Below are positions 1-64,000 of a stretch of DNA of 64,000 nucleotides, one piece after another. Under the pieces are notes generated by a model. It did not search any database and was not told the DNA's origin. It worked only from the letters and a program-made list of their open reading frames with translations. Where the stretch lies: IMG/VR virus record IMGVR_UViG_3300011008_000022. One strand, written 5' to 3'. Position 1 is the stretch's first letter. Each line of letters opens with the position of its first letter. This DNA comes from a virus. The position numbers and the translations under genes were made by a program.

Positions 1-1452
1 CGTGGCTTCTGGCATAATATGGATGGTACCAAGAATGCGGTTGCTAACAGCGACGACCGCCGAGGTAACATCAACCGTGCGGGATTCCAGTCTATTTATG
101 CCCGTGCCATTGCCGTGGCCAACGTCATTGAACGTGTGGTGGATGATGTAACCTACTATATCGCTCAGGATAGCGAATATGTGCCACAACAGGGCGACCG
201 CATACTGGAGAATGGTCTTGTTACCGTACAGATGCGTCAGTTCAATACTTCGCCGGCTACTTATTCGCCTGCTCCTGAGAAATGGTCGGTACTCTCTGTA
301 TCTGGTTACTTTGGTACGGATCATCCAGAACGTCAGAAGTTCTTTGTATATACCACGTCCTACATGGCTCGTTTCGAGGGTGTCAATACATGGGAATGGG
401 GCGAACATACCTTTATGGGTGGCTGGGGCGACCTCACGGGCTTCACGATGCTGGAAGACCACGACGGCCAAATCACTCGCAAGGAGTTTACGGGCGAAGG
501 CTTCGTAACCAAGGATGCACACATCTATGGTGTCGTCGATATGTTTACGCGCTTCTCCGACCGTATCGACATCCAACTGTCTCGACCTGATGGCACCATT
601 GCCGATGGTGAACAGCAACGGGCGGACTTCATCTTACGTGACGTGGAGGGTAGCATTATCTCCGGCAACTACACCTTGCAGATCACCCGTCAGTCGGGTA
701 ACGCTGCAGCAGATACAGCATGGAATGCGGCTATCGCTCAGAGATACCCTTCCGGCATACCGTCAGCGTTATATTTCCAGTTCTCTGATGTGCCGGAGAA
801 AGGGGCCGTATTCGTAGTGGCTGCTTCACGTCAGGTGACAACAGACACTACCACTGACACCTATACGACATCGGCATCATTCGTGCTCTCTCGTGCTTAT
901 CCACAAGAAACATTCCTCGGCCCTTGGGACTCTACAACGGAATATGAGCGCACACCACGTCAGTACCCCACCGTCACGCATGGTGGCTGTAAGTGGTATC
1001 TGAAGGTGGCTACAAGCCTGGGCGAAGAGCCACATCCTCTCAGTACATCATGGGGCATGGTATATGGTGCTAACGACCTATCCATTGCTTTCTACAATGA
1101 GAGCGGACAGCGCATCACATCGGCTGTGCAATATCCTGGCAGCGTCAACCTCTTCCTCGATCCGCATCTGCTGTGTGGCAACTTCGATATTACTAACGAA
1201 CTATCGGCTTCTGATTGGGTATGGTCACGCTATACGGGCAACTATGGCGAAGAGATTGATACTCGTACTCCTGCTGACCGTCAGGCTGACCAGGGATGGC
1301 CTAACGCTCACTGGCCGTCAACACCACAGACGCGCACCATCCGCATCAACAACGACGACATGCCGCCGTCATGGGGTAACGGTCCTATCGTCAACTTCAT
1401 CATCACGGCATCCTATAATGGTATCTCCATTCCAAATATAGTCCAGATGTAA
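1..1452 (+). CDS. hypothetical virion-block protein (5' end may lie upstream of window; first ATG at 19)
   Basis: Frame open from base 1 to stop at 1450-1452; 477 aa from ATG 19; no motif recognised; lies in + strand structural block. Confidence 0.6.
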   Translation, partial: RGFWHNMDGTKNAVANSDDRRGNINRAGFQSIYARAIAVANVIERVVDDVTYYIAQDSEYVPQQGDRILENGLVTVQMRQFNTSPATYSPAPEKWSVLSVSGYFGTDHPERQKFFVYTTSYMARFEGVNTWEWGEHTFMGGWGDLTGFTMLEDHDGQITRKEFTGEGFVTKDAHIYGVVDMFTRFSDRIDIQLSRPDGTIADGEQQRADFILRDVEGSIISGNYTLQITRQSGNAAADTAWNAAIAQRYPSGIPSALYFQFSDVPEKGAVFVVAASRQVTTDTTTDTYTTSASFVLSRAYPQETFLGPWDSTTEYERTPRQYPTVTHGGCKWYLKVATSLGEEPHPLSTSWGMVYGANDLSIAFYNESGQRITSAVQYPGSVNLFLDPHLLCGNFDITNELSASDWVWSRYTGNYGEEIDTRTPADRQADQGWPNAHWPSTPQTRTIRINNDDMPPSWGNGPIVNFIITASYNGISIPNIVQM

Positions 1453-1483
1453 CCACCGTGCCCAGCCGTTCTCGGCTGGGTCC
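1453..1483 (+). repeat. family-A hairpin, abuts stop codon
   Basis: ccaccgtgCCCAGCCGttctCGGCTGGGtcc. Confidence 0.9.
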
Positions 1484-1496
1484 TAAACAAAAGAAT

Positions 1497-2267
1497 ATGA
1501 AACAAGACAAATATTTCTTACGCTTTCAGCAGCTCTGCATTGGCATCCTGGCTCAGTCTGACAACTGCATGGAGTCACAACAGCAGTTCAAGTCTGCTCG
1601 CTCCGTTCCTGAACTGGTGACGGCATGGCAGCGATTTTGGGCGGGTGTCCTACACGAAGTACCTGAACAGGTCATCAAGGCTTTTGCTGACCTCTACCCC
1701 GTCTATCGTGATGACATTATTCGTGCCGGTGTCTATTATAACGAGGCTCCGCCTGTCGGCATCTATCCTGAAAACCCTATATCTCCCGTCTCACCCTCCG
1801 ATGCAGCCACCGTGCCCAGCGCTTCTCCGTTGGGTCCTACCACCAACGCCATGATACTCATCGGCGATGCTCCCGCCACCGTTCCCGATGATTCTCCATC
1901 GGGTGAAACAGCTTCTCCATCGGATCTCGTAATTCATGGCCGTAATCGTGTCTATGTCCTCGGCAACCTCCCCGTGACTGTCACCGACAATTCCAGCGTC
2001 CATGTCAACAGCGACCGTGCCGTAGTGACCGTATGTGGTTCTGCTCGTGCTAACATCGAACGGGGAACACTCATCGCTCGTGACCGTGCCGTAGTCAATG
2101 GCAAGGGTCTCATAACCTGCTACGACTCTACGACGATATATGTCTCTGGTGGTGTCCTGCACGATAAAGGACACCTCGATATCATCGCCTATAACGATGC
2201 GGTCATCAACAGCTTCACCAACCGTCGCATCAAACTCAACGACCAGGCAATCCTGAACATCGAATAA
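1497..2267 (+). CDS. hypothetical protein carrying two in-frame family-A hairpins
   Basis: ATG 1497 after A-rich leader; ORF-track start 1458 is a GTG inside the upstream hairpin (MPSRSRLGPK artefact); ATVPSASPLGPT and ATVPDDSPSGET are encoded by hairpins at 1807-1836 and 1876-1905. Confidence 0.7.
   Translation: MKQDKYFLRFQQLCIGILAQSDNCMESQQQFKSARSVPELVTAWQRFWAGVLHEVPEQVIKAFADLYPVYRDDIIRAGVYYNEAPPVGIYPENPISPVSPSDAATVPSASPLGPTTNAMILIGDAPATVPDDSPSGETASPSDLVIHGRNRVYVLGNLPVTVTDNSSVHVNSDRAVVTVCGSARANIERGTLIARDRAVVNGKGLITCYDSTTIYVSGGVLHDKGHLDIIAYNDAVINSFTNRRIKLNDQAILNIE
1807..1836 (+). repeat. family-A hairpin, in frame in CDS 1497..2267
   Basis: ccaccgtgCCCAGCGcttctcCGTTGGGtc (one G-T pair). 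Confidence 0.85.
1876..1905 (+). repeat. family-A hairpin, in frame in CDS 1497..2267
   Basis: ccaccgttCCCGATGattctcCATCGGGtg; a half copy (agcttctccatcgg) follows at 1910-1925. Confidence 0.85.
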
Positions 2268-2275
2268 TAGTCTCT

Positions 2276-2305
2276 CCACCGTGCCCAGTCGTTCTCGGCT
2301 GGGTC
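2276..2305 (+). repeat. family-A hairpin, intergenic
   Basis: ccaccgtgCCCAGTCGttctCGGCTGGGtc (one T-G pair). Confidence 0.9.
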
Positions 2306-2319
2306 CTAAAAGTAAAAGT

Positions 2320-4941
2320 ATGAATAGCCACATTGCCATAACAGCTCAGAAGAACGGCAAGCAGATTCCACTCAATCTGCCGGATGATTTTAGCATCGAC
2401 ATCGACGATCAAAATCCGCTCTTCAACGATAACGAAATGTTCTCATACCCCTGTAGGATGCCTATGGAGGGTAATCGTTTCTTGCTGGGCAATATCGATG
2501 ACCCGCTGAACATCGATCGCCCAGTAGGTCTCGAACATACGAAAATGCGTATCGTGGTGGATAACCAGCCGTTCCGTTCTGGTACGCTCGTCACCGCAGA
2601 GGATGAGGAGATAGACGGTGCGCTGACTATGAATATTTCGGCTTCTGACCATTCTATCGACGATCTGATTGGCGACTTGAAATGTCAGGACATCCCTCTG
2701 AAAGATAAAATCCTGATTGGCGAAAAGATTGGTGCTGTCACAGCTGCTATCAATTACCAGTATCACGTACATATCACATGGGATGGTAAGAAAGCGGACA
2801 CGGACACATGGCCGTCAGCAACGGATTCGTCTGAGGTGGTCTTCACACCACAGGCTTTGGGTTTCTCCTGCCCTGCAGAGTGTAACACCACAGGAAGTAA
2901 GGAGGAAGCGATTGTGGCTTCTGTCATCAACTATGACGATGGCAAGAAACGTAATAAGCCGTCCATCCGTCAGAGCTTTATCAATGTTAGCGAACCGTAC
3001 CCCAACGCGAAGTATTGCAATGCGCGAGTGGCTTACTATCACTATGGACTGGATGAGGAGGGCAAGAAGACCTCTAACAAAATCAATCCGCTCACGAAAA
3101 GGGGTGGACCAGAGAATAAATGGCCATACTGGGTGCTGGATGCTGACCGTCAGCAGTCGGGCATCTGCTTCTATGTCCTGTACTTCCTCGATTGTCTTTT
3201 CTCTTATCTGGGCGTGTCTTTCGATAACAGCGAACTGCTCCAGGTGGAGGATATGCGTCACCTGTGCTTCTTCACAACACACTGCAAGTACGATGAGGAA
3301 TATAAGTACCCGAACCAGGTGCCTTATTTTACCACCATCGAACAGATCAACGCCTGGCTGACATCGCGTGGCACAGGTGCTCACTTCGAGTTCCATGACG
3401 GTGGCAACCGCATGGTCAACAACGTGGACTATATCGACTCTAACGGTACTCGCCACCATGCAGAGGTGGGTAAGGATGGTGTCAACACGATTATGGTGGA
3501 GTCTATCGTCAACAGCCGCTCTGTATCGGGTAATATCATGCGCATGTATGCCAACAGCGAGAACTTCCCTGAAGAGTCGGTAAAAACGGTGCTGGATAGC
3601 CTATGGGCTTCTTTCGGTATTCGTTTTGAATATGACTACGAGAAAAAGCATGTACGTGCTTACTACGTCCGCGAGGTGTTCCGTGATACACAGGATCCTA
3701 TCGACTTCCCTGGACGGGTAATCTCCATGCACAAGATTGCTGAGAAGATTACGGGTGTACGCATGTGCTACTCGGCTGAAAGCAGCAGCAAGGAACAACA
3801 GGGTAATGTGCGCTCCGGCAAAAAGGACTATGATACGTCCTACGATTATATCGACTACCCCCAGAATGCTACCATCACGGATAAGCATTATGAAGAGATA
3901 TTCCGTACTCCTCAGCAGAATAATGCCAGTGGTAACACGAATGTCTATGTGGATAGGGCAACGGGTAACAAGTACCGTATCAAGGTGAATAGCGATGCGG
4001 AAACGGCTATGGACTTGAAGCCGGTGCTCTTTGAGGTAGGACAGTATAAGGGCGTGGAACTGGGCGACTGCTCAGAACTTAACGAGGACTTCATAGAGGA
4101 GATAAAATCGGACTTCGTGCCGATGGTCTTCAATGATGTAAACTATCAGAATGAGGTCAATTCTGCTGCTGGCTCCATGAAGTCGGATGGCTATCAGATC
4201 ATCCTGAATGCTGACCAGGAACAGCCTATCCTTGCGGCTTTCGTCGATGAGGAAATGGAACATGAGTTCCTGGAGCAACGCATCCGTCAGACATTGGCAT
4301 CTAATGTGGCTGAGTTCTATTTCGACGAGGTACTGGATGGCATGATAGAGAACTATGACCCGTCATCCTCTGATGATGGTAATAGTCCGCTGCAGACGGT
4401 CGATTGGGGACTGGCTATCGCTATCATGCGTGGTGGTGGTACGGATGCAACCATACAGACGTATGATCACAACTACGATGGCTTTGGTAACTCGAAATGG
4501 CGCACAGTGGCTGGTCTCTATGCGCTTACGTCTGACAGCCTCGATATGTGGGGCAATGAATACGACTATAACGGTGTATCTCCTGGCATCGGTGGTGGCG
4601 AACGCTTCTCATTGAAGATTCGCTCATGGGTACAGCCGGAATGGGCCAATGCTCCGCTGGTGGATGCTGACGTGGTGGATAGTCAGGGAAACATCGAGAA
4701 GAAAATCAAATCGCGTGGCCTCTTTGACACCTTCATGTCGGAATATGCGAACTTTATCCTAAAACGTCGTAAATACCGCGTCCGCATAGAGTGCTCTGCT
4801 GCTCAGGTGGCAGACGTGCCAAACCATTGGACGCGTCGATTCCGCATCAACGGCATGGTGGGCTTCATTAACAAATTGTCTTATAACGTCTCTGCAAAAG
4901 ATGGTCTTAACGGCCTCGAAGTGGAGTTCTATGTTCTATAA
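2320..4941 (+). CDS. large hypothetical virion-associated protein (873 aa)
   Basis: ATG 2320; track start 2281 is again a GTG inside a hairpin; long uninterrupted ORF; no catalytic motif recognised. Confidence 0.75.
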   Translation: MNSHIAITAQKNGKQIPLNLPDDFSIDIDDQNPLFNDNEMFSYPCRMPMEGNRFLLGNIDDPLNIDRPVGLEHTKMRIVVDNQPFRSGTLVTAEDEEIDGALTMNISASDHSIDDLIGDLKCQDIPLKDKILIGEKIGAVTAAINYQYHVHITWDGKKADTDTWPSATDSSEVVFTPQALGFSCPAECNTTGSKEEAIVASVINYDDGKKRNKPSIRQSFINVSEPYPNAKYCNARVAYYHYGLDEEGKKTSNKINPLTKRGGPENKWPYWVLDADRQQSGICFYVLYFLDCLFSYLGVSFDNSELLQVEDMRHLCFFTTHCKYDEEYKYPNQVPYFTTIEQINAWLTSRGTGAHFEFHDGGNRMVNNVDYIDSNGTRHHAEVGKDGVNTIMVESIVNSRSVSGNIMRMYANSENFPEESVKTVLDSLWASFGIRFEYDYEKKHVRAYYVREVFRDTQDPIDFPGRVISMHKIAEKITGVRMCYSAESSSKEQQGNVRSGKKDYDTSYDYIDYPQNATITDKHYEEIFRTPQQNNASGNTNVYVDRATGNKYRIKVNSDAETAMDLKPVLFEVGQYKGVELGDCSELNEDFIEEIKSDFVPMVFNDVNYQNEVNSAAGSMKSDGYQIILNADQEQPILAAFVDEEMEHEFLEQRIRQTLASNVAEFYFDEVLDGMIENYDPSSSDDGNSPLQTVDWGLAIAIMRGGGTDATIQTYDHNYDGFGNSKWRTVAGLYALTSDSLDMWGNEYDYNGVSPGIGGGERFSLKIRSWVQPEWANAPLVDADVVDSQGNIEKKIKSRGLFDTFMSEYANFILKRRKYRVRIECSAAQVADVPNHWTRRFRINGMVGFINKLSYNVSAKDGLNGLEVEFYVL

Positions 4942-4942
4942 T

Positions 4943-4972
4943 CACAGTGCCCGCTGATTCCGTCAGCGGGTC
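4943..4972 (+). repeat. family-A hairpin variant, 1 nt after the stop codon
   Basis: cacagtgCCCGCTGAttccgTCAGCGGGtc; fully compensated alternative stem. Confidence 0.85.
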
Positions 4973-4989
4973 TCTAAAACGTATAAAAA

Positions 4990-6108
4990 ATGCCTAAAAT
5001 TGAATTGTCCCTTCCCCGCTCCTGGAACCAGTGTACGCTACCTGCGCTCCGTGCTATTGCTGCCGTGCTGACTGACTGCTCGGCACGTATCGATCGCTTC
5101 CATCCTTTTGACATGATGGAGGTAAAGGTGGGGGTATTACTACGTTTAACGAATATCGAAGTGCTGGAACCAATCAACCCGCGAGTAGCGGTCGAAGAGC
5201 AATACTATACCTGCCGCCTACGTCCCTGGACTATCGATGAAGAATATAGTCGTTGGTTCCGTATGCTGCGATACTATCGCAGCTTCTGTGCTTGGTTCCG
5301 TCGCTCTGTCCTCGGACATGATGACACTTTCTCGCTATACGTGTGGCAAATCAATTACTGGCTCACTCCTCACAAAGATCAGGCAACAGGACGCATGGTG
5401 CCTGGTATGCTCGACTGGATGAATAGCGATAGTAAGAGCTTCCTTCAGCGCTTCCCGTTCCCGTCTGTCCGTCGTCGCTCTGGTAAGTGCTCTCGTAAGG
5501 TGACATTCAAGGGACCTAACACGTTTATGGATGGCTTCTCATGGCGACGCTACCGATTCGCTCAGGACTATATGCAGATGTATATCGAACAGCAAAACCA
5601 TTTGCTCGAACTGCAACAGTCTGGCAAGGTGTCGGCAAAGGACTTGCTGAAAGCAACAAAGGCCATGGATCTGTCTAAGGCGCTTTTCCTGGCTACTGTC
5701 TTCAATCGTAAGATAACATTTGTCAACGAGGAAACAGGACAGACTATCACCGATTATCATTACCAGTTTAATCAGCATTCAGATAACAGTCCTTTCTTCC
5801 GTAATTTCGACGATAAGGATTGGCAACTGGTGTGCCTATGGTGGGCGGGCATGATGCACTATTTGCATCAGACTTATCCCAAGGTGTTCAAGGTACAGAA
5901 GGTGAAAGGTAACAAGAAACCTGTCAACCCGCTCATGTTATATGCGCGTACAACGGCAACACTGGAGAAGTACCTCCACTCTACTGCAACGGACATAGAA
6001 AGGGAACCTTACTCCACCATCCTTCAGCAACTCGAAGACATCACACGTCGTAACGAGGAGATAGAAGCTGCAAACCGCAAAATGAGGGCACAATCCCGCC
6101 GTAAGTAG
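4990..6108 (+). CDS. hypothetical protein (372 aa)
   Basis: ATG 4990 after A-rich leader; stop 6106-6108 directly followed by a tandem pair of family-A hairpins. Confidence 0.75.
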   Translation: MPKIELSLPRSWNQCTLPALRAIAAVLTDCSARIDRFHPFDMMEVKVGVLLRLTNIEVLEPINPRVAVEEQYYTCRLRPWTIDEEYSRWFRMLRYYRSFCAWFRRSVLGHDDTFSLYVWQINYWLTPHKDQATGRMVPGMLDWMNSDSKSFLQRFPFPSVRRRSGKCSRKVTFKGPNTFMDGFSWRRYRFAQDYMQMYIEQQNHLLELQQSGKVSAKDLLKATKAMDLSKALFLATVFNRKITFVNEETGQTITDYHYQFNQHSDNSPFFRNFDDKDWQLVCLWWAGMMHYLHQTYPKVFKVQKVKGNKKPVNPLMLYARTTATLEKYLHSTATDIEREPYSTILQQLEDITRRNEEIEAANRKMRAQSRRK

Positions 6109-6175
6109 CCACCGTGCCCAGCGCTTTTTCGCTGGGTTTTCTTCGTCACCGTGCCCAGCCGTTCTCGGCTGGGTC
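6109..6175 (+). repeat. tandem pair of family-A hairpins, first abuts stop codon
   Basis: ccaccgtgCCCAGCGctttttCGCTGGGtt ... tcaccgtgCCCAGCCGttctCGGCTGGGtc. Confidence 0.9.
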
Positions 6176-6214
6176 TTCAAATCACTTTGTCCCGTCCTCG
6201 TCACTCGCATTCTG

Positions 6215-6222
6215 TATCTTTG
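6215..6222 (+). promoter_or_regulatory. Bacteroidota-type -7 promoter box TAnnTTTG
   Basis: tatctttg, about 60 nt upstream of ATG 6284. Confidence 0.6.
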
Positions 6223-6235
6223 CAATATAAAAATA

Positions 6236-6263
6236 GTTCTGTATGTCGCTATGTCTTAGCGAC
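6236..6263 (+). repeat. family-B hairpin in the 5' leader of 6284 gene
   Basis: gttctgtatGTCGCTAtgtctTAGCGAC. Confidence 0.85.
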
Positions 6264-6283
6264 TTTAAAAAGGAAATAAGATT

Positions 6284-8119
6284 ATGGCAAAAAAGACTTC
6301 TGCTCCCGTCACCCGCGTAAAGGCCAGCAACTTCATAAAAAAGGCTGCTGACCTGCATCGCCGTAACTACTCGGTACTCCTGCCAGGCGACCGCTCTTAC
6401 TATAATTTGGATGGCCCCAGCAGCGATATTTCTTGGGGCGACTTCATCGGCTCACAGCTTCGTGCCGGTGCAACCGAAAATGGTAAGTCTCAGCGTAAGT
6501 CTATACCTACGCTCTATTTCTCGTCAGGAAACGAAAGCCAACAGGGAGCTGAGAAGATTGGTACGCCTAACTTGGGATGGATAGAATGGGGCTATGGCAA
6601 CAACCTGCCTAACATCGTGGCATTGCTCACACACATGCTGCCATATACGGCTGCCGGTCTTAAATTCAACACGGATCTCTGTGCTGGACTCGGACCTCAG
6701 CCGATGTACGACTGTACGCAGTATGTGGGTGGTAACATCACACAGAAACTCATCCGCTATAAGGATGCAGGACAATGGCTGCGCGGACGTATCATCGACC
6801 TGCAGACACAGCTGCTGAACCTCGAACAGAAAAACACCACTCCCGATGATTCATCATCGGGCGAAGGCATGGGTGCTGCTGTTGGCTCTGTAACAGGACG
6901 TGGCGCGAAAAAGTCTGAGGTGTACGATGCACTTGTGGATTCTATCAACGAACAGATAAAGGAATTACAAGAGGCACATAAGGTATGGAAGACTACAGAT
7001 GAGGAGGTACAGAAGTTCCTCGATAATAATAATATCGCTCAGACATGGCTTTCGCTGGTGCTCGATCAGGAACTGTTTGGTATCTCGTTCCCAGAACTGT
7101 TGCTGAACCAGCAAGACCTCGACGAGAATGGAAACCCTGTCAAAACGAAGACTTGGACTCCTCGCGTGACGGGTATCGCCCACCGTTCATGCCATACGAC
7201 CCGCATGGAGCGTATGGATGAAATGGGTAAGATTAACTTCGTGTACTGCTCTACAAGATGGCTTGATAAATACTTCATCGAACAGGGTGGAGAGAATAAC
7301 GCGCCTATCAATGCTATACCTGCCCTCCATGTGCCCTCTCCTCTTGCTTCACTGGAGGAGAAGGTACGTGAGGCTCGCCAGAAAAATGTATCTGTCAACA
7401 ACAGACCGACGCACTTTGTTTTGCCGACGGTCTATCCTACCGCTGGTCGCCCATATTACCCGACTCCTGCCTGGTACTCTATCTTTGGTGGTGATATCTA
7501 CGAATACATCACAACGATATTCTCAGACCGCCTCTCTCGTAAGCGTAACAGCAATGTCATCGGACGTGTCATCTATCTGCATAACGATTACATGCAGCAG
7601 TTGTTTGTGGCCAAAAAAGCACAGGCTGATGCTAACAAACAGGCTGAGATACGCGACAAACTCTATACGCAGATCAACCAGTGGCTCGCCAATCGCAACA
7701 ATGCCGGACAGTCATTGCTGGCTTTCACATTCATGGGCACGGATGGTAAGGAGCATAAGAGCTTCGAGATTGTAGAGATCGAAAGCAACAATAAGGATGT
7801 GGTGGCAGCCAACGAGAAAGAGACGGCTGAACTGTCATCAGTGGTATTCATGGCTCTGGGTCTTGATGGTCGTCTGCTGGGTTCTTCGCCGCTGTCTCTC
7901 GTAGGTAGCAACGGTGGTACTGACATCCGCGAACGCTTCCTGCTTCGCTTGATCCTGAAATCACCGCAAATCAACATCATGCTTAAACCGCTGGAAGTGC
8001 TCTCTCGCTTCAACAAGTGGGACCGCCACCTGGTATGGCAGGTGCAAAAGCAGGCAATGACAACACTTGACCGCTCTAAATCGGGCGTGACAACACAATC
8101 TGACGACGAAGGTAAATAG
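6284..8119 (+). CDS. hypothetical virion-block protein (611 aa)
   Basis: Preceded by -7 box 6215-6222 and family-B leader hairpin 6236-6263; long ORF; function not recognisable by eye. Confidence 0.75.
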   Translation: MAKKTSAPVTRVKASNFIKKAADLHRRNYSVLLPGDRSYYNLDGPSSDISWGDFIGSQLRAGATENGKSQRKSIPTLYFSSGNESQQGAEKIGTPNLGWIEWGYGNNLPNIVALLTHMLPYTAAGLKFNTDLCAGLGPQPMYDCTQYVGGNITQKLIRYKDAGQWLRGRIIDLQTQLLNLEQKNTTPDDSSSGEGMGAAVGSVTGRGAKKSEVYDALVDSINEQIKELQEAHKVWKTTDEEVQKFLDNNNIAQTWLSLVLDQELFGISFPELLLNQQDLDENGNPVKTKTWTPRVTGIAHRSCHTTRMERMDEMGKINFVYCSTRWLDKYFIEQGGENNAPINAIPALHVPSPLASLEEKVREARQKNVSVNNRPTHFVLPTVYPTAGRPYYPTPAWYSIFGGDIYEYITTIFSDRLSRKRNSNVIGRVIYLHNDYMQQLFVAKKAQADANKQAEIRDKLYTQINQWLANRNNAGQSLLAFTFMGTDGKEHKSFEIVEIESNNKDVVAANEKETAELSSVVFMALGLDGRLLGSSPLSLVGSNGGTDIRERFLLRLILKSPQINIMLKPLEVLSRFNKWDRHLVWQVQKQAMTTLDRSKSGVTTQSDDEGK

Positions 8120-8146
8120 TTCTGTATGTCGCTATGTCATAGCGAC
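8119..8146 (+). repeat. family-B hairpin between 6284 and 8167 genes
   Basis: gttctgtatGTCGCTATGtCATAGCGAC. Confidence 0.9.
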
Positions 8147-8166
8147 CTCAAAATAAAAGAAAAGAT

Positions 8167-9204
8167 ATGGCACAAGGATTACTCATACAAGGTGCATCAC
8201 CACTCGTAGGCAGCCCTATCACTTATCAGGTGACAGCAGCGGTCATCAGTGGCGATTGCGCTTTTCATCGTGTCAAACTGACGGTATCGGCATTCCTCGA
8301 AGGTGTCGATATCAACTTTGCCGACCTCACGCTGTCCTCTCCGGCTGAGTCGGGAGAAATCCTGAAGTTCGACATCAGCAGCGCACTACGTGCTGTCGCA
8401 GATAAGTATGAGTACACTGTCAACCCGCCTGCCAACTATCCGCGTATCGGATATAGACTGTCTGCCTGCGATGAGTACATGCAGAACGGAGAGGTACACG
8501 ATAACGTGGGCGTGGTGACGATTGACACCATTCAGTATTGCATCATGGGTGCCTACTCGGATATGGAACGTCTGCTATCTGCTGGCAGCAAGTCGGCACA
8601 GCACTTTACACGCAAGCCGAACACGATGCCGGAGGTGGTGGCCGTAGGAGAGAGCATGGTATGCCCTCAGTCCTATGCTCAACCCGTCAGCAGTGGAAAT
8701 ATTACCGTAGGACCTACATCATCGGTGGTAAACATCGTCAACGAGGGATTGCAGACGGTCAATGGCCGTCAGGTGTATGCACTGCCTGCAGGACAGAAAG
8801 ACCGTTACGAGTTCCGCTTTGTCAATGGCCTGGGATGCCTCGAAAGCATCAGCGTAAAGGCTTTGCGTACCTCTGAAACGAACGTTACCCAGGAGTCTTT
8901 CATTCGCTCGGTGCAAGAGACGTTCAACTCATTCTCGCGAGGACTCGTGACTAAGAAAAACGATTACGAGACTTGGAAGATGTGTAGTGGACCGCTCGAC
9001 GAAGCATGGCATTCGTGGTTCATGCACGAGTTCATCATGGCTAAGTTCGCCTGGATAAAAATCAACGGACATTGGATAGGGTGCCACATCGTTCCTGAAG
9101 AAACAGTAGATGGCATCGATCGTACCAGCGGCAACTTCATGCAGGTGGAGTTCTCAGTACAACTTGACATCAATGGCAGCCCACTCGCTGCTTTGGCCAT
9201 ATAG
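8167..9204 (+). CDS. hypothetical virion-block protein (345 aa)
   Basis: Preceded by family-B hairpin 8119-8146; stop abutted by family-A hairpin 9205-9233. Confidence 0.75.
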   Translation: MAQGLLIQGASPLVGSPITYQVTAAVISGDCAFHRVKLTVSAFLEGVDINFADLTLSSPAESGEILKFDISSALRAVADKYEYTVNPPANYPRIGYRLSACDEYMQNGEVHDNVGVVTIDTIQYCIMGAYSDMERLLSAGSKSAQHFTRKPNTMPEVVAVGESMVCPQSYAQPVSSGNITVGPTSSVVNIVNEGLQTVNGRQVYALPAGQKDRYEFRFVNGLGCLESISVKALRTSETNVTQESFIRSVQETFNSFSRGLVTKKNDYETWKMCSGPLDEAWHSWFMHEFIMAKFAWIKINGHWIGCHIVPEETVDGIDRTSGNFMQVEFSVQLDINGSPLAALAI

Positions 9205-9233
9205 CCACCAATCCCAGCCGTTCTCGGCTGGAC
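9205..9233 (+). repeat. family-A hairpin, abuts stop codon
   Basis: ccaccaatCCCAGCCGttctCGGCTGGac. Confidence 0.85.
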
Positions 9234-9266
9234 CTCGAAAAGAAACAACATAATAATAAAATAAAA

Positions 9267-9776
9267 ATGAATAGTATCGTATCATTCTTCCAGAGCTTCT
9301 TCAGCTCAGTACCGCGACAGATTGCTGTCGGACTGGGAATTGTTTGGGCATGGCTGGAGCCAACACTCCCCTATGCCGCTATGTGTTTGTTTGCTGTTGT
9401 CATCGATTGCCTCACGGCATGGCGATTAAATCGGCGTGTGAAGGCTAAATATCCGAACGCAGGAGCCGATGGCAAACTGAAATCCTCACACATGTCGAAG
9501 ATGATATCAGACCTGGCTATCGTTTGGCTCTGCATCCTACTGGCAGACGGTGTGGATGATAATTTGCTCGAACACCTTGGAGGTCTCCACCTCGGCCAGT
9601 ATGTAGCAGCTATCTTTGTCCTCTGCACGGCTGTCTCGATACTCGAAAATGAGTCTTCATGCAATGGCGCTGCATGGGCAAGAGCCGTCCAGAAGATTGT
9701 CACCTCGAAAGTCGCTCGCCATATCGACATCGACGAGAAAGAATTGGAGGAGATCATACACGAGAAAAAAGAATAG
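9267..9776 (+). CDS. holin-like membrane protein (Phage_holin_4_1-like)
   Basis: 169 aa with several hydrophobic helices; VVIDCLTAW...KLKSSHMSK...SILENESSCNG resembles the D..TG / K..SS / SILEN pattern of the holin_4_1 family. Confidence 0.55.
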   Translation: MNSIVSFFQSFFSSVPRQIAVGLGIVWAWLEPTLPYAAMCLFAVVIDCLTAWRLNRRVKAKYPNAGADGKLKSSHMSKMISDLAIVWLCILLADGVDDNLLEHLGGLHLGQYVAAIFVLCTAVSILENESSCNGAAWARAVQKIVTSKVARHIDIDEKELEEIIHEKKE

Positions 9777-9806
9777 TCACCGTGCCCAGCCGCTCTCGGC
9801 TGGGTC
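9777..9806 (+). repeat. family-A hairpin, abuts stop codon
   Basis: tcaccgtgCCCAGCCGctctCGGCTGGGtc. Confidence 0.9.
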
Positions 9807-9820
9807 TCAATCTATAAGGT

Positions 9821-10384
9821 ATGAAAGCAAATATCAGCAAAATCCTCGAAAAATGGGCGGAATTGTACGAGCCTATCAGCCATGACCCCAAGAAAGGGTC
9901 TAAGGATAAGGCATACTATGAGATTCGTACCATCAATGACAATTCTGGCTTCATGCGCAATCAGAATGCGGCTAAGTCACCGTGTATGGCATATTCTATC
10001 CTGATTGATGCTCAGGGCACGAATAACCACGTCGTCAACTATGCTCATGCCATCTACTTCCTCGTCAGGGCTAAATCCTACTCGCTGGCGAAAAATGCAC
10101 GTCAGGATGACGAACTGGGTGCCGACATTCAGATGACGATGGATGATTACGTCCAGGATCTGCTGGCATACCTGCGTGAACTGAAACGGACAGGGATATG
10201 TCCTATCACGGGTGCTACCTACGACCGTCCTACAATGGATGCACTAAGAGGAATGCAACTGGAGAGCGCTGAATGGGCTTCTGCGCCTGTCAAGTACGCT
10301 GAATGGCATGTAATGGGATTGAACATCGAACAAAACGCACCGCGACAACTGTGCGTGAATAAAGAACTCTATAAAAACGAATAG
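9821..10384 (+). CDS. hypothetical protein (187 aa)
   Basis: ORF with ATG in A-rich context; follows holin-like gene. Confidence 0.7.
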   Translation: MKANISKILEKWAELYEPISHDPKKGSKDKAYYEIRTINDNSGFMRNQNAAKSPCMAYSILIDAQGTNNHVVNYAHAIYFLVRAKSYSLAKNARQDDELGADIQMTMDDYVQDLLAYLRELKRTGICPITGATYDRPTMDALRGMQLESAEWASAPVKYAEWHVMGLNIEQNAPRQLCVNKELYKNE

Positions 10385-10388
10385 CATT

Positions 10389-11066
10389 ATGGAAAAATTT
10401 AACTATCAACAACCGTGCTGCATCGAGAGCACACTGCCACAGCTGCTGAAGAAATACGACTGGCTGCCATTCCAGACAAGTGGCGATGTGACAGTAGAGA
10501 AAATCCTGAAGGCTGTAAGCTACCTCGCTGGCAACAACCTCGACATCACTATCTGCCTGCCGGCTATCGACGTAACAATCCTGCGCCTATTCGCTTGGTA
10601 CCATAGACGTGGATGGCTGAAAGCGTTTACCGTCTTAACGGCAACAGACCAAAGCGAACTGATCCGTAACGAATTGCCAAAGGAACTGCCACTAACCATC
10701 GTGGATAGTGCCGACATCCCCGAAAACTATGGTATGTTGGTCATCAAAGGTGAACTGAGCAATGTCATCGTCAATGGTCCGATCTTCTCAGTCGTCACAC
10801 CAGGCATCTGTTCCTATACGGCATACTATGGCAAAGACCCAGAGCGTATCGCTCAACTGACCGACACCATCAATGCCCGCATCCGCGTCGCTGATGCCAA
10901 AAAGAAAAGGGCTGCAAGGAAAACAACCCCAAAGAAAAAAGGCACCACCACTCCCGCCTCCGAAGCTCCTGCTCCCGCTGATGGTTCCACTGTGCTCGGC
11001 GATTCTGTCGTCGAGGAAAAAGACTCCACCTCTCCCGCTGCTTCTCCAGCGGGCACTGATGAATAA
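10389..11066 (+). CDS. hypothetical protein with K/T/P-rich C-terminus
   Basis: 225 aa; 4-nt gap from previous gene; C-terminal low-complexity tail contains two in-frame hairpins (10987-11056). Confidence 0.7.
   Translation: MEKFNYQQPCCIESTLPQLLKKYDWLPFQTSGDVTVEKILKAVSYLAGNNLDITICLPAIDVTILRLFAWYHRRGWLKAFTVLTATDQSELIRNELPKELPLTIVDSADIPENYGMLVIKGELSNVIVNGPIFSVVTPGICSYTAYYGKDPERIAQLTDTINARIRVADAKKKRAARKTTPKKKGTTTPASEAPAPADGSTVLGDSVVEEKDSTSPAASPAGTDE
10987..11056 (+). repeat. two family-A-type hairpins in frame in CDS 10389..11066
   Basis: ccactgtgCTCGGCGAttctgTCGTCGAG and ccacctctCCCGCTGcttctcCAGCGGGcac. Confidence 0.75.
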
Positions 11067-11109
11067 CCATACCGCTGCACCGCAACGGTAAATTCGCGTT
11101 ACTCCTGCA

Positions 11110-11186
11110 CCCAGCCGCCCGTTATCGGCTGGGTGTTTTCTTTTCCAGCGCTTCCGCCACTGTGCCCAGCCGTTCTCGGCTGGGTT
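11110..11186 (+). repeat. two family-A hairpins between convergent genes
   Basis: CCCAGCCGcccgttatCGGCTGGGtgttttctttt and ccactgtgCCCAGCCGttctCGGCTGGGtt. Confidence 0.85.
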
Positions 11187-11753
11187 TTATCCTTCTTTCT
11201 GCTGAATGTTGGCCACGGCATCCTTAACCTCCTCCCATGCCACCATTTCCAATTTGCGAGTATCAGGATCATACTCACCAACAAAGGCAATGGCCTCATG
11301 CAAGGCATCATCGGTGCGGTCGGCAATCACAAAGAACTCGAACGGCTCAATAGGAGGCACCTGAACGGAACCAGGCACAAGACCGGCACGGACAGCACGA
11401 CGGATGCGGTCGGCTTCTGCCTTCGGCAATACAACCACCTGAGCCTTGCGCTCACGGATGGCTGCCTGCTCCAACTCACGGGCATGTTCCTCCCACTTCT
11501 CATTCTGCAACTTCCACACCATATAAAGATAGGCGTTATTCAGGAAATTACGCCAGCGCTCCCACCCTTGACCAATAAACACAACTGCCAAAGGCTCGGC
11601 AATATACAAACGACGCTCACGGGCATTCCACATCAGCATGTTCGACTCAAACAGCTGCTCTAAGTAACCAAACACGCGACTGGTTTTCACCATTTCCTTA
11701 CGCTTCTTCTTTGCGGCTCTCTTCTTACGCCACTCCTTAAAAAATCCAAACAT
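11187..11753 (-). CDS. hypothetical protein (188 aa)
   Basis: Natural-looking basic N-terminus; converges on 10389..11066 with hairpins between them; preferred over overlapping + ORF 11133..11663, which starts inside the hairpins. Confidence 0.7.
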   Translation of the reverse strand: MFGFFKEWRKKRAAKKKRKEMVKTSRVFGYLEQLFESNMLMWNARERRLYIAEPLAVVFIGQGWERWRNFLNNAYLYMVWKLQNEKWEEHARELEQAAIRERKAQVVVLPKAEADRIRRAVRAGLVPGSVQVPPIEPFEFFVIADRTDDALHEAIAFVGEYDPDTRKLEMVAWEEVKDAVANIQQKEG

Positions 11754-11778
11754 ATTCTAAAAGTATTAAGTGAAAAAT

Positions 11779-11905
11779 GTTTCGTCTATTGTTCGGCGAT
11801 TGCATCGCCGCTTTTCGTTCTGTGCCCAGCGCTTTTCCGCTGGTCCTGTATGTCGCTATGTCATAGCGACCTTAGCCATCGTGCCCAGCCGTTCTCGGCT
11901 GGGTC
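11779..11905 (+). repeat. composite C-A-B-A hairpin cluster between two minus-strand genes, all in + orientation
   Basis: gtttcgtctattgttcGGCGATtgcATCGCC; tgtgCCCAGCGcttttcCGCTGGtcc; ctgtatGTCGCTATGtCATAGCGAC; ccatcgtgCCCAGCCGttctCGGCTGGGtc. Confidence 0.9.
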
Positions 11906-12220
11906 TTATCCATAGATCTTCGTCCCGTCTATATCCACAATCAGGAAGTCCCACACATACCTGATAGCCCCAGAGTCCACAAACTGCACCCTGCGCAAAT
12001 GCTTACGACGGTCAACATCCAACGAAATCACCATGCCGCTCTCCAGTCGCCCGCTCTTCGTCACAAAACGGACGAAAAACGGCACTCTGGCCAACTTCTG
12101 TACGCCAGGAGGGGGATTGTACCCTACAGTCATCAGTCCCGTGCGTTTATCCTGCCACGTCCACTTCTCTGCGAACATGCGCACCTTCTGCCAGTGCTCA
12201 CTTGGTTGTCTTTTTGGCAT
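11906..12220 (-). CDS. hypothetical protein (104 aa)
   Basis: ATG 12220 (MPKRQPSEHW) lies about 30 nt downstream of a minus-strand -7 box (TATCTTTG, + coords about 12248-12262); track start 12250 would sit inside the promoter. Confidence 0.6.
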   Translation of the reverse strand: MPKRQPSEHWQKVRMFAEKWTWQDKRTGLMTVGYNPPPGVQKLARVPFFVRFVTKSGRLESGMVISLDVDRRKHLRRVQFVDSGAIRYVWDFLIVDIDGTKIYG

Positions 12221-12279
12221 AATGCTCCTTTTTTGATGATTACTTCGCAAAGATAGTTATTCTCCCCTACTCCACCGTG

Positions 12280-12343
12280 ACAAATTTTTCCCCTATTTTT
12301 GAACCAATTTTAGTCAGAATGAAAAATTTTCCCCCTATTTCTT
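12280..12343. promoter_or_regulatory. two direct repeats AAATTTTTCCCCTATTT in a divergent promoter region (candidate operators)
   Basis: caaatttttcccctatttttg and aaaaattttccccctatttcttg between genes 11906..12220(-) and 12402(+). Confidence 0.55.
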
Positions 12344-12364
12344 GTAAATATCAAAATATATTCG

Positions 12365-12372
12365 TATCTTTG
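12365..12372 (+). promoter_or_regulatory. -7 promoter box
   Basis: attcgTATCTTTGcacc upstream of the XRE gene. Confidence 0.65.
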
Positions 12373-12401
12373 CACCAAAAATAACAAAATAAAATAAGAT
12401 T

Positions 12402-12728
12402 ATGACCTCAAAATTAGACCTTAATCGTGCTTTTAGTGAGCACGGAGTTACTTCTAAGACCGTTGCAGAGCGCATCGGACTGACACCACAGACCATCAGC
12501 GCTTATGTCAACGGCAACCCCACCGTCAAGAGCCTCTATCAGATAGCAGATGCACTTGAATGTGATGTGCGCGACCTGTTCTATCCCGTCGAGGATGCCA
12601 CAGAGGAAACCACCACTCCCGATGCCTCTCCATCGGGCACAAACGGCCCTCGTGCCTCTGCTCTGATTACATGTCCGCATTGCGGCACAGTCCTCTCAGC
12701 ATCCCTTTCGGTCTTCAACAAATCATAA
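12402..12728 (+). CDS. XRE/Cro-CI family HTH transcriptional regulator
   Basis: KTVAERIGLTPQTISAYVNG helix-turn-helix; C-terminal CPHCG; in-frame hairpin 12610-12640 (TTTPDASPSGT). Confidence 0.8.
   Translation: MTSKLDLNRAFSEHGVTSKTVAERIGLTPQTISAYVNGNPTVKSLYQIADALECDVRDLFYPVEDATEETTTPDASPSGTNGPRASALITCPHCGTVLSASLSVFNKS
12610..12640 (+). repeat. family-A hairpin, in frame in the XRE regulator gene
   Basis: ccaccactCCCGATGcctctcCATCGGGcac. Confidence 0.85.
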
Positions 12729-12745
12729 ATTCATAAATTCATCAA
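12722..12745 (+). repeat. TTCATMA heptamer array before a start codon
   Basis: atcataaattcataaattcatcaa, ATG at 12749. Confidence 0.75.
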
Positions 12746-12748
12746 ACA

Positions 12749-13276
12749 ATGAAAAAGCAATTATTTTCTTCCCTCCTGTTTTGTTTGGTGTGTTGCTGTG
12801 TTGCAGCAACTTTCCCCCAGTCTGCTAACGCTCAGGTGGAGTTCTCGAAGTTCAAACTCAGTAAGGATGAGCCTTTCGGTGCTTTCCCTGGACGTAAGAT
12901 GCTCAATACCAAATTCAAGGTGACTGCCGACCGCGACCTGAAATATATCCTCGTGGACTATTACATCGTCAATGCCGTTGGCGATGTTATCTCCGGCTAC
13001 ACACAGGCCATCAAGAATGATACCCTGGAGTTCATCAAACCCAAACGCATGGAATGTACTGGTCCATACAACGCAGGCAAGTCCTACTCCCCTTGGGTCA
13101 GCGGTGTAATCACCTACCCTAACAAAGACATCACCGCCTTCCCGTTCCAAATACAAGTCATGTATATGGGCACCGATGATTGGGTCACAATCCCTATCAC
13201 CAAAGATAACCTCACCACCTATTTTCCCTCCCTCAAATGGATTGAATATAGTCGAAAGAATAAGAAAATCCTATAA
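12749..13276 (+). CDS. secreted hypothetical protein (moron candidate)
   Basis: Signal peptide MKKQLFSSLLFCLVCCCVAATFPQSANA; followed by its own terminator at 13285-13313. Confidence 0.75.
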   Translation: MKKQLFSSLLFCLVCCCVAATFPQSANAQVEFSKFKLSKDEPFGAFPGRKMLNTKFKVTADRDLKYILVDYYIVNAVGDVISGYTQAIKNDTLEFIKPKRMECTGPYNAGKSYSPWVSGVITYPNKDITAFPFQIQVMYMGTDDWVTIPITKDNLTTYFPSLKWIEYSRKNKKIL

Positions 13277-13284
13277 TTATTACT

Positions 13285-13313
13285 CCCCGCCGATTTCGGT
13301 GGGGTTTCTTTTT
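13285..13313 (+). terminator. intrinsic terminator (family-A-like stem plus T-run)
   Basis: CCCCGCCGAttTCGGTGGGGtttcttttt. Confidence 0.8.
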
Positions 13314-13341
13314 GCGATGGCATCGCTACAACAATAACAAC

Positions 13342-14475
13342 ATGAATTACAAATCATATCTACCATTGAGCATGGCACTCGCCATGCTTTTCTCTTGCGA
13401 GAAACCTATATTGAATGAAGAGGATGCCAACGACACCCCCAAAACCATCACCTTTCAACTATTCTCCCCTGCACAGACACGTTCCACGAGATCAGCAGCA
13501 GCTATCACCGACTTCAAGAAAATCTATATCTATGACAGTAAAGGTGGCTATCAAGAGCAGCTGCTGGAGCAGTCTGCAGATGACCCCGATTTCGGCTCAC
13601 CAACCATCACCCTCACGGGTGGCCATCACCAACTGACCTTCGCCGCCATCGATAATGCGGATGCCTACCTCGATGGTAGCGTACTCAGACAGGAAACTAT
13701 GGGCGACACGTTCCTGAAAACCATCGACATCAACACTCAGAATGCACCCGCCAACCAGCGCATCGTGCTCAAACGTGTGGTAGCCGGCATCCTCTATAAG
13801 GGAGAGGGCACCGTGACACTCAGCGGACTGCGCAACGGTCTCTCGCTGTCCTCCGCGAAACCCGCTAAGGCAACAACCACAAAGACACTCTCAACGGGAC
13901 AACAGCTCTATACCCTTGTGCCCGATGACGAGACGGTGGTCATGGATGGTAAACGTAACATCCATATCCTCCAGAATGCCTTTACCGTCATCTACGACAA
14001 CGACGGCACACATACCGACCCAGAAGACCCTACCAACGGCGAATATCTCCTGACAGAAAATGATACCGCACAGATCTATGTCGCACGGATGGAACTTACC
14101 GACATCACACTGGAGAATACACCCGACCCGCAAGCCGCCTATGCAGCACAGATGTACCCCAATCGTATGCCTACCCGACGCGAAGCATACGGCTTCGTCA
14201 AAAAGGAACTGCCGGAAGACTTCTGGACGGGTGCCCGATGCCTCGCCTACGACCGACCCGAAGACAAAGGCTTCCTCGGTGCTACTGGTTGGGGCAGTGG
14301 CGACTACTACACCTTCACATGGGGACCTAACGGCACCTCCAACAAAGCAGGCACCAAAACCGCCTACTCTATCAAACCTATCCGCGTAGTCCCCATAGTC
14401 CCAATCTCCCAGTCCTTCACCCTCGACGGCGACTTCACCTGGTCCACTGACACCACCACCGTCGTCAAATTCTGA
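13342..14475 (+). CDS. lipoprotein, possible fimbrillin-like N-terminus and DUF1566-like C-terminus
   Basis: ATG 13342 (track start 13312 is a TTG inside a hairpin); lipobox AMLFS-C; C-terminal WGSGDYYTF...YSIKPIRVV resembles DUF1566-type endings; own terminator 14687-14714. Confidence 0.7.
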   Translation: MNYKSYLPLSMALAMLFSCEKPILNEEDANDTPKTITFQLFSPAQTRSTRSAAAITDFKKIYIYDSKGGYQEQLLEQSADDPDFGSPTITLTGGHHQLTFAAIDNADAYLDGSVLRQETMGDTFLKTIDINTQNAPANQRIVLKRVVAGILYKGEGTVTLSGLRNGLSLSSAKPAKATTTKTLSTGQQLYTLVPDDETVVMDGKRNIHILQNAFTVIYDNDGTHTDPEDPTNGEYLLTENDTAQIYVARMELTDITLENTPDPQAAYAAQMYPNRMPTRREAYGFVKKELPEDFWTGARCLAYDRPEDKGFLGATGWGSGDYYTFTWGPNGTSNKAGTKTAYSIKPIRVVPIVPISQSFTLDGDFTWSTDTTTVVKF

Positions 14476-14496
14476 CTCCGAGATCTACGACACTCA

Positions 14497-14612
14497 CTAC
14501 AACGTAGTCCCAGCGCTCCAAGTAGCATCTGACCTCTACAACGTAGTATCAGTGCTTCAAAGAGTAATCTGAACTCCTACAACGTAGTAAATAGCGTCGT
14601 AACGTAGTAAAA
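14497..14612 (+). repeat. three tandem ~40-bp units starting CTACAACGTAGT, plus a half unit
   Basis: ctacaacgtagt at 14499, 14537 and 14578; cgtaacgtagt at 14599. Confidence 0.8.
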
Positions 14613-14686
14613 TCAAATTTTAATCTAAAATTTTTAGAAACATTTAGTAAACAACATTAAGTTTAACCCAGCGATGCCACCGCAGC

Positions 14687-14714
14687 CCCACCGAACTCAT
14701 CGGTGGGGTTTTTG
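14687..14714 (+). terminator. intrinsic terminator (family-A-like stem plus T-run)
   Basis: CCCCACCGAactcaTCGGTGGGGttttt. Confidence 0.8.
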
Positions 14715-14745
14715 TTTCGTCATTTGCAAGGCGATTGTATCGCCC
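14715..14745 (+). repeat. family-C motif
   Basis: gtttcgtcatttgcaaGGCGATtgtATCGCC directly after terminator 14687-14714. Confidence 0.85.
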
Positions 14746-14761
14746 TAATCTCCGCCCTGCC

Positions 14762-14908
14762 GCACAAAACATCCGCCATGTCGCACAAAACACCCGCCAT
14801 GTCGCACAAAACACCCGCTCAGTCGAACGAAGTACCCGCTCCATCGAACGAAGTACCCGCTCCATCGAACGAAGTACCCGCCATGTCGAACGAAATCACC
14901 GATCTATA
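14762..14908 (+). repeat. seven tandem 21-bp repeats in two subfamilies
   Basis: 3 x cgcacaaaacacccgccatgt-like, then 4 x cgaacgaagtacccgctccat-like, head to tail without spacers. Confidence 0.9.
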
Positions 14909-15012
14909 CCTTTCTACACCGCATTTCTACACCTTTCTATACCTCTCTATACCATTTTCCTCTAACTACATACAACACTTTTCTCTAACTCCATCATTTT
15001 TCCTCTAACTGT
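14905..15012 (+). repeat. short phased repeats (about 10-11 nt TA(C/T)ACCTTTC x5, then TTTTCCTCTAAC x3)
   Basis: ctatacctttc tacaccgcatttc tacacctttc tatacctctc tataccatttt; ttttcctctaac at about 14956, 14981 and 15000. Confidence 0.75.
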
Positions 15013-15019
15013 TCGCCCA

Positions 15020-15115
15020 GGTTGGTACAAACCTTAGTACAACACAGTACAAACCTCTGATTAGGTTAGTACAAACCTTAGTATAACAAAATACTAACCC
15101 CGCTCAGGTTAGTAT
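15020..15115. repeat. palindromic 16-mers AGGTTnGTACAAACCT (x2) plus hairpin TACTAACC/GGTTAGTA
   Basis: aggttggtacaaacct 15020-15035; aggttagtacaaacct 15064-15079; tactaaccccgctcaggttagta 15093-15115. Confidence 0.8.
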
Positions 15116-15121
15116 TTTCTA

Positions 15122-15156
15122 TTCATAAATCCATTATTTCATCAATTCATAATTCA
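15122..15156 (+). repeat. TTCATMA array, orphan (only a 5-codon ORF follows)
   Basis: attcataaatccattatttcatcaattcataattc. Confidence 0.65.
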
Positions 15157-15339
15157 ATGGGATATACAAAATAATTCTTTTATCTTCTAAAAATGAATTA
15201 TTTTGCACACCCCAAAGTTAGTGTGCAGTGCGTGTCAAAAATTGCCACCGATTTGAGGGGTGCGGTGGTAGAGTGCTGCCCAAAATCGCTTGTAACTTAT
15301 TGAAAATCAGAGTAACCACCTCGAAAAAACAGTCCCATT

Positions 15340-15650
15340 CTCGCCCTCGACCGCCGCCTCACTGGATGGGCACCCCCTCCCCCTTCCCCCTGAATTGCTG
15401 CAAATATGCCGCCGGCCCTCCTGGATGGGTGCCTGATGCCCTCGAAGAGGTGCCGAGGGTGTCCGGCTGGCTCAGATCATCACCCAGAACGCCGCCCAGG
15501 GTGCCTCTCTGCTGCCCGTCATCGGTGGCCGGTGGTGGTGCTCTGCTGACATCCTGAAGAGGTGCCCGCGCTGCTGGTGGTGCTCTGCCGGTGCTCATGG
15601 ATGCCAGAACCGCCGCCCAGGGTGCCGAGGTGGTGCCGGTGGTGGTGTGT
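15340..15650. repeat. GC-rich non-coding block with internal direct repeats and about 7 RGGTGCC motifs
   Basis: gaagaggtgcc x2 (15445, 15557); ccgcccagggtgcc x2 (15492, 15611); ggtggtgctctgc x2 (15535, 15578); ctggatggg x2 (15362, 15422); flanked by AT-rich DNA. Confidence 0.7.
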
Positions 15651-15740
15651 GCTTTTATATATATAATAAGGTAAAACAAAGTATAATTTGTTTATAAGTG
15701 TTAAAAATTCGATTAAATACGAATTTATTTTGTTTTTTGT

Positions 15741-15772
15741 TTGGTGGTATCAAATTTTATTTTTACCTTTGC
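15741..15772 (+). promoter_or_regulatory. -33 TTTG / -7 TACCTTTG promoter
   Basis: tttgg...(20 nt)...tacctttg upstream of the 15826 gene. Confidence 0.6.
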
Positions 15773-15825
15773 AGCAGATTTAAAAAGTTATTCACCGCGC
15801 CACCGGCGCACAAAATTAAAAAATT

Positions 15826-16176
15826 ATGAAAAATTCCGCTTTTGTTCTCGCTTTGATGCAGATTGCAACCGCTAACCCTGAAGGATTCACCGTTAACGCT
15901 CAGACCTTGCAACCAATTACAAAAGGCTACGCCGTAGCCCTGGCAGATACTCAGAACAGCCACGACACCGCCGGCCTTCTCTCTGTTATAGACTACGCCC
16001 AGAACCACGCCGACACCGTGAACGCGATCGGCGGATGGCTCGACACTGAAAGTAACAAATTTTATTTTGATGCTACAGTAATTTGTGACGATCTCGAAGC
16101 CGCGTTAATACTGGGCCGCCGTAATAATCAGATCGCAATTTTTGACCTGGAGAAAATGGAAGAAATCAGGCTTTAA
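15826..16176 (+). CDS. hypothetical protein (116 aa), GC-richer island
   Basis: Preceded by -33/-7 promoter at 15741-15772; GCC-rich codon usage differs from neighbouring genes. Confidence 0.65.
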   Translation: MKNSAFVLALMQIATANPEGFTVNAQTLQPITKGYAVALADTQNSHDTAGLLSVIDYAQNHADTVNAIGGWLDTESNKFYFDATVICDDLEAALILGRRNNQIAIFDLEKMEEIRL

Positions 16177-16223
16177 AGCCTGGTTTCTCTCCTCATGTTA
16201 TAACCGTTTAATATTATTATATT

Positions 16224-16430
16224 ATGACTAATTATGCCCGCATCTATCGCGCCGAACTTCAGGAACTGAAGCCCGCACCCGCTTTTTATCGTTTCGCGCT
16301 GCGTCTCGTCATCGCTGCCGCCCGTATCGCTGACCGCTACCCGCGCACCGTTTCCGCTATCCTCTGGGCCGGCTCTCTCTGGGCTGTCGTTTATATCTTT
16401 TTAAATTATCGTTTTACTACTTATTTATAA
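16224..16430 (+). CDS. small membrane protein (68 aa)
   Basis: Two hydrophobic segments; tightly spaced with flanking genes. Confidence 0.55.
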   Translation: MTNYARIYRAELQELKPAPAFYRFALRLVIAAARIADRYPRTVSAILWAGSLWAVVYIFLNYRFTTYL

Positions 16431-16434
16431 AACT

Positions 16435-16770
16435 ATGAACACCACAAAGAACACCACCACCGCCGCCCCTGTTGCTGATTCTGAGGGCCGCCGCTGTTAT
16501 ACTTATATTATCGCCGTTTCTGGCCGTCTCTGGAGCCTGTGCGCTTCTGAATGGTGGGGAACCCCTGACGAAATGAGAACGAACGCCGCGAGCATGGCAA
16601 CCGCCGCCCGCATTTTCCGACACTCTGCCGCCGTTGCTGTCTATGAGCTGCGAAACGATGACTATTTATATTTTGTGCATGGTTGCGAGCTGCCAGGAAC
16701 CAACGACGCACCGGCCACCTTCCACCGCTACGCCCCGCCAGTGATCCGCCGCCAGTGTGCCAACAAATAA
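16435..16770 (+). CDS. hypothetical protein (111 aa)
   Basis: ATG 4 nt after previous stop. Confidence 0.6.
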   Translation: MNTTKNTTTAAPVADSEGRRCYTYIIAVSGRLWSLCASEWWGTPDEMRTNAASMATAARIFRHSAAVAVYELRNDDYLYFVHGCELPGTNDAPATFHRYAPPVIRRQCANK

Positions 16771-16822
16771 CCCCTATTTATAGTCCGTTTTATTATTCAC
16801 AGATTTTTAAAATTTTCCGATT

Positions 16823-19129
16823 ATGAAATACTTTGTAAATTTCCCCTATACTGCCGAGAGTTTAAAAAATGAGTTCCGCACCCTGTCTTTGAAGTTGCAC
16901 CCAGACACGGGAGGCGATGCCGAGGAGTTCGCCGCCATGATGAACGAATACGAGCAGATCGCCCGCAACCTGTCAGGAACTAAACAACACGCCCAGAGCG
17001 AAGCAGAACGCCAGGCAGAAGAAGCCCGCCGCCGTGAGGAGGAGGAAGAGCGCCGAGAGTGGGAAGCCTACCAGGAGCGCCAGCGCCAGGAACGGGAAGC
17101 AGAGCGCAAAGCAGAGGAAGAGCGCAAAGCTAAGGCCCGCCCCATCTACGAAAAGCGCTGCAAGAAATGGGCGCACCTCATGGAAGATTTAACCCCATTT
17201 ATAGAGGCTGAAAATAATGCCTATAAAAACGAGCGCCAGGCTGCCGAGACTTTCGGCTATCGTTCTGCAGAATATAAGGAGGCAGGCAAAGCCACGAAAG
17301 CCGCCAGAACTGCCACACATGCAGCCCGCCGCCGTAATCTCTTGAAGATGGCGCAAACAGCTTTCAAGGGTGTTAAATTCTCCCTTCGTTACGATAACGG
17401 CTGGGGCGGTGGTTTTATTATCGCATGGACTGACGGCCCAAGCCTGGAAGAGTTCAAGGCTGCAACCGATTACGATCTGTTTGTTTCAGTCTGGGACACC
17501 TTCGACGGTATGACAGACTGTGCCGACTATGAGCGGGCAGATTTTACAGACTTTGCCGATAAGTACAGCGGCCATCATGGAGAGGTGGAATTTGACCGTA
17601 CAATTAGCGACGAGAACAGGCAGAAAATGGCCGACGTTTTAAAGCGTCTTAATCCTGACTTTACAGACCCAGAGGCCCGCGAGCGTTACGACTGCAACAG
17701 CTGGGAAGATATCGCCGTCTTTATAGACGAGGAAAAAATCAGAGAATTTTTCCGTATCTTTGGCGCTGACTTTGACAGCGTGACCGATGAGCAGAAGAGA
17801 GCACAGCGCACAAGCCGCCACAACTTCCGCGACTATATGGACAGCCGCAAGACCTTAGCCGGTTGGATCAACGCCCTGGCCGACTTCATCACATTTAAAA
17901 CGGATGACGAGAAGAAGGCCGAGAAGCCCGCAGAGTTTGCCCCCCGTTATGGTGCCACCCTTCGCGCACTGTTTAAGCTCGTAGGCGGTCAGTCTGCCGC
18001 ATTCTGGCAGCGCGACCCCAAAACCCGCAAGAGTTCCCCGCTGTCATTGTCTGAACTCATCGAGGCCCTGGAACGTGGCGAGGCCGTAGCCTATGGAAAA
18101 AAACATGAGTACACCGACGCAGAAGGTAATATCGAGTCCGTAATTTATTGGGGTGTAAATAATGGCGGATATAAGGTACAAAAAGCCCGTGCCGAGAAGT
18201 TCGCCGCCGCTGGTTATACTCTCAGCAGTTCCGGCCATTCTTCCACCTATGCCGACGTAGAAATTACCGGCATAACTCCAGAGACTGCCGCCGCTCTTCG
18301 TGCTGAACTCGCAGACATCGAGAGACAGCGCCAGCAGTGGGAGACCAAACAGACCGCACAGAAGCCCCAGAACAGCGCCGAGACTGCCGAGCAGTCCAAC
18401 ACACAGCCCACCGACTCCGAGGCCGTCAGCGCTCCGCAAACAGTCGTAGCAGATGCCCCCGCCGATGGCTTGCAGCTCATCGACACCGCCGAGGGTGTGG
18501 CCGTCGTCTCTGAGGACTGGAAAACGACGTATTTTAATAAAAAGCACATCAAGGCCCACGGCTGCCACTGGAACAAGGAGGCGAAACGATGGGAAGCCAC
18601 CGACCCCGACGACGTGGCAAAGGTTCGCGCATGGTTTGCTCTTCGCACAGAAGAGCAGACCACCCCAGAGGCCGACACGTTAGAGGATGCCCAGAATATC
18701 ACAGAAAACGCCCAGGACAGCGCCGAGACTGTCGAGCAGTCCAACACACAGCCCACAGACTCCGAGGCCGTCAGCGAGGACGCACAGCAGCCCGCCAGCG
18801 TTTCCCCACTCTTCGAGGCAGTGGCCGACCTCTTCCGCACCTTTGCCGACATCATCCAGCAGGCCAAACGGTGGGAGGGCGTGACCATTCCAGCCGCCAC
18901 CCTCGAACGATGCGCACAGAACACCGCCGCCCGCCTCTCTGAGGTGTGCGCCTGTCTGGGCAGTCTCACGCCTGACAGCCGCGAACAGTTCGACGCGCTG
19001 GGTGTCATCTTCTGGACGCTCTCCGACAAGATCAAGACTGGCACCGACCCCGACACCCTCCAGAGTGCCACCGACTACGCCCGCGCCCAGCTCTTCGACC
19101 TCATCGAGCGCACACAAACAGAGAACTAG
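16823..19129 (+). CDS. J-domain (DnaJ-like) protein with charged coiled coil and large C-terminal extension
   Basis: N-terminus LKNEFRTLSLKLHPDTGGDAEEFAAMMNEYEQI carries the HPD signature of J domains; E/R/K-rich helix follows; 55-nt in-frame direct repeat (AETAEQSNTQPTDSEAVS twice). Confidence 0.8.
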   Translation: MKYFVNFPYTAESLKNEFRTLSLKLHPDTGGDAEEFAAMMNEYEQIARNLSGTKQHAQSEAERQAEEARRREEEEERREWEAYQERQRQEREAERKAEEERKAKARPIYEKRCKKWAHLMEDLTPFIEAENNAYKNERQAAETFGYRSAEYKEAGKATKAARTATHAARRRNLLKMAQTAFKGVKFSLRYDNGWGGGFIIAWTDGPSLEEFKAATDYDLFVSVWDTFDGMTDCADYERADFTDFADKYSGHHGEVEFDRTISDENRQKMADVLKRLNPDFTDPEARERYDCNSWEDIAVFIDEEKIREFFRIFGADFDSVTDEQKRAQRTSRHNFRDYMDSRKTLAGWINALADFITFKTDDEKKAEKPAEFAPRYGATLRALFKLVGGQSAAFWQRDPKTRKSSPLSLSELIEALERGEAVAYGKKHEYTDAEGNIESVIYWGVNNGGYKVQKARAEKFAAAGYTLSSSGHSSTYADVEITGITPETAAALRAELADIERQRQQWETKQTAQKPQNSAETAEQSNTQPTDSEAVSAPQTVVADAPADGLQLIDTAEGVAVVSEDWKTTYFNKKHIKAHGCHWNKEAKRWEATDPDDVAKVRAWFALRTEEQTTPEADTLEDAQNITENAQDSAETVEQSNTQPTDSEAVSEDAQQPASVSPLFEAVADLFRTFADIIQQAKRWEGVTIPAATLERCAQNTAARLSEVCACLGSLTPDSREQFDALGVIFWTLSDKIKTGTDPDTLQSATDYARAQLFDLIERTQTEN

Positions 19130-19270
19130 GCGCGAGCAGTCCGCGAGGCTGTCAGCTCTGACGACTCCGACCCACTGGAGAAGGCCGCTTGATATAGCGG
19201 CCTCCCCTTCCCCTCTCTTAATGTTATAGCACATCCCAAAAATCAGAAAATTTTAAAAATCTACAAAATC

Positions 19271-19522
19271 ATGGTTACAATTTCACAGAATGCCATCGCC
19301 ACCGTTAAACAGCTTAACGACCAACTTTTTGAAGCTGAGTGTGAACTGGAAGCCCAGCAGCGGGCAGTCTCTAAGTATCGCTATTATCTGGCAGCAGAAG
19401 CCAATCAGGAAACAGTCATGGATCTACGTGGTGCCATAAAGAACCTGCAGGGCTGTCAGCAGCGCGTCGATCATCTGCGCCAGCGTCTCACCGACACCCT
19501 CGAAAATATCTGGTCATTATAG
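19271..19522 (+). CDS. hypothetical protein (83 aa)
   Basis: Helical/coiled-coil-like sequence; ATG in A-rich context. Confidence 0.6.
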   Translation: MVTISQNAIATVKQLNDQLFEAECELEAQQRAVSKYRYYLAAEANQETVMDLRGAIKNLQGCQQRVDHLRQRLTDTLENIWSL

Positions 19523-19542
19523 ACCATCTCAAAAATCCCCGT

Positions 19543-19574
19543 TTTCATCATTTCATCGTTTCATCAATTCATTA
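19543..19574 (+). repeat. TTCATMA array before ATG 19579
   Basis: tttcatcatttcatcgtttcatcaattcatta. Confidence 0.8.
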
Positions 19575-19578
19575 AATT

Positions 19579-19827
19579 ATGGTCATCATCAACGGTCACA
19601 AGTTCTACGAGGTCCCTACCTCTTGCGGCACCTGTCCTTTCCTCCTCACTGGTAACACCTCCACCCCTGGCGTATCTACCGGCTACAGCAAAGGTCTGTG
19701 CGTCCAGTGGAACGAAACCCACCACACCTGGGCCAACATTCCCCGCCGCTGTTCTAAGCTCTTCCGCCGTGCTTTTGACCTCTACAATGACACCGGCGAG
19801 AATTTAGTTATCACTAAAAAAGAGTAA
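19579..19827 (+). CDS. hypothetical Cys-containing protein (82 aa)
   Basis: Start preceded by TTCATCA array 19543-19574. Confidence 0.6.
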   Translation: MVIINGHKFYEVPTSCGTCPFLLTGNTSTPGVSTGYSKGLCVQWNETHHTWANIPRRCSKLFRRAFDLYNDTGENLVITKKE

Positions 19828-19872
19828 AAAACCAACAAATTTCGATTTTATTTTAATTTTCCTGCAAAATTA

Positions 19873-19904
19873 TTTGGCAGTATCAAAATATATTCGTATC
19901 TTTG
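19873..19904 (+). promoter_or_regulatory. early promoter cassette copy 1 (-33 TTTG, -7 TATCTTTG)
   Basis: atatttggcagtatcaaaatatattcgtatctttgcacc. Confidence 0.7.
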
Positions 19905-19923
19905 CACCGACAAATAAAAGTTT

Positions 19924-19946
19924 AACCGAGCCACGAGGCTCACAAA
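19924..19946 (+). promoter_or_regulatory. conserved 5' leader hairpin (L1)
   Basis: aaccGAGCCacgaGGCTCacaaaa. Confidence 0.75.
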
Positions 19947-19959
19947 AAAGTATTTCATC

Positions 19960-20790
19960 ATGTTACAGACAGCAACAACTCAGGCACCATTTGCCGCAAT
20001 CAACATTCAGAACATCGCTAAACAGCGAGAGAACAAACAGGCTACCTTCTCTGCTATCATTCAGAACAACTGGGAAGCATGTAAGAACCGCTTTCGTGTT
20101 ACGTTCACCAATGGCACCACCGAGATCAAGCGCCTCTTTACTAACAGCGGAATGGTCTGCGAGTATGGCAAAGGCCGCCGTACCTATGGCCATTATGCCT
20201 ATATCGACAACTGGCAGAAGGTAGAACCTGTGAAGCCAGCCCCCAAATATAGTTATAGCATGTTCCACCGCAATACCACCAAGGCCGCCGCTCTCCTGGC
20301 TGCCTCTGGCTTGTGGCCCGAAATGCAGAAGCGCATGGCTGTTATGTCCCAGTTCTCCCAGTCTGAATATAACGAGATTATGGATATCTATCAGAAGAGC
20401 TGGGACTGCGACTATCGCGACACAGAGAAGCGTCAGGAACTGGAAAAGTCCTTCAACGACTTCTTCACCTCTCGTGGCACTACTCCCGACTACTACCACT
20501 TCAAGCAACTCAGCGAGAAGTCACAGATCATCAGCATCCCCTTCGGCAAAGATGGGAGTTATGAGCGCCGCATGGTTGCCAACCATTTAGAGCAGGCCCA
20601 GCAGTCCGCTGCCGACTATGACGATGGCTTTGGCGTTCGTTGGTATGGCAGCTATGATTACAGCGTCTCTGTCAGCAAGAAAGATGGTGTACTTCGTGGC
20701 TGGTACTCTGCCGAGTACAAAGGTTGTGGCAATGGCCATTATTACCTCCTACTCGATGCTACTCATGCCATCTATTGCGAAGACGATTGA
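19960..20790 (+). CDS. hypothetical early protein (276 aa)
   Basis: Downstream of promoter cassette (-7 box 19897-19904) and leader hairpin 19924-19946. Confidence 0.75.
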   Translation: MLQTATTQAPFAAINIQNIAKQRENKQATFSAIIQNNWEACKNRFRVTFTNGTTEIKRLFTNSGMVCEYGKGRRTYGHYAYIDNWQKVEPVKPAPKYSYSMFHRNTTKAAALLAASGLWPEMQKRMAVMSQFSQSEYNEIMDIYQKSWDCDYRDTEKRQELEKSFNDFFTSRGTTPDYYHFKQLSEKSQIISIPFGKDGSYERRMVANHLEQAQQSAADYDDGFGVRWYGSYDYSVSVSKKDGVLRGWYSAEYKGCGNGHYYLLLDATHAIYCEDD

Positions 20791-20791
20791 C

Positions 20792-20822
20792 CCACCGTGC
20801 CCAGCCTTTCTCGGCTGGGTCC
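20792..20822 (+). repeat. family-A hairpin, 1 nt after the stop codon
   Basis: ccaccgtgCCCAGCCtttctcGGCTGGGtcc. Confidence 0.9.
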
Positions 20823-20826
20823 CTCT

Positions 20827-20858
20827 TTTCATTCATTCATCAATTCATCAAATCATTA
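20827..20858 (+). repeat. TTCATMA array
   Basis: tttcattcattcatcaattcatcaaatcatta. Confidence 0.8.
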
Positions 20859-20880
20859 ACCGAGCTTTCAGGCTCACGAA
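20858..20880 (+). promoter_or_regulatory. conserved 5' leader hairpin (L2)
   Basis: aaccGAGCtttcagGCTCacgaaaa. Confidence 0.7.
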
Positions 20881-20893
20881 AAAAATCAAACTT

Positions 20894-21139
20894 ATGGATA
20901 TCAAAATCAAGAAAATTGTTTCCTGGATTTTCCCTTATTTCGGGAACGACCACATCATGCCCTATGGCTCTCTTCTCGTTACTGACGGAAAGACTGAGCG
21001 CGTATGCCATACCAAGGGCGACCGCTATCACGATAACGATGGCTATCAGTACATCACCTTCAATCGTCGCCGTTATGAAGTTCTCGCCTCTGGCAATCCA
21101 GCACGAGGCATGAAAATCTCTCTGCGCCCTGTTGCTTAA
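20894..21139 (+). CDS. hypothetical protein (81 aa)
   Basis: ATG 20894 (MDIKIKK) downstream of leader hairpin 20858-20880; the longer track ORF from 20618 overlaps the previous gene. Confidence 0.6.
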   Translation: MDIKIKKIVSWIFPYFGNDHIMPYGSLLVTDGKTERVCHTKGDRYHDNDGYQYITFNRRRYEVLASGNPARGMKISLRPVA

Positions 21140-21170
21140 TTCATCATTTCATCAATTCATCAATTCATCA
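21139..21170 (+). repeat. TTCATMA array before ATG 21175
   Basis: aattcatcatttcatcaattcatcaattcatca. Confidence 0.8.
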
Positions 21171-21174
21171 TATT

Positions 21175-21291
21175 ATGGCAAAGAATTATAAAGTCGAGAA
21201 TGGCAAGCATTTGAAAGCCATTAGAAGCCCTTATGATGGCCGTGTAGTCGGCTGGATAGATATAACTGAAAGTTCAACGAAAAACTCATAA
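21175..21291 (+). CDS. small hypothetical protein (38 aa)
   Basis: MAKNYKVENGKHLKAIRSPYDGRVVGWIDITESSTKNS; below the ORF-track cutoff; start preceded by TTCATCA array as for neighbouring genes. Confidence 0.4.
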   Translation: MAKNYKVENGKHLKAIRSPYDGRVVGWIDITESSTKNS

Positions 21292-21303
21292 ATTCGTCAA
21301 GTT

Positions 21304-21570
21304 ATGAAAGCAATGGAATCCTATCATTCTGGTACTGTCGGCTTCGATATTCTACACACAGATGTTGTCGAGGTAGAACGTCGTACAATTACGATTAAAA
21401 CCTATAATGGTAATATCACCAGACCAGGCAACAGAGTCATGCGCTGCCGTCACTGTGGAAATGAATGGGTGGAGTCTATCACAAGCCCCCAGGTTCTTTC
21501 TCAGGATGTGCTAAACGAACTCCATGAGTATTTCAGCGATTATACAGAATGTAAACAGAAAAAAGCATAA
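21304..21570 (+). CDS. hypothetical protein (88 aa)
   Basis: Contains CRHCG; ATG in A-rich context. Confidence 0.6.
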   Translation: MKAMESYHSGTVGFDILHTDVVEVERRTITIKTYNGNITRPGNRVMRCRHCGNEWVESITSPQVLSQDVLNELHEYFSDYTECKQKKA

Positions 21571-21587
21571 GTAAACCCGCCACAACT

Positions 21588-23096
21588 ATGAACATGTTTT
21601 CTTATAACTCCGATTTCTACCCCACCCCGAAAGAAGTTATTGCCCAGATGATGATGGGCGAAGATATAGTAGGCAAAACCATTCTCGAACCCTCTGCCGG
21701 TTCTGGCAATATCGTTGACTGGCTCAAAGAGAATGGAGTCAAGGAGGTCATCGCCTGCGAGAATGACCCTACCCTACTCCGCATTCTACGCGGAAAGTGT
21801 GACATCCTGGCTGAAGACTTCCTGACAGTCACCTCCGAACAGGTCAGCCACTGCGACTATATCGTAATGAACCCGCCCTTCTCTCATGGTGCCGAGCACA
21901 TTCTTCACGCCTTCGATATTGCCCCCGCTGGCTGCACCGTCGTGGCCCTCTGTAATAGCAGCAACTTTGACTCTTTCTACCGCAACAAGACCAAACAGCG
22001 CCTCGCCGAGACTATCGACCTCTACGGACAGCGCGAGTCGCTGGGTAATGTCTTCCACACTGCCGACCGTCAGACAGATGTCAACATCGAACTTATCAAG
22101 CTATACAAGGAGGGTGCCGGTGCCAGTGAGTTCGACGGTTATATCTTTGAGCAGTACGACTCAGACACTGCTGGCACTCAGGAAGGACTCATGCAATACA
22201 ACTTCGTGCGCGATATTGTGAACCGTTACGTCTCTGCTGTTCGCATGTTCGATGAAGTTATGGCTATGTCAAAGCGCATCAATGAGGTGGCCGACTTCTA
22301 CGACTTCCGCACCGTCACCGACCCTAAGACCGGCGAAACTCGCCAGGAGCCACAATACTATGGCGGACTGCCTATCACCTTTGGCGCTCAGACCAAGGGC
22401 GAACACCCCACCGCTATCAGTCACCAGCGCTATAAGCGAGAACTGCAGAAGCACTACTGGCACATCATTTTCCAGAAGCTCAACATGGAGAAGTATGCCA
22501 CCCGCGAACTCCGTGAGCAGATCAACCGCTTCATCGAGTCCCAGAAGTGCGCACCATTCACCATGAAGAATGTCTATCGCGTCATCGATATGGTCATCCA
22601 GACTAACGGACAGCGAATGCTTACCGCCCTGGAAGAAGCCTTCGACCTCATTTGCTCACTATCTGCCGAGAACTCCACCGCTGGCGAGAAATGGAAGACC
22701 AACGCTAACTATATGGTCAATCGCCGCTTCATCGTTGACTACATCACAGAGGGTTATTTCTATGGCTCCACCCGTCCAACTGTTGACTTCCCTTGTGGTG
22801 GCCGTACCGACCGCATGGAGGATGTCTGCAAGGCACTGTGCTACCTCACTGGACGCAATTACGACGAGATAGGCCGCCTAACTCAGGTAGGCCGTGGCCA
22901 ACAGTGGGGACAGTGGTTTGAGTGGGGCTTCTTCCGCTGCCGTGGCTATAAAAAGGGCACCATGCACTTTGAGTTCCTGGACGAAGACGTGTGGGCACGT
23001 TTCAATTACGAGGTAGCCGTCCAGAAGTCCAAGACAAAAGGCTGGGACCTCCCAAAGGTCACACCTAAAAAGTCGAAAAAAACAAAAGCCGCCTAA
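21588..23096 (+). CDS. N6-adenine DNA methyltransferase with DUF4942-like C-terminal domain
   Basis: FYPTP...ILEPSAGSGNI (SAM motif I) and IVMNPPF (motif IV, NPPF). Confidence 0.8.
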   Translation: MNMFSYNSDFYPTPKEVIAQMMMGEDIVGKTILEPSAGSGNIVDWLKENGVKEVIACENDPTLLRILRGKCDILAEDFLTVTSEQVSHCDYIVMNPPFSHGAEHILHAFDIAPAGCTVVALCNSSNFDSFYRNKTKQRLAETIDLYGQRESLGNVFHTADRQTDVNIELIKLYKEGAGASEFDGYIFEQYDSDTAGTQEGLMQYNFVRDIVNRYVSAVRMFDEVMAMSKRINEVADFYDFRTVTDPKTGETRQEPQYYGGLPITFGAQTKGEHPTAISHQRYKRELQKHYWHIIFQKLNMEKYATRELREQINRFIESQKCAPFTMKNVYRVIDMVIQTNGQRMLTALEEAFDLICSLSAENSTAGEKWKTNANYMVNRRFIVDYITEGYFYGSTRPTVDFPCGGRTDRMEDVCKALCYLTGRNYDEIGRLTQVGRGQQWGQWFEWGFFRCRGYKKGTMHFEFLDEDVWARFNYEVAVQKSKTKGWDLPKVTPKKSKKTKAA

Positions 23097-23107
23097 CCCC
23101 TACCCGC

Positions 23108-23130
23108 CCCCACTGGTTCCCCCAGTGGGG
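23108..23130 (+). repeat. family-A-like hairpin variant after the methyltransferase gene
   Basis: CCCCACTGGttcccCCAGTGGGG. Confidence 0.7.
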
Positions 23131-23136
23131 TGCTCT

Positions 23137-23167
23137 GTTTCGTTTATTGTCAGGCGATTTTATCGCC
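23137..23167 (+). repeat. family-C motif
   Basis: gtttcgtttattgtcaGGCGATtttATCGCC. Confidence 0.85.
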
Positions 23168-23212
23168 AAAACAAAAAAAAATCACTAAAAATCAAAATTT
23201 TATCGAAAAATA

Positions 23213-23244
23213 TTTGGTAATATCAAATTATATTCGTATCTTTG
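23213..23244 (+). promoter_or_regulatory. early promoter cassette copy 2
   Basis: atatttggtaatatcaaattatattcgtatctttgcacc. Confidence 0.7.
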
Positions 23245-23263
23245 CACCGACAAATAAAAGTTT

Positions 23264-23286
23264 AACCGAGGGAATCCCTCACAAAA
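23264..23286 (+). promoter_or_regulatory. conserved 5' leader hairpin (L3)
   Basis: aaccGAGGGaatCCCTCacaaaa. Confidence 0.75.
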
Positions 23287-23300
23287 AACATTTTCAGCGT

Positions 23301-23735
23301 ATGACAATCCAAGAATTTAAGAACGAAGCCGCCCGCCGAGGTCACACCTTCGACAATAGCGACAATGCCTCTCGTGCATGGTCTCGCTCATGGGGCCTTA
23401 CCTGGTGGCGCAATGTATGGTTCTATCGTGAGTACCGTCTGGGTGCTTTCACCTATCGTACTGGTCGCGTCCGCCATCGCCATCACTCTTACACTAACAC
23501 CGAGTATCGTATTAACGACTCTGAGGTTTCACAACGTGAGTTCCTAAAGGCTCTCGACACCTTTCAGGCTCCCGCCCTCTCTGCCGATGAGCAGTCCTAC
23601 ATCCAGCAGCAAGAGCAGCTTGCGCGTCAGGCTGCAGCCCGTCGTGCTGCATGGCACCGCTCCCACCCTTCACGCTCTCGCCGTCAGACCTCTTCCGATC
23701 ATGCCGTGCAACTCACATTCAATTTCGCTGCATGA
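23301..23735 (+). CDS. hypothetical early protein (144 aa)
   Basis: ATG 23301 downstream of promoter cassette (-7 box 23237-23244) and leader hairpin 23264-23286; the track start 23130 would span the promoter. Confidence 0.65.
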   Translation: MTIQEFKNEAARRGHTFDNSDNASRAWSRSWGLTWWRNVWFYREYRLGAFTYRTGRVRHRHHSYTNTEYRINDSEVSQREFLKALDTFQAPALSADEQSYIQQQEQLARQAAARRAAWHRSHPSRSRRQTSSDHAVQLTFNFAA

Positions 23736-23766
23736 TTTCATCAATTCATAAATTCATCTATTCACC
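23736..23766 (+). repeat. TTCATMA array
   Basis: tttcatcaattcataaattcatctattcacc. Confidence 0.8.
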
Positions 23767-23792
23767 GTTTCACTAAAAAACACTAAACAATT

Positions 23793-24359
23793 ATGGATAA
23801 ATTTAATTTTGGAGTTATCAGACCATATATGGTCGAAGAACAGCGCATGATAAATCGTTATGCTAACGAGAATGAGGGCACTCTGCCCATGCTGCATTCA
23901 CCTCATATCAAGTTGGGTCACTATGACACTCAGACTATCGCCTCTGTTGCTATGCGTGGTCTTACCCTGAATGGCTGGACGTGTAAGCAAACCTATAAGT
24001 GGTGGCAGGACTATCGCCGCCACCATTCTGCCCTCTATCCTGGCTCATGCTCTTCTGAGGTCTCTTGTGGTCCTAAGATTTTCGAGCGCGTATGGAACAC
24101 GCTGGCTGAATGGCTGCCATATCATCTGCCTAAGATTACCAACAGCCGGTGGTACTATATGAACATCACCGACTGGGACGGACGCAGACGCAAGTGGTAT
24201 TTCGACCGCCCAGACGATGCCACCGCCGTGCATTATTTCTTGCACCATAAAAAATCAGATCACGATATCAACGAATATCATTCCCTTTATTCTGTCACCT
24301 GGGACGGTCAGAATTTCGTCAACCCGAAACGCCTTTCAGTCTCACACAAAGCTGCATAA
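23793..24359 (+). CDS. hypothetical protein (188 aa)
   Basis: Preceded by TTCATCA array and a conserved leader TTCACCGTTTCACTAAAAAACA..CAATTATG. Confidence 0.7.
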   Translation: MDKFNFGVIRPYMVEEQRMINRYANENEGTLPMLHSPHIKLGHYDTQTIASVAMRGLTLNGWTCKQTYKWWQDYRRHHSALYPGSCSSEVSCGPKIFERVWNTLAEWLPYHLPKITNSRWYYMNITDWDGRRRKWYFDRPDDATAVHYFLHHKKSDHDINEYHSLYSVTWDGQNFVNPKRLSVSHKAA

Positions 24360-24395
24360 ATTCATTCATTCATTATTTCATCAATTCATCAATTC
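24358..24395 (+). repeat. TTCATMA array running into ATG 24396
   Basis: aaattcattcattcattatttcatcaattcatcaattc. Confidence 0.8.
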
Positions 24396-24740
24396 ATGTC
24401 ACACTATCTCTACACATTCACCCTCTCCACAGCCACCGGCGACCATGGCCACCAGTACCCGCTACTCACCGCCAACGAATACCCCTGGATGAACGTCCAG
24501 ATTATCCCCACACCCGACTCTCAGCGCTCCCTCATTCTCGAAGCGCTCAACAAGCGGGGTGGGGGAGTGGCCACCGTCTCAGGGCGCACCGACTTCGTGG
24601 CTATCCAGGCCGGTGGCGGTTCCGAAGAGCACCCCACCATCCCTATCACCCGCCAGAACTACCAACATGTCGCCGCCATTCTCCGCGACTGCCTCCAAGC
24701 AGCTGCCGACCACTGGGCCGCTACTCACCCCGTCGAGTAG
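24396..24740 (+). CDS. hypothetical protein (114 aa)
   Basis: ATG embedded in the last unit of TTCATCA array 24358-24395. Confidence 0.6.
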   Translation: MSHYLYTFTLSTATGDHGHQYPLLTANEYPWMNVQIIPTPDSQRSLILEALNKRGGGVATVSGRTDFVAIQAGGGSEEHPTIPITRQNYQHVAAILRDCLQAAADHWAATHPVE

Positions 24741-24744
24741 AGCG

Positions 24745-24764
24745 CCCAGCGGTTCCCTTGCTGG
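24745..24764 (+). repeat. degenerate family-A hairpin
   Basis: cCCAGCggttcccttGCTGG. Confidence 0.55.
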
Positions 24765-24770
24765 TCCTCT

Positions 24771-24801
24771 GTCCCGTCTCTTTTAGGGCGATTTTATCGC
24801 C
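24771..24801 (+). repeat. family-C motif
   Basis: gtcccgtctcttttagGGCGATtttATCGCC. Confidence 0.8.
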
Positions 24802-24845
24802 AAAACAAAAAAATTAGCCAAAAATCAAATTTTTCTCGAAAAATA

Positions 24846-24877
24846 TTTGGCAGTATCAAAATATATTCGTATCTTTG
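24846..24877 (+). promoter_or_regulatory. early promoter cassette copy 3
   Basis: atatttggcagtatcaaaatatattcgtatctttgcagc. Confidence 0.7.
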
Positions 24878-24903
24878 CAGCGTAAAACAATAAATAATAT
24901 GTT

Positions 24904-24927
24904 TCACCGAGGGTCAGCCCTCACAAA
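24904..24927 (+). promoter_or_regulatory. conserved 5' leader hairpin (L4)
   Basis: caccGAGGGtcagCCCTCacaaa. Confidence 0.75.
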
Positions 24928-24939
24928 TAAACAAAGAAT

Positions 24940-25356
24940 ATGAAAGTAACAATCGACAATTTCAACAACCAACTGGAAGTCACCGTTCAGGGCGACACCA
25001 TGACCGTAGCGTTAGAACGTGGCCACTTCGTGCTATCTGATGCAGTCAATACTGAGTGCTCTTTTGAGACAGAAGAAGACTACGCCAGACTGTTGCACGA
25101 TGCAGCTCTGTCGTTAGTAACGCTGGGTACAGACGTTACCAGTTTCGATGAGTGGGAGAACCTGTTTAGCTCATGGGCCGACGATGAGCCTGGCGACGAT
25201 GCAGATCCCGAAGACCTCGAAGCCTATCACAAGTGCCTGGCGAATGACCGTGCCGACTTTGAGCGCGAACAGGATGCCGCCCGCAACTGGCAGTCACTGA
25301 CTGACCTCGATGCAAAAGCCATCTGGGACTACCTCGAAAACCGCTGGCAAATCTAA
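24940..25356 (+). CDS. highly acidic hypothetical protein (138 aa)
   Basis: Downstream of promoter cassette (-7 box 24870-24877) and leader hairpin 24904-24927; D/E-rich throughout. Confidence 0.7.
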   Translation: MKVTIDNFNNQLEVTVQGDTMTVALERGHFVLSDAVNTECSFETEEDYARLLHDAALSLVTLGTDVTSFDEWENLFSSWADDEPGDDADPEDLEAYHKCLANDRADFEREQDAARNWQSLTDLDAKAIWDYLENRWQI

Positions 25357-25398
25357 TCATTCATCAATTCATACATTCATAAAATCATCAATTCATTA
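25356..25398 (+). repeat. TTCATMA array
   Basis: atcattcatcaattcatacattcataaaatcatcaattcatta. Confidence 0.8.
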
Positions 25399-25417
25399 AA
25401 TATAGGAGAAACAAATT

Positions 25418-25750
25418 ATGAATAAAGAGATTACAATGGAGTTCGTTGCCGGCACCGTTGCCGACTTCCTGAACGCAGTCAATGAGGGTGAACAGTTCGC
25501 CTACGAGAATGCCGTACATACTTTCAAGAATAGCACAGAGCTGAACGATGAGCAGGAAGCTATGTTGAGAAATTCCCTGTACCATTTGGAAATTATGGAA
25601 AACAATATCCCTGATGTTGAAACTATGAAGCCAATCGTAGCATGTGAGTGTCACATCATCTTCTGGACGCTTGCTGCAGACTGGCATTGCATCAATACTC
25701 GCACCCTGGGAGATAGTGACGAGTATATATCACAGAACCCGAAGAACTAA
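25418..25750 (+). CDS. acidic hypothetical protein (110 aa)
   Basis: Preceded by TTCATCA array 25356-25398. Confidence 0.65.
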   Translation: MNKEITMEFVAGTVADFLNAVNEGEQFAYENAVHTFKNSTELNDEQEAMLRNSLYHLEIMENNIPDVETMKPIVACECHIIFWTLAADWHCINTRTLGDSDEYISQNPKN

Positions 25751-25807
25751 CCTCCCGTTATAGCACCCCCAGTTATTCACCGTTTCACTAAAAAACAGAA
25801 AACAATT

Positions 25808-27442
25808 ATGACACATTCAGATTATATCAACGCCGTTGGCCGCGCCAACTACTACTCCCACATGTACTATGTCGCATCCGCTCCCGTTGTGAGCGATGCC
25901 GAGTTTGATGCCCTCGTCGCTCAGATCGAGCAGTACGAACGCCTCAATCCCTCACACATTCTCCCAGACAGTCCCACCCAGCAGGTAGGCTCCGACCTCA
26001 ATGGCAATGGCCGTATCGTCCACCGCACCCCTATGCTCTCCTGTCAGAAGGCTCAGGACATCCAGAAGGTTGCTTCGTGGATCAACAAGACCAACCAGCG
26101 CATGAACGCCCTCACCGGCGACAACCACACTGGCGGTTACAAGCTCGTAGCCATGTGGAAGTACGACGGCATTTCTTGCTCTCTCGTCTATCAGGATGGC
26201 CAACTCATCAGCGCTGCCACTCGTGGCGATGGTAGGGTAGGGCAGGACATCACCGCCCACGCCCTCTGCATCCCCTCCATCCCTCAGCAGCTCCGCGAGA
26301 CGGGTGCCACCTACTCCCTCGCCGGTCGTATTGAGGTCCGTGGCGAAATCGTCTGCAGCAAGCGCAACCTCCACCTACTTTCCACTCGTTACACCGATTG
26401 CCGCACAGCAGCTTCCGCTCTCTGCAACCAGTCAGTGCCCGACGCTATCGATCTCGCCATGCTCGACTTCATCCCCTGGGATGCCTATATCGACGACGCT
26501 ATCAGCAGTCAGATTCAGTTCTCTTGCACCCCGCTCGGCTACCCCTGGCATAAGTTCGACTTCCTCCATCGCCTTTGCTTCATCCACCGTCCTGACGTAT
26601 GGACCGCCCACACTCTCGACGATGTTCAGCAGCTGCTGGCGAAGCGTGAGGCAGAACGTGCCGCTTTCGACTTCCCCGTTGATGGTATCGTCCTCCGCAT
26701 CATGCACGATGACTATTTCCGCGCCCTGGGTGCCACCGCACACCATCCTCATGGCTCTATCGCCTACAAGTTCGCACCCGCTAAGGCCATCACCACATGC
26801 CGCCGTATAGAGGTGACTGTAGGTAAGACTGGCAAGCGCACCCCCGTCGCTTACTTCGACTTTGTGACCCTCCTCGACCGCGAAGTACATTCCGCCTCCC
26901 TCTATTCAGAGAAGACAGCCAACGACCTCGGCATCTATCCAGGTGCCACCATCGAGGTAGGTCTGTCAAACGACATCACCCCAAAGGTCTTTCGCGTTAT
27001 AGCCACTGCCGGCGCTTCTGTTTCCTCCGTAGGCGATGGCTCTGCCGTCGCTCCTTCCCAGCCGCTCTCGGCTGGGGTAGGGGACAATGTTACGGAAAAT
27101 AACCCCTTATCTCCCGCCTCTGACGAAGCTCCCGCCGATTGTCCCGTATGTGGCGACACTATTGCCACCGATGACGAAGAGGAAGAAGTCTGGCTCGCCC
27201 CCTCTCTCTTCTCCGACGAAGCTCCCGCCACCGCTGCCCCTGTCGCCTCTGACAAAGAAGCCGCTCCTACCACAGCGCTCGGTGGTTCTCCCACCGATGA
27301 ACCCGCCACCCCTCACCATAGCACCACCGCCGCAGTTCTCGCCACTGTCGCCTGTGCTGCAGTCCTCTGTTGCTTTGGTGCAGTAGTCCTGGGTGCTGCC
27401 GTCTTCTGTCTGCCCCTCATAGCCGGCACCCTCCGCGTATAG
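25808..27442 (+). CDS. NAD-dependent DNA ligase-like protein lacking HhH/BRCT, with hydrophobic C-terminal tail
   Basis: Domain Ia-like YYSHMYYVASAPVVSDAEFDAL...DSPTQQVGS; adenylation site WKYDGISCSL; ATRGDGRVGQDIT; IEVRGEI; SIAYKFAP; OB-like VGKTGKRTPVAYF. Only a CPVCG remnant of the Zn finger remains. The protein ends in about 35 hydrophobic residues. Confidence 0.8.
   Translation: MTHSDYINAVGRANYYSHMYYVASAPVVSDAEFDALVAQIEQYERLNPSHILPDSPTQQVGSDLNGNGRIVHRTPMLSCQKAQDIQKVASWINKTNQRMNALTGDNHTGGYKLVAMWKYDGISCSLVYQDGQLISAATRGDGRVGQDITAHALCIPSIPQQLRETGATYSLAGRIEVRGEIVCSKRNLHLLSTRYTDCRTAASALCNQSVPDAIDLAMLDFIPWDAYIDDAISSQIQFSCTPLGYPWHKFDFLHRLCFIHRPDVWTAHTLDDVQQLLAKREAERAAFDFPVDGIVLRIMHDDYFRALGATAHHPHGSIAYKFAPAKAITTCRRIEVTVGKTGKRTPVAYFDFVTLLDREVHSASLYSEKTANDLGIYPGATIEVGLSNDITPKVFRVIATAGASVSSVGDGSAVAPSQPLSAGVGDNVTENNPLSPASDEAPADCPVCGDTIATDDEEEEVWLAPSLFSDEAPATAAPVASDKEAAPTTALGGSPTDEPATPHHSTTAAVLATVACAAVLCCFGAVVLGAAVFCLPLIAGTLRV
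27057..27076 (+). repeat. family-A hairpin, in frame in the ligase gene
   Basis: CCCAGCCGctctCGGCTGGG (peptide PSQPLSAG). Confidence 0.85.
27279..27297 (+). repeat. family-A-type hairpin variant, in frame in the ligase gene
   Basis: TCGGTGGttctcCCACCGA (peptide LGGSPTD). Confidence 0.65.
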
Positions 27443-27457
27443 CGGATCTCCCGCTGG
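27441..27457 (+). repeat. short family-A-like hairpin overlapping the ligase stop codon
   Basis: AGCGGatctcCCGCTgg. Confidence 0.5.
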
Positions 27458-27468
27458 TCATCCGGCTC

Positions 27469-27496
27469 GTTCCGCATGTGGCTATGTTATAGCCAT
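27469..27496 (+). repeat. family-B hairpin, stem variant
   Basis: gttccgcatgTGGCTATgttATAGCCAt. Confidence 0.75.
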
Positions 27497-27511
27497 CCTC
27501 CCAAATCACAA

Positions 27512-27540
27512 ATTTCATCAATTCATCAAATCATCATTCA
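27512..27540 (+). repeat. TTCATMA array before ATG 27541
   Basis: atttcatcaattcatcaaatcatcattca. Confidence 0.8.
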
Positions 27541-28359
27541 ATGGAAAATCAATTCAACACCGTTCAGCCCAACCCCATCTGGGATGGCGAACTTTCACAG
27601 TATAGTCAGCACTTCATGTCGGGTATGCAGTTCCACGCACCCTTCATCGTCACCAAGTATCAGCAGCGTTCCGACCTCGGCGACTGCATCATCAGCACCC
27701 GTCCGCCTTATCTCGTTTGCAAGATCCACGGCTTCAAGACAGCAGCTGCTGCCGGACGCACCGACAATCCCAAGCTGGTGGCCATGGCCGAACGTGAGGA
27801 ACAGGCTCGTGTCGAATACCTCCAGCAGCGCCAGCAGGCGTTCCGCAATCGTATTGAAGCCGACCGTCATGGCATCACCATCCGCCAGCTCATTGAACAG
27901 CAGGGACGTGTCTATGACGAAGAACTCGATGAGCCGCGCATCGTCTGCAAGGTGCCTGGTCTTAATGTCTATCTCGAACTCGTAGGCTGCCTCCAGCCGC
28001 TTTCTGATGAAGACCCCGAATGGCTCGGCGACAATGGCATCCTCGCCACGCTCGACTCCATGATGCAGTGGGCACCAAACATCTACGACCGCGCCGATCG
28101 CCGTGCTCGTGCCTCTCAGTTCTCCGACATTCAGCCCCTCGACTCCTGGATTGACCCCTACAATCCTGACCTCCGCCCCTGGATGCCTCGCAAACGTGGC
28201 CTCGGTCATACTTTCATCGACCCCAGCCGCCGCCCTGATCTGCTTTACTCCAAGGCACCGCAAGGCGCTGCCGACTATGGCATGATACGCACCATCAAGG
28301 AGGCCACCGCCCACAATGCCGCCCAGGGCATAGCCCCCGAAGACTATGGCCACCGTTAG
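27541..28359 (+). CDS. hypothetical protein (272 aa)
   Basis: Preceded by TTCATCA array 27512-27540. Confidence 0.7.
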   Translation: MENQFNTVQPNPIWDGELSQYSQHFMSGMQFHAPFIVTKYQQRSDLGDCIISTRPPYLVCKIHGFKTAAAAGRTDNPKLVAMAEREEQARVEYLQQRQQAFRNRIEADRHGITIRQLIEQQGRVYDEELDEPRIVCKVPGLNVYLELVGCLQPLSDEDPEWLGDNGILATLDSMMQWAPNIYDRADRRARASQFSDIQPLDSWIDPYNPDLRPWMPRKRGLGHTFIDPSRRPDLLYSKAPQGAADYGMIRTIKEATAHNAAQGIAPEDYGHR

Positions 28360-28398
28360 CCCCTATATGTCGTTATAGCGCACCTCAAAAATCACAAA

Positions 28399-28449
28399 AT
28401 TTCATCATTTCATCAATTCATACATTCATATATTCATAAATTCATAAAA
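28399..28449 (+). repeat. TTCATMA array (longest, about 6 units) upstream of the parA promoter
   Basis: atttcatcatttcatcaattcatacattcatatattcataaattcataaaa. Confidence 0.8.
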
Positions 28450-28464
28450 TAAACATCATTTTAT

Positions 28465-28495
28465 TTTGTAAAATCAAAATTTATTTTTATCTTTG
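28465..28495 (+). promoter_or_regulatory. parA promoter (-33 TTTG, 19 nt spacer, -7 TATCTTTG)
   Basis: ttttgtaaaatcaaaatttatttttatctttgcacc. Confidence 0.65.
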
Positions 28496-28521
28496 CACCA
28501 AAATTATCAAATTATATCATT

Positions 28522-29385
28522 ATGGCACGTATTAAAGAAATCCTGGCATTCGCCAACAATAAGGGTGGGGTAGCCAAAACCACCACCGTCCAGAACGTCG
28601 CTGCCGGTCTTCTCCGGCGCAACAGTCGTCTGCGCATCCTCTGCATCGATCTCGACCCGCAGGGCAATCTTTCTTCCCTCCTCGGCTGGCGCGATAAGAT
28701 GAAGGAGTACCACGCTAAGAACCTCGCCACTCTCACCGTGGCCGATGCCCTCCGCGATGGCGACAACAACCACCTGCCTGTCTATCAGTCTCGCAAGGGT
28801 CTCTACTATGTCCCCGCCTCTGCCGGACTGTCCGACATCGACCCTGACCTCCATCGTCAGATGCAGTCCAAGCTGGTGCTTTCGTCACTCTTTGGCAATG
28901 ACATCTTCGACATGGACCACCTCTACCTCGGTGCAAAGGCACTCGATGGCGAATACATTGAAGACACCTTCGACTATGTGCTCATCGACTGTGCTCCTGC
29001 CCTCTCCGAACTAACCTTCAACGCGCTCGCTGCCGCCTCTGGTGTCATCATCCCCGTGCAGCTCGGCTCGCTTTCAGTCGATGGCATTGGCCGCATGGTC
29101 GAAGCCTACAAGAATGTCAAGCGCAAACTCAATGCCGACCTCGACATGCGGGGCTTGCTCATTGTCATGGCCGACGAGCGCACCCGACTGGCTCGTGAGA
29201 CTACCGACTACCTCCGCGACCAGTACGACACCACTATCTTTAAGACGCGCATCCGCCAGTGTGTTAAGGTGGGCGAAAGCCAGTTCCAGCATGAGGACAT
29301 CTTCACCTATGCCCCCGAATGCACCGCCTCTCACGACTACCGCGACTTCGTTTCCGAACTCATCAAAACCCAAAATCCTGAATAA
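28522..29385 (+). CDS. parA: ParA/Soj-family partition ATPase
   Basis: Deviant Walker A NNKGGVAKTTT near the N-terminus; DCAP Walker B-like region; own promoter (-33 at 28465-28468, -7 at 28488-28495). Confidence 0.85.
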   Translation: MARIKEILAFANNKGGVAKTTTVQNVAAGLLRRNSRLRILCIDLDPQGNLSSLLGWRDKMKEYHAKNLATLTVADALRDGDNNHLPVYQSRKGLYYVPASAGLSDIDPDLHRQMQSKLVLSSLFGNDIFDMDHLYLGAKALDGEYIEDTFDYVLIDCAPALSELTFNALAAASGVIIPVQLGSLSVDGIGRMVEAYKNVKRKLNADLDMRGLLIVMADERTRLARETTDYLRDQYDTTIFKTRIRQCVKVGESQFQHEDIFTYAPECTASHDYRDFVSELIKTQNPE

Positions 29386-29387
29386 TT

Positions 29388-29732
29388 ATGGCTGTCAAAT
29401 CATTCAAAAAGACTTCCAAAAAGTCCATCGTTGCCGGTTCCCCCGCTATTGAGGAACACGAGCAGATCATGTCCTCCGTCCGTGCTGAGTCTGCCGAACC
29501 TGCTCCAAGCGGTTCTCCCGCTGCCCCCGCTTCCGCTGCGTCAGCATCAGGCACCACCATCGGTGTCTTCTCCACGCTCAACACCGAACCGCTGAAGAAC
29601 GTCCAGACGCGCGTACCGCTCTCTATCTATGAGAAACTGAACCGCATGAAGTATTTTGCCGGACAGCGCACCTCTATCGGCGACATTGTGGCACAGGCCA
29701 TTCAGGAGTATTGCGACCGGCATCCCGTCTGA
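29388..29732 (+). CDS. ParG-like ribbon-helix-helix centromere-binding protein (candidate)
   Basis: Starts 3 nt after parA; disordered N-terminus; C-terminal TRVPLSIYEKLNRMKYFAGQRTSIGDIVAQAIQEY fits a strand-helix-helix pattern. Confidence 0.55.
   Translation: MAVKSFKKTSKKSIVAGSPAIEEHEQIMSSVRAESAEPAPSGSPAAPASAASASGTTIGVFSTLNTEPLKNVQTRVPLSIYEKLNRMKYFAGQRTSIGDIVAQAIQEYCDRHPV
29508..29522 (+). repeat. short family-A-like hairpin, in frame in the ParG-like gene
   Basis: AGCGGttctcCCGCT (peptide PSGSPAA). Confidence 0.55.
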
Positions 29733-29748
29733 TTGGGGTGGGGTATAG

Positions 29749-29809
29749 GTTACGCTTTTTTACCCCTAAATTACGTTCCTTATCCCCATAGGGTTACGCT
29801 TTTTACCCC
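29749..29809 (-). repeat. three inverted Rep iterons
   Basis: GTTACGcttttttACCCC, aTTACGttccttaTCCCC, GTTACGctttttACCCC; these are reverse complements of the GGGGTnnnnnnnCGTAAC units. Confidence 0.8.
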
Positions 29810-29814
29810 CTAAA

Positions 29815-29890
29815 CATGATATATATCTTTATTTATTATATAGTATTGATAAATTTTCTTTTATATGATTATAAGAATATATAATTACCT
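29815..29890. promoter_or_regulatory. AT-rich stretch between iteron sets (candidate DNA unwinding element of the plasmid-type origin)
   Basis: atgatatatatctttatttattatatagtattgataaattttcttttatatgattataagaatatataatt. Confidence 0.6.
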
Positions 29891-29944
29891 GCGCCCTCCA
29901 TTGGCTCACAACCCCCGTAAATACTGGCTTTCTGCCGTTTCGGT

Positions 29945-30190
29945 GGGGTATTTCTCCGTAGCCTTCGGTGGCATTCTCCGTAACCTTTGGGCTGTTCTTG
30001 GTAACGGTGGGGTGCATTTCCGGCCACTCTCTTCGTTAGGGGTCATTTTCCGTAACTCTCTCCCCGTTGTTCTCTATGTTGCTATACCATCGCAACTCTT
30101 CTATAAGGGGTCATTTTCCGTAACTCTCCCCCGTCCGTGCATGTGGCTATGCCATAGCCACCAGTCATTTAAGGGGTAAATCTTCGTAAC
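29945..30190 (+). repeat. seven direct Rep iterons (about 18 nt; first four spaced about 20-23 nt)
   Basis: GGGGTAtttctcCGTAGC 29945; GGTGGCattctcCGTAAC 29967; tGGGCTgttcttGGTAAC 29988; GGGGTGcatttcCGGCCA 30009; GGGGTCattttcCGTAAC 30039 and 30107; GGGGTAaatcttCGTAAC 30173, abutting the rep ATG. Confidence 0.85.
30133..30161 (+). repeat. family-B hairpin, stem variant, inside the iteron region
   Basis: gtccgtgcatGTGGCTATGcCATAGCCAC. Confidence 0.85.
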
Positions 30191-30191
30191 T

Positions 30192-31661
30192 ATGGCAAAG
30201 AAAACTGATAAGATGCAGCAGCTCATCAAGTCTGACAATAGCATCATCCGCGAACTCCGCGACCAGAAGTGGATCTACAATCCAAAAGTCTATGCTCAGG
30301 TGGCAGGCGACTTCTCCCTCATGCACCAGCGCGTCCTCATGGGTGTACTCGAAAAGTTGCAGGACCGCATCGCCTATTCTGCTTCCGAACATCAAAAGAA
30401 CCAGCAACTCTGGCTGCCGCTTTTCGCACCAGAGGAAATGAATACCTCCGTTGACTTCGAGATCGAGGCTCGTGACCTGGGTGTCACTCCTGGCCACTAT
30501 CCCGAACTGGCTCAGGCACTCGGCGACCTCGTAAGCATGAAGATAGGCTATCCGAAGAAAAAGGGCAATAAGACCGTCTATGTCTTCGCCTCGCTCTTCT
30601 CTCGCATTGAAATGCCTACCTCCGATAATGGCTGGCGCACCGGCAAAATCCGTGTCAAGATGGATAAGGAGAATGTCAACGACTTCCTCTCTATGGATCG
30701 TGGTTATACCGACCATATCGCCCGCATAGCCCAGTTCTCAAAGAAACAGCGCACACCGCGCATCTATATCTATCTCTCCACCTTCAAGTACAAAGGACGT
30801 AACGAGGTGGAGTACCCCGAACTCTGCGAATTTCTCGGCATCGACGATGCTACCTACGTCGCTACTCATAAGGCCGAGAAACCCGATGTCAAACCTACCG
30901 ACAATCCCTTCCACAAGTTCTCAAAGGTCAAGAAACTCATCCTCGACCCCTCTAAGGCCGAAATGGATGCTTTCTCTGCTGACCGCAAAATCGACTTCTC
31001 TTTCACCTACGAACCGCTCTATAAGGATGGACGCAAAAAGGGCAATCCTACCCATATCGAGTTTGTCATTGTCCCTGGTGCCCTCGGCATCGAACGCGAA
31101 CAGGAACGCAAGCGCCACAACCAGATACAGGCGCTCATCAATGCCCTCACCCGTCAGTGGTCCGACCTCCATGCCTACGACCTCCTCGAAGTCGCTAAGG
31201 ATGTTGCTGATGATTGGCTCGACGACTTCTGCAACTATGCCTATGATGATGTGCGCCGCCAGGTGGAGAAAACACAGCCCGACCATGTAGCCGAATACGT
31301 CCTCACCCTCCTGCAGACGTGGGTCAAGAATAAGACCAACGAGGCTCGCCGTTTGGAGGTAGAGCGCAAACGTCAGTACGACATCTTCGTCCAGCAGCAG
31401 GCAGAAAGCCGGTGGCGTTCGCTGATGCAGGAACTCGGCGCACAGACCCCTCTCCGTGCCCGTCAGATCAACATCGAGCGCTATGACGAAGAAACTCACA
31501 CCCTCACCATCGCCCTCGCCGGCAAGGATATCTACGACCAGATAGAACCTATCACCGACGACCAGGGCAACACCATCACCAAAGGCATCTATCAGGATAT
31601 CTGGTTTTCTCTTGTGCGCAAATACTTTCCCCGCTCCATAGTCCAGTACCGCATGTCCTGA
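30192..31661 (+). CDS. iteron-type plasmid replication initiator (Rep_3/RepB-like)
   Basis: N-terminal IKSDNSIIREL...DFSLMHQRVLMGVLEKL resembles initiator Rep N-termini; seven upstream iterons with the last abutting the ATG; inverted iterons on both sides. Confidence 0.7.
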   Translation: MAKKTDKMQQLIKSDNSIIRELRDQKWIYNPKVYAQVAGDFSLMHQRVLMGVLEKLQDRIAYSASEHQKNQQLWLPLFAPEEMNTSVDFEIEARDLGVTPGHYPELAQALGDLVSMKIGYPKKKGNKTVYVFASLFSRIEMPTSDNGWRTGKIRVKMDKENVNDFLSMDRGYTDHIARIAQFSKKQRTPRIYIYLSTFKYKGRNEVEYPELCEFLGIDDATYVATHKAEKPDVKPTDNPFHKFSKVKKLILDPSKAEMDAFSADRKIDFSFTYEPLYKDGRKKGNPTHIEFVIVPGALGIEREQERKRHNQIQALINALTRQWSDLHAYDLLEVAKDVADDWLDDFCNYAYDDVRRQVEKTQPDHVAEYVLTLLQTWVKNKTNEARRLEVERKRQYDIFVQQQAESRWRSLMQELGAQTPLRARQINIERYDEETHTLTIALAGKDIYDQIEPITDDQGNTITKGIYQDIWFSLVRKYFPRSIVQYRMS

Positions 31662-31662
31662 A

Positions 31663-31680
31663 GTTACGCTTTTTTACCCC
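31663..31680 (-). repeat. inverted iteron immediately after the rep stop
   Basis: GTTACGcttttttACCCC, identical to the copy at 29749. Confidence 0.8.
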
Positions 31681-31688
31681 TAACCGTT

Positions 31689-31715
31689 CCCAGCCTTTCT
31701 CGGCTGGGCTTTTTT
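31689..31715 (+). terminator. family-A hairpin with T-run after rep
   Basis: CCCAGCCtttctcGGCTGGGctttttt. Confidence 0.8.
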
Positions 31716-31741
31716 GTCCCTTTCCTCTCGCTGGTTCTTCA

Positions 31742-31749
31742 TATCTTTG
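31742..31749 (+). promoter_or_regulatory. -7 promoter box
   Basis: catatctttgcc upstream of the 31776 gene. Confidence 0.55.
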
Positions 31750-31775
31750 CCATTGTAATCAAAGATATTATAGCC

Positions 31776-32393
31776 ATGCAGAAAAAATCACTTATTCCCC
31801 GTTCCGTGTGCTGCTATCTCGTAGCAGCCTTATGTGCTTTCTCTGTGCTCTCTTGCACCACGTCTCGTACCGCCACCTCCACTGTCACCCATAGTGAGGG
31901 CGATAGCCTCCGTGCGCTCTCAGCTCAGTATGCTGCCGTCTCACAGCAGCTGTCTCGTTACGACTCCCTCTTTGCCCAGATGCAGGCTCGCATCACTGCC
32001 CAGCAGTCCACACAAGAGCAAAGCACTGAGCGTATCCAGGAGTCCGTCACCACCTATCTCGACTCCCTGGGGCGTGAGGTACGTCAGGAAAACCGCACCA
32101 TCGACCGCAACCTCTCTCGTCAGACAGAACTACGCTACGAGCAACAGATCTCCTCACTCCAACAGCAGCTGTCACAGGAAACGGCTCGTACCGACTCCCT
32201 CTCAGAAGCCCTCTACATGCTCCAACAGGTCAACTGGCTCGACTCCCTCAATCAGCAATCATATAAAGAACCAGCGCCCTCCCGCATTCAGTCGTGGTGG
32301 GATGGCTTAGTCCTCCATCTGGGCTATATCGCCCTCTTTGGCATCCTCGGTGTCCTCATCTTCCTCGTCGCCCGCTACTTCCTATGCAAATAA
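31776..32393 (+). CDS. lipoprotein with coiled-coil centre and C-terminal TM helix (u-spanin-like architecture)
   Basis: Lipobox FSVLS-C; Q/S/L-rich heptad-like middle; C-terminal LGYIALFGILGVLIFLVARYF; -7 box at 31742-31749. Confidence 0.7.
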   Translation: MQKKSLIPRSVCCYLVAALCAFSVLSCTTSRTATSTVTHSEGDSLRALSAQYAAVSQQLSRYDSLFAQMQARITAQQSTQEQSTERIQESVTTYLDSLGREVRQENRTIDRNLSRQTELRYEQQISSLQQQLSQETARTDSLSEALYMLQQVNWLDSLNQQSYKEPAPSRIQSWWDGLVLHLGYIALFGILGVLIFLVARYFLCK

Positions 32394-32399
32394 CAGAAG

Positions 32400-32419
32400 C
32401 CCAGCCGTTCTCGGCTGGG
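32400..32419 (+). repeat. family-A hairpin between convergent genes
   Basis: CCCAGCCGttctCGGCTGGG. Confidence 0.9.
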
Positions 32420-32429
32420 CCTCTCGTTA

Positions 32430-32460
32430 GTTTCGTCCATTGTCCGGCGATTCCATCGCC
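32430..32460 (+). repeat. family-C motif
   Basis: gtttcgtccattgtccGGCGATtccATCGCC. Confidence 0.85.
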
Positions 32461-32463
32461 GTC

Positions 32464-33078
32464 TTATTTCCTTTTCAGCATTTCCGCCAGCCGTGCCTGT
32501 TGCTCTTTCGTCACAACCATTTCCGCTGCCTGCTGCTTCATGTACTCCTGCATCTGCTTCGTCGTGCGTTCCTCCCATGCCTTGTGCAACTTCTTAAAGT
32601 GGCAGAAAGCCTTATTGACCCACTTCGTGCGCTTATAGCCATGCTTCATGCCCAGATAGCTGCTCATGGTAATCTTCACGTCGTTGGCACCCAGTTCCAC
32701 CTTTGGCTCCATGTCGCGGATAGTCATCTTCCTATATGCCTTCTTCAACTTCCTTGGCAACCGCTCCTTTTTAAAGAACATTCTCTTAATCCTCTTCTTA
32801 TCCGCTTTACTGAAGTAGTGCTTCACATTAACGCTTATGCTAAAAGGCTCCTTGGGCACCTCCACTTTCGGCGCTACCATTTCCGGCTCAATAAAGACAG
32901 AAGGAGTCACCTTGACGTTATGCTGCTCTATCACGTTCGACATCGGCACCGGCTGCCCAGGCACAATAGGGTGGTCTATTGACGGCTTAATCAGATACAC
33001 CTTTGTCGTATCAAATGCCGGCATTCCCGCTAAATCATACGTCAGCATACCAGGCTTTAAGTTCTTCAAATCATCCAT
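32464..33078 (-). CDS. hypothetical protein (204 aa)
   Basis: Lys-rich natural sequence; preferred over overlapping + ORF 32440..32982. Confidence 0.7.
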   Translation of the reverse strand: MDDLKNLKPGMLTYDLAGMPAFDTTKVYLIKPSIDHPIVPGQPVPMSNVIEQHNVKVTPSVFIEPEMVAPKVEVPKEPFSISVNVKHYFSKADKKRIKRMFFKKERLPRKLKKAYRKMTIRDMEPKVELGANDVKITMSSYLGMKHGYKRTKWVNKAFCHFKKLHKAWEERTTKQMQEYMKQQAAEMVVTKEQQARLAEMLKRK

Positions 33079-33093
33079 TGCTTTTCCTATGTT

Positions 33094-33720
33094 TTATTCA
33101 AGTGATTTCCATTGCGCTTGCGTCACATCTTTATCCTCTGCAGCGTCAAGTATCTCCTCTATGGATTTCTCGCCAACCACACCCACATAGATGCCAGCGG
33201 TAATGGTGCCGGTATCATCATCCAGATTGTCGTATCTCAGTTCTATCAACTCCGTTTTTTCAAGAGTCTCTAAAAGTTTCTGACGTGCCTCCAGTTCAAG
33301 ATGGTATTTCCTACGGCTCGTTTCCATTTCGTTATAGCCTTTTAGAAACGATGCCTTGTATCTATAAGTATGCTCAATGCGCTCCATGCGCACATTATGG
33401 GCCACCATGAGCACTTTGTCATAGGAAAACGGGTCGTTAATCTGACGCATGTGTTTCAGCAGGTCGTTATTCTTCTCTGTCAGTTTTGCGTTCTGCTCCA
33501 CCAGGACCTTGCTACCCTCACGCATCACCTCCATTTGCTCCTTCATCACTTCATTCTGTTTCCTGAATAGGATGTTAGAGGTTATCACCAGCATATACAG
33601 CAGATCGAGCACTCCATGAAAAGTGTCCCCCTTCATAAAGAAGTAAAAGGAGAAAAGTATTAGACCACACATCAGCAGCCCGTTAAATGCCCAAAAGCAA
33701 ATTGTCTTCAATGTCTTCAT
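33094..33720 (-). CDS. membrane-anchored coiled-coil protein (208 aa)
   Basis: Two N-terminal hydrophobic helices followed by a charged helical region. Confidence 0.7.
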   Translation of the reverse strand: MKTLKTICFWAFNGLLMCGLILFSFYFFMKGDTFHGVLDLLYMLVITSNILFRKQNEVMKEQMEVMREGSKVLVEQNAKLTEKNNDLLKHMRQINDPFSYDKVLMVAHNVRMERIEHTYRYKASFLKGYNEMETSRRKYHLELEARQKLLETLEKTELIELRYDNLDDDTGTITAGIYVGVVGEKSIEEILDAAEDKDVTQAQWKSLE

Positions 33721-33724
33721 GTCT

Positions 33725-34222
33725 TTATAGCTTTTTGTTCATACTAACTGTAAATCCCTGCTGTCCTTCAGGGTTCTCATCGTATATCTCAAATCCCAAC
33801 TTTCTATACCAGGGAATGAGGAAAGTCCCTTTGCGGGCACTCAGGTATATCTGTTCCAGCCCCTGCTCTCTCGCCACTCTCTCAACGCGCTTCATTAGCT
33901 GGGTACCAACACCCTTCTGTCGCTCTTCCTCCAACACCTGTAACGATGTAATGGCACCGGCATCTGTGCGCTCGTTTTCGATAGACAGCATCACCATTCC
34001 TCGGCCACCATCGACGATGATAGTAAACGATTTACCCCACCACCACAGGTTTTCGTGGATAATCTCTTTACACTGCCTTCTTTCCCATACAGAACCATGA
34101 TGAAAAAACTGCTGTGCCACACGCTTCTCTTCAGGAGAAAAGCGACTACGATATTGCTCTTCCTCTACGATGGCCTCTTGCACAGCCTGTTTCAGTTTCA
34201 TTAGCTTTTTGAAATCTACCAT
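33725..34222 (-). CDS. GNAT-family N-acetyltransferase
   Basis: LQVLEEERQKGVGTQLM (Q/RxxGxG/A acetyl-CoA motif A) and YRKLGFE motif B-like. Confidence 0.75.
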   Translation of the reverse strand: MVDFKKLMKLKQAVQEAIVEEEQYRSRFSPEEKRVAQQFFHHGSVWERRQCKEIIHENLWWWGKSFTIIVDGGRGMVMLSIENERTDAGAITSLQVLEEERQKGVGTQLMKRVERVAREQGLEQIYLSARKGTFLIPWYRKLGFEIYDENPEGQQGFTVSMNKKL

Positions 34223-34225
34223 AAC

Positions 34226-34591
34226 TCAATCTTTTTTTATCAGTTCGTGTGCATCATAACCGCACCAGGTATTGATACCGCTGACAGCCTGCATCAGCTC
34301 GTGCCAATGAGAATACGCCCCCTCTATCCACAGCATCTTTCCGCTGGTATAGATGTATATCTTTTGAATGTTTTTATAGTGGATGCGAAGTCTGTCAACG
34401 ATGGATATCAATTCCTCTCTCAGCAGATAGAACGGGTCGCCACCAGTGAGGCATACCGTATGAGCTTGTTTCAGGTCCTCTACTGTTATCACAGGCAGTT
34501 TGTCTATGTCATAGAGTCTGTTGCAACATAGCGGGCAGTTGTGGCCGCATTTGTGCGTGATGTAAAGATGATATATCTGTTCCATAATCAT
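34226..34591 (-). CDS. small radical-SAM activase-like protein (NrdG/QueE COG0602-like)
   Basis: HKCGHNCPLCCN (CX3CX2C cluster motif), VCLTGGDPF (GGEP-like SAM motif), IYIYTSG; only 121 aa. Confidence 0.6.
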   Translation of the reverse strand: MIMEQIYHLYITHKCGHNCPLCCNRLYDIDKLPVITVEDLKQAHTVCLTGGDPFYLLREELISIVDRLRIHYKNIQKIYIYTSGKMLWIEGAYSHWHELMQAVSGINTWCGYDAHELIKKD

Positions 34592-34605
34592 ATAATTAAA
34601 ATGAT

Positions 34606-34998
34606 TTATTTAACTTCAGTAAATATGGTATGACGTTCCACGAAATATGCCTCACACCTAATCAATTTACCCTTTTTATCCCGCTCGTGGTTACGGTATC
34701 TTATATCCGTGCCGTCGAGGAACAGCTGACAGTTACGCTTCGACGACATAAACAGTCGCCATTCCGCTTCCAGATACACCCACTCTTCACCCTTGGGCTT
34801 AGAGTCAGTCATCAGTCGCTCCATCAACTTCTGCCCCATGTCACGGGCACCCTGGTAGTAGGAGGCATACATGGCCAGTCGTTGCACACTGATTTTTACC
34901 TCGTGCTCAACGGCAAACAGCTTCGCCCGTTCATCCTGCCGACGCTCTAAAATCTGCCTCGCCTGCTCAATGATTTTGTCCTCTTGCTTCGTATTCAT
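34606..34998 (-). CDS. hypothetical protein (130 aa)
   Basis: Start preceded on the minus strand by a TTCATCA-type array (34999-35020). Confidence 0.7.
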   Translation of the reverse strand: MNTKQEDKIIEQARQILERRQDERAKLFAVEHEVKISVQRLAMYASYYQGARDMGQKLMERLMTDSKPKGEEWVYLEAEWRLFMSSKRNCQLFLDGTDIRYRNHERDKKGKLIRCEAYFVERHTIFTEVK

Positions 34999-35020
34999 AA
35001 ATTTATGAATTGATGATTTG
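34999..35020 (-). repeat. TTCATMA array on the minus strand before ATG 34998
   Basis: Minus strand caaatcatcaattcataaatttATG; orientation follows the gene. Confidence 0.7.
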
Positions 35021-35857
35021 TTAGAAAAATAAGTCTATCATTTTCTGGCTCATGTAGTAGGGAGGCTTATGCTTGTGCGCCTTGTTATATTCACGAGCCT
35101 TTGCTATATGCTCCTTAGTATGTTCGCTATCCACAATCCAGAAGTCATCATGCGACTTCCATGCGATAGAGTATTCAATGTTTCCATCTTTATCCAGGAC
35201 ATAGACGGAAATATCTCTGTAAGTGCGACATTCACGCCCAGTAATATGACCATAGAGCGTAGCATAGTCACCTTCCACGATACACGTTTGCCCAGTCTCT
35301 TTGTGACGTATCAGATAACCAGGCATAAAGCGCACGAAGTTCGCATTATACTCCAGCATCTTATTGATGGCCGGAATAAAGTATTGCTCCCATTGCTCAT
35401 CGGTATATACATGCTTCTCTATATACAGTCGTGCATCATCCAACATCTGCTCAGAACTCTTGATGTCGTTGCCGTCGTGAGTCATTTCGTAAGTAAGATA
35501 TTCCACCTCGTCGCCACCCATGGCCATGCGGTTCTGCATCGCACAGATGTTTCCGTGCCACAACTCCATTGTGCGCTCAAACATTTCCACCGTCTCAGGA
35601 TTGATTGGTCTCGCTTTCAACTGTTCAAGTGTTATGGTGTTCTTTTCCTGGGATTTCTCCTTTTTCTTCTCCATCAGTTCCTGTGCTAAACCGATGATAT
35701 AATTACACGTCCCCGTCAGCTCTTCTAAATTCTCAAAATGGAATTTAATACTGTTAGGCTCTCGCATGTTGATGCACTTCAACTCCATAAAGAAGCTGTC
35801 ACCAGTCGCTTCACTCACGGTGCAACAAATCTCCGCTCTTTTAAATACCTTTTCCAT
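35021..35857 (-). CDS. hypothetical protein (278 aa)
   Basis: Long ORF tightly packed in the minus-strand operon. Confidence 0.7.
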   Translation of the reverse strand: MEKVFKRAEICCTVSEATGDSFFMELKCINMREPNSIKFHFENLEELTGTCNYIIGLAQELMEKKKEKSQEKNTITLEQLKARPINPETVEMFERTMELWHGNICAMQNRMAMGGDEVEYLTYEMTHDGNDIKSSEQMLDDARLYIEKHVYTDEQWEQYFIPAINKMLEYNANFVRFMPGYLIRHKETGQTCIVEGDYATLYGHITGRECRTYRDISVYVLDKDGNIEYSIAWKSHDDFWIVDSEHTKEHIAKAREYNKAHKHKPPYYMSQKMIDLFF

Positions 35858-36142
35858 CTATTTATATCTAAAACTTTTACTGATTCTAAATTTGTTGTCA
35901 GCAGCTTTTCTTCCGAAAAATATGGCAAACCTGAATTGAATGCAGAGGAATGAAAGTTCTGTGGCAATATACCATCGTCTGCCCCATCCTTTATAATATT
36001 TCATGTAAGGAAATTGCACGATTAAAGAGGGGATGAGGTGCAAGTAGGCTCCATTGATTCCGTAACCAATGGAGAAACCAAATTGTAGCAATATTATTTT
36101 GAGTCTGATATTTAACTCTTGTCTGTATTCTGGTATCTTCAT
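35858..36142 (-). CDS. hypothetical small protein (94 aa), possibly membrane
   Basis: Abuts the downstream ATG and overlaps the upstream stop by ATGA. Confidence 0.5.
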   Translation of the reverse strand: MKIPEYRQELNIRLKIILLQFGFSIGYGINGAYLHLIPSLIVQFPYMKYYKGWGRRWYIATELSFLCIQFRFAIFFGRKAADNKFRISKSFRYK

Positions 36143-36489
36143 TTCTCTTCAAATAAATTATTCAACTTCCACTCAAAATCTTTATCACTCTTAATCACAT
36201 GGTCAAAGGGCGTTTCTATCTTTTCGATGATGGCGATGTATATCAGACATGCCAAAACGTTAAACCCGTAGTCAGCATCTGTATGGTTCCCTGAGTAGTA
36301 TGCCTGTGCGCGTATGCGTAACATATACCTCACGAAGTCGCTCTGCTCAGTTACTAATGTAATAGCCGTATGAAGAAAACAGGAGTATTTAGGCTTATAC
36401 TGATAGTCCCAAGCCTTGTATATCGCCATTAACTCATCAGGAGTCTTGCGGCTTAATCTGATCAGAGCGAGTATTTCTTCTTTTTTCAT
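36139..36489 (-). CDS. hypothetical protein (116 aa)
   Basis: 4-nt overlaps at both ends (translational coupling). Confidence 0.65.
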   Translation of the reverse strand: MKKEEILALIRLSRKTPDELMAIYKAWDYQYKPKYSCFLHTAITLVTEQSDFVRYMLRIRAQAYYSGNHTDADYGFNVLACLIYIAIIEKIETPFDHVIKSDKDFEWKLNNLFEEK

Positions 36490-37304
36490 CGAGTAGTATA
36501 TGTCATGTTATCACTCTTCACACTCACGCTCACCAGTCTCAGCCGATTGTCACCGTCACTCAGGTTCGCATTCAGCCACTCCTGAACACTCTCTTTCAGG
36601 AACTCTGCAGCATCGTTAGCAGGGTAGTGGTCACACCAAGGGTACGTCAGTTCCACCTCTATCTTCATCGTCTTAGGCATCTTCTGGCGGTCCTCTTTCC
36701 ACAGTTCAATGGCTTGCTGCATCAGATCGTCATCGTTCACCTCCTTTTTAGGATTTGCCATTACCAGGCTCTCCCATCTTCTCATATCCTTTGCCCACTC
36801 TTTCCGCAGAGCTTCCGGCACTTCTATCACCCTGTCGTGAATTTGGCCTAAAGTACCTATTGCCGACGGCCCTGCATACGGATTGCCACTGATACCACTG
36901 CTCAGATAGCCAAAACCATGATGGAAGTCCCACATCCTTCCCCAGAACGGGAAAAACGGCTTATCGTTAGGCTTTGCAGGTCGCCACCAGTCCTCTTCCT
37001 TAAAGGTGATGTCATCGGTAGTCTTTCCCAGCTTCTCAGGATGCTTCTCGAAGTCCTTAAACTTTGTTTTCACGTAGTCTATCTGCTTCTCGATCTCCTC
37101 TTTCGATGGTCCTGTCATGTTGGGCCATATCTTCTTTGTCTGGGCGAAGCTATCCACCGTCAGTTTCTCCACTTTCGGTTTCAGCGTCTCGTATTCCTCC
37201 ACAGTGAGACCCCTGATAGGACCAAAGTCAGACTCCTGGCATAGCAATCTCCATACCAGGCCGTCCACCCACCATAAGTGACAATAAACAAACTCTTCTT
37301 TCAT
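36486..37304 (-). CDS. hypothetical protein (272 aa)
   Basis: Long ORF; family-B hairpin upstream at 37322-37349. Confidence 0.7.
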   Translation of the reverse strand: MKEEFVYCHLWWVDGLVWRLLCQESDFGPIRGLTVEEYETLKPKVEKLTVDSFAQTKKIWPNMTGPSKEEIEKQIDYVKTKFKDFEKHPEKLGKTTDDITFKEEDWWRPAKPNDKPFFPFWGRMWDFHHGFGYLSSGISGNPYAGPSAIGTLGQIHDRVIEVPEALRKEWAKDMRRWESLVMANPKKEVNDDDLMQQAIELWKEDRQKMPKTMKIEVELTYPWCDHYPANDAAEFLKESVQEWLNANLSDGDNRLRLVSVSVKSDNMTYTTR

Positions 37305-37321
37305 GTCTCTTCTATTTTTTT

Positions 37322-37349
37322 GTTCTGTATGTCGCTATGCCATAGCGAC
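37322..37349 (+). repeat. family-B hairpin between minus-strand genes, + orientation
   Basis: gttctgtatGTCGCTATGcCATAGCGAC. Confidence 0.9.
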
Positions 37350-37357
37350 TCATTCTT

Positions 37358-38166
37358 TCACTCCTCAAAGTCCAGCGTCATCTGCCTGCCAGCCTCTTTG
37401 ATGCGTTTCTCGGCGATGGCGAAATACTTGGGGTCTTTCTCGATGCCTATATATTGCCGCTTCTCAATCACAGCAGCCACACAGGTAGTGCCGCTCCCCA
37501 TCGTATTGTCAAGAATTACCCCCCCGAATTGGTATAAGTCCTAATCAGATAGCGAAGCAGATCCACGGGCTTTTGTGTCGGATGGTACACCGTCGTCTCG
37601 TGCTCCTTCTGAATATGGATAATCGACTGAGGGAATTTCTCGTTAGGTCGGGTAGGGGCCACTTTCTTGATCTGCTTATCGTAGTCATACGTCCTGCCCG
37701 TCTTGAACTGTCCGTAACAGTTGTTAGTCCTCGGATGCTCCAACTTCCCTTGCGAGTGGTTCGGCTCACCAATGCCCATCTGAGGGTTATACACTGGCAG
37801 CTGCTTATAGAACACACAGATGTCCTCATGGCAGCGCATTGGCATCCTGTTCGCATTCAGGAACCCTGTTCCACGTCCTTTGTCCCATATCAGGTTATAT
37901 CGCCACAGTTTCCTGTTACTCTGCATCAGGTCGCTGGTAAACATCCCCTGACCAAACAGAGCAATCACACCTCTCGGCTTGATGATGCGCTCATAGTGCG
38001 CCCAAAGAGGCTCAAAGGGTATCATCCTATCCCATTGCGCATTCGGGTTATCCTTATGTAGCACCTGGTATGGCAAATCACAGATAATCGCATCTATGCT
38101 CTTATCTGCTATCCCTGCCATCAGTTCCAGACAGTCGCCCTGGTATATGTGGTTTGCTTCTAACAT
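37358..38166 (-). CDS. N4/N6 DNA methyltransferase (PF01555-like), reading frame broken at a G7 tract
   Basis: N-terminal part 37516..38166 has DAIICDLPY (motif IV) and HPTQKP and ends ..YTNSGG-stop. With one extra G at 37519-37525 it continues [40 protein letters not shown] (motif I) to a stop at 37358-37360. Confidence 0.8.
37519..37525 (-). repeat. homopolymer G7 (minus strand) interrupting methyltransferase 37358..38166
   Basis: Minus strand aattcGGGGGGGtaattc; 8 G would restore the frame. Confidence 0.9.
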
Positions 38167-38178
38167 ATCTCTATCTTT

Positions 38179-38206
38179 GTTCTGTCTGCAGCTATGTCAT
38201 AGCGAC
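38179..38206 (+). repeat. family-B hairpin between minus-strand genes, + orientation
   Basis: gttctgtctgcaGCTATGtCATAGCgac. Confidence 0.8.
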
Positions 38207-38211
38207 TCCAT

Positions 38212-38388
38212 CTATCCCTTTTTCTGATGTATCTCTTTTTGCATAGCCCTGGCTATTTGCTGGTAGCGCACCTTGTGAATGTCGCTCGTGGTTGAAACCA
38301 TCTGCAGGTCCCTCATATATAGCTGTCCTGCCATCGTTGCCAACCTCGCCAGCCGTTTCACCCTCGGCTCATGTATGTTTATACTCAT
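38212..38388 (-). CDS. small hypothetical protein (58 aa)
   Basis: MSINIHEPRVKRLARLATMAGQLYMRDLQM...; below track cutoff; fills the gap between two family-B hairpins. Confidence 0.4.
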   Translation of the reverse strand: MSINIHEPRVKRLARLATMAGQLYMRDLQMVSTTSDIHKVRYQQIARAMQKEIHQKKG

Positions 38389-38396
38389 TCCTTTTC

Positions 38397-38424
38397 GTTC
38401 TGTATGTGGCTATGTCATAGCCAC
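38397..38424 (+). repeat. family-B hairpin, stem variant, + orientation
   Basis: gttctgtatGTGGCTATGtCATAGCCAC. Confidence 0.9.
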
Positions 38425-39553
38425 CCGTCAAATTCCAATTCATACTGGAGGAACTTCTCGGCATACCATTTCTTGTAGGCTTTTCCACTGATCCACCAGT
38501 CGAAGATGTTTCCGGCTATTTCCTGCTCTTGCTCATCAGTCAAGCCGTCAGGCGATGAGCAATCTGAAAACCCGCTTTCCAGTGGTTCGGGTCTGGGTGT
38601 TGGATGAACCCGTAATCGTCGGTCTTTCCCCCAGCGTATCGGCTTCCAGTCTTTTCCAATACCGTACCACAGGGTTTGTTGTGGTAAGCGTTCTTTGCAA
38701 TACCCCCCCCGAACGGATGGCTATGATAGCCTTTATCCAGTTTCTTCTTACGTGAGGCCATCGCTCGTTTTCAACCGTTTTCTGTCTGGGTGGCGACATC
38801 GGACAGCAGATGCAACCTATGCGGGTAAATCCTTGGTCGTAGAGTTCGCAGTGTGGCACCTGTACCACCTTATTCAGAAATTCCCATACATCCCTTTCAG
38901 TCCAGTGGATGATAGGCGATATCAACAGTGTTTCTTTACCACTGATGCAGCCTATGGTCTTCTCTTCTTTGGCATTGGTGATATTCACCTCACCCTTCTT
39001 TCGTGTGCTCGGCGATTTGGTCGCCGATAGCTTTTCTTTCCTGAACTTCTCAAAGGCTTTCAGATCACCGCTGAATGAGTAGTTGCTAATCTCCACCTCA
39101 TTACGTTTGGCCCTGTTCCGACTCTCCTGGTGTCTGATGCCGATGAGTGTCACTTTGCCCGCACCGGCTTTCTCCTTGAACTCTTCGCAGCACCATCTTA
39201 CTTTCTTGGTAGGTAGCAGCTGCTTTCTCAGAGCAACATGGTAGATGCTATCCTTGGGTTTGATGAGTTCCACTTCTGGATATTCCCGTTTCACAAAACG
39301 GATCACCTCTGGCGGGTCCACAGAAGTCAAATTCATGTGTCCCTCGAATTGTACGCCGGCCAACTGTGCAATATGGATGAGCGCCTGACTGTCTTTGCCT
39401 CCGCTGAAAGCAAGGTAATACCCCCCCCCTCGTATCGTAGGCCAGTGCCAACTTCTCAGCCTTACGCAGTAGGCTGATGGAGTATTCCATCTTCCTGCGT
39501 AGCCGTTTGCTGGCTCTTCCATACGCTTGTGCCAATGTCATGTTTATCTTCAT
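38415..39553 (-). CDS. PAPS-reductase/DndC-like PP-loop protein, frame broken at G9 and G8 tracts
   Basis: Core YYLAFSGGKDSQALIHIA (PP-loop SGGKDS) and RIGCICCP. The natural-looking N-terminus MKINMTLAQAYG...LALAYDTRGG is in another frame and joins if tract 39421-39429 has 8 G. After tract 38703-38710 all three frames stay open, and the longest ends at 38415. Confidence 0.7.
38703..38710 (-). repeat. homopolymer G8 (minus strand) in the PAPS-reductase-like gene
   Basis: Minus strand ccgttcGGGGGGGGtattgc; all three frames are open downstream. Confidence 0.9.
39421..39429 (-). repeat. homopolymer G9 (minus strand) in the PAPS-reductase-like gene
   Basis: Minus strand gatacgaGGGGGGGGGtattac; 8 G would join the N-terminus to the PP-loop core. 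Confidence 0.9.
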
Positions 39554-39656
39554 TATATGTCTCTTATTTCCAATATTCCGAAAAAATAAGCCCCTTTTTC
39601 GTGACTTTTTCTCTTATTCTCTATTTAAATGGCAAATTAAGCAGTTTTTGACCGCC

Positions 39657-39848
39657 TTATTTTGTCAAATATAACTCCCGCTCCTCTTCATCGCAGTGGT
39701 CAATAATCGTTGGCTCCTCGCCCTTTGCTCTTTGCGGACAGAATGCTGTCGTCTGCTGGAAGCGCTCACAGCTCTGCTTCAACAGACAGCGCTCCCCATG
39801 ACAGAGTAACATCAAATGTTTTCCCATAGCTCTTAATGTTTCGTTCAT
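39657..39848 (-). CDS. small Cys-rich hypothetical protein (63 aa)
   Basis: Six Cys residues; start codon lies inside the flank of family-C motif 39838-39868. Confidence 0.5.
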   Translation of the reverse strand: MNETLRAMGKHLMLLCHGERCLLKQSCERFQQTTAFCPQRAKGEEPTIIDHCDEEERELYLTK

Positions 39849-39868
39849 TGTAAGGCGATTGCATCGCC
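39838..39868 (+). repeat. family-C motif, + orientation in the minus-strand block
   Basis: gtttcgttcattgtaaGGCGATtgcATCGCC. Confidence 0.85.
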
Positions 39869-39872
39869 GTCC

Positions 39873-40471
39873 TCAGTTAAACCATTTAATCACCGTGTCG
39901 CCCTGATAGCCTTTCACCCACACAAACCAGGCATAGGCCGTCGCGCTCCCGCTGATCTTATCAAACTCACCATTCATGGCACATAGCAGTCTCGATGAAC
40001 TGACCCATACTCGTGCCGGAGGCTGTGTCCTGAACAGGTGCTTTCTCCCTCGCCCTTCCAAAAAGGTAAGTTTGAGAAACATGCACACCTTTTTCCCCTC
40101 TGGAATAATCTGCAGCGCTTTCTCCACAAACTCTTGTGCATAGGCATAAGGCGGGTTTGTAATGATGTCCCCGTCCCATTGTAGATTGTCGATAGCCAGA
40201 AAGTCGGCCACTTCTCCATAACCTCGATCGATGATATCTCGCGAAGTAACGGAATACCCCCCCTAATAAGCACCTTACTGATGTGACCCTCGCCACAGGC
40301 AGGTTCCAGGATGGGACCGTCAAACTTTTCCAGACGTAGCAGCCACTCCGTCGCCTTTGGCTCAGTGGCATAGTAGTCACCCCAAGCCCGCTCATGGTCG
40401 GTATGGTTACTGGCACCCAGCGTCTTAAACACCGATGCCCTGCCTCCTACCCAGTCTTTCTTCTCGCTCAT
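39873..40471 (-). CDS. N6-adenine DNA methyltransferase, reading frame broken at a G7 tract
   Basis: N-terminal part has ILEPACGEGHI (motif I) and ends in frame ..VLIRGG. With one extra G at 40257-40263 it continues YSVTSRDIIDRGYGEVADFLAIDNLQWDGDIITNPPY (motif IV). Probable ATG at 40471 overlaps the upstream stop (TGATG). Confidence 0.8.
40257..40263 (-). repeat. homopolymer G7 (minus strand) interrupting methyltransferase 39873..40471
   Basis: Minus strand cttattaGGGGGGGtattcc; 8 G would restore the frame. Confidence 0.9.
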
Positions 40472-40605
40472 CACATCAAAAGGTTTTTCTCTCTCAATAT
40501 ACTTTTCACTCGTGCCGGCTTCACCTTGGCAATGCTGGCAATGTTCTGTATCTGCCATCCCTCTTGATGCAGAGCGATGATCTGTTGTTCAATAGTCTTA
40601 TTCAT
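40471..40605 (-). CDS. small HTH protein (44 aa, resolvase/Hin-type HTH-like)
   Basis: MNKTIEQQIIALHQEGWQIQNIASIAKVKPARVKSILREKNLLM; below track cutoff; stop overlaps the methyltransferase start. Confidence 0.5.
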   Translation of the reverse strand: MNKTIEQQIIALHQEGWQIQNIASIAKVKPARVKSILREKNLLM

Positions 40606-40607
40606 AG

Positions 40608-41672
40608 TTATAGTGTAATTTTTACTTCTACATTATCGATAGTCAGTACCACGCCGCCTCGCCAGCCACGCCTCTGTATCTCGTCTATCAGCTCCTTATC
40701 CGTGAAGTATTCAAGAGTAGTTGGCACAGCGGTCTTTCCTGGTTGCACTTGGCCATGACCAAAGCCACCGATAAAGTCATCTATGCCTCTTTCTATATGC
40801 TCATTCAGCTCCTCTTCAGCAGGGGCATGGTTGTTTTCCTCTTGCTCCTCTTCTCCCGCCACCGTGCCCTGCCGTTCTTGGCTGGGTTCTTCCACTACTC
40901 CCAGCGTATCTCCGCTGGGTCTCTCCACTGTGTCCGCTGTTTCTCCAACGGGTATTTTAGGCACTAAGCCTTTTCTTCCCTGTCGGCTCTCTCGTGGTTC
41001 AAAAGAGGAAAGATCTTTCTCATCACACCAGTAGAAACCACCAGCCAACCGTTTCTTATCGATGGCCCTGCTGATGTTCTTAATGCCCAGCCCATGTTCG
41101 GCTGCACCCATCGACTCCCACACCCTGACAACCTTCAGCGTCGAGGGGTCTATTTGTGCAACCTTGCGCTTGGCTCGGTTCTTACTTCTTCCCAACGTGT
41201 CCCGTTCACCCTGATAGGGATTTTTCGGCGTCACCCGTGTTTGCTTCCTTTGTTCCATAACTGGCGTATTTTGTTCTGATTTTAACACTTTTCGTTCCAA
41301 TTTCGGCTCTTTCCGTTCCAATTTTAACGCTTTCCGTTCTTTCTGCTCCTTTTCCGCAGGCAGAGGCATCGCCTCTGCACCATCCAGGATGGCTCTGTAG
41401 TCAAACGTCGGCATCGGGCATTCCTCTGGCGCTTCATCATGCGCAAAGTTCAGCACATGCACCATCACACTGGCAGCGCGTGTCTTATCCTCCACGAACA
41501 CAGGGCCACGCTTTTTCATCGCCTCTGTCAACACCGATAGCGTCAGCATTTTGCAGGGCGTGTCAAAGTCTAACTTCCTCCACACCTGCATAAAGGCACT
41601 GCGCGTCTTGATATATAGCGTCTGCCTCTGTTTCTGCTTACCCCATTTTTCGTATGCTTCTTTCAGTGTCAT
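40608..41672 (-). CDS. DNA-binding protein with NUMOD-like motif; no catalytic domain recognised
   Basis: VAQIDPSTLKVVRVWESMGAAEHGLGIKNISRAIDKKRLAGGFYW resembles NUMOD1-type modules of homing endonucleases. Probable start MTLKEAYEKW at 41672. Two + oriented family-A hairpins sit in frame at 40858-40920. Confidence 0.6.
   Translation of the reverse strand: MTLKEAYEKWGKQKQRQTLYIKTRSAFMQVWRKLDFDTPCKMLTLSVLTEAMKKRGPVFVEDKTRAASVMVHVLNFAHDEAPEECPMPTFDYRAILDGAEAMPLPAEKEQKERKALKLERKEPKLERKVLKSEQNTPVMEQRKQTRVTPKNPYQGERDTLGRSKNRAKRKVAQIDPSTLKVVRVWESMGAAEHGLGIKNISRAIDKKRLAGGFYWCDEKDLSSFEPRESRQGRKGLVPKIPVGETADTVERPSGDTLGVVEEPSQERQGTVAGEEEQEENNHAPAEEELNEHIERGIDDFIGGFGHGQVQPGKTAVPTTLEYFTDKELIDEIQRRGWRGGVVLTIDNVEVKITL
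40858..40920 (+). repeat. two family-A hairpins inside minus-strand CDS 40608..41672, still in + orientation
   Basis: ccaccgtgCCCTGCCGttctTGGCTGGGtt and ccactactCCCAGCGtatctcCGCTGGGtc. Confidence 0.85.
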
Positions 41673-41678
41673 CTTTTT

Positions 41679-41709
41679 GCTTCGTTCTTTGTCAGGCGAT
41701 TGCATCGCC
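41679..41709 (+). repeat. family-C motif, + orientation in the minus-strand block
   Basis: gcttcgttctttgtcaGGCGATtgcATCGCC. Confidence 0.85.
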
Positions 41710-41722
41710 GTCCTTATATGCT

Positions 41723-42160
41723 TTATCTATTTCTTTTATACCCCAGCGCCCGCATCATGGCAGCAGTTTCCTTGATGCCAGGCACCATCGAAAATTCGGT
41801 GGTCGATGCAATCACCTTCACCTTGGCCAATGAATAGCGGGTACAACAATATTCCGTTTTCGTGATATGGGGAACTTCATCCAGACTGGTAGGCAATAAG
41901 TCAATCTCCTTATCGCTCTTATGGTCCCGATAGATGGCCTTCGTCTTGCGAAGCATTCCCTCCGGCACCTCCATCGTTACACAGACATCAGTATCTACAT
42001 TGCCACTCAGGTAATGGATGGCCTCTTTCGGATCATCAGTCGTAAAACAAAAACCGCGACTCTCAGAACGAAAGCCTCTATGCTTACTCTCGTTCACCAG
42101 CAGCTGACCGGCTTGCAGCCGCCGCCACTCTTCTGCGCTCATAAATCTGTGTACTACCAT
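41723..42160 (-). CDS. hypothetical protein (145 aa)
   Basis: ORF between a family-C motif and family-A hairpin 42174-42199. Confidence 0.65.
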   Translation of the reverse strand: MVVHRFMSAEEWRRLQAGQLLVNESKHRGFRSESRGFCFTTDDPKEAIHYLSGNVDTDVCVTMEVPEGMLRKTKAIYRDHKSDKEIDLLPTSLDEVPHITKTEYCCTRYSLAKVKVIASTTEFSMVPGIKETAAMMRALGYKRNR

Positions 42161-42173
42161 CTGTCTTCGTTAG

Positions 42174-42199
42174 TGTGCCCAGCCGTTCTCGGCTGGGTC
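42174..42199 (+). repeat. family-A hairpin between two minus-strand genes, + orientation
   Basis: tgtgCCCAGCCGttctCGGCTGGGtc. Confidence 0.9.
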
Positions 42200-42220
42200 T
42201 CTACACCTTATTATTATATA

Positions 42221-42547
42221 TTATATAGAGTCAATGAGTGTCATGCCACCCACAGCTCGCTCCGTCACAAAGATGGCAGGCTCATTCATCATGCCAACCT
42301 TCATCACAAAGCCCTTATCTTCCAGTCTGCTCAGGTATATCGTCAGAGGATCGCCCAACTTCGTGGGATATGCCTTGAAGAATGTGCGCAACTTCGTCTC
42401 GTCGAAAAACAAAGTCGCTGCCGATTCTCCCTCTACTGGTTGGAAGGCATCTACGAACGCATCTATCTTTTGGGGAATAACGAAATCCTCCAGCGACGCG
42501 CCCTCTTCTTTGGCTTCCTCAAAAACGTCTTTCTTTTTATGACCCAT
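42221..42547 (-). CDS. hypothetical protein (108 aa)
   Basis: Minus-strand -7 box (TACCTTTG, + coords 42576-42583) about 30 nt upstream of the ATG. Confidence 0.65.
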   Translation of the reverse strand: MGHKKKDVFEEAKEEGASLEDFVIPQKIDAFVDAFQPVEGESAATLFFDETKLRTFFKAYPTKLGDPLTIYLSRLEDKGFVMKVGMMNEPAIFVTERAVGGMTLIDSI

Positions 42548-42679
42548 GACCGTAAAAATTATAGTTTATCTTTGGCAAAGGTACAAATAATTTTATAATT
42601 ACAAATTAAAACTAAGATTTATTTTGTAATTTTTATGAAAATCCCAAATATAAAATCTGTTTTTCTCAAATATTTTATG

Positions 42680-42687
42680 TAACTTTG
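42680..42687 (+). promoter_or_regulatory. -7 promoter box
   Basis: tgtaactttgcc upstream of the 42757 gene. Confidence 0.55.
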
Positions 42688-42723
42688 CCCCCGAAATCGA
42701 TAAAATAATCTCGTTCCACTCTC

Positions 42724-42741
42724 TCCTGCGATAAATCGCAG
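42724..42741 (+). repeat. C-like hairpin in the 5' leader of 42757 gene
   Basis: CCTGCGATaaATCGCAGG. Confidence 0.7.
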
Positions 42742-42756
42742 GACCTAAAAACTAAG

Positions 42757-43656
42757 ATGATGTCTAAAATCAAACATTACTACCAGTGCGACATGTATAG
42801 CACCATCGGCAAGCAGCTCCAAAAATATTGGGACAGCATTATCCGTGCCGCATCCCGTGCCGATGACTATGCCCGTAAGTATGGCGCTTCCAGCTACGAA
42901 GCCCCAGTACAATACTTCGAGGGTGGGGTAGATTACCTCATTTTCGACCACACTCCCGACCTCAAAGTGTGGCGTAAGAAAATTACGGATGCCGAGGGTA
43001 CCGACCTCTACGAACCTAACTGCATGTATCGTTCTGATGTGCTCGTCATGCCTGATGACCGCTTCCATCCCTCCGACACATGGGATAAGACATACTCCAA
43101 GGAACACCTCGCCTGGAAGGATGCCAAACAGCTGAAGACCTTTGACCAGTGGGCTGCCATTGCCAAACTGAAACGGACTGATGACCGTGAGGCCGACATG
43201 AAGGCGCTCGATCAACTGATGTCTCGCTATACATTCGTCACCTTCCTCCATTTCTATGGCGACGAAGCCACCACCGTGCCTGATGCTTCTCCATCGGGTA
43301 GCCGTTTCCCGCAGGGACGTGCCGCCGGTCGCACAGCAGCTGCTCGTGCTCGTGCTGCTGCCAGTGGCAAGAATGCTCCCGACTGCCCTCAATGGCTCCG
43401 CAAAGCCATCCGTGCCGAGAAAGACCGTCAGGCGCTTCCCGTTGTCGAGATCTATCCGCTCATGGCGATGCTTGATATGCGTCCATCCACCACAGGTCGC
43501 AGCGTCACGCTCAATGTTACGCCGCAGTTCTTCCTTTATGGAGAGACATTTTTCATCGGTACTGAGTACCCATGCCATGCAGAGGGATTGCACCCCACCA
43601 CAGAGGGCAATTTCATCTGCAACATGAATGCCGCCAAACGTCAGCGCAACAATTAG
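42757..43656 (+). CDS. hypothetical protein (299 aa)
   Basis: -7 box at 42680-42687 and leader hairpin at 42724-42741; in-frame hairpin 43271-43300 (TTVPDASPSGS). Confidence 0.7.
   Translation: MMSKIKHYYQCDMYSTIGKQLQKYWDSIIRAASRADDYARKYGASSYEAPVQYFEGGVDYLIFDHTPDLKVWRKKITDAEGTDLYEPNCMYRSDVLVMPDDRFHPSDTWDKTYSKEHLAWKDAKQLKTFDQWAAIAKLKRTDDREADMKALDQLMSRYTFVTFLHFYGDEATTVPDASPSGSRFPQGRAAGRTAAARARAAASGKNAPDCPQWLRKAIRAEKDRQALPVVEIYPLMAMLDMRPSTTGRSVTLNVTPQFFLYGETFFIGTEYPCHAEGLHPTTEGNFICNMNAAKRQRNN
43271..43300 (+). repeat. family-A hairpin, in frame in CDS 42757..43656
   Basis: ccaccgtgCCTGATGcttctcCATCGGGta (one T-G pair). Confidence 0.85.
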
Positions 43657-43835
43657 ACCTCATACGATTAAAAATAGTTATTAAGTAATGATTTGTTTTA
43701 GTAGATTAGTAGTTTGGACCGAAACATAGTCAAGTGTGACTTTGTGACATAAGGTTAAATATCGAATGTAATTCATGGTATTAGATTTTAAGGTTGCCGC
43801 CTGCCCTGTCGCGATGACACAGCAGGCGGTTTTTC

Positions 43836-44621
43836 CTACGTCTCTTCTGGCCCGTCGTCTGCAGCTATTCCTGACATGAACGAACCACGCTGGCTCCGTT
43901 GGTAGAACTTCGTCAACTCGGCATTCTGCCGCTCAATGATATCCATTAGCCGATTGCGCTCCGCATCAAATCCTGCTTGACAGTCTCGCCTGATGTGGTC
44001 CTCGCGCTCATGGTGCTCACGCTCCAGTTTGATAATCTCCTTTGTGTGCTCCAACCGCAATCGCAGTATAGTTTCACTCTCACACTCCCCACCGACTGCC
44101 TCAATGGGTCTGTCCGTGTGCACAGTGGTTTCCCCACTGGGAATGTTGCCACCACTCCCAGCCGTTTTCGGCTGGGTAATATCCCGTTCCTTTGCCGCCG
44201 CTTCCTCCTCGGCATCGCGCATCTTCAATAACTGTTCTTTGCGTTCCAGTCCAGCCGTCACCGCTGCTGCCTGTGCCCTGCTGCTCACCTGGCGCTCCCT
44301 AACCTGTGTCTCGATGATACTCTTTCCGGCACCATTGCCGATGCCGTAACCGTCCGTTGGCATGGTCTGACTGTCTTCAGTGGGTCTTTCGATAGTCAGC
44401 GTACTCTTACCGTCACCGTCGAAGAAGAAACCGCTTATCGGTATGTTATAGTAGTTACACAACCTTAGCATAGCCGTGACATGGATGGGGGTCTTCCCGT
44501 CAAGCCAACGGTTAATGCCAGTATAATCTGAACTCCCTAACGCCTCTAACAGGTCTTTCTTCGATAACTTGTTGGCCTCTTTGAACTCTCGCAGAAAACC
44601 ATAATTGAAACTGTAGTCCAT
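43836..44621 (-). CDS. CI-like repressor candidate (XRE-type HTH N-terminus)
   Basis: LSKKDLLEALGSSDYTGINRWLDGKTPIHVTAMLRLCNYYNIPISGFF; divergent from the 44828 gene; carries a + oriented family-A hairpin at 44149-44178. Confidence 0.65.
   Translation of the reverse strand: MDYSFNYGFLREFKEANKLSKKDLLEALGSSDYTGINRWLDGKTPIHVTAMLRLCNYYNIPISGFFFDGDGKSTLTIERPTEDSQTMPTDGYGIGNGAGKSIIETQVRERQVSSRAQAAAVTAGLERKEQLLKMRDAEEEAAAKERDITQPKTAGSGGNIPSGETTVHTDRPIEAVGGECESETILRLRLEHTKEIIKLEREHHEREDHIRRDCQAGFDAERNRLMDIIERQNAELTKFYQRSQRGSFMSGIAADDGPEET
44149..44178 (+). repeat. family-A hairpin inside the minus-strand repressor gene, + orientation
   Basis: ccaccactCCCAGCCGttttCGGCTGGGta. Confidence 0.85.
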
Positions 44622-44762
44622 AACTAATTATTTATATATATTTAACAATAAAGGTTGTATATCGCATAGTTTCCACCTTATATTATCTTTAATTATTAAA
44701 CGCCAAAATCTGACATTAAATTTTATCTAAATGTTAAATTTCCAACAAAAACTAATATAATC

Positions 44763-44794
44763 TTTGATTTTTCAAATTAAAATTCGTATCTTTG
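44763..44794 (+). promoter_or_regulatory. -33 TTTG / -7 TATCTTTG promoter facing the CI-like repressor gene
   Basis: tctttgatttttcaaattaaaattcgtatctttgcac. Confidence 0.65.
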
Positions 44795-44827
44795 CACAAA
44801 ATTACAAAAATATTTTTATATATCAAC

Positions 44828-45298
44828 ATGATTATTGAGAAGTTACAACAGCCAGAGGTACACTTCCAGTGTGATGATCTGACTCCAAATCAGAAAAAAC
44901 TGTTAGCAGAGGTCATGCTTCGCCACGAAATGAAGTGGGGACTGGCCTACAACCGTTTCTTCCGATTTGGATTCAAAGAATGGGAATTGAAAGGCATCGA
45001 CCAGATCAAACGCGACTTCCTCTCTCAACATCAGGAGGAGATTTTTCCGCCTAACCTGGATATGTCGCAGCCTACACCCGACGACATGGTTAGTGGCAAA
45101 GGCGTGTTCTACCGTATGCTCGGCATGACCATCGGCATGAAAAAACTGTTCATGGAACACATGAACACACTCGGTATGGGTTCCAACTCCGTTATCAATA
45201 AGTTCTCCAACGATGATTGGGCGGACTACGAAAAGGTGGGAATACTCACCATCCTAAAGGAGTTTGAACGTGAGGCTGCAGCTCTAAGCGAAACATAA
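44828..45298 (+). CDS. hypothetical early protein (156 aa)
   Basis: ATG 44828 about 35 nt downstream of the -7 box 44787-44794; track start 44792 lies inside the promoter. Confidence 0.65.
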   Translation: MIIEKLQQPEVHFQCDDLTPNQKKLLAEVMLRHEMKWGLAYNRFFRFGFKEWELKGIDQIKRDFLSQHQEEIFPPNLDMSQPTPDDMVSGKGVFYRMLGMTIGMKKLFMEHMNTLGMGSNSVINKFSNDDWADYEKVGILTILKEFEREAAALSET

Positions 45299-45687
45299 TG
45301 AGACAGCCATGTCGAAGAAAACCAGGAAGACCGCTGAAAGACCGTCGCAGACATCTTCTTATAGCGGCTACAACAGACTTTCGAGGACCCGATGAAGACC
45401 AACTCTTCTTCCTCTTTCGCGGTGCCTCGCATCGTCTGCTATCTGATGTGTTCCGTTTTCTCATCGGCAATGGTAATGGTATCGCTCGTCAGGTGGTCAT
45501 CACCGAAGAGCACGACACCATCAAACGTAATGGTAAGGGGTATTGGCGCATGGCAGTGAAACTCTGTGAACCAAACTACCACTTCTGCAGCCTGGAAGAT
45601 ATGCGCATACTCATCGATGCAGCGTTCCATCGTCATCATCCCTGCTCAGTCCATTGGCTCACCATTGATAAGTTCCTAAACGTATAG
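45298..45687 (+). CDS. hypothetical basic protein (129 aa)
   Basis: TAATG overlap with the previous gene; N-terminal RKPGRPLKDRRR. Confidence 0.5.
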   Translation: MRQPCRRKPGRPLKDRRRHLLIAATTDFRGPDEDQLFFLFRGASHRLLSDVFRFLIGNGNGIARQVVITEEHDTIKRNGKGYWRMAVKLCEPNYHFCSLEDMRILIDAAFHRHHPCSVHWLTIDKFLNV

Positions 45688-45688
45688 C

Positions 45689-45716
45689 AACCGTCCCAGC
45701 CGTTCTCGGCTGGGTA
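45689..45716 (+). repeat. family-A hairpin, intergenic
   Basis: caaccgtCCCAGCCGttctCGGCTGGGta. Confidence 0.9.
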
Positions 45717-45730
45717 CTAAAAGCAAAAAT

Positions 45731-46369
45731 ATGAAACTGATTGATATTACATTCGACCTTGAAAGCCTATCGCTGGCTTCTAATGCTGCCATCGTACAGA
45801 TAGCTGCTGTTGTTTTCAATCGTCATGCGTCCTCTGCTGACGAGTTGTTTCCCATCAATATCCCGCCGTTCGAGTGCAAGGTGGATATCCGATCTTGCGT
45901 AGCCGACGGGTTCGATTTCTCACCATCTACCGTGAAGTGGTGGGCTGAAAAGCCGGAAGAGGTAAAGACCGAAGTGCTCTCTGGCGATTGCTATCCGCTG
46001 CAGGAGGTATTCGCTAACTTCATCGAATGGCTCAACGAGGTAAAAACGGCCACACAGTCTGACATGCTCTGCCTCTGGGCACAAGGCTCTGACTTCGACA
46101 TCAGCGTTTTGCGCACCATACTGCGCACCTACAACCTCGAAGAGCGCTTCCCTGTGCCGTACCATAACTATCGCGATGCTCGTACATTCATTGCCGAGAT
46201 AGGTAGCCATTTCGCTGCCAACGAAGAGGCATTGGCCGACCATGCTAAGATCTACGAGGCCCTGCCTAAATATACGGGCGATGGCAACGTCCATAATGCC
46301 GTTTACGACTGCCTCCGCACCTCCTGGTCTGTATGGCAGTGCTTCTCTCTTCTCCCTGACCCTGCATAA
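45731..46369 (+). CDS. DEDDh 3'-5' exonuclease (DnaQ-like)
   Basis: ITFDLESL (Exo I), LWAQGSDFDISVL (Exo II), HNAVYDC (Exo III). Confidence 0.75.
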   Translation: MKLIDITFDLESLSLASNAAIVQIAAVVFNRHASSADELFPINIPPFECKVDIRSCVADGFDFSPSTVKWWAEKPEEVKTEVLSGDCYPLQEVFANFIEWLNEVKTATQSDMLCLWAQGSDFDISVLRTILRTYNLEERFPVPYHNYRDARTFIAEIGSHFAANEEALADHAKIYEALPKYTGDGNVHNAVYDCLRTSWSVWQCFSLLPDPA

Positions 46370-46377
46370 TATTTGGT

Positions 46378-49300
46378 ATGATCTACGACCCACTCATAGA
46401 CGAACTTGCAGCATTACCGCTGAACCTCCTCATACAACCTGCCGACCAGCAGACAGAAGAGGGACAGACGGCATGTTGGTGTCCGTTCTGTAAGGGTAAT
46501 GCCAGTGCGTCCGCTGGTTCTGCTGGCGGGAAAAGCACTCCGCATTTCATCATCTACCACCGTCGTCGTGGTGGTCTCTATGGCAAACCTGTCGAATATT
46601 GGTTCTGTACCAAGACGCGACGGGGTGGCTATGGAGCCATCGAACTGTATGCGGCAATGATGGGGCTGGGCTATTGGTGGCGTAAGGATGCACACGCTCC
46701 GCAGACATTCATCTGTGTGGGAGAGGATCTGCGACATGCCTGCCTCGGATTGGCCGAGAAGATGGGACATACCCGTGAGGAAATCAAAGAGAAGTGGCCA
46801 CAGCTGCTGGCTCGTGACTACCGAGAGACTGCCGTGCGACCACAAGAGGTGCTGACATTCGAGCCTAAGACGGACTTTACACCGCAGGATCTCGCAGCAC
46901 TCGGATGCACCACATGGCTCTCACGCGATGGCATCGAACAGTATGGCTTCGATACGGCCAACAAAGAGGCTGACTGGCATTTCCACCCGTCCATGATTCA
47001 AAAGGACTTTCACGTTTATGCGGTTGGTAAGGTGACGCTGCCTGCTGTCTCTCGCCAGGGCGAACCTCAGTCTGAGGTGCTGGTATCTACGCCTTGGAAC
47101 CCTATCTTTGTCGCGCTCGCCGATGATGAGAACGAGGATTGTGGCTCTATCTTCCGTCCGGCCATCGAGGAACAGCCCCCTATGGTATTCTCTACAACCG
47201 AGGAGCATACCACTACCAAGGTAAGCCGTTGGCTGGCGGGCGATAAGGTCTTCTTACGCGCTGTCGAACTGCGCACATCCGACACGACGGGTGTACGCAA
47301 GGCCATTCAGGAACTCGACCCAGAGGAACGGGTGACTGAGGTAAAACAGGAATGGCAGGAGTCTTCCGATAAAAACGGCAACCCGAAAATGGAACTGATA
47401 GACGTGCCCATCCGTGATAAGGATATCAAGGCTCGTGCTGTTATCTATTGCACCTCGGCTCAGGATGCCATAGCCACCTACTACCACCTGAAGGCACTGC
47501 GACACACATACCCCAAGCAGTTCGGCAACCGCTGGTATCATGTGTGCTTCCCTTATGGCGATGTGCCTTTCTCGAATATTCATTATAATAAGATGCACCG
47601 CTTTGCGGATAACATCTACACCCTTTTCGCCTCTGACACGAAACAGACACTCCGTGCCCGTGACATCAGCTGCCGCTATCGTGACGTGCTACGTGCCCAA
47701 CTGCCAGAGACAATGACAGACAGGGCACACCTTTATTTCCCACGTCTCTTCTGTCACCCCTCACAGACGGTACGCGACTTCTTCCTGGCTTACCACATGC
47801 TGCCGCGTGAGGCGTTCCAGAACGATGAGGACATCAACCGCCTCTTCTCATCATGTATCACGTCGGCTCTCAGCAGCGACCCCTTCGAGCGAAAAGAGAA
47901 AAGGGATAAGAATGGCATGGTGAAGGAGGTGTATTATACCATCAATCCAGCTACCCTTTGGGAGTTTATGGCCAGTGCGGGCTATGCTCGCGACGTGCGT
48001 CCCGATGAGCCGGATAAGATAGGACGTTATGTGCATATCGATGGCCCTTTTGCCGACGAACTGGAACCGCAGTCTATGGTGCAGGCCACCATCGAACACC
48101 TGAAGGCGTATGCACGTCAACTCAACGACGCTCGCCCTGGCCTTCCCGATGAATATGAGCTGATGGTGCAGTCTGTGCTTCGTGCAAATAAGGAGATCAA
48201 CGAGAAGACGATAGCCTCGCTCCCCGCTGTCAAGATGAACTATAACGAGGGCTATGGTCGCCACATCGAACATTTCTTCTACGAGAATGGTGCGCTTCGT
48301 ATCACCGACAACGAGATAACTTTGCTTCCCTACGATCAGATAGACTTCAACGTGGAACGTGGCGAGAAACTGCATTGGAACATCACGCCGCTAAAAGAAC
48401 TGCCGTTCGAGATTTCCGAAAACCCCGACTATCGTCGTCGTTTGGAGGCTATCAAGGCTAAAGAGGCTGAAAAGGATGACAACGGCAAACCGCTCTATAC
48501 GCTCTCCCAACTGGAACAGGATAAAAACGACCTGGCTCTCTGGGCACAGTCTCATCGCTGGCTCGTCGATTGGAAGGGTAAGCATGAGGATGAAATGTGG
48601 CCCACGCTCCGCGTCATTCGTGGCTTTGCGAATGAGGAGTGGGAACAGGAACAGCGCCTGATTCACGATGGCAAACAGTTTTCTTCTGAGGAACAGATGA
48701 AACTGGATTGTCGTTTTGCTAACCTGATATTCTGTTTGGGACGTATGCTCTGGCGCTACCGTGATAGCAAGTCCAACTGTATCAGTTATCTCATCGAAAA
48801 CGTGGTGTCTGCAGCCAACCGTGCTGAAGGTGGCTCAGGTAAATCTACATTCGTGCGTATCTTTGCCGGCTGTGCAGCGCATATCCTGAACATCAACGGA
48901 CGCGACCTTATTAGTAATAAGGAGTTCTCGGCTAACCTGGCTGAGTATCAGCACCACAAACACCGCATCGTACACTGGGAGGATGTGGATGCCTCACTCG
49001 ATTTCGGTAAGCTCTACAACCTCACCACCGGCGACTTCTCCGTCCGCTATATGTATAAGGACCGTATCACCATTCCTTTGTCTGAGGGTCCTGGTCATGT
49101 GGTCACGTCTAACTATCCGCTTCACGACCTCGACGACTCTACCATGCGTCGTGTCTGTCTGGGTGGTTTCTCTCATCGCTTCTGTGGCCAAAATATAATG
49201 AAGAACAAAGCGGCTCGCTATATTTCGGACATCATGCCCGACTTCAATGCCGTTTCTCCTGAAAAACTCTCCGCCACCTCTCGCAATCAGATTGCTATGA

Positions 49301-50046
49301 TATGCGCCCTCGCTGTGCAGTTTGTCATGCGCTACGATGAGAAGGTGGACGCTCAGAAGAAGTACATGGAACAGCGTACCCTCACACAGTCACTCGGAGA
49401 GGCGTTCCTGCGTTTCGCTCGTGTGTTCTTTGCTCAGGAACATGTCTATGGTGTTCCCGTCGATCTCGACTCTATGCTGGAAGAATATAAGTCCGACTTT
49501 GCCGAGGCATCGAAAAATAAGACTGACTCATTCTCTCCCAAGGCATTCAAACGCCGCATCCTCGATTACTGCGAGACTGCCGGCATTCTGATGAACCCGC
49601 CACAACTCTTCAAGAAAGCGGATGGTAAGGTGCTCAAAAAGGCTGAACAGACCAACTACTTCGCACACCAGGCTTGGTGTACGCGCCGTTACTTCGAGGG
49701 CCGTGAATGGGAGGAGGATGCAACGATTGCACCTAAGCAGATCCGTGAATTGGTACGCACCGAACATGCGGTATATTTCTATCGCTCCGGCAAAGATACC
49801 ATACCCGCTAACAACGATGAACTGATGAAGGCTTACGAGGCATTCCTGGCACAGCCCGATCCAGCACCAATCACTGATGATAATGGTCATATCGTAGCAC
49901 TCACCGAAGAGGAACAGCAACGCTGGCGCTCATACCTCGATGGCCGTCAGCGCAAAAGGGCTTCTGGCGCTGCTCCTGCCACGCCAACAGCAGCAACCGC
50001 CACACCTGCCTCTACTGCACCGCCCGAAGATGACCTCCCCTTCTAA
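46378..50046 (+). CDS. primase-helicase (CHC2-like zinc finger plus P-loop NTPase)
   Basis: CWCPFCKG...TPHFIIY...GGYGAIELYAAMMGL resembles a CHC2 primase finger; Walker A AEGGSGKSTF; 1222 aa; C-terminus ends EDDLPF. Confidence 0.7.
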   Translation: MIYDPLIDELAALPLNLLIQPADQQTEEGQTACWCPFCKGNASASAGSAGGKSTPHFIIYHRRRGGLYGKPVEYWFCTKTRRGGYGAIELYAAMMGLGYWWRKDAHAPQTFICVGEDLRHACLGLAEKMGHTREEIKEKWPQLLARDYRETAVRPQEVLTFEPKTDFTPQDLAALGCTTWLSRDGIEQYGFDTANKEADWHFHPSMIQKDFHVYAVGKVTLPAVSRQGEPQSEVLVSTPWNPIFVALADDENEDCGSIFRPAIEEQPPMVFSTTEEHTTTKVSRWLAGDKVFLRAVELRTSDTTGVRKAIQELDPEERVTEVKQEWQESSDKNGNPKMELIDVPIRDKDIKARAVIYCTSAQDAIATYYHLKALRHTYPKQFGNRWYHVCFPYGDVPFSNIHYNKMHRFADNIYTLFASDTKQTLRARDISCRYRDVLRAQLPETMTDRAHLYFPRLFCHPSQTVRDFFLAYHMLPREAFQNDEDINRLFSSCITSALSSDPFERKEKRDKNGMVKEVYYTINPATLWEFMASAGYARDVRPDEPDKIGRYVHIDGPFADELEPQSMVQATIEHLKAYARQLNDARPGLPDEYELMVQSVLRANKEINEKTIASLPAVKMNYNEGYGRHIEHFFYENGALRITDNEITLLPYDQIDFNVERGEKLHWNITPLKELPFEISENPDYRRRLEAIKAKEAEKDDNGKPLYTLSQLEQDKNDLALWAQSHRWLVDWKGKHEDEMWPTLRVIRGFANEEWEQEQRLIHDGKQFSSEEQMKLDCRFANLIFCLGRMLWRYRDSKSNCISYLIENVVSAANRAEGGSGKSTFVRIFAGCAAHILNINGRDLISNKEFSANLAEYQHHKHRIVHWEDVDASLDFGKLYNLTTGDFSVRYMYKDRITIPLSEGPGHVVTSNYPLHDLDDSTMRRVCLGGFSHRFCGQNIMKNKAARYISDIMPDFNAVSPEKLSATSRNQIAMICALAVQFVMRYDEKVDAQKKYMEQRTLTQSLGEAFLRFARVFFAQEHVYGVPVDLDSMLEEYKSDFAEASKNKTDSFSPKAFKRRILDYCETAGILMNPPQLFKKADGKVLKKAEQTNYFAHQAWCTRRYFEGREWEEDATIAPKQIRELVRTEHAVYFYRSGKDTIPANNDELMKAYEAFLAQPDPAPITDDNGHIVALTEEEQQRWRSYLDGRQRKRASGAAPATPTAATATPASTAPPEDDLPF

Positions 50047-50048
50047 GT

Positions 50049-50077
50049 CCCTGTGTCCAGCCGTTCTCGGCTGGGTC
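50049..50077 (+). repeat. family-A hairpin after the primase-helicase gene
   Basis: ccctgtgtCCAGCCGttctCGGCTGGgtc. Confidence 0.9.
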
Positions 50078-50129
50078 TCACTAAGGAAACAACGTAATAA
50101 CAATAAAAAATTAACTTAAAAGTAAAATT

Positions 50130-50729
50130 ATGGCACGTTACAGATTTTCTATCGACATCGGCACCTTTATCGGTGCCAGGTTCTTAAACCTCACACTCAC
50201 AGAGGGTGGTAAACCCATTCCTGGCATCTTCATCCCTGCTGGCATCAATGGCATAGAGATACAACAGGACACCCGCGATGAGGGTAAGCGCAACGCCTCC
50301 GGCTTCCGTGCATTCCTGAACTTCCTCCAGCGCTCGTGCAATGGTAAGTACATCGATGCAGTGAAACAGTCACTCATGCGCAAAGGCGAAGAAATCACAC
50401 TCTACAACGTCCCTGCCTATCAGGTGGCCTACACGCTGCCCGAAGAGAAACGTAACAAAATCCGTGCGGCTCTCAAAGCGCGTGTCATCGCTGATCATCC
50501 TGAATGGAAAGACCAGTCCGACACACAGGGAACCGACCTCTCACGCGCTATCTCTATGCTGGTTCCCTATCAGATGGGCGACTCCTACCTGGTGGAAGAC
50601 CAGAACACGCAGCAGCCACGTAACAGCTCCGCACCTGTCGCTCAGGGTGTAGCCGGCTATACTCAGCCTGCCTCTTCTGAATACGACCCGTTTGGCGGTG
50701 GCGAAGCCAACGACGACCTCCCATTCTAA
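50130..50729 (+). CDS. SSB-like protein (non-canonical N-terminus, canonical SSB C-terminal tip)
   Basis: Q/P/G/S-rich linker followed by a terminal DPFGGGEANDDLPF, which matches the SSB-Ct tip consensus DDD(I/L)PF; sits between the primase-helicase and the clamp. Confidence 0.45.
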   Translation: MARYRFSIDIGTFIGARFLNLTLTEGGKPIPGIFIPAGINGIEIQQDTRDEGKRNASGFRAFLNFLQRSCNGKYIDAVKQSLMRKGEEITLYNVPAYQVAYTLPEEKRNKIRAALKARVIADHPEWKDQSDTQGTDLSRAISMLVPYQMGDSYLVEDQNTQQPRNSSAPVAQGVAGYTQPASSEYDPFGGGEANDDLPF

Positions 50730-50730
50730 C

Positions 50731-50759
50731 CCCTGTGCCCAGCCGTTCTCGGCTGGGTC
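50731..50759 (+). repeat. family-A hairpin after the SSB-like gene
   Basis: ccctgtgCCCAGCCGttctCGGCTGGGtc. Confidence 0.9.
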
Positions 50760-50777
50760 CCTAAAAAAGCATTAACA

Positions 50778-51929
50778 ATGAAATTCAACGTATCATCCCG
50801 CGAACTGCTCCGTGTTCTGAAGGCCACCGGCGCAGTCATCCAACGCAAATGCAGCCTTCCCATCCTGACCAGCCACCTCTTTACGCAGGTAGGCGATAAG
50901 TTCTTCATCACTGGCTCGTCACTGGAGAACGCCCTCACCATGCCGGTGGGCATCCTCATGGATGCTGGCGACACATTCCAGCCGTTCTGCCTGCCTGCTG
51001 CCGACATCATCCCGCTACTTGGCTCTCTGCCTGAACAGCCAGTGACGTTCGATATCGACATGACCGCACATATCGCTCGTGTCATCTATCAGAGCGGACA
51101 GGTGTCTGTACCTATCGAAGACTCTGCCGAATATCCCAAGGTGGCTGATGTGGCCACACCTAAAACGGCTTTCACCGTTCCTGCCAATATATTCTTCCCT
51201 GCTGTCAAGGCTGCCAACGGCTGTACGGCTGTCGATGACACCCTGCGTCCGCAGATGTCTGCAGTAGCCCTCGACGTGAAAGATGAACAGGTTATCTTTG
51301 TGGGTACCGACGGCCATAGCCTCTATAAGTATGAGTATTTCCATGGTGCGCCGTTCCTGTCAGGCGAAAAGACGGTCATCCTCATTCCTAACACCATCGT
51401 AGGATCACTCCAGACACCATTCCTCGGTGTAGAAGCTATTGAAGTGCTGTACGACGGTAAGCATGTATGCCTCCGTGCTGGTGATATCTCTTTCACCATT
51501 CGTGACATCGAAAAGAAATATCCCAACTACAACAGCGTCATTCCAAAGAGTAACCCTTATCATGTGATACTGCCGGTGGCATCACTCCTCGGTGCCCTCA
51601 AACGTGTGCAGCTGATGGCCTCCGATGCCTCTAATATGGTCAAGCTCTCTAAGGATGGTATGTTTGTCAACCTCTCCGCTGCCGACATCGATTTCTCGAA
51701 GTCTGCCTCTGAGAACCTGACACTCGCCGAGGTGGATAAGCCGCTGACGCTGCCAGACGCTTTCGCCATCGGCTTCAAGGCGGTTACGCTCCTGAAACTG
51801 CTGGATAACATCAGTACCGACAATGTGCGTATCGAACTCTCTGACCCTGCTCATGCTATGCTGATTAAAGAGGATGCGGAAAACTCCGTCCTCACCGAAT
51901 TGTGTATGCCAATGAAACTCGAAGAATAA
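50778..51929 (+). CDS. dnaN: DNA polymerase III beta sliding clamp
   Basis: 383 aa; [46 protein letters not shown] match conserved DnaN blocks. Confidence 0.9.
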
Positions 51930-52363
51930 TGAAAATAGATATCATCAACAACTCCCACCACCCACTCCCTGAATATGCCACAGCTCAGTCTGCAGGCATG
52001 GATCTTCGTGCTAACCTCACAGAGCCTATCGTTCTGCAACCCATGGAGCGTGTATTAGTCCCCACCGGCCTGCATATCGCACTCCCCGCAGGCTACGAGG
52101 CTCAGGTGCGCCCACGCTCAGGACTCGCCCTGAAACATGGTATCACCGTGCTCAATGCACCAGGCACCATCGATGCCGACTACCGTGGCGAAATTGGTGT
52201 GTTGCTCATCAATCTTAGCAACATCCCCTTCGAGATCACCGATGGCGAACGCATCGCCCAACTGGTGATTGCTTCTTACGAACAGGCAGAGTGGAACCCA
52301 GTGACAGTCCTCGACGATACCGAACGTGGCGATGGCGGTTACGGACATACCGGCACAAAGTAA
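51929..52363 (+). CDS. dut: dUTP diphosphatase
   Basis: [40 protein letters not shown] (dUTPase motifs 1-5); TAATG overlap with dnaN. Confidence 0.9.
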
Positions 52364-52779
52364 TGGATAATATGTATAACTGTGATTTTATCGCAAAGTC
52401 ACTTGTTGCTGATGAGGGCTGTGCCACCAACTGTCCTGGTGTTACTCACCGTATAGAGGTGGCCTGCTTCTTCCGGCATGGCCGCACATCCTATTTCATT
52501 GCGAAAGATGGCCGTGTCCTATCAGCTCCTACAGCCACCGTGCTCGATGGTTCTCCATCGAGTCCTGGCGCTCTCTGTAAGGAGATAGCATCTTTCAACG
52601 GCAAGGGCTATCGCCGTGTCCGTCTCGCTGGTAAGAACTTTAAGGTGCATCGCCTCGTGGCAGAAGCCTTTGTCCCTAACCCAGACAACCTTCCCCACGT
52701 CATCCATATCGATGGCAACCGCACCAATAATCATTTCTCTAACCTCAAATGGTCCGCCACCCAGTCTAACCGCGAATGA
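52363..52779 (+). CDS. HNH homing-type endonuclease (HNH_3/NUMOD4-like)
   Basis: VHRLVAEAFVPNPDNLPHVIHIDGNRTNNHFSNLKW; TAATG overlap with dut; in-frame hairpin 52535-52564. Confidence 0.75.
   Translation: MDNMYNCDFIAKSLVADEGCATNCPGVTHRIEVACFFRHGRTSYFIAKDGRVLSAPTATVLDGSPSSPGALCKEIASFNGKGYRRVRLAGKNFKVHRLVAEAFVPNPDNLPHVIHIDGNRTNNHFSNLKWSATQSNRE
52535..52564 (+). repeat. family-A hairpin, in frame in the HNH gene
   Basis: ccaccgtgCTCGATGGttctCCATCGAGtc (both arms changed relative to CCCGATGG/CCATCGGG). Confidence 0.85.
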
Positions 52780-52967
52780 AGCATCAGAAGAAAAAGAACC
52801 ACGACCCACGACGGCTGGAGCGCATCGATCCCTACGATATCAAGCGCCCACTCCCGTCACCATCCAGAACTTCCACAAAGTCCTACATCCGTGGTGACAT
52901 CCGTCCCCGCCGTCGCCCTATCATTACAGCGCTGATAATCGTAATTCTTGTTTTAATTCCTATATGA
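52776..52967 (+). CDS. small basic protein with C-terminal TM helix (63 aa)
   Basis: ATGA overlaps at both ends. Confidence 0.45.
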   Translation: MKHQKKKNHDPRRLERIDPYDIKRPLPSPSRTSTKSYIRGDIRPRRRPIITALIIVILVLIPI

Positions 52968-54580
52968 AAGAGAATATTAAACTACTATATATAGATTTAT
53001 TTTGTGGTGCTGGAGGCACCTCTACTGGAGTGGAATATGCACGAGTGCATGGAGAAAAATGTGCTCGTGTTATTGCCTGTGTAAACCACGATGCTAACGC
53101 TATTCTATCACATCAGGCAAATCATCCTGATACGCTCCACTTTACTGAGGATATTCGTACTTTGGAACTGTCGCCATTGGTAGCACACCTGGAAAAGATG
53201 AAATTGCAATATCCTGATGCTCATGTGGTATTGTGGGCCAGTTTGGAATGCACGAATTTTAGCAGGGCAAAAGGTGGCCAGCCTCGTGACGCTGATTCAC
53301 GAACATTAGCTGAACATTTGTTCCGATATATTGAAGCCTTACGTCCTCATTATATTCAAATTGAGAATGTAGAAGAATTTATGTGCTGGGGCGAACTCGA
53401 TGAGCATGGAAAGCCTGTCAGCAAACATAAAGGCACATCATATCTCCGATGGGTACGTAATGTATGTCACTATGGTTATGATTTTGATTGGCGCATCCTG
53501 AATGCTGCAGATTTTGGCGCATATACTTCAAGAAAGCGTTTCTTTGGTCAGTTTGCTCTTCATGGCCTGCCTATTGTTTTCCCAATTTCAACTCACACAA
53601 AAGTGGTAGATGATAGTGGCATGTTCCATGACTATGAACAATGGAAACCTGTTAAGGAAGTTTTAGATTTGAATGACGAGGGGACCAGTATCTTTGGAAA
53701 GAAAAAGCCTTTATGTGAGCGTACTCTTGAACGTATCTATGCTGGTTTGGTCAAATTCGTTGCTGGTGGTAAAAAACAGCACGAGGCATGGATATTGAAG
53801 TACAACTCCATGAACAAAAACCACTATCATGTAGCGCCATCTATTGATGAGCCGTGTCCTACCGTGACAGTCCAAAACCGTCTTGGACTGGTTAAGTGTA
53901 ATTTTTTGTCAAAACAGTTTGGTGGCAGTCCTGAAGGTAAGAATATTCCTATTGATGGTCCTGCCGGTGCTATTACTACCAGGGATCATCATGCTTTCAT
54001 TACTGCCTATTACGGTAATGGTTTTAATCATTCAATAGAAGAACCTGCTCCGACTATTACAACCTCAGATAGGTTTGGTATTGTTAAAAGTGTCTTTATG
54101 GCGAACGAATATAGTGGTGGCGGCCAGATTTCTGATTTGGAAGCCCCCTGTCCTGCTGTGCTTACTACACCTAAACAGAAAATCGTTTCAGCGCAATATT
54201 TGATGAACCCCCAATACCAGAGTGAGGGAGGAAGTATAGATAGCCCCTGTTTTACTCTGATTGCCAGAATGGATAAGATGCCCCCTTATCTTATTAGTAC
54301 CGAGAAAGGACTGGGGATTGCTATTTATGAAGATGACAGCCCTATGACTAAAAAGGTTAAAGAGTTTATGGCTATGTATGGCATCGTTGATATAAAGATG
54401 CGTATGCTTAAAATTACTGAATTGAAAAAGATTATGGGTTTCCCAGAAGATTACGTGCTTATAGGAACTCAGGCAGAGCAAAAGAAATTTATCGGTAATG
54501 CTGTAGAGGTGAATATGAGCCGAGTGCTTTGTGAGGCATTATGTGCTCGTCTGGCAAAAGAAAATCGTATAGCAGTATAA
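52964..54580 (+). CDS. DNA (cytosine-5) methyltransferase
   Basis: DLFCGAGGTS (motif I), ECTNFS (motif IV variant), IENVEEF (VI), TSRKRFF (VIII), GNAVEV (X); visibly AT-richer than its neighbours. Confidence 0.85.
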   Translation: MKENIKLLYIDLFCGAGGTSTGVEYARVHGEKCARVIACVNHDANAILSHQANHPDTLHFTEDIRTLELSPLVAHLEKMKLQYPDAHVVLWASLECTNFSRAKGGQPRDADSRTLAEHLFRYIEALRPHYIQIENVEEFMCWGELDEHGKPVSKHKGTSYLRWVRNVCHYGYDFDWRILNAADFGAYTSRKRFFGQFALHGLPIVFPISTHTKVVDDSGMFHDYEQWKPVKEVLDLNDEGTSIFGKKKPLCERTLERIYAGLVKFVAGGKKQHEAWILKYNSMNKNHYHVAPSIDEPCPTVTVQNRLGLVKCNFLSKQFGGSPEGKNIPIDGPAGAITTRDHHAFITAYYGNGFNHSIEEPAPTITTSDRFGIVKSVFMANEYSGGGQISDLEAPCPAVLTTPKQKIVSAQYLMNPQYQSEGGSIDSPCFTLIARMDKMPPYLISTEKGLGIAIYEDDSPMTKKVKEFMAMYGIVDIKMRMLKITELKKIMGFPEDYVLIGTQAEQKKFIGNAVEVNMSRVLCEALCARLAKENRIAV

Positions 54581-54594
54581 TATCATTCTTCCCC

Positions 54595-54622
54595 GTTCCG
54601 TCTGTCGCTATGCCATAGCGAC
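54595..54622 (+). repeat. family-B hairpin after the C5-methyltransferase gene
   Basis: gttccgtctGTCGCTATGcCATAGCGAC. Confidence 0.9.
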
Positions 54623-54627
54623 ATTCT

Positions 54628-54695
54628 CCACTACTCCCAGCCGTTCTCGGCTGGGTTTTTCTTTTCCTCCCAGCGCTTCTCCGCTGGGTCTTTTT
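54628..54695 (+). terminator. two family-A hairpins, each with a T-run, after the C5-methyltransferase gene
   Basis: ccactactCCCAGCCGttctCGGCTGGGttttt and CCCAGCGcttctcCGCTGGGtcttttt. Confidence 0.8.
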
Positions 54696-54721
54696 GTCCC
54701 GTCCTCGCTGCCGCTTCTTCG

Positions 54722-54729
54722 TATCTTTG
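54722..54729 (+). promoter_or_regulatory. -7 promoter box for the tail operon
   Basis: cgtatctttgtgc upstream of ATG 54745. Confidence 0.6.
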
Positions 54730-54744
54730 TGCAAAATAAGAACA

Positions 54745-55269
54745 ATGGCAGCACAACTCGAAAAACCAATGCGTCGCCCGAATGTGGTCCTGCGCCGCTT
54801 CGCGATGGATGCCGTGCAAGCACTTCAGGCGAACATGCAGACACAGCATGTGTTCCCGACGGAGATCTACCCAGGCTTCCGTCAGGTCAACGAGTATCGT
54901 CACAGACATGGCTCCTGGTATGCCACTGGTAAAGGTGCCCGCTCTTTTACTTCCCGCATCGATGCCACTCCTGGGCATGAAGCTATCAGCCTCGGTTTCC
55001 GCGACTACCTGCGTTTCGTCGATATGGGTACTGTCGGTGGCCGACCGCTCGACGTGGTGCGCCGTGACCGTAAGGCCCGCCATAACCGCCGCTATGTCCG
55101 CCAGTGGATTGCCGTCATGGGCGAAAGCGCCCGACCATCGATAATGATGGAGGCTCGACATGTAGCCTCTCGTATGCAGCGCTATTACGAAGACTTCTAC
55201 GGACGCGAACTGTCAGTAGAGGTGTTCCGTGATATCGAAGACCTGCCACCACTCGTGTTCCAATTCTAA
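54745..55269 (+). CDS. hypothetical protein upstream of the tape measure (174 aa)
   Basis: ATG 54745 downstream of the -7 box 54722-54729; position typical of a tail assembly chaperone, but no slippery site seen. Confidence 0.6.
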   Translation: MAAQLEKPMRRPNVVLRRFAMDAVQALQANMQTQHVFPTEIYPGFRQVNEYRHRHGSWYATGKGARSFTSRIDATPGHEAISLGFRDYLRFVDMGTVGGRPLDVVRRDRKARHNRRYVRQWIAVMGESARPSIMMEARHVASRMQRYYEDFYGRELSVEVFRDIEDLPPLVFQF

Positions 55270-55281
55270 TATCTACCAATT

Positions 55282-58200
55282 ATGGCCGATAAACAGATAT
55301 ACATCAAAATCAGTGCGGATTCAGCACAACCAGTAGCAGCCGTAAAAGCCATGCGCAACGAACTGTCGCGCTTGCAGAAGGCGTATGATGCCATCAACAC
55401 GTCCACAGCTACTGGCGCTCAACGTGCCCAGAAACTGCAAAAGGAAATGGCCGACCTCCGTGCGCTCATCAAACAGCAGGAGGCTGACATGAATAAAGTG
55501 TCGAAGGTGATTACCAATCTGTCGAATGCGTCTTTGTCTCAGCTCAACCAGGCGCTTCGTCAGGTGAAAAAGGAAATCTCGCGCACCAGTGAGTCCAGCC
55601 CGAAACTGGAAGAGTTACGCCAGAAATACAAGGCTATTACCGACCAGATTAAGGTGATGAATGGCGAAATGATTAACATCAAAAAGCACATGGGCGAACT
55701 CTCCACGCAGACGGATTCCTGGCTGCAACGTGCCATCAATCAGCAGAAACAGCTGGTGGAGTCCACGCAGAAGACGAGTAGCGCTTATCAGGGACAGGTC
55801 AACATCCTACACCAACTCCAAAACGAACAGGCGCGTCGTGCTGTCTCTACCATCAGCGATGGGGGGGCTTCTGCCGATGCACTCCGCACCGCTCGTGCTA
55901 ACCTGGTGTCTTATCGCGACCAACTGGGTAAGGGTGGCATCCTGCCGGCATCGGGCAATGTGGCTACTGAGATCGAGCGCATCAATGCCGAACTGAAAAA
56001 GTGTGATGACCAACTGGACGCTATCGCTGGCAAGGAGAAACAGATTGAATTGACCACCGACCAACTCCAGCAAAAGGCTGATAATATCATCCTCGACCCC
56101 AAGAAATTCTCGCCAAAGGAGATAAAGGCTGCCATCGATGAGATTCAGAAGAAGTTGAACAACCTCGGCACGAATGATACTGCTCGTAAGAAACTCAACG
56201 AACAGATGAAGCAGCTGAAAAACATTCTCGATGGTGTCGATCACGAACTGGTGAATATCGGGGACCTCTTGAAGCCTGGCAACCTCCGCAAAGCACCACT
56301 CGAAACGCTCCAAAAGGCTGCAAAGCAGTTGGAGAATGAAATGGCAAAGCTCAACCGCGACCAACAGCAGTATATCGATAAGCAAAAACAACTCGCCGCT
56401 ATCCGTGGCGAGATAGAACGTACCACCGGCGCTATTAACCGTCAGGGGTCTGCATGGAAAACGACGTTTCGCAATATCTCTATGTACTTCGGTGTCTTCC
56501 AACTGTTTTCTATCGCTCAACAGAAACTGCAGGGGATGTTGCAAAGCAACCTGGCTTATTCTGACCAACTCGCCGACATCCGCAAGGTGACGGGTCTCGC
56601 CACCAAGGAGGTCAACGAACTATCTGACAGCCTGGCAACGCTCAACACGCGCTCTACGGTACAGGATTTGGCCGACCTCGCTTATCAAGGCGGTAAGATG
56701 GGATTCGGAAAGTACGGTGTAGAAGGCATGAGCGCATTCGTCCGCGCTGCCGACCAGGTAAAGGTGGCGCTGTCTGATGACCTCGGCGATGACAGCCTCT
56801 TGCAGATCTCCAAGCTCGTCGATACCATGGGACTGATACCTAAACTGGGTGTCGAACGTTCCATGCTTGCTGTCGGCTCATCCATCAACCAGCTTTCGGC
56901 CACTTCTACGGCATCAGGAACGCATATCGTGGACTTCGCGAAGCGCCTCACAGGTCTCTCGCGTATCACGGGTATCACAACGCCGGAACTACTGGCACTC
57001 GGCTCGGCTGCCGATGCACTTGGGCAGGCTCCTGAAGTCGCGGCCACGGCTTTCGGTAAACTCTTCACGTCGCTGCAAACCAACCACAACCTGATTGAAC
57101 AGCAGCTGAACATGGAAAAGGGCACCATCAACAACCTCTTCTCACAGGGTAAGGCGATGGAGGCTATTCTTCAAATCATGGAGAAGATGCGCGAAAAGGG
57201 TAATATGAATGCCCTCGGCAACATCTGGAAAGACCTCGGTTCTGAGGGACAGCGCCTGATAGGTGTCATGGCTACCATGTCTAAGAATGTCGATACCGTT
57301 CGTGCTCATGTCGAAGAGTCTAACGTCGCCTTTGAGGAAGCTACGTCTCTTACCAATGAGTACGCTCTGAAACAGGACACAGCCAATGCCATTCTCGAAA
57401 AGGGTAACAACCTCTGGGCAAAGGCTTTCACCAACCCTGAAGGGGTGGATATGGTCAAGCAGATGGCTCAGGCATGGTACGACCTCTCGAAGTCGATGAC
57501 TTCCAACGAGGCTTCCATGTGGATAATGAAAAATCTCCTCGGACTGATTGCTGCTGAATTGAAGATACTCCTCGCACTCCTGCCGGCAATCCTCACAGGT
57601 TTGCTCTTCAAGGGTGCCTCTGTCGCTATCATCGGCCTCGCATCGTCTATCGGACTCATGGGTAAGAATGCGGTACTCGCCACCCTGCAGACAAAGGGAT
57701 TGGTGGCTGCATGGCACGCCCTGAATACGGCTCAGAAGATGAACGTCATCGGCCTCTGTATCTCTCTTCTCACGGGTCTCGCTATCGCCATCGCTTCTGT
57801 CATCAAGAAAGGCAACGAGGCTACTACATGGATGCAGGGCTTCAATAGCACCATGTCCGACTTCAACCGTGAGTTTGCTATTGCTGACGACCGCCTGAAG
57901 CGCTTTAAGAAGGCTATCGATGATGCTGCTACTGGCTCACGTCAACGTGCAGCTGCCATCCGTAATTTCAACAAGGAATATGGGCAGTATCTCTCGAAGA
58001 TGCTCACCGAGAAATCTACGGCTGATGATATCGCCAAAGCCTATAAGGAGGTGGTGAAGCAACTCCGTGCGAAGATTGCCCTTCAGATGAAGGAAAAGGA
58101 TATCACCTCACAGGTGGCTCCTCGTGTCGGATGGTCTGCCGACCGCCTCACAGAATACGACAACGTGGCAGGTGGCTCTGCCTACAATGGCACATGGCTG

Positions 58201-61071
58201 AAAGCCTATGTCGATGACATGAGGGCTGCCGGAAAGTCTGTCGAAGATATCAATAAAGACCTGGCAAAGAAACTGGGTGTCGAAGGCAAGGTGGCTCGTG
58301 ATGCTTATAACCGCCGTTCTGATAAGACTTTGCGTACTACTTTCTTCGATCAAGAGAGTTATCGGGCACAGGCGCAATATGATATGGATGGTGGTTTTGC
58401 TGCCGCCAGAAATACGACCCGCGCCCTCACCCAAGCCGAACAGATGTTGTATGCCGCTACTCGTTATGCTACGCAGGCGTACTCCGCATCCAACGCCATG
58501 AACCGCGTCAATAAGAAGTGGAAGCCGTTTGAGGAGGACCTATCGACGGTCACTGATGAGACTCCTGGCACCCTCGACAACGATGCACCCGATAAGGAAG
58601 CCGAGAAGCGCCGCAAGGCTGAGGAAGCGGCTCGACGCAAGGCGCTCCGTGCGGAAATGAAGGAGGAACAGGCTAAGGCTCAGGCTATCGTCGATAATGT
58701 CAAGAACTACTACGAGCGTCAGATTGCTGCCATTACGGAAATGGCTACAAAGACGGGCATGGATTCTGAACTCCAGAAGAAACTCGTCGATGGTATGACC
58801 GTCCGCATGAATAATGCACTGGCTAATGTCCGTCAGGCTATCGCTGGCACTGAGAACGATTGGGCTGACTTCCGCCAGTCGATGATAAATGACCTCTACG
58901 AACCGCTGTCTGAGGATGGTACTAACCAGTCCACACAGTTGCTCGATAACATCATCCATAATGATATCGACAAACTGAAGGAAATGATTACGGTTCTCTC
59001 GAAAGAACTGGGACAGAATGGCTCTGTGCTTCTCGATCAGATATGGCGTAAGGCTACTGAGAATGAACTGAAAAACGCTAACCAACAGAACAAGGCATAC
59101 CAGGAGCGTCAGAGGGTGCTTCTGGAAAAGAACTATACGGGCAAGGTAAACCTCGACTACGAGAACCAGATGGAACAGTTTGGTGTCGCCGAACTGACCT
59201 CTGAACAGATTGCTCAGATGATGGGGTGGTCGCAGAAGGGTAACAACGAGGCTATCCAACAGTTTCTCGATGACCGTACCGAACAGTGGCAAAAGGCGTT
59301 TGCATCGGCCCGTAAGAATGTCGTTGACCTGCTCTCTGTCGATGCCAACAGTGAGGATGCACCTGATAAGGTGCTCACTATCCTCTTCGGTAAGGATTAC
59401 AAGTCTTATCTCGCCGGCACGGGCCTCTCGTCACTGCTCGATATGTCTGCCGACCAGTTCAAGGTGTTCTACCAGAAACTCATCGAATACTCTGATGCCT
59501 ATACTGATGCTCAGAAGAAAGCCTACGACGAGGCAAAACGTCGGGCGGATTTCATCTTTAATAACAATCCTACCATTCAGAGTATCGACCAGTCAACACA
59601 ACAGCTGTCAACCATCAACAGCGACCAGCAACGCTTCGAGTCTGATAAGAACATCGGACAGCAGATGGGTATGTCCTGGAACATCGATTCTGACCCCGAA
59701 ATTCTGCGCTATCGCCTGCTGGCTGAACGTGCCCGTCTCTACTATGAGGATATGGCGCGTCTGCGTGAACAGGATAAGATCTCTGAACAGCAGCTGACGG
59801 ATGCAAAGCGTCAGATGATGGAGGCTCAGTCTAACATGGCCGACCAGGTGGCTCGTAAGTTCCATGAGCGGGTGTCTCTGCTCCAGAACTTCTCCGAACC
59901 GCTGAACACCTTTGCCGAAGGGGTAGGGGAGTCGCTGGGTAACATGATCTACGACACCGAACAGTCGGATGTCAAGATGAAAGACTTGCTGAAAGACATG
60001 CTGAAGTCGTATGTGAAGATGTCGCTGCAACTTATTGCCCAGGACCTCACACGCCGTGTCACTAAGCAACTCTACTACCGTCAGGAGGAAATGGATGAGA
60101 CAATGCACCAGCAGACCATGCTGCAAATACAGCAGCTCTACCAGTCGCTGATGTTGACAGCTCAGACTACTGGCGATGCAGCGCGTCTTACACAACACGC
60201 CACATCGAATGCTACCGAACTGTCAGCAGAGGCGGGTGCTACCACTGGTAAGGTGGGCCTCGGTATTGCCGGTGGTGCAGCTAAGATCATCGGCACCCTG
60301 GGCTTCTGGGGTATTCCGCTGATTGGTGTGATTACGGCACTCTTGATGGGACTGCTCTCTTGGGCTATCGGATTGGCTTTCGGTGGCGATGACAGCGGTG
60401 CCAGTGCATCGGATGCTACGCCTAACGTCAAACTCGCCACAGGTATGTTGACGTATGACAGCGGTAACGTGCAGAGTGTGGGCAACGGTTCTCCCGTTGC
60501 TTCTCCCTCCGGCTATGCGCCCTCCGCCTCTCCTGGTGGTAGTGGTGCGCCCGCTGGTGCTGCCGGCGGGGATAGAACGCCTGTCCTCGGTTCTGATGGC
60601 TATGTCTATCAGGCTCGCCAGGTGCCACAACTGCAGACGGGTCTCGTCACGTCGCCTATCGCCACCATGGTCAACGGACAACCGTCACTGGTTGGCGAAC
60701 GTGGCCCTGAAATGGTGATTGGACGCGAGACAACAGCAGCAATGCAGATGGCACGTCCCGACCTCCTCGCGGCTATCGTGAAGTTTGATAAGAACTACTC
60801 CAATGGCCATGCCTATCGCACCTATGACGAAGGCAACCTCTCCGACTTCGCCACCGTGCCCGATGGATCTCCATCGGGTGAAGGCACTCTCACCAAAGAG
60901 GATATCGACGGACTCCGTTCTACGCTCTCCGAGTTTACAGCGGTCATGCTGGCTATCAAGCGCAACGGCCTCCATGTCAACAAGTACGGACGTGGTGGCA
61001 TCGCTCAGGAGTCGCAGGATGGCGCTAATTTCATGCGTCGTAACTCCGGCGACCGTCTCTGGAAAGGTTAG
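55282..61071 (+). CDS. tail tape measure protein
   Basis: 1929 aa; long coiled-coil regions; TP901-type core (ADLAYQGGKMGFG...SINQLSATSTASGTHIVDFAKRL...LGSAADALGQ); central hydrophobic segments; in-frame hairpin 60851-60880. Confidence 0.85.
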   Translation: MADKQIYIKISADSAQPVAAVKAMRNELSRLQKAYDAINTSTATGAQRAQKLQKEMADLRALIKQQEADMNKVSKVITNLSNASLSQLNQALRQVKKEISRTSESSPKLEELRQKYKAITDQIKVMNGEMINIKKHMGELSTQTDSWLQRAINQQKQLVESTQKTSSAYQGQVNILHQLQNEQARRAVSTISDGGASADALRTARANLVSYRDQLGKGGILPASGNVATEIERINAELKKCDDQLDAIAGKEKQIELTTDQLQQKADNIILDPKKFSPKEIKAAIDEIQKKLNNLGTNDTARKKLNEQMKQLKNILDGVDHELVNIGDLLKPGNLRKAPLETLQKAAKQLENEMAKLNRDQQQYIDKQKQLAAIRGEIERTTGAINRQGSAWKTTFRNISMYFGVFQLFSIAQQKLQGMLQSNLAYSDQLADIRKVTGLATKEVNELSDSLATLNTRSTVQDLADLAYQGGKMGFGKYGVEGMSAFVRAADQVKVALSDDLGDDSLLQISKLVDTMGLIPKLGVERSMLAVGSSINQLSATSTASGTHIVDFAKRLTGLSRITGITTPELLALGSAADALGQAPEVAATAFGKLFTSLQTNHNLIEQQLNMEKGTINNLFSQGKAMEAILQIMEKMREKGNMNALGNIWKDLGSEGQRLIGVMATMSKNVDTVRAHVEESNVAFEEATSLTNEYALKQDTANAILEKGNNLWAKAFTNPEGVDMVKQMAQAWYDLSKSMTSNEASMWIMKNLLGLIAAELKILLALLPAILTGLLFKGASVAIIGLASSIGLMGKNAVLATLQTKGLVAAWHALNTAQKMNVIGLCISLLTGLAIAIASVIKKGNEATTWMQGFNSTMSDFNREFAIADDRLKRFKKAIDDAATGSRQRAAAIRNFNKEYGQYLSKMLTEKSTADDIAKAYKEVVKQLRAKIALQMKEKDITSQVAPRVGWSADRLTEYDNVAGGSAYNGTWLKAYVDDMRAAGKSVEDINKDLAKKLGVEGKVARDAYNRRSDKTLRTTFFDQESYRAQAQYDMDGGFAAARNTTRALTQAEQMLYAATRYATQAYSASNAMNRVNKKWKPFEEDLSTVTDETPGTLDNDAPDKEAEKRRKAEEAARRKALRAEMKEEQAKAQAIVDNVKNYYERQIAAITEMATKTGMDSELQKKLVDGMTVRMNNALANVRQAIAGTENDWADFRQSMINDLYEPLSEDGTNQSTQLLDNIIHNDIDKLKEMITVLSKELGQNGSVLLDQIWRKATENELKNANQQNKAYQERQRVLLEKNYTGKVNLDYENQMEQFGVAELTSEQIAQMMGWSQKGNNEAIQQFLDDRTEQWQKAFASARKNVVDLLSVDANSEDAPDKVLTILFGKDYKSYLAGTGLSSLLDMSADQFKVFYQKLIEYSDAYTDAQKKAYDEAKRRADFIFNNNPTIQSIDQSTQQLSTINSDQQRFESDKNIGQQMGMSWNIDSDPEILRYRLLAERARLYYEDMARLREQDKISEQQLTDAKRQMMEAQSNMADQVARKFHERVSLLQNFSEPLNTFAEGVGESLGNMIYDTEQSDVKMKDLLKDMLKSYVKMSLQLIAQDLTRRVTKQLYYRQEEMDETMHQQTMLQIQQLYQSLMLTAQTTGDAARLTQHATSNATELSAEAGATTGKVGLGIAGGAAKIIGTLGFWGIPLIGVITALLMGLLSWAIGLAFGGDDSGASASDATPNVKLATGMLTYDSGNVQSVGNGSPVASPSGYAPSASPGGSGAPAGAAGGDRTPVLGSDGYVYQARQVPQLQTGLVTSPIATMVNGQPSLVGERGPEMVIGRETTAAMQMARPDLLAAIVKFDKNYSNGHAYRTYDEGNLSDFATVPDGSPSGEGTLTKEDIDGLRSTLSEFTAVMLAIKRNGLHVNKYGRGGIAQESQDGANFMRRNSGDRLWKG
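60851..60880 (+). repeat. family-A hairpin, in frame in the tape-measure gene
   Basis: ccaccgtgCCCGATGGatctCCATCGGGtg (peptide ATVPDGSPSG). Confidence 0.9.
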
Positions 61072-61101
61072 TCACCGTGCCCAGCAGTTTTCGGCTGGGT
61101 T
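61072..61101 (+). repeat. family-A hairpin, abuts the tape-measure stop codon
   Basis: tcaccgtgCCCAGCAGttttCGGCTGGGtt. Confidence 0.85.
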
Positions 61102-61102
61102 C

Positions 61103-61141
61103 TCATAAATTCATAAATTCATTAAATTATCAATTCATCAA
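61103..61141 (+). repeat. TTCATMA array before the ACP gene
   Basis: ctcataaattcataaattcattaaattatcaattcatca. Confidence 0.8.
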
Positions 61142-61144
61142 ATT

Positions 61145-61408
61145 ATGGAAGAAAAACTTTTCGCTCGTATCGTGGCGCTCCTCACCGCCCACTTCGACAA
61201 CATGCCTGCAGCCGAGGACATCCACCTCGACGACAATCTGCATGAAGACCTCAATCTCGATTCTATCGACATTGTGGACTTCATTATGATGTGTGAAACG
61301 AACTTCAACATTAAACTCGACATGACAGATGCGAAGAACACGCACACCCTGCGCGACCTCATCCGTTCTATCATCGAAGTAAAGCCCAGCCTATGCGACG
61401 CACAGTAA
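61145..61408 (+). CDS. acyl carrier protein
   Basis: 87 aa acidic four-helix pattern with the phosphopantetheine-site motif DLNLDSIDIVDFI (DSxD). Confidence 0.75.
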   Translation: MEEKLFARIVALLTAHFDNMPAAEDIHLDDNLHEDLNLDSIDIVDFIMMCETNFNIKLDMTDAKNTHTLRDLIRSIIEVKPSLCDAQ

Positions 61409-62625
61409 TCACGGGCATGGGCATCTGGTCCTGCATCGGTCAGTCCGTTCAGGAGGTGGCTCAGTCTCTCCGTCTTGGAAAGAGTGGCATCGGCATCGAT
61501 CCTGAGCGTACCGCCTACGGCTACCAATCACCCCTTACCGGCATCGTGCCGCGTCCCGACATCAAGGCTCAGGGATTGCGACGCTCTCAGCGCATCACAC
61601 TCTCCGAACCTGGTGAATATGGCTACATGGCCATGAAAGAGGCGCTGACGATGGCTCCTGTCAGCGACCTCTATCGCTGTGGCCTTATCGTCAGCAATGA
61701 CAGCACTGCTGGCGCTCTCGCTGAGACAGAGGCTATCATGGCGGAATACCATGACAGCCGACGACTGGGTGCCGGCATGGTGTTCCGCACCCTCAATAGC
61801 TCGGTATCTATGTCGCTGGCTTCCATCTTTGGCATCGGTGGCCTCACACTCTCCGTCTCTGCTGCCTGTGCCGGTGGTGGCCACGCTATCGGTCTCGCTC
61901 ATTCGCTCATTCAGTCCGGCCAACTGGACTGCTGCATTGTGGTAGGCGCTCAGGAGGTAGGACTACATGCCTATACATCCTTTGATGCACTCGGTCTCTT
62001 CAGCAAGCGTACCGACAACCCAGCAGCTGCCTCACGTCCGTTTGACACAGAGCGTGACGGCCTCGTGCCCTCTGGTGGCGCTGCCTGCGTTATCCTCGAA
62101 ACAGCCGGACATGCCGCTATGGGAAACAGAAAACCCTTGGCCATGGTCGATGGCTATGGCTTCTCCACCAGTCCCGATCTCGTTTCTCCCTCTTCCGATG
62201 CTATTTACCAGTCCATGACCGCCGCCCTATCTGCCGCCACTGTGCCCAGCGGTTCTCCGCTGGGTCCTGGTATCTCCGCTATCATGGCTCACGCTACCTC
62301 CACGCCCGATGGCGACCGTGCCGAGGCAGAAGCTATCCACCGCTTCTGTCTTGATAATGGTCTATCTCATCCTTTCGTCATCAGCACCAAGGCGCTCACA
62401 GGTCACGAGTGCTGGATGTCGGGTGTCTCTCAGATCGTCTATGCACTCATACAGATGCAAGGTGGTTTCATAGCACCAAACATCAACCTCCGCACCATCG
62501 ACCCAGCAGCAGCTACGCTACGCATTCCAACAGCGCCAACCGTCACCACGCTAACCACCGTTCTCTGCAACGCCTTCGGTTTCGGTGGCACCAACAGTAG
62601 CCTGGTAATCTCTCGCGCTGGCTAA
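61393..62625 (+). CDS. beta-ketoacyl-ACP synthase (KAS I/II, FabF/FabB-like)
   Basis: VITGMGIWS, active-site SAACAGGGHAIG (Cys), HATSTPDGDRAE (His), TGHECWMSG (His), NAFGFGGTNSSLVI; overlaps the ACP gene by 16 nt; in-frame hairpin 62237-62266. Confidence 0.85.
   Translation: MRRTVITGMGIWSCIGQSVQEVAQSLRLGKSGIGIDPERTAYGYQSPLTGIVPRPDIKAQGLRRSQRITLSEPGEYGYMAMKEALTMAPVSDLYRCGLIVSNDSTAGALAETEAIMAEYHDSRRLGAGMVFRTLNSSVSMSLASIFGIGGLTLSVSAACAGGGHAIGLAHSLIQSGQLDCCIVVGAQEVGLHAYTSFDALGLFSKRTDNPAAASRPFDTERDGLVPSGGAACVILETAGHAAMGNRKPLAMVDGYGFSTSPDLVSPSSDAIYQSMTAALSAATVPSGSPLGPGISAIMAHATSTPDGDRAEAEAIHRFCLDNGLSHPFVISTKALTGHECWMSGVSQIVYALIQMQGGFIAPNINLRTIDPAAATLRIPTAPTVTTLTTVLCNAFGFGGTNSSLVISRAG
62237..62266 (+). 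repeat. family-A hairpin, in frame in the ketoacyl synthase gene
   Basis: ccactgtgCCCAGCGGttctCCGCTGGGtc (peptide ATVPSGSPLG). Confidence 0.9.
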
Positions 62626-62655
62626 TCACCGTGCCCAGCGCCTCTCCGCTGGGCT
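62626..62655 (+). repeat. family-A hairpin, abuts the KAS stop codon
   Basis: tcaccgtgCCCAGCGcctctcCGCTGGGct. Confidence 0.9.
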
Positions 62656-62773
62656 TCGCTAACTATTCTTGTACTACCGCTCTGTCGGTAATGTCTTCAT
62701 TCGGTGGCTGTGCTGTGAAGCACGGCCACCGCCTTTCTATCATCCTCTCCATCGCTCGTCACTAATCAAAAAG

Positions 62774-62793
62774 CCCAGCCGTTATCGGCTGGG
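62774..62793 (+). repeat. family-A hairpin in a non-coding region
   Basis: CCCAGCCGttatCGGCTGGG. Confidence 0.85.
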
Positions 62794-63061
62794 TCTCTAT
62801 CTGTCTTCGTCTATTGTGTGGGACTGTATCGCCACCTCCGCGCTCATCGGTAATATCCAGCGCCGCAAGGCGCTGTGTCAGCGTCAGTGTCATTGGCTGG
62901 GGCACCTACGGTGGTATCATTCACAGCGGCAACGCCGCTGTCCTCTATATAGCGCAAATAGGCGCATATTACCCCAATTTAATACATGGTGCAAAGGTAA
63001 TCATTTTCCGCGACATCACCAAACTTTTTCGCCACTATTTTCTAATTATTTTCCCGCTCCC

Positions 63062-63089
63062 GTTCTGCATGTCGCTATGTCATAGCGAC
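63062..63089 (+). repeat. family-B hairpin in a non-coding region
   Basis: gttctgcatGTCGCTATGtCATAGCGAC. Confidence 0.9.
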
Positions 63090-63102
63090 CAGGACTCCTC
63101 TT

Positions 63103-63127
63103 CCACTCCCAGCCGTTCTTGGCTGGG
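63103..63127 (+). repeat. family-A hairpin in a non-coding region
   Basis: ccactCCCAGCCGttctTGGCTGGG. Confidence 0.8.
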
Positions 63128-63800
63128 CATATCTATCTACCCCGCGCCCCTCAGTGATGGCAAAAGTAATTTCGAGGATGGCATCTTTCTCCCTCTCTTT
63201 CCCCTATTTACCGCGCCTCTCCCTCATTTTTACCCTCCAAAAAGTAAAAATGACGTTATTTTGGCATACCTCATCCTAATTTTGCGAAAAATTCTTTTGA
63301 AGAAATGATAAAATCCCGTACCCTAAAAGTGATTGAGCAATAAAGCGAAAGCTCCGCTTTCTCCTTTGAGTATCAACGAGTTGTGGGGGAACGGGGTAAG
63401 CAGTTAAGCGGTGCGTTTTGCTACTTTTCAGTGTAATTTCTGAATTTCTATTTTTCTCCTGTATGCGCTAAAGTTTGTAGAGAAATGGGTAAAAATAACT
63501 TTTTACTATGATAATGTAATGAGTATCAACGACTTACACGAAAACAAAAACGTCTTTTTGATAACTTTTTCCAACTCTCCACAACTTTTACCCAGAATTT
63601 TCACCTTGCATGTTCCGATGGATGGGGCTGCAAAAAGTTATTTTGAAAGTTCAAGGAAGAAAATCTCCCCATTCAGGGAAAAATCTCCCTCGAAAGTGTT
63701 AAAACTTATATCAAATTAGAAAATAATTGGTATTTTATTTTGTAAATTCAAAGTTTATCTTTAATTTTACGGCAAAATAACAAATATAATCTCAGTTTAT

Positions 63801-64000
63801 ATGAAAACCTATCTTATTCTACTCAACTGGGTATTCATCGCCGCTATCATAGGCATCTGCCAGTGGCAACACCCGCTCATCGCTGGTTGGGCTTTCTTGG
63901 TCGGCTTCCTCATGGGGGCATTCTTAACAGTTGGTCTTGTTACCGTCCAGTTCGCTAAGGACCCGTCCAACGAGAAGGAATGGCGCTGGCGACATAGCTA
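63801..64000 (+). CDS. membrane protein, 3' end outside window
   Basis: ATG 63801 (MKTYLILLNWVFIAAIIGICQW...) open to the window end; two hydrophobic helices; AT-rich promoter-like region upstream. Confidence 0.45.
   Translation, partial: MKTYLILLNWVFIAAIIGICQWQHPLIAGWAFLVGFLMGAFLTVGLVTVQFAKDPSNEKEWRWRHS

What the first reader, a model, noticed from the sequence alone, without database searches (positions are those of the whole stretch)
19924..24927. Conserved leader hairpin AACCGAG-[variable stem-loop]-CTCACAAAAA about 20-30 nt downstream of early promoters
Four copies (19924, 20858, 23264, 24904) share the single-stranded flanks ACCGAG and CTCAC(A/G)AAA. The 4-5 bp stem and the loop differ but remain paired: GAGCC/GGCTC, GAGC/GCTC and GAGGG/CCCTC (twice, with different loops). 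Three copies lie just downstream of near-identical -33/-7 promoter cassettes, so they would sit at or near the 5' end of early transcripts. Conserved flanks with a covarying small hairpin recall lambda nut (boxA plus boxB) and other antiterminator-loading or mRNA-stabilising 5' elements. This genome is studded with GC hairpins, some inside genes, so a processive antitermination system loaded at these leaders would make sense. That link is speculative.
Basis: partly seen in the sequence, partly recalled or inferred. Interest (0 to 1): 0.6.

Follow-up and report, generated by a model that had tools for sequence, protein, structure and literature searches.

The report
Start-codon-linked leader hairpin, Bacteroidota phages
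A small RNA hairpin with fixed flanking letters sits 14-20 bases before the start codons of one block of genes in this Prevotella phage, and it recurs in unrelated phages of the same bacterial phylum, so it is most likely an undescribed signal that helps host ribosomes use these messages in bacteria that lack the usual ribosome-binding site.

Summary
The window holds five strong copies, not four: ACC starts at 15794, 19925, 20859, 23265 and 24906, all on the + strand. There are also two degenerate copies. The consensus is UU(A/C)ACC, then a 5-bp stem with a 3-6 nt loop, then ACAAA.

When sites are selected by flanks alone, 31 of 40 form the 5-bp helix, against 0.7% after shuffling. All five pairs covary, with at least 13 different stems and about 39 different loops.

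The element is tied to the start codon. In 66 of 68 distinct contexts the stem ends 14-20 nt before the ATG. It is not tied to a promoter: a third of contexts have none nearby. In whole phage genomes it is confined to one 3-12 kb, one-strand gene block.

It also occurs in phage lineages that share almost no proteins, in a gut microvirus (with a larger hairpin), and upstream of about nine chromosomal Bacteroidota genes. It is otherwise not found in 150 sampled host genomes and matches no Rfam family.

The lambda nut / antitermination reading is poorly supported. The loop is hypervariable, there is no boxA, and the element is coupled to the ATG.

Best reading (about 0.5): a cis-acting 5'-UTR module that uses host machinery and marks the 5' edge of the Shine-Dalgarno-less ribosome landing site, affecting translation and/or mRNA protection.

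Other agents in this scan noted similar start-linked leader structures in other Bacteroidota phages.

The parts
15740..15771 (+). Bacteroidota-type promoter (TTTG-N20-TACCTTTG) upstream of leader copy 1
   Evidence: Pattern TTTGN{17,23}TANNTTTG gave 9 hits against 0.83 expected. Sequence context shown.
15791..15815 (+). Leader hairpin copy 1: TTCACC-GCGCC-acc-GGCGC-ACAAAA. The stem ends 16 nt before the ATG at 15826 (116-aa gene).
   Evidence: 35.9 bits. RNAfold gives it as the only structure, -8.6 kcal/mol.
19873..19904 (+). Promoter cassette (TTTG-N20-TATCTTTG) upstream of leader copy 2
19922..19947 (+). Leader hairpin copy 2: TTAACC-GAGCC-acga-GGCTC-ACAAAA. The stem ends 18 nt before the ATG at 19960 (276-aa gene).
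   Evidence: (43.7 bits)
20799..20820 (+). Terminator-like GC hairpin followed by a T-rich tail, after the 276-aa gene and upstream of the promoter-less copy 3
20856..20881 (+). Leader hairpin copy 3: TTAACC-GAGCT-ttca-GGCTC-ACGAAA. It has no promoter nearby. The stem ends 18 nt before the ATG at 20894 (81-aa gene).
   Evidence: (35.7 bits)
23213..23244 (+). Promoter cassette upstream of leader copy 4
23262..23286 (+). Leader hairpin copy 4: TTAACC-GAGGG-aat-CCCTC-ACAAAA. The stem ends 20 nt before the ATG at 23301 (144-aa gene).
   Evidence: (41.4 bits). The loop differs in every close relative.
23758..23789 (+). Degenerate, hairpin-poor variant leader TTCACCGTTTCACTAAAAAACACTAAACAATT, before the ATG at 23793 (188-aa gene)
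   Evidence: 11.7 bits. Nearly invariant in relatives.
24846..24877 (+). Promoter cassette upstream of leader copy 5
24903..24928 (+). Leader hairpin copy 5: TTCACC-GAGGG-tcag-CCCTC-ACAAAT. The stem ends 17 nt before the ATG at 24940 (138-aa gene).
   Evidence: (37.9 bits)
25773..25804 (+). Second copy of the variant leader TTCACCGTTTCACTAAAAAACAGAAAACAATT, before the ATG at 25808 (NAD-dependent DNA ligase). Ligase orthologues in distant relatives carry full hairpin copies with unrelated stems.
   Evidence: Pfam ligase domains.

Best explanation
The element is a cis-acting RNA module in the 5' untranslated leader: UU(A/C)ACC, a stable 5-bp hairpin, then an A-rich single-stranded tract beginning ACAAA that runs to the start codon.

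It works with host machinery alone. The hairpin sits at the 5' edge of the Shine-Dalgarno-less ribosome landing site of Bacteroidota; its last stem base is at -15 to -21. That leaves the A-rich -11 to -14 tract and the start codon unstructured.

The most likely effect is to fix and insulate the ribosome-binding site, and possibly to dock on the 30S platform. It may also block 5'-to-3' decay or RNase scanning into the message. The result would be strong, context-independent expression of one block of host-RNAP-transcribed accessory or early genes.

The promoter-leader unit behaves as a portable cassette that has spread among unrelated Bacteroidota phages.

Shown here: the structure, its covariation, its fixed spacing to the ATG, its restriction to one gene block, its spread across lineages, and the lack of shared phage proteins.

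Inferred: that the RNA and not the DNA is the active form, the position of the transcription start, and the effect on translation or stability.
For: 1. The hairpin is real.
- Selecting sites by flanks only, 31 of 40 distinct sites have 5 closing pairs, against 0.7% after shuffling the interior.
- In the genome-wide scan, 11 of 12 hits pair where 25% is expected.
- All 5 pairs covary, with no support when the 3' partner columns are slid by 1-3 positions.
- Orthologous leaders carry unrelated stems. The 116-aa gene has GCGCC, GAGCG or GAGTC. The ligase has GATTT, AAGTT or GCGC(C). In the second phage family (G161 and contig L182), the corresponding leader has GAGCC or AAACC.

2. It is coupled to the ATG. 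The stem ends 14-20 nt before the ATG in 66 of 68 distinct contexts, with a mode of 17-18. The distance from the -7 promoter box varies (19-52 nt), and 22 of 68 contexts have no such box within 60 nt.

3. The spacer looks like a Bacteroidota ribosome-binding site. It is 57% A and 7% G, with A at -14 and -13 in 49-50 of 53 spacers and A at -3 in 34 of 53. RNAfold predicts the hairpin as the only stable structure in each leader.

4. Published experiments in Prevotella bryantii (PMC3155529, read) fit this placement.
- Weak structure near the start codon cuts translation about five-fold.
- A -9 kcal/mol hairpin inserted at -21 does not inhibit (1.34 +/- 0.06 relative protein, mRNA unchanged).
- Bacteroidetes show AT enrichment at -13, proposed there as an S1 target.

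5. Host machinery is the likely partner.
- The motif occurs in three phage lineages that share almost no proteins: G001 (about 100 kb, the nearest relative of the window phage), G161 (37 kb) and G165 (61 kb).
- It occurs in a 5.9-kb microvirus, with the same promoter geometry, the same TTAACC flank and 17 nt to the ATG, though its 3' flank is an A-run, not ACAAA.
- It occurs before about nine chromosomal genes in Bacteroidia, Flavobacteriia and Cytophagia.

6. It is strand-specific and confined to one 3-12 kb block in complete phage genomes.
Against: - There are no RNA data.
- A purely structural role does not explain why the 5' flank UU(A/C)ACC and the lower stem G-A-G/C-U-C are so conserved.
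- If the element simply boosts host translation, its near absence from host genomes is odd. None of 150 other sampled Bacteroidota genomes had a match, and the flank-only pattern was no more frequent than its reversed control.
- Restriction to one gene block hints at co-regulation, not a general enhancer.
- The predicted primary 5' end lies 12-21 nt upstream of the hairpin. That is too far for a classical 5'-terminal stabiliser unless the RNA is processed.
Confidence: 0.5

Rival explanations
1. It is an operator or handle for a trans-acting factor. A host or phage RNA-binding protein, endoribonuclease or small RNA recognises the conserved flanks plus the lower stem. It then co-regulates the whole block after transcription. 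Examples would be shut-off of early genes, as with T4 RegA or RegB, or cleavage in UUA/ACC to leave a 5'-hairpin-protected mRNA, as with RNase Y at the Bacillus cggR-gapA transcript.
For: - The single-stranded flanks and the G-A-G/C-U-C base of the stem are sequence-conserved, while the top of the stem and the loop are free.
- The element is restricted to one co-oriented gene block.
- It is rare in host genomes.
- Copies lie before internal cistrons, where processing would create monocistronic messages with only a 3-nt 5' tail.
Against: - Lineages carrying the motif share no plausible regulator. G161 against G001 gives only three weak matches to 198-448 aa proteins; G165 against G001 gives one; G161 against G165 gives none.
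- A 5.9-kb microvirus with seven annotated features carries the same 5' flank and spacing.
- No sequence complementary to the flanks was found in the window beyond chance.
- A global host regulator would be expected to have many host targets, and none were found.
Confidence: 0.25
2. It is a nut- or put-like site. The nascent hairpin plus its flanks would load an antitermination factor, or modify RNA polymerase directly, so that transcription reads through the GC hairpins downstream.
For: - Promoter-proximal copies lie upstream of terminator-like hairpins at 20799-20820 and 23108-23130.
- The genes at 20894-23096 have no promoter of their own, so they need read-through.
Against: - The loop is hypervariable in length and sequence.
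- There is no boxA.
- The spacing to the ATG is tight.
- A third of copies are promoter-less and lie just before internal cistrons, one of them just after a terminator.
- The close relative G001 carries tandem copies.
- There are chromosomal copies before single host genes.
- No shared N-like protein exists between lineages.
- The element is far smaller than the two-stem, roughly 65-nt put RNA (own knowledge).
Confidence: 0.07
3. It acts at the DNA level. The inverted repeat with fixed flanks would be a recombination boundary for cassette shuffling, as with PeSL elements, or a hairpin-type promoter for a phage RNA polymerase, as with N4. Under this reading it is not an RNA signal.
For: - The promoter-leader cassettes are near-identical repeats within each genome, for example the 23153-23290 and 24787-24930 regions, and they precede non-homologous genes.
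- The motif has spread across unrelated phages.
- N4 early promoters are hairpins with 5-7 bp stems and 3-nt loops (own knowledge).
Against: - It is strictly strand-specific and always lies on the coding strand at a fixed distance from the ATG.
- Stems differ between copies within one genome, which reduces homology at the supposed crossover point.
- Most copies already have a host-type promoter.
- Chromosomal host genes and a microvirus carry it without any phage RNA polymerase.
Confidence: 0.08

Closest known systems
Start-Associated Sequences (SAS/ESAS) of Cluster K mycobacteriophages (PMC3203893, read)
   Same: Both are short asymmetric motifs repeated many times in one orientation. Both lie immediately upstream of the start codons of non-homologous genes. 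Both are confined to the non-structural part of the genome, conserved across subclusters, and essentially absent from the host genome. ESAS adds an inverted repeat with a variable spacer. The function of SAS/ESAS is also unknown and is thought to concern translation initiation.
   Different: SAS lies 3-7 bp from the start codon and contains a Shine-Dalgarno core (AGGAG). The present motif ends 14-20 nt upstream, contains no obligatory SD, and belongs to an SD-less phylum. There is no sequence similarity. Here the hairpin stem covaries freely.
Lambda nut site (boxA + boxB) and HK022 put RNA (own knowledge)
   Same: Both are small promoter-proximal RNA hairpins with adjacent conserved single-stranded sequence in phage early transcripts, and both have 5-bp stems that can covary.
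   Different: The boxB loop is conserved and is the recognition element, whereas here the loop is the most variable part. Nut sites occur once per operon and are not tied to start codons. There is no boxA here and no shared N-like protein. Put is a two-stem RNA of about 65 nt.
PeSL (promoter-early stem-loop) cassettes of T4-type phages (PMC2839356, abstract read)
   Same: Both are repeated small regulatory cassettes that combine a strong host-type promoter with a stem-loop. Both flank non-essential or novel genes in plastic genome regions and are plausible substrates for modular shuffling.
   Different: In PeSL the stem-loop is a transcription terminator. Here the hairpin lies downstream of the promoter, inside the leader, is followed by an A-tract and not a U-tract, and is spaced from the ATG.
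SD-independent structured leaders and translational operators: E. coli rpsA leader, T4 gene 32 and gene 43 operators (own knowledge)
   Same: In each, a structured element lies just 5' of an unstructured A/U-rich ribosome-binding region and controls or enhances initiation without relying on SD pairing.
   Different: Those elements are larger (three hairpins, a pseudoknot, or a hairpin with an 8-nt loop). Each is specific to one gene and is bound by that gene's own product, or by S1, with conserved loops. The present element is a minimal 5-bp hairpin reused before many unrelated genes.
5'-terminal stabiliser hairpins: E. coli ompA leader, and the RNase Y-processed gapA mRNA of B. subtilis (own knowledge)
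   Same: Both are stable hairpins in the 5' UTR that could block 5'-end-dependent decay. After a cut in the 5' flank, only ACC would precede the stem.
   Different: The predicted primary 5' end is 12-21 nt upstream of the stem. No processing has been shown. Stabilisers do not normally show a fixed distance to the start codon or conserved flanks.

Membership tests
Lambda-type nut site (boxA/boxB) | A conserved boxB loop (GNRA-like pentaloop) recognised by an N-type peptide | tested here: not met
   About 39 different loops of 3-6 nt occur in 68 contexts. The loop differs between near-identical relatives at the same locus.
Lambda-type nut site (boxA/boxB) | A conserved boxA sequence 5' of the hairpin | tested here: not met
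   The 5' flank is U-U-(A/C)-A-C-C in all copies. It has no resemblance to the boxA consensus; that comparison rests on my own knowledge.
Lambda-type nut site (boxA/boxB) | One site per operon, placed relative to the promoter and terminators and not relative to start codons | tested here: not met
   66 of 68 stems end 14-20 nt before an ATG, and 22 of 68 have no -7 box within 60 nt. Copies also precede internal cistrons.
Lambda-type nut site (boxA/boxB) | A cognate N-like antiterminator encoded by the phage | tested here: inconclusive
   The lineages G001, G161 and G165 share no small protein. A very divergent arginine-rich peptide could escape BLAST.
HK022 put RNA | A two-stem RNA of about 65 nt that acts on RNA polymerase without protein factors | tested here: not met
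   Each leader has a single 5-bp hairpin and is otherwise predicted to be unstructured.
Rfam families (any) | A match to a curated covariance model | tested here: not met
   cmscan of 15000-29000 at E <= 1 returned only one chance snoRNA hit elsewhere in the stretch.
Cluster K mycobacteriophage SAS/ESAS | [quoted passage not shown] | tested here: not met
   The sequence and spacing are different. The resemblance is in genomic behaviour only.
PeSL cassettes | The stem-loop acts as a transcription terminator next to an early promoter | tested here: not met
   The hairpin lies downstream of the promoter and is followed by ACAAAA, with no U-tract on either strand.
5'-terminal stabiliser hairpin | [quoted passage not shown] | not testable with these tools
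   The predicted transcription start is 12-21 nt upstream of the ACC, judged from -7 box spacing.
Translational operator or enhancer of an SD-less ribosome-binding site | A structured element directly abutting an unstructured A-rich initiation region at a fixed distance from the start codon | tested here: met
   and consistent with the Prevotella bryantii reporter data in PMC3155529. An effect on translation itself was not tested.

The most novel reading that the evidence does not exclude
The hairpin with its UU(A/C)ACC and ACAAA flanks is a phylum-specific, structure-dependent ribosome-recruitment signal. It would stand in for the Shine-Dalgarno interaction on Bacteroidota ribosomes, whose anti-SD is sequestered. 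Phages as different as 100-kb phage-plasmids, 37-kb tailed phages and microviruses would have spread it as a portable cassette to capture host ribosomes for their first-expressed genes.
Probability: 0.2. Interest if true: 0.8.

Novelty: new variant of a known kind. Interest (0 to 1): 0.6.

Why it matters
How Bacteroidota choose and tune start codons without Shine-Dalgarno pairing is still an open question. So is how their phages take over gene expression.

This is a compact motif of about 25 nt. It is strongly constrained, always sits at the 5' edge of the ribosome landing site, and is reused by unrelated phages. That makes it a concrete handle that can be tested by mutation.

If it raises or insulates expression, it would also be a useful standard 5'-UTR part for engineering Bacteroides and Prevotella. 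If it is a regulator's target, it would define a phage early-gene regulon.

It is also a candidate new RNA family: it matches nothing in Rfam 15.

Tried and rejected
- **Whole genome of the window.** It is not held. I used the nearest record, G001, and IMG/VR relatives instead.
- **Rfam.** No family matched.
- **Extended helix or internal loop between the U-rich 5' flank and the A-rich 3' flank.** Pairing at offsets 0 and 1 equals the shuffle mean. Offset 2 is marginal, with 10 of 1000 shuffles reaching it, and I did not pursue it. The extension is therefore unsupported.
- **Pseudoknot, as other agents reported for other leaders.** The loops vary in length and sequence while the flanks are constant, so no loop-flank pairing can be conserved (by inspection).
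- **A trans RNA complementary to both flanks.** The count of candidate sites in the window was not above chance.
- **A phage-encoded factor shared by motif-bearing lineages.** None was found.
- **General host use of the motif.** No match was found in the 150 other sampled Bacteroidota genomes. The flank-only pattern matched its reversed control in four host genomes.
- **The DUF4942 methyltransferase as a marker to collect relatives.** The gene is far more widespread than the motif: only 8 of the 32 loci searched carry it.
- **Function of the genes in the block.** Pfam and PHROGs gave almost nothing beyond the ligase, the DUF4942 methylase and a J-domain/LPD29 protein.
- **Literature.** Searches by sequence, on RbpB and on the P_BfP1E6 phage promoter turned up no description of this element.

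Full report
**Observation**

Printing what follows each Bacteroidota-type promoter in the window (pattern TTTG-N17-23-TAnnTTTG: 9 hits against 0.83 expected) revealed a fifth copy behind the promoter at 15740. It reads TTCACC-GCGCC-acc-GGCGC-ACAAAA, and its stem shares nothing with the GAG/CTC stems.

A generic scan for ACC, a 5-bp stem, a 3-7 nt loop and AC finds exactly these five sites in 64 kb. All are on the + strand and none is on the - strand.

A covariance model built from 32 distinct instances scores the five at 36-44 bits. The next best hit scores 13 bits.

Two weak hits, at 23758 and 25773, turn out to be a second, almost hairpin-less leader type: TTCACCGTTTCACTAAAAAACA..AAACAATTATG. 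It is itself nearly invariant in relatives.

Each leader is predicted to fold into the hairpin (-6 to -8.6 kcal/mol) and nothing else.

**Is the hairpin selected?**

I avoided selecting by pairing. Across the phage loci I picked sites by flanks alone: T[TA][AC]ACC, then 13-17 nt, then AC[AG]AA. Of 40 distinct sites, 31 have five consecutive closing pairs and 2 have four. After shuffling the interiors, 0.7% do.

In a scan of 185,579 species genomes with TTAACCGAG-SS-N3-6-SS-CTCACAAA, 11 of 12 hits pair at the two free positions, where 25% is expected. Nine of the 12 are Bacteroidota.

On the curated alignment all five pairs show double changes, and the signal disappears when the 3' partner columns are slid by 1-3 positions. 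That alignment was selected for pairing, so only the comparison with the slid versions carries weight.

Orthologous leaders carry unrelated stems:
- The 116-aa gene has GCGCC (window), GAGCG (L073, 69% aa identity) or GAGTC (G001).
- Ligase orthologues at 41-50% aa identity have GATTT/AAATC, AAGTT/AACTT or GCGC/GCGC.
- In an unrelated phage family, the corresponding leader has GAGCC/GGCTC in one member and AAACC/GGTTT in another.

I counted at least 13 stem types and about 39 loops.

Among near-identical relatives, the 125-nt promoter-leader of the 144-aa gene differs by 0-3 bases outside the loop. The loop itself reads AAT, CAT, GTAG, TCATT or ATGA.

**What the element is tied to**

In 68 distinct contexts the stem ends 14-20 nt before the ATG of an ORF of at least 40 aa in 66 cases, with a mode of 17-18 nt. 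The distance from the -7 promoter box is 19-22 nt, 27-31 nt, or larger. In 22 contexts there is no -7 box within 60 nt.

In the window, copy 3 (20859) has no promoter and lies about 40 nt after a terminator-like hairpin.

The spacer between stem and ATG is 57% A and 7% G. A occupies -14 and -13 in 49-50 of 53 spacers and -3 in 34 of 53. This is the A-rich, structure-free initiation region described for Bacteroidetes.

Accetto and Avgustin (PMC3155529) showed three relevant things in Prevotella bryantii. A -5.2 kcal/mol structure near the start codon cuts protein about five-fold. A -9 kcal/mol hairpin inserted at -21 does not inhibit (1.34 +/- 0.06 relative protein, mRNA unchanged). There is a -13 AT enrichment, which they proposed as an S1 target. 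The natural hairpins sit exactly at that permissive boundary.

**Distribution**

In complete or near-complete relatives the motif is confined to one co-oriented block:
- G001: 7 matches at 15.4-25.2 kb of 101.9 kb.
- G007: 8 matches at 0.4-12.4 kb of 106.7 kb.
- G163: 5 matches at 91.5-100.8 kb of 101.1 kb.

All 35 matches in the loci collected by the methyltransferase gene are on the gene strand.

Other promoters in the window, at 28465, 42605(-) and 44763, lack the motif. It is therefore not a general requirement.

The block encodes mostly unknown proteins. Those with any annotation are a DUF4942 methyltransferase, a J-domain/LPD29 protein and an NAD-dependent ligase.

Outside this family the motif occurs, again behind Bacteroidota-type promoters and 14-18 nt before an ATG, in the following:
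- A 37-kb complete phage (G161) and its relatives (L013, L094, L182).
- A 61-kb complete, SD-less phage (G165).
- Contigs L104 and L109.

G161 against G001 shares only three weak protein matches. G165 against G001 shares one. G161 against G165 shares none.

A gut microvirus (OM869559.1) has the same promoter geometry and the same TTAACC flank. Its hairpin is larger (8 bp, -16.6 kcal/mol), its 3' flank is an A-run and not ACAAA, and its stem ends 17 nt before the ATG.

Chromosomal copies lie before ordinary host genes, including lipoproteins, secreted proteins and an SPFH protein. They occur in Prevotella, uncultured Bacteroidales, Algoriphagus, Roseivirga, Myroides and Paenimyroides.

Such host copies are rare. 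In four host genomes the flank-only pattern is no commoner than its reversed control.

One 'genome' hit, G003 contig C218 (95.6 kb, 6 matches), is a phage-plasmid relative that was binned into a MAG.

**Interpretation**

The nut-like reading fails on its defining features. The loop is not conserved, there is no boxA, the site is not placed once per operon, and no shared N-like protein exists.

Three observations point to a cis-acting leader module read by host machinery at the 5' edge of the ribosome landing site. Spacing to the ATG is tight. The Bacteroidota-type A-rich spacer is present. The motif occurs in protein-unrelated phages, a microvirus and a few host genes.

Whether its main effect is on initiation (positioning, insulation, docking on the platform) or on mRNA survival (a roadblock to decay, possibly after a cut in the 5' flank) cannot be decided from sequence.

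Three things remain unexplained by a purely structural role: the strong conservation of UU(A/C)ACC and of the G-A-G/C-U-C stem base, the restriction to one gene block, and the rarity in hosts. These keep a trans-factor (operator or processing) model alive at about 0.25.

The cassette-like repetition of promoter plus leader before non-homologous genes resembles PeSL cassettes (PMC2839356). The start-linked, one-orientation, host-absent behaviour resembles the SAS/ESAS of Cluster K mycobacteriophages (PMC3203893). Neither is a sequence relative or an architectural relative.

**Earlier notes in this scan**

Other agents reported start-codon-linked leader hairpins or mini-pseudoknots in other Bacteroidota phages and likewise rejected antitermination. 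I used those notes only as leads to the two papers above. They are not independent evidence.

**Limits**

Transcription starts are inferred from promoter geometry. Part of the instance set was ascertained with a GAG/CTC-containing pattern, which inflates the apparent conservation of the stem base. Counts in host genomes come from capped searches.

Noticed in passing
window 23761-23795 and 25776-25810: There is a second leader type with little or no hairpin: TTCACCGTTTCACTAAAAAACA(C/G)(T/A)AAACAATTATG. It is almost invariant across the window clade and the L154/L155 clade and precedes non-homologous genes (a 188-aa protein, the ligase and another gene). It shares the TTCACC start of the hairpin leader.
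   Followed up: partly
window + strand: 12729, 15137, 19559, 20827, 21139, 23736, 24360, 25359, 27513, 28400, 28424, 61109: Runs of TTCAT(C/A/T)A-type 8-mers lie in intergenic spacers. There are 12 runs on the + strand and none on the - strand. They often sit directly upstream of cistrons or of the hairpin leader, and may be a third leader or spacer module.
   Followed up: no
window 23273-23275 and the same site in L001, L002, L003, L004, L015 and L069: The hairpin loop is a hotspot for mutation or indels. It reads AAT, CAT, GTAG, TCATT or ATGA in relatives whose surrounding 125 nt differ by only 0-3 bases.
   Followed up: partly
L060 (the G001 contig), about 2020-2110 on the reverse strand; G001:C1:25131-25240: The close relative G001 carries a tandem array of the leader motif, with a 39-nt unit (three copies with stem GAGG/CCTC and loop GCGCGAAA, plus a final GAGTC copy), upstream of the 116-aa gene. 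Only the last copy is at the usual distance from the ATG.
   Followed up: no
L194 (OM869559.1, Sigmofec microvirus) 325-420: A 5.9-kb gut microvirus carries the same promoter geometry and the same TTAACC flank. Its hairpin is larger (8 bp), its 3' flank is an A-run, and the stem ends 17 nt before the ATG of a small hypothetical gene. This suggests the leader cassette is shared across viral realms that infect Bacteroidota.
   Followed up: partly
window 23153-23167 and 24787-24801: An identical GGCGATTTTATCGCC hairpin followed by an A-run lies about 45 nt upstream of two of the promoter cassettes and is part of the repeated unit of about 94 bp.
   Followed up: no
window 20799-23130: The genes from 20894 to 23096 (81-aa, 38-aa and 88-aa proteins and the DUF4942 methyltransferase) have no recognisable promoter and lie between two terminator-like hairpins. 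Their expression seems to need read-through of the hairpin at 20799.
   Followed up: no
G003 contig C218 (JAZMZT010000218.1; loci L127, L136, L141-L146): A 95.6-kb contig binned into a Bacteroidaceae MAG carries six leader-motif copies and orthologues of the 116-aa, methyltransferase and ligase genes. It is probably a related phage-plasmid and not chromosome.
   Followed up: partly

What the first reader, a model, noticed from the sequence alone, without database searches (positions are those of the whole stretch)
28522..31680. Complete plasmid-type maintenance module: ParA, RHH partner, iteron origin and Rep, inside a tailed-phage genome
The module comprises parA (KGGVAKTT), a 114-aa protein with an RHH-like C-terminus, three inverted iterons, a ~75-nt AT-rich stretch, seven direct GGGGTnnnnnnnCGTAAC iterons with the last touching the rep ATG (consistent with autoregulation), a Rep_3-like initiator, and one more inverted iteron right after rep. 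No integrase, excisionase or att-like junction was recognised anywhere in the 64 kb. Tail, holin and tape-measure genes are present. Together this fits an extrachromosomal prophage (phage-plasmid) lifestyle, with the Bacteroidota host inferred only from promoter and lipobox features.
Basis: partly seen in the sequence, partly recalled or inferred. Interest (0 to 1): 0.7.

Follow-up and report, generated by a model that had tools for sequence, protein, structure and literature searches.

The report
Plasmid-style replicon in rumen Prevotella phage
A roughly 101-kb tailed phage of rumen Prevotellaceae carries a complete plasmid-type replication and partition cassette, has no detectable integrase and is never assembled with host DNA, so it most likely persists as a low-copy circular phage-plasmid, a lifestyle barely documented in Bacteroidota.

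Summary
The ParA assignment is solid. The 18-bp iterons are real: 8 matches at one mismatch or fewer against 0.7 expected, all within 27.1-31.7 kb. They form two opposed arrays around an 85-bp, 82% AT stretch. I count five clear plus one degenerate direct copy, not seven.

Rep fails Pfam thresholds by itself. Homologues, an AlphaFold model and Foldseek (top 26 hits all RepE-type proteins) place it in the Rep_3 winged-helix initiator family, with an added C-terminal domain like DnaA domain I. Relatives down to 36-40% Rep identity keep the same origin layout with different iteron sequences.

The 114-aa protein has a predicted ribbon-helix-helix C-terminus, but sequence support is weak.

The genome closes into a circle of about 100.8 kb. 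The identical ParA occurs in 467 assembly blocks, never on a contig over 200 kb. No integrase was found across the genome. Terminase, portal, head protease, tape measure and endolysin are present. The host is Prevotellaceae.

Verdict: a new member of the phage-plasmid kind. The centromere and the physical episomal state remain unproven.

The parts
27089..27106 (-). Distal exact iteron (GGGGTTATTTTCCGTAAC) inside the 3' low-complexity part of the NAD-ligase ORF. Candidate site for copy-number control by handcuffing.
   Evidence: Zero-mismatch match. It is kept at the equivalent place in near-identical genomes L001, L011 and L012.
28401..28445 (+). Six tandem 8-bp units (TTCATNNN) 15 bp upstream of the parA promoter. 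Candidate centromere/operator for the 114-aa protein. The motif is not unique to this site.
   Evidence: Such arrays track the ParA/p114 cassette across relatives: 110 arrays in 309 kb with p114 against 7 in 979 kb without.
28465..28495 (+). parA promoter of Bacteroidota type: TTTG at 28465-28468, 19 nt, then TATCTTTG at 28488-28495. It belongs to an 8-copy promoter family in the window.
   Evidence: Read from the sequence. The repeat family is D9. The consensus TTTG/TAnnTTTG comes from established knowledge of Bacteroides promoters.
28522..29385 (+). parA: a small ParA-type ATPase with a deviant Walker A motif and no N-terminal HTH domain (type Ib-like).
29388..29732 (+). 114-aa partner protein: conserved basic N-terminal tail (KSFKK..KKSIVAGSPA), a disordered Pro/Ala/Ser linker, and a C-terminal strand-helix-helix (predicted RHH).
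   Evidence: Alignment A2. AlphaFold model with C-terminal pLDDT 74-89. Weak RHH_1, ParG and DUF6290 hits in single members. hhalign to ParG gives E=0.0026, probability 11%.
29749..29810 (-). Left iteron array: three copies spaced 21 and 23 bp, oriented opposite to the right array.
29811..29895 (.). AT-rich candidate DNA-unwinding element, 82% AT.
   Evidence: A gap between two opposed iteron arrays is present in relatives as well.
29945..30190 (+). Right iteron array: copies at 29945, 29967, about 30010 (degenerate), 30039, 30107 and 30173. Spacings are 22, 43, 29, 68 and 66 bp. The last copy ends 1 nt before the rep ATG.
30143..30161 (.). 19-bp perfect palindrome GTGGCTATGCCATAGCCAC between the last two iterons. 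It is one of 10 copies of a genome-wide motif and is a possible regulator site.
   Evidence: 10 found, 0 expected. It is not conserved upstream of rep beyond the closest relatives.
30192..31661 (+). rep: a 489-aa initiator with WH1 + WH2 (Rep_3-type), a helical linker and a C-terminal domain like DnaA domain I (about residues 405-488).
31663..31680 (-). Post-rep iteron, identical to the copy at 29749.
   Evidence: Post-rep iterons of the cognate sequence also occur in L014 and L015, where Rep is about 60% identical.
31689..31716 (+). Intrinsic terminator-like hairpin (CCCAGCC-TTTCTC-GGCTGGG plus a T-run) ending the rep transcript. It belongs to a hairpin family of about 25 copies.

Best explanation
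The window is part of a circular-map genome of about 100.8 kb. It belongs to a temperate tailed phage of rumen Prevotellaceae that is maintained as a low-copy plasmid (a phage-plasmid) rather than by integration.

Replication (inferred mechanism). Rep is a Rep_3-type protein with two winged-helix domains. It binds the 18-bp iterons GGGGT-N7-CGTAAC, which are arranged as two opposed, roughly helically phased arrays flanking an 85-bp AT-rich unwinding element. Rep opens that element. Its extra C-terminal domain resembles DnaA domain I, which suggests it recruits the host DnaB helicase itself rather than through DnaA boxes, which are not enriched here. Iterons reaching the rep start codon would give autorepression. 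The single iterons after rep (31663) and 3 kb upstream (27089) would give copy-number control by handcuffing.

Partition (inferred mechanism). The small Walker-type ParA and the translationally coupled 114-aa protein form a type-Ib-like system. The 114-aa protein has a basic tail and a predicted RHH. Its most likely binding site is the (TTCATNNN)6 array just upstream of the parA promoter.

Shown here: the sequence features, their statistics, the fold and family of Rep and ParA, the covariation of iterons with Rep, the circular map, the absence of a detectable integrase, and the host clade.

Inferred: all DNA-protein contacts, helicase recruitment, the centromere identity and the episomal state.
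For: Iterons and origin:
- Iteron cluster: 8 matches against 0.71 expected.
- Relatives with Rep identity of 76% down to 36% keep the layout of array, gap, opposed array, rep. Their repeat sequences differ, for example GTTACGGAGTTT, TTACCACGTTTT, TTGCCATGTTTT and TTGCGTTGTTTT, often at 21-22 bp spacing.
- Post-rep iterons recur in L014 and L015.

Rep:
- 17/28 and 13/28 homologues hit Rep3_C and Rep3_N.
- The AlphaFold model has mean pLDDT 80. The top 26 Foldseek hits are all RepE-type initiator structures (RepE54, an iteron-bound Rep complex, a Rep WH1 domain), probability 0.98-1.00.
- 38 Bacteroidales plasmids carry 22-29% identical proteins annotated as replication initiators.
- The C-terminus aligns with E. 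coli DnaA domain I at hhalign probability 85%, E=6e-6. The PDB profile hit to 4tps_B has E=0.025. DnaA_N is hit in 3 homologues.

Partition genes:
- ParA.
- A ParA gene lies within about 1-3 kb of rep in nearly all of the 92 related loci.

Circular, unintegrated genome:
- NODE_47 (69,858 bp) joins window position 64000 back to position 1 at 99.95-100% identity.
- The identical ParA is in 467 assembly blocks, 114 of them with contigs of 50-200 kb and none above 200 kb. The longest contigs are 100.7-104.6 kb, with parA at varied positions and orientations.
- No integrase or recombinase family was hit over the whole genome.

Phage identity:
- TerL, portal, head maturation protease and tail proteins, tape measure, Amidase_3.

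Host and carriage:
- Prevotellaceae MAG bins, and a 90,283-bp relative that forms a whole contig of the cultured isolate Prevotella sp. MGM1.
Against: - A circular assembly is also expected for circularly permuted, terminally redundant virion DNA, so the map does not prove a plasmid state.
- No read-depth, Hi-C or culture data were available.
- Many contigs end near 13.4-15.4 kb. This could mark defined virion ends.
- The centromere is not identified. The TTCAT array motif occurs at about 11 other intergenic sites, mostly right before start codons, so it may be a general expression signal.
- The RHH fold has no significant sequence or Foldseek support.
- No addiction (toxin-antitoxin) module was found.
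- One contig of 211,778 bp carrying a structural gene is unexplained.
- An integrase too divergent for Pfam cannot be excluded. A 1,061-bp gap of the reference genome was not read.
Confidence: 0.75

Rival explanations
1. The Rep-iteron unit is simply the vegetative (lytic) origin of a virulent or pseudolysogenic phage, as with lambda O and its ori repeats. ParA would then have a role other than prophage partition. On this reading the phage does not persist as a stable plasmid.
For: - Phage-encoded iteron-binding initiators are common in lytic replication (established knowledge).
- The genome also encodes its own replication accessories: a beta clamp, a primase-like PriCT_2 protein, a 1222-aa protein with two Walker A motifs, a ligase and an exonuclease.
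- No toxin-antitoxin module was found.
- The circular map is equally compatible with permuted virion DNA.
Against: - A conserved, translationally coupled ParA plus small DNA-binding partner has no known role in lytic replication, yet it is linked to rep in nearly all relatives.
- The closest characterised Rep homologues are on bona fide Bacteroidales plasmids. None is found in 50,697 deposited phage genomes.
- Relatives are binned with Prevotellaceae MAGs and occur in a pure-culture isolate assembly.
- An HTH repressor-like gene is present at a divergent gene junction.
- Iterons over the rep start and distal single iterons fit copy-number control rather than runaway replication.
Confidence: 0.15
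2. The phage is an ordinary integrating temperate phage. Its integrase, or a transposase, is too divergent to be recognised or lies in unread sequence. The plasmid module would then be an accessory or a relic.
For: - Many ORFs have no family hit at all.
- A 1,061-bp gap between L114 and L137 was not read.
- One contig of 211,778 bp is unexplained.
Against: - The identical ParA occurs in 467 assembly blocks and the identical Rep in 63. No contig exceeds 200 kb, and full-length contigs cluster at 100.6-105.8 kb with permuted starts.
- Two independent sequences close the circle.
- Tyrosine and serine recombinase Pfam models are very sensitive, yet they hit nothing in any precomputed or fresh scan.
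- 211,778 is close to twice 105.9 kb, the size of sister contigs.
Confidence: 0.05
3. The association is an artefact or a non-viral element: a chimeric assembly of a plasmid with a phage, or a plasmid that merely carries phage-derived (tailocin- or GTA-like) genes.
For: - The major capsid protein was not identified by any search.
- Metagenome assemblies can be chimeric.
Against: - The same synteny (ligase, 272-aa gene, parA, 114-aa gene, ori, rep) is found in dozens of independent assemblies from different studies, and in diverged relatives.
- TerL, portal, head maturation protease, tape measure, tail proteins and endolysin are all present on the same circle.
- IMG/VR holds the whole contigs as viral genomes.
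Confidence: 0.03

Closest known systems
Phage P1 plasmid prophage (oriR/RepA with incC and incA iterons, plus ParA-ParB-parS), and SSU5-like and other enterobacterial phage-plasmids
   Same: A tailed phage of about 90-105 kb with no integration. An iteron-binding initiator whose gene is bracketed by iterons on both sides. An adjacent ParA-based partition operon. Probable separate functions for lytic growth.
   Different: - No sequence relationship was detected to any deposited phage: megablast and Rep tblastn against 50,697 phage records found nothing.
- The host phylum is Bacteroidota.
- ParA is the small type without an HTH domain, and its partner is a 114-aa predicted RHH protein rather than a ParB/KorB-type protein.
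- The iterons form two opposed arrays around the AT-rich element.
- Rep carries a domain like DnaA domain I.
Rep_3 / RepE-pi-RepA family iteron initiators (mini-F RepE, R6K pi, pPS10 RepA), and the Bacteroidales plasmid 'replication initiation protein / RepB family' proteins
   Same: A tandem WH1-WH2 fold. Iterons of about 18-19 bp phased at about 22 bp next to an AT-rich element. Iterons overlapping the rep promoter or start. 22-29% identity to annotated initiators of Segatella, Prevotella, Bacteroides and Phocaeicola plasmids.
   Different: - The window protein is below the Pfam gathering score.
- It is about 190 residues longer than the part shared with plasmid Reps. The extension is a long helix plus a domain like DnaA domain I.
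- That extension is not covered by the matches to plasmid Reps: 13 of the 15 listed matches end at query residue 219-300, the longest at 324.
Type Ib partition systems with RHH centromere-binding proteins: TP228 ParF-ParG/parH and pSM19035 delta-omega
   Same: - A small Walker ParA followed by a small protein with a flexible basic N-terminal tail and a C-terminal strand-helix-helix.
- An array of short (7-8 bp) repeats upstream of the operon promoter.
- Omega likewise binds heptad arrays at several promoters and acts as a global regulator (established knowledge).
   Different: - No significant sequence similarity to ParG or omega.
- The RHH fold is only predicted.
- Most TTCAT arrays abut start codons rather than sitting at promoters.
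- Binding is untested.
Integrase-less branch of 'Quimbyviridae' gut phages with a RepA-like wHTH protein (Benler et al. 2021, PMC8008677), and the crAssphage phage-plasmid proposal (PMC10983915)
   Same: Bacteroidota-infecting tailed phages proposed to persist episomally. The Quimby-like branch has a RepA-like protein, no integrase, DGRs and Prevotella among its hosts. The genome here also has a DGR-type reverse transcriptase.
   Different: - In the passages retrieved (term search; Quimbyviridae section) neither paper describes iterons or a phage-encoded ParA partition module.
- Quimby-like genomes are about 75 kb and their RepA-like gene sits beside a DnaB helicase.
- Relatedness to the present family was not tested.
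Extrachromosomal mycobacteriophage prophages with RepA and parABS (PMC7157519)
   Same: Temperate tailed phages that swap integration cassettes for a partition plus replication cassette. Cassettes exchange in a modular way, as seen here where the Rep cassette diverges independently of the ParA cassette.
   Different: A different phylum. ParB-type partition and different initiators. Only the title and abstract of that paper were seen.

Membership tests
Rep_3-type iteron initiators (Pfam Rep3_N PF01051 + Rep3_C PF21205) | Tandem winged-helix WH1 + WH2 fold | tested here: met
   AlphaFold model with mean pLDDT 80. The top 26 Foldseek PDB hits are all RepE54, an iteron-bound Rep complex (8aan) or a Rep WH1 domain, with probability 0.98-1.00 and TM-score (target-normalised) 0.40-0.58.
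Rep_3-type iteron initiators (Pfam Rep3_N PF01051 + Rep3_C PF21205) | Sequence passes the curated family models | tested here: inconclusive
   The window protein hits only Rep3_C, at 17.8 bits against a 21.1-bit cut-off. Among its homologues, 17/28 hit Rep3_C (best E=1.7e-6) and 13/28 hit Rep3_N (best E=7.4e-6). Four carry a precomputed PF01051 annotation.
Rep_3-type iteron initiators (Pfam Rep3_N PF01051 + Rep3_C PF21205) | Cognate phased direct repeats next to an AT-rich element and to the rep gene | tested here: met
Rep_3-type iteron initiators (Pfam Rep3_N PF01051 + Rep3_C PF21205) | Repeat sequence co-varies with the initiator across relatives | tested here: met
   The same layout appears with different 12-mers in 14 or more diverged loci.
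Rep_3-type iteron initiators (Pfam Rep3_N PF01051 + Rep3_C PF21205) | Rep binds the iterons and supports autonomous replication | not testable with these tools
   Needs EMSA or footprinting and a mini-replicon assay.
ParA/Soj-type partition ATPase, small type Ib-like | Deviant Walker A motif KGGxxK[ST], and curated family models passed | tested here: met
   KGGVAKTT at residues 14-21. AAA_31 at 126 bits against a cut-off of 27, and CbiA at 58.5 against 25.4. PHROG ParA at 2.4e-49.
ParA/Soj-type partition ATPase, small type Ib-like | No N-terminal HTH domain; a small partner gene immediately downstream | tested here: met
   The protein is 287 aa with the P-loop at its N-terminus. The partner ORF starts 2 nt after the parA stop. 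No NCBIfam partition equivalog reached its cut-off, so the subtype is assigned by architecture only.
ParA/Soj-type partition ATPase, small type Ib-like | A cis-acting centromere bound by the partner protein | tested here: inconclusive
   The (TTCATNNN)6 array at 28401-28445 is positioned like parH or omega sites and tracks the par cassette. The same motif occurs at about 11 other sites. The repeat-rich region at 14.5-15.1 kb is an alternative candidate.
Ribbon-helix-helix centromere-binding proteins (ParG/omega/CopG-like) | Strand-helix-helix topology with the strand carrying conserved polar or basic residues | tested here: inconclusive
   AlphaFold predicts E69-71 plus strand-state residues 76-77, H78-90 and H97-111, with pLDDT 74-89. 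K70-N-V-Q-T-R75 is invariant in 30 homologues. Foldseek found nothing. The PDB profile search found no RHH protein. Only single members weakly hit RHH_1 (0.0043), ParG (0.18) and DUF6290 (0.055).
Ribbon-helix-helix centromere-binding proteins (ParG/omega/CopG-like) | Flexible N-terminal tail that stimulates ParA | not testable with these tools
   A conserved basic N-terminus (KSFKK..KKSIVAGSPA) followed by a low-confidence linker is present. Its function needs ATPase assays.
Phage-plasmids (tailed phages maintained as plasmids) | Phage hallmark genes on the same replicon | tested here: met
   TerL at 32% identity and E=1e-30 to annotated terminases. Portal. Head maturation protease and tail proteins. 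Tape measure PF10145. Amidase_3. The major capsid protein was not identified.
Phage-plasmids (tailed phages maintained as plasmids) | Plasmid replication and partition genes | tested here: met
   See the Rep and ParA rows above.
Phage-plasmids (tailed phages maintained as plasmids) | No integration: no integrase and no host flanks | tested here: met
   No recombinase family hit across about 101 kb. Circle closure. 467 assembly blocks with no contig above 200 kb.
Phage-plasmids (tailed phages maintained as plasmids) | Physically extrachromosomal, stably inherited in host cells | not testable with these tools
   Indirect evidence only: MAG co-binning, and a whole-contig relative in the Prevotella sp. 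MGM1 isolate assembly.

The most novel reading that the evidence does not exclude
Two linked novelties are not excluded.

(1) The initiator may be a new Rep_3 variant that has captured a module like DnaA domain I. It could then load the host helicase at an origin built from two opposed iteron arrays, without DnaA.

(2) The 114-aa RHH-like protein may act like pSM19035 omega on a genome-wide scale. It would bind (TTCATNNN)n arrays at about a dozen intergenic sites, so that one protein serves both as centromere-binding protein and as a global silencer of phage genes during plasmid carriage.
Probability: 0.3. Interest if true: 0.7.

Novelty: new member of a known kind. Interest (0 to 1): 0.55.

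Why it matters
- Phage-plasmids are well documented in Enterobacteria, Firmicutes and Actinobacteria. In Bacteroidota, the dominant gut and rumen phylum, they are barely documented.
- This element is very prevalent. The identical ParA is found in 467 public assembly blocks. Diverged relatives occur in human-associated and other ruminant samples, and in a cultured Prevotella isolate.
- It therefore offers a tractable model for non-integrative lysogeny in Prevotellaceae.
- It could explain why such phages co-bin with host MAGs.
- The compact cassette of about 3.3 kb (par, ori, rep) is a candidate backbone for stable shuttle vectors in Prevotella/Segatella, which are hard to engineer.
- The fusion of Rep with a domain like DnaA domain I, and the dispersed 8-bp arrays, are specific mechanistic hypotheses that can be tested.

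Tried and rejected
- Megablast of the module against deposited phages and plasmids found no match.
- NCBIfam and PHROGs found nothing for Rep or the 114-aa protein.
- A PDB profile search with the 114-aa family found no RHH protein. Foldseek with its model found nothing.
- phmmer against the PDB found nothing for four large ORFs. tblastn of the candidate capsid protein (425 aa) against phages found no match.
- DnaA boxes are not enriched: 18 found against 13.9 expected. The only one in the origin is a 1-mismatch box at 29780. A DnaA-dependent origin is therefore not supported.
- I considered the GNAT acetyltransferase at 33725-34222 plus the upstream 121-aa ORF as a GNAT/RHH toxin-antitoxin addiction module. 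The upstream ORF shows only weak radical-SAM-like hits, so I dropped the idea.
- I considered the TTCAT array as a par-specific centromere. I downgraded this because the motif is dispersed.
- I considered the 19-bp palindrome upstream of rep as a conserved operator. It is not conserved beyond the closest relatives.
- I checked the Segatella copri 93-kb 'plasmid' that carries a Rep homologue as a possible related phage-plasmid. The region I looked at carries ordinary cargo genes.
- Literature searches for a prior description of this family found none in the searchable library.

Full report
**1. What is in the sequence**

The region holds three co-directional genes. They are parA (28522-29385), a 114-aa ORF that starts 2 nt after the parA stop (29388-29732), and a 489-aa ORF (30192-31661).

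The motif GGGGT-N7-CGTAAC occurs 8 times at one mismatch or fewer. Shuffles give 0.71 on average and none of 100 reached 8. All eight copies lie between 27089 and 31680. Allowing two mismatches adds copies at 29770 and 29967. A degenerate copy sits near 30010.

The layout is as follows:
- Three minus-strand copies at 29749, 29770 and 29793.
- An 85-bp stretch at 82% AT, 29811-29895.
- Five clear plus one degenerate plus-strand copies between 29945 and 30190. The last ends one base before the rep ATG.
- After rep, another minus-strand copy at 31663-31680, followed by a terminator-like hairpin at 31689-31708.
It is kept in near-identical genomes.

**2. The proteins**

ParA is unambiguous. It hits AAA_31 at 1.5e-36, CbiA at 8e-16 and the PHROG ParA family at 2.4e-49. 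It has KGGVAKTT at its N-terminus and no HTH domain.

Rep is not recognisable on its own. Its only hit is a sub-threshold Rep3_C match. The case rests on other evidence:
- It has 44 homologues. Scanned individually, 17 of 28 hit Rep3_C and 13 of 28 hit Rep3_N.
- An AlphaFold model built on that alignment has mean pLDDT 80. Its top 26 Foldseek hits in the PDB are all RepE54, an iteron-bound Rep complex or a Rep WH1 domain.
- tblastn finds 38 Bacteroidales plasmids with 22-29% identical 'replication initiation' proteins. It finds no match in 50,697 deposited phage genomes.

The last ~85 residues of Rep (405-488) resemble DnaA domain I. The evidence is DnaA_N hits in three homologues, a PDB profile hit to 4tps_B at E=0.025, and hhalign to E. 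coli DnaA residues 3-78 at probability 85% and E=6e-6. Together with the helical linker before it, this C-terminal part is not covered by the matches to plasmid Reps.

The 114-aa protein has 62 homologues. They share a conserved basic N-terminus, a variable Pro/Ala/Ser linker and a conserved C-terminus. KNVQTR is invariant in that C-terminus. AlphaFold predicts strand-helix-helix there at pLDDT 74-89. However, Foldseek, the PDB profile search and Pfam give nothing significant. The RHH reading is plausible but not demonstrated.

**3. Comparative evidence for function**

I fetched 35 viral and 57 genomic loci that encode Rep relatives.

In relatives down to 36-40% Rep identity, the 650 bp upstream of rep again contains two opposed arrays of a repeated 12-mer separated by a gap. 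The repeat sequence differs from clade to clade, and 21-22 bp spacing is common. This covariation is the strongest in-silico evidence that these repeats are the initiator's binding sites. Post-rep copies of the cognate repeat recur in L014 and L015.

A ParA gene lies within about 1-3 kb of rep in nearly all loci.

The two cassettes evolve separately. L019, L021 and L046 keep ParA at 75-77% identity and the 114-aa protein at 57-66%, but their Rep is only 40-41% identical and has different iterons.

**4. The replicon it sits in**

The identical Rep, ParA and a structural protein occur on many rumen and bovine metagenome contigs of 100.6-105.8 kb. The genes sit at different positions and orientations.

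One contig (NODE_47, 69,858 bp) matches window 46276-64000 and window 1-15351 at 99.95-100% identity, with 36,782 bp in between. Together with the window this closes a circle of about 100,782 bp.

The identical ParA is indexed in 467 assembly blocks. Of these, 114 have contigs of 50-200 kb and none has a contig above 200 kb. An integrated prophage would be expected to be assembled with host flanks at least sometimes.

I read the part of the genome outside the window through a 103,711-bp IMG/VR relative. Precomputed and fresh Pfam and PHROG scans over the whole circle hit no integrase, recombinase or transposase.

They do show a phage:
- Terminase large subunit: 32% identity, E=1e-30 to annotated TerL.
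- Portal, which is window 6284-8119.
- Head maturation protease and tail proteins.
- A 1929-aa tape measure protein.
- An Amidase_3 endolysin.

The host is Prevotellaceae. Relatives are binned into Prevotellaceae and Bacteroidaceae MAGs. A 90,283-bp relative is an entire contig of the cultured isolate Prevotella sp. MGM1, and IMG/VR holds that same contig as a viral genome.

**5. Mechanism proposed**

- Shown: the parts, their statistics, the family and fold assignments, the covariation, the circular map and the lack of a detectable integrase.
- Inferred, replication: Rep monomers occupy the phased iterons on both sides of the AT-rich element and melt it. The C-terminal domain like DnaA domain I recruits the host helicase. 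DnaA boxes are not enriched.
- Inferred, control: iterons reaching the rep start codon repress rep. The isolated iterons at 31663 and 27089 pair with the origin arrays to limit copy number, in analogy to P1 incA and F incC.
- Inferred, partition: ParA and the 114-aa protein partition the plasmid.
- Inferred, lytic growth: a separate lytic replication system is likely. The genome encodes a clamp, a primase-like protein and a 1222-aa protein with two Walker A motifs.

**6. The centromere problem**

Six perfect 8-bp units (TTCATNNN) lie at 28401-28445, 15 bp upstream of a Bacteroidota-type promoter (TTTG, 19 nt, TATCTTTG). This is where ParG- or omega-type operators and centromeres sit.

But the same arrays occur at about 11 other intergenic sites. 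The three-unit pattern gives 25 matches against 0.02 expected. Most of these arrays end 5-12 nt before a start codon.

Across relatives the arrays track the ParA/114-aa cassette, or the phage backbone, rather than Rep. There are 110 arrays in 309 kb of loci with the 114-aa protein and 7 in 979 kb without it.

Two readings remain open: an omega-like protein that is both centromere binder and global regulator, or a lineage-specific leader or expression signal unrelated to partition. A repeat-rich non-coding region at 14.49-15.11 kb, including seven 21-bp repeats, is another candidate cis site. It could be a centromere, a lytic origin or a packaging site. Many independent contigs end just beyond it, at 15351-15362.

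**7. Comparison with what is known, and novelty**

Functionally this is the P1/SSU5 design: an iteron initiator plus a ParA partition system in a non-integrating tailed phage. By family it combines a Bacteroidales-plasmid Rep_3-like initiator with a small type-Ib-like ParA.

In Bacteroidota, the retrievable literature offers only two hints. One is a RepA-like protein in an integrase-less Quimby-like branch (PMC8008677). The other is the crAssphage phage-plasmid proposal (PMC10983915). In the passages I retrieved from them neither describes iterons or a phage-encoded ParA module. I found no description of this family.

I rate it a new member of a known kind. Its noteworthy variant features are the Rep domain like DnaA domain I, the opposed iteron arrays and the dispersed 8-bp arrays.

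**8. Caveats**

- A circular map does not distinguish a plasmid from permuted virion DNA.
- No depth or physical data were available.
- One contig of 211,778 bp, about twice 105.9 kb, is unexplained.
- 1,061 bp of the reference relative were not read.
- The major capsid protein, the holin and any addiction module were not identified.

Noticed in passing
window 12714, 15122, 19544, 20828, 21140, 23729, 24353, 25360, 27514, 28401, 61102 (+ strand): Arrays of 3-6 tandem 8-bp units (TTCATNNN). The three-unit pattern has 25 matches against 0.02 expected. Most arrays end 5-12 nt before an ATG. They are conserved in relatives that share the ParA/114-aa cassette and nearly absent from those that do not. 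They could be binding arrays for an omega-like regulator or a lineage-specific translation or leader signal.
   Followed up: partly
window 14492-15114, and contig ends at 15351-15362: A gene-free, repeat-dense region: 39-bp x2.4, 21-bp x7 (CCGCCATGTCGCACAAAACAC), 10-bp x5 and 44-bp x2. Several independent assemblies end just downstream of it. It may be a second (lytic) origin, a centromere or a packaging or terminus site.
   Followed up: partly
window, about 25 sites, e.g. 1447, 6140, 9771, 20786, 31675, 50042, 61066: A dispersed intergenic hairpin family, CCACCGTGCCCAGCCGTTCTCGGCTGGGTC. It includes the terminator after rep and looks like a reused terminator cassette.
   Followed up: no
window 12337, 15736, 19869, 23209, 24842, 28460, 42652, 44759: Eight near-identical promoter-like segments (TTTG ... 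TATCAAAATATATTCGTATCTTTGCAC), including the parA promoter. parA therefore shares one promoter type with several other operons.
   Followed up: no
window 6245, 8128, 11852, 27478, 30143, 37331, 38188, 38406, 54604, 63071: A 19-bp palindrome, GTSGCTATGNCATAGCSAC: 10 copies against 0 expected. Where checked it lies 20-45 nt upstream of gene starts. One copy lies between the last two rep iterons. It is not kept upstream of rep in more distant relatives.
   Followed up: partly
window 16823-19129: A variable slot. The gene encodes 768 aa here. Otherwise near-identical genomes carry 796-, 876-, 1181- or 1277-aa proteins there, with LPD1, LPD5 or LPD29 'large polyvalent protein' domains.
   Followed up: no
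window about 61138-62625 and beyond the right end (L109): An acyl carrier protein and a ketoacyl synthase lie directly after the tape measure gene. They are followed by a primase-like PriCT_2 protein, ThyX, a Tad2-like (anti-Thoeris) protein, several methyltransferases and YopX.
   Followed up: no
L137 4123-7527 (outside the window, same genome type): A DGR-type reverse transcriptase (PHROG 1423, 4e-63) lies next to a tail protein. This suggests a diversity-generating retroelement acting on receptor binding.
   Followed up: no
contig ERZ27256873 k141_1777175 (L101): A single 211,778-bp contig carries the 345-aa structural gene. Its length is about twice that of sister contigs (105.7-105.8 kb). 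It could be a head-to-tail dimer or a contig with non-phage sequence. This was not resolved.
   Followed up: no
L019, L021, L046 compared with the window: Modular exchange. ParA is 75-77% identical and the 114-aa protein 57-66% identical, but Rep is only 40-41% identical and has a different iteron sequence. The replication cassette was therefore swapped independently of the partition cassette.
   Followed up: partly
window 25808-27442: The NAD-dependent DNA ligase has a long Pro/Ala/Thr-rich C-terminal extension ending in a hydrophobic segment. The distal Rep iteron (27089) lies within this coding extension.
   Followed up: no
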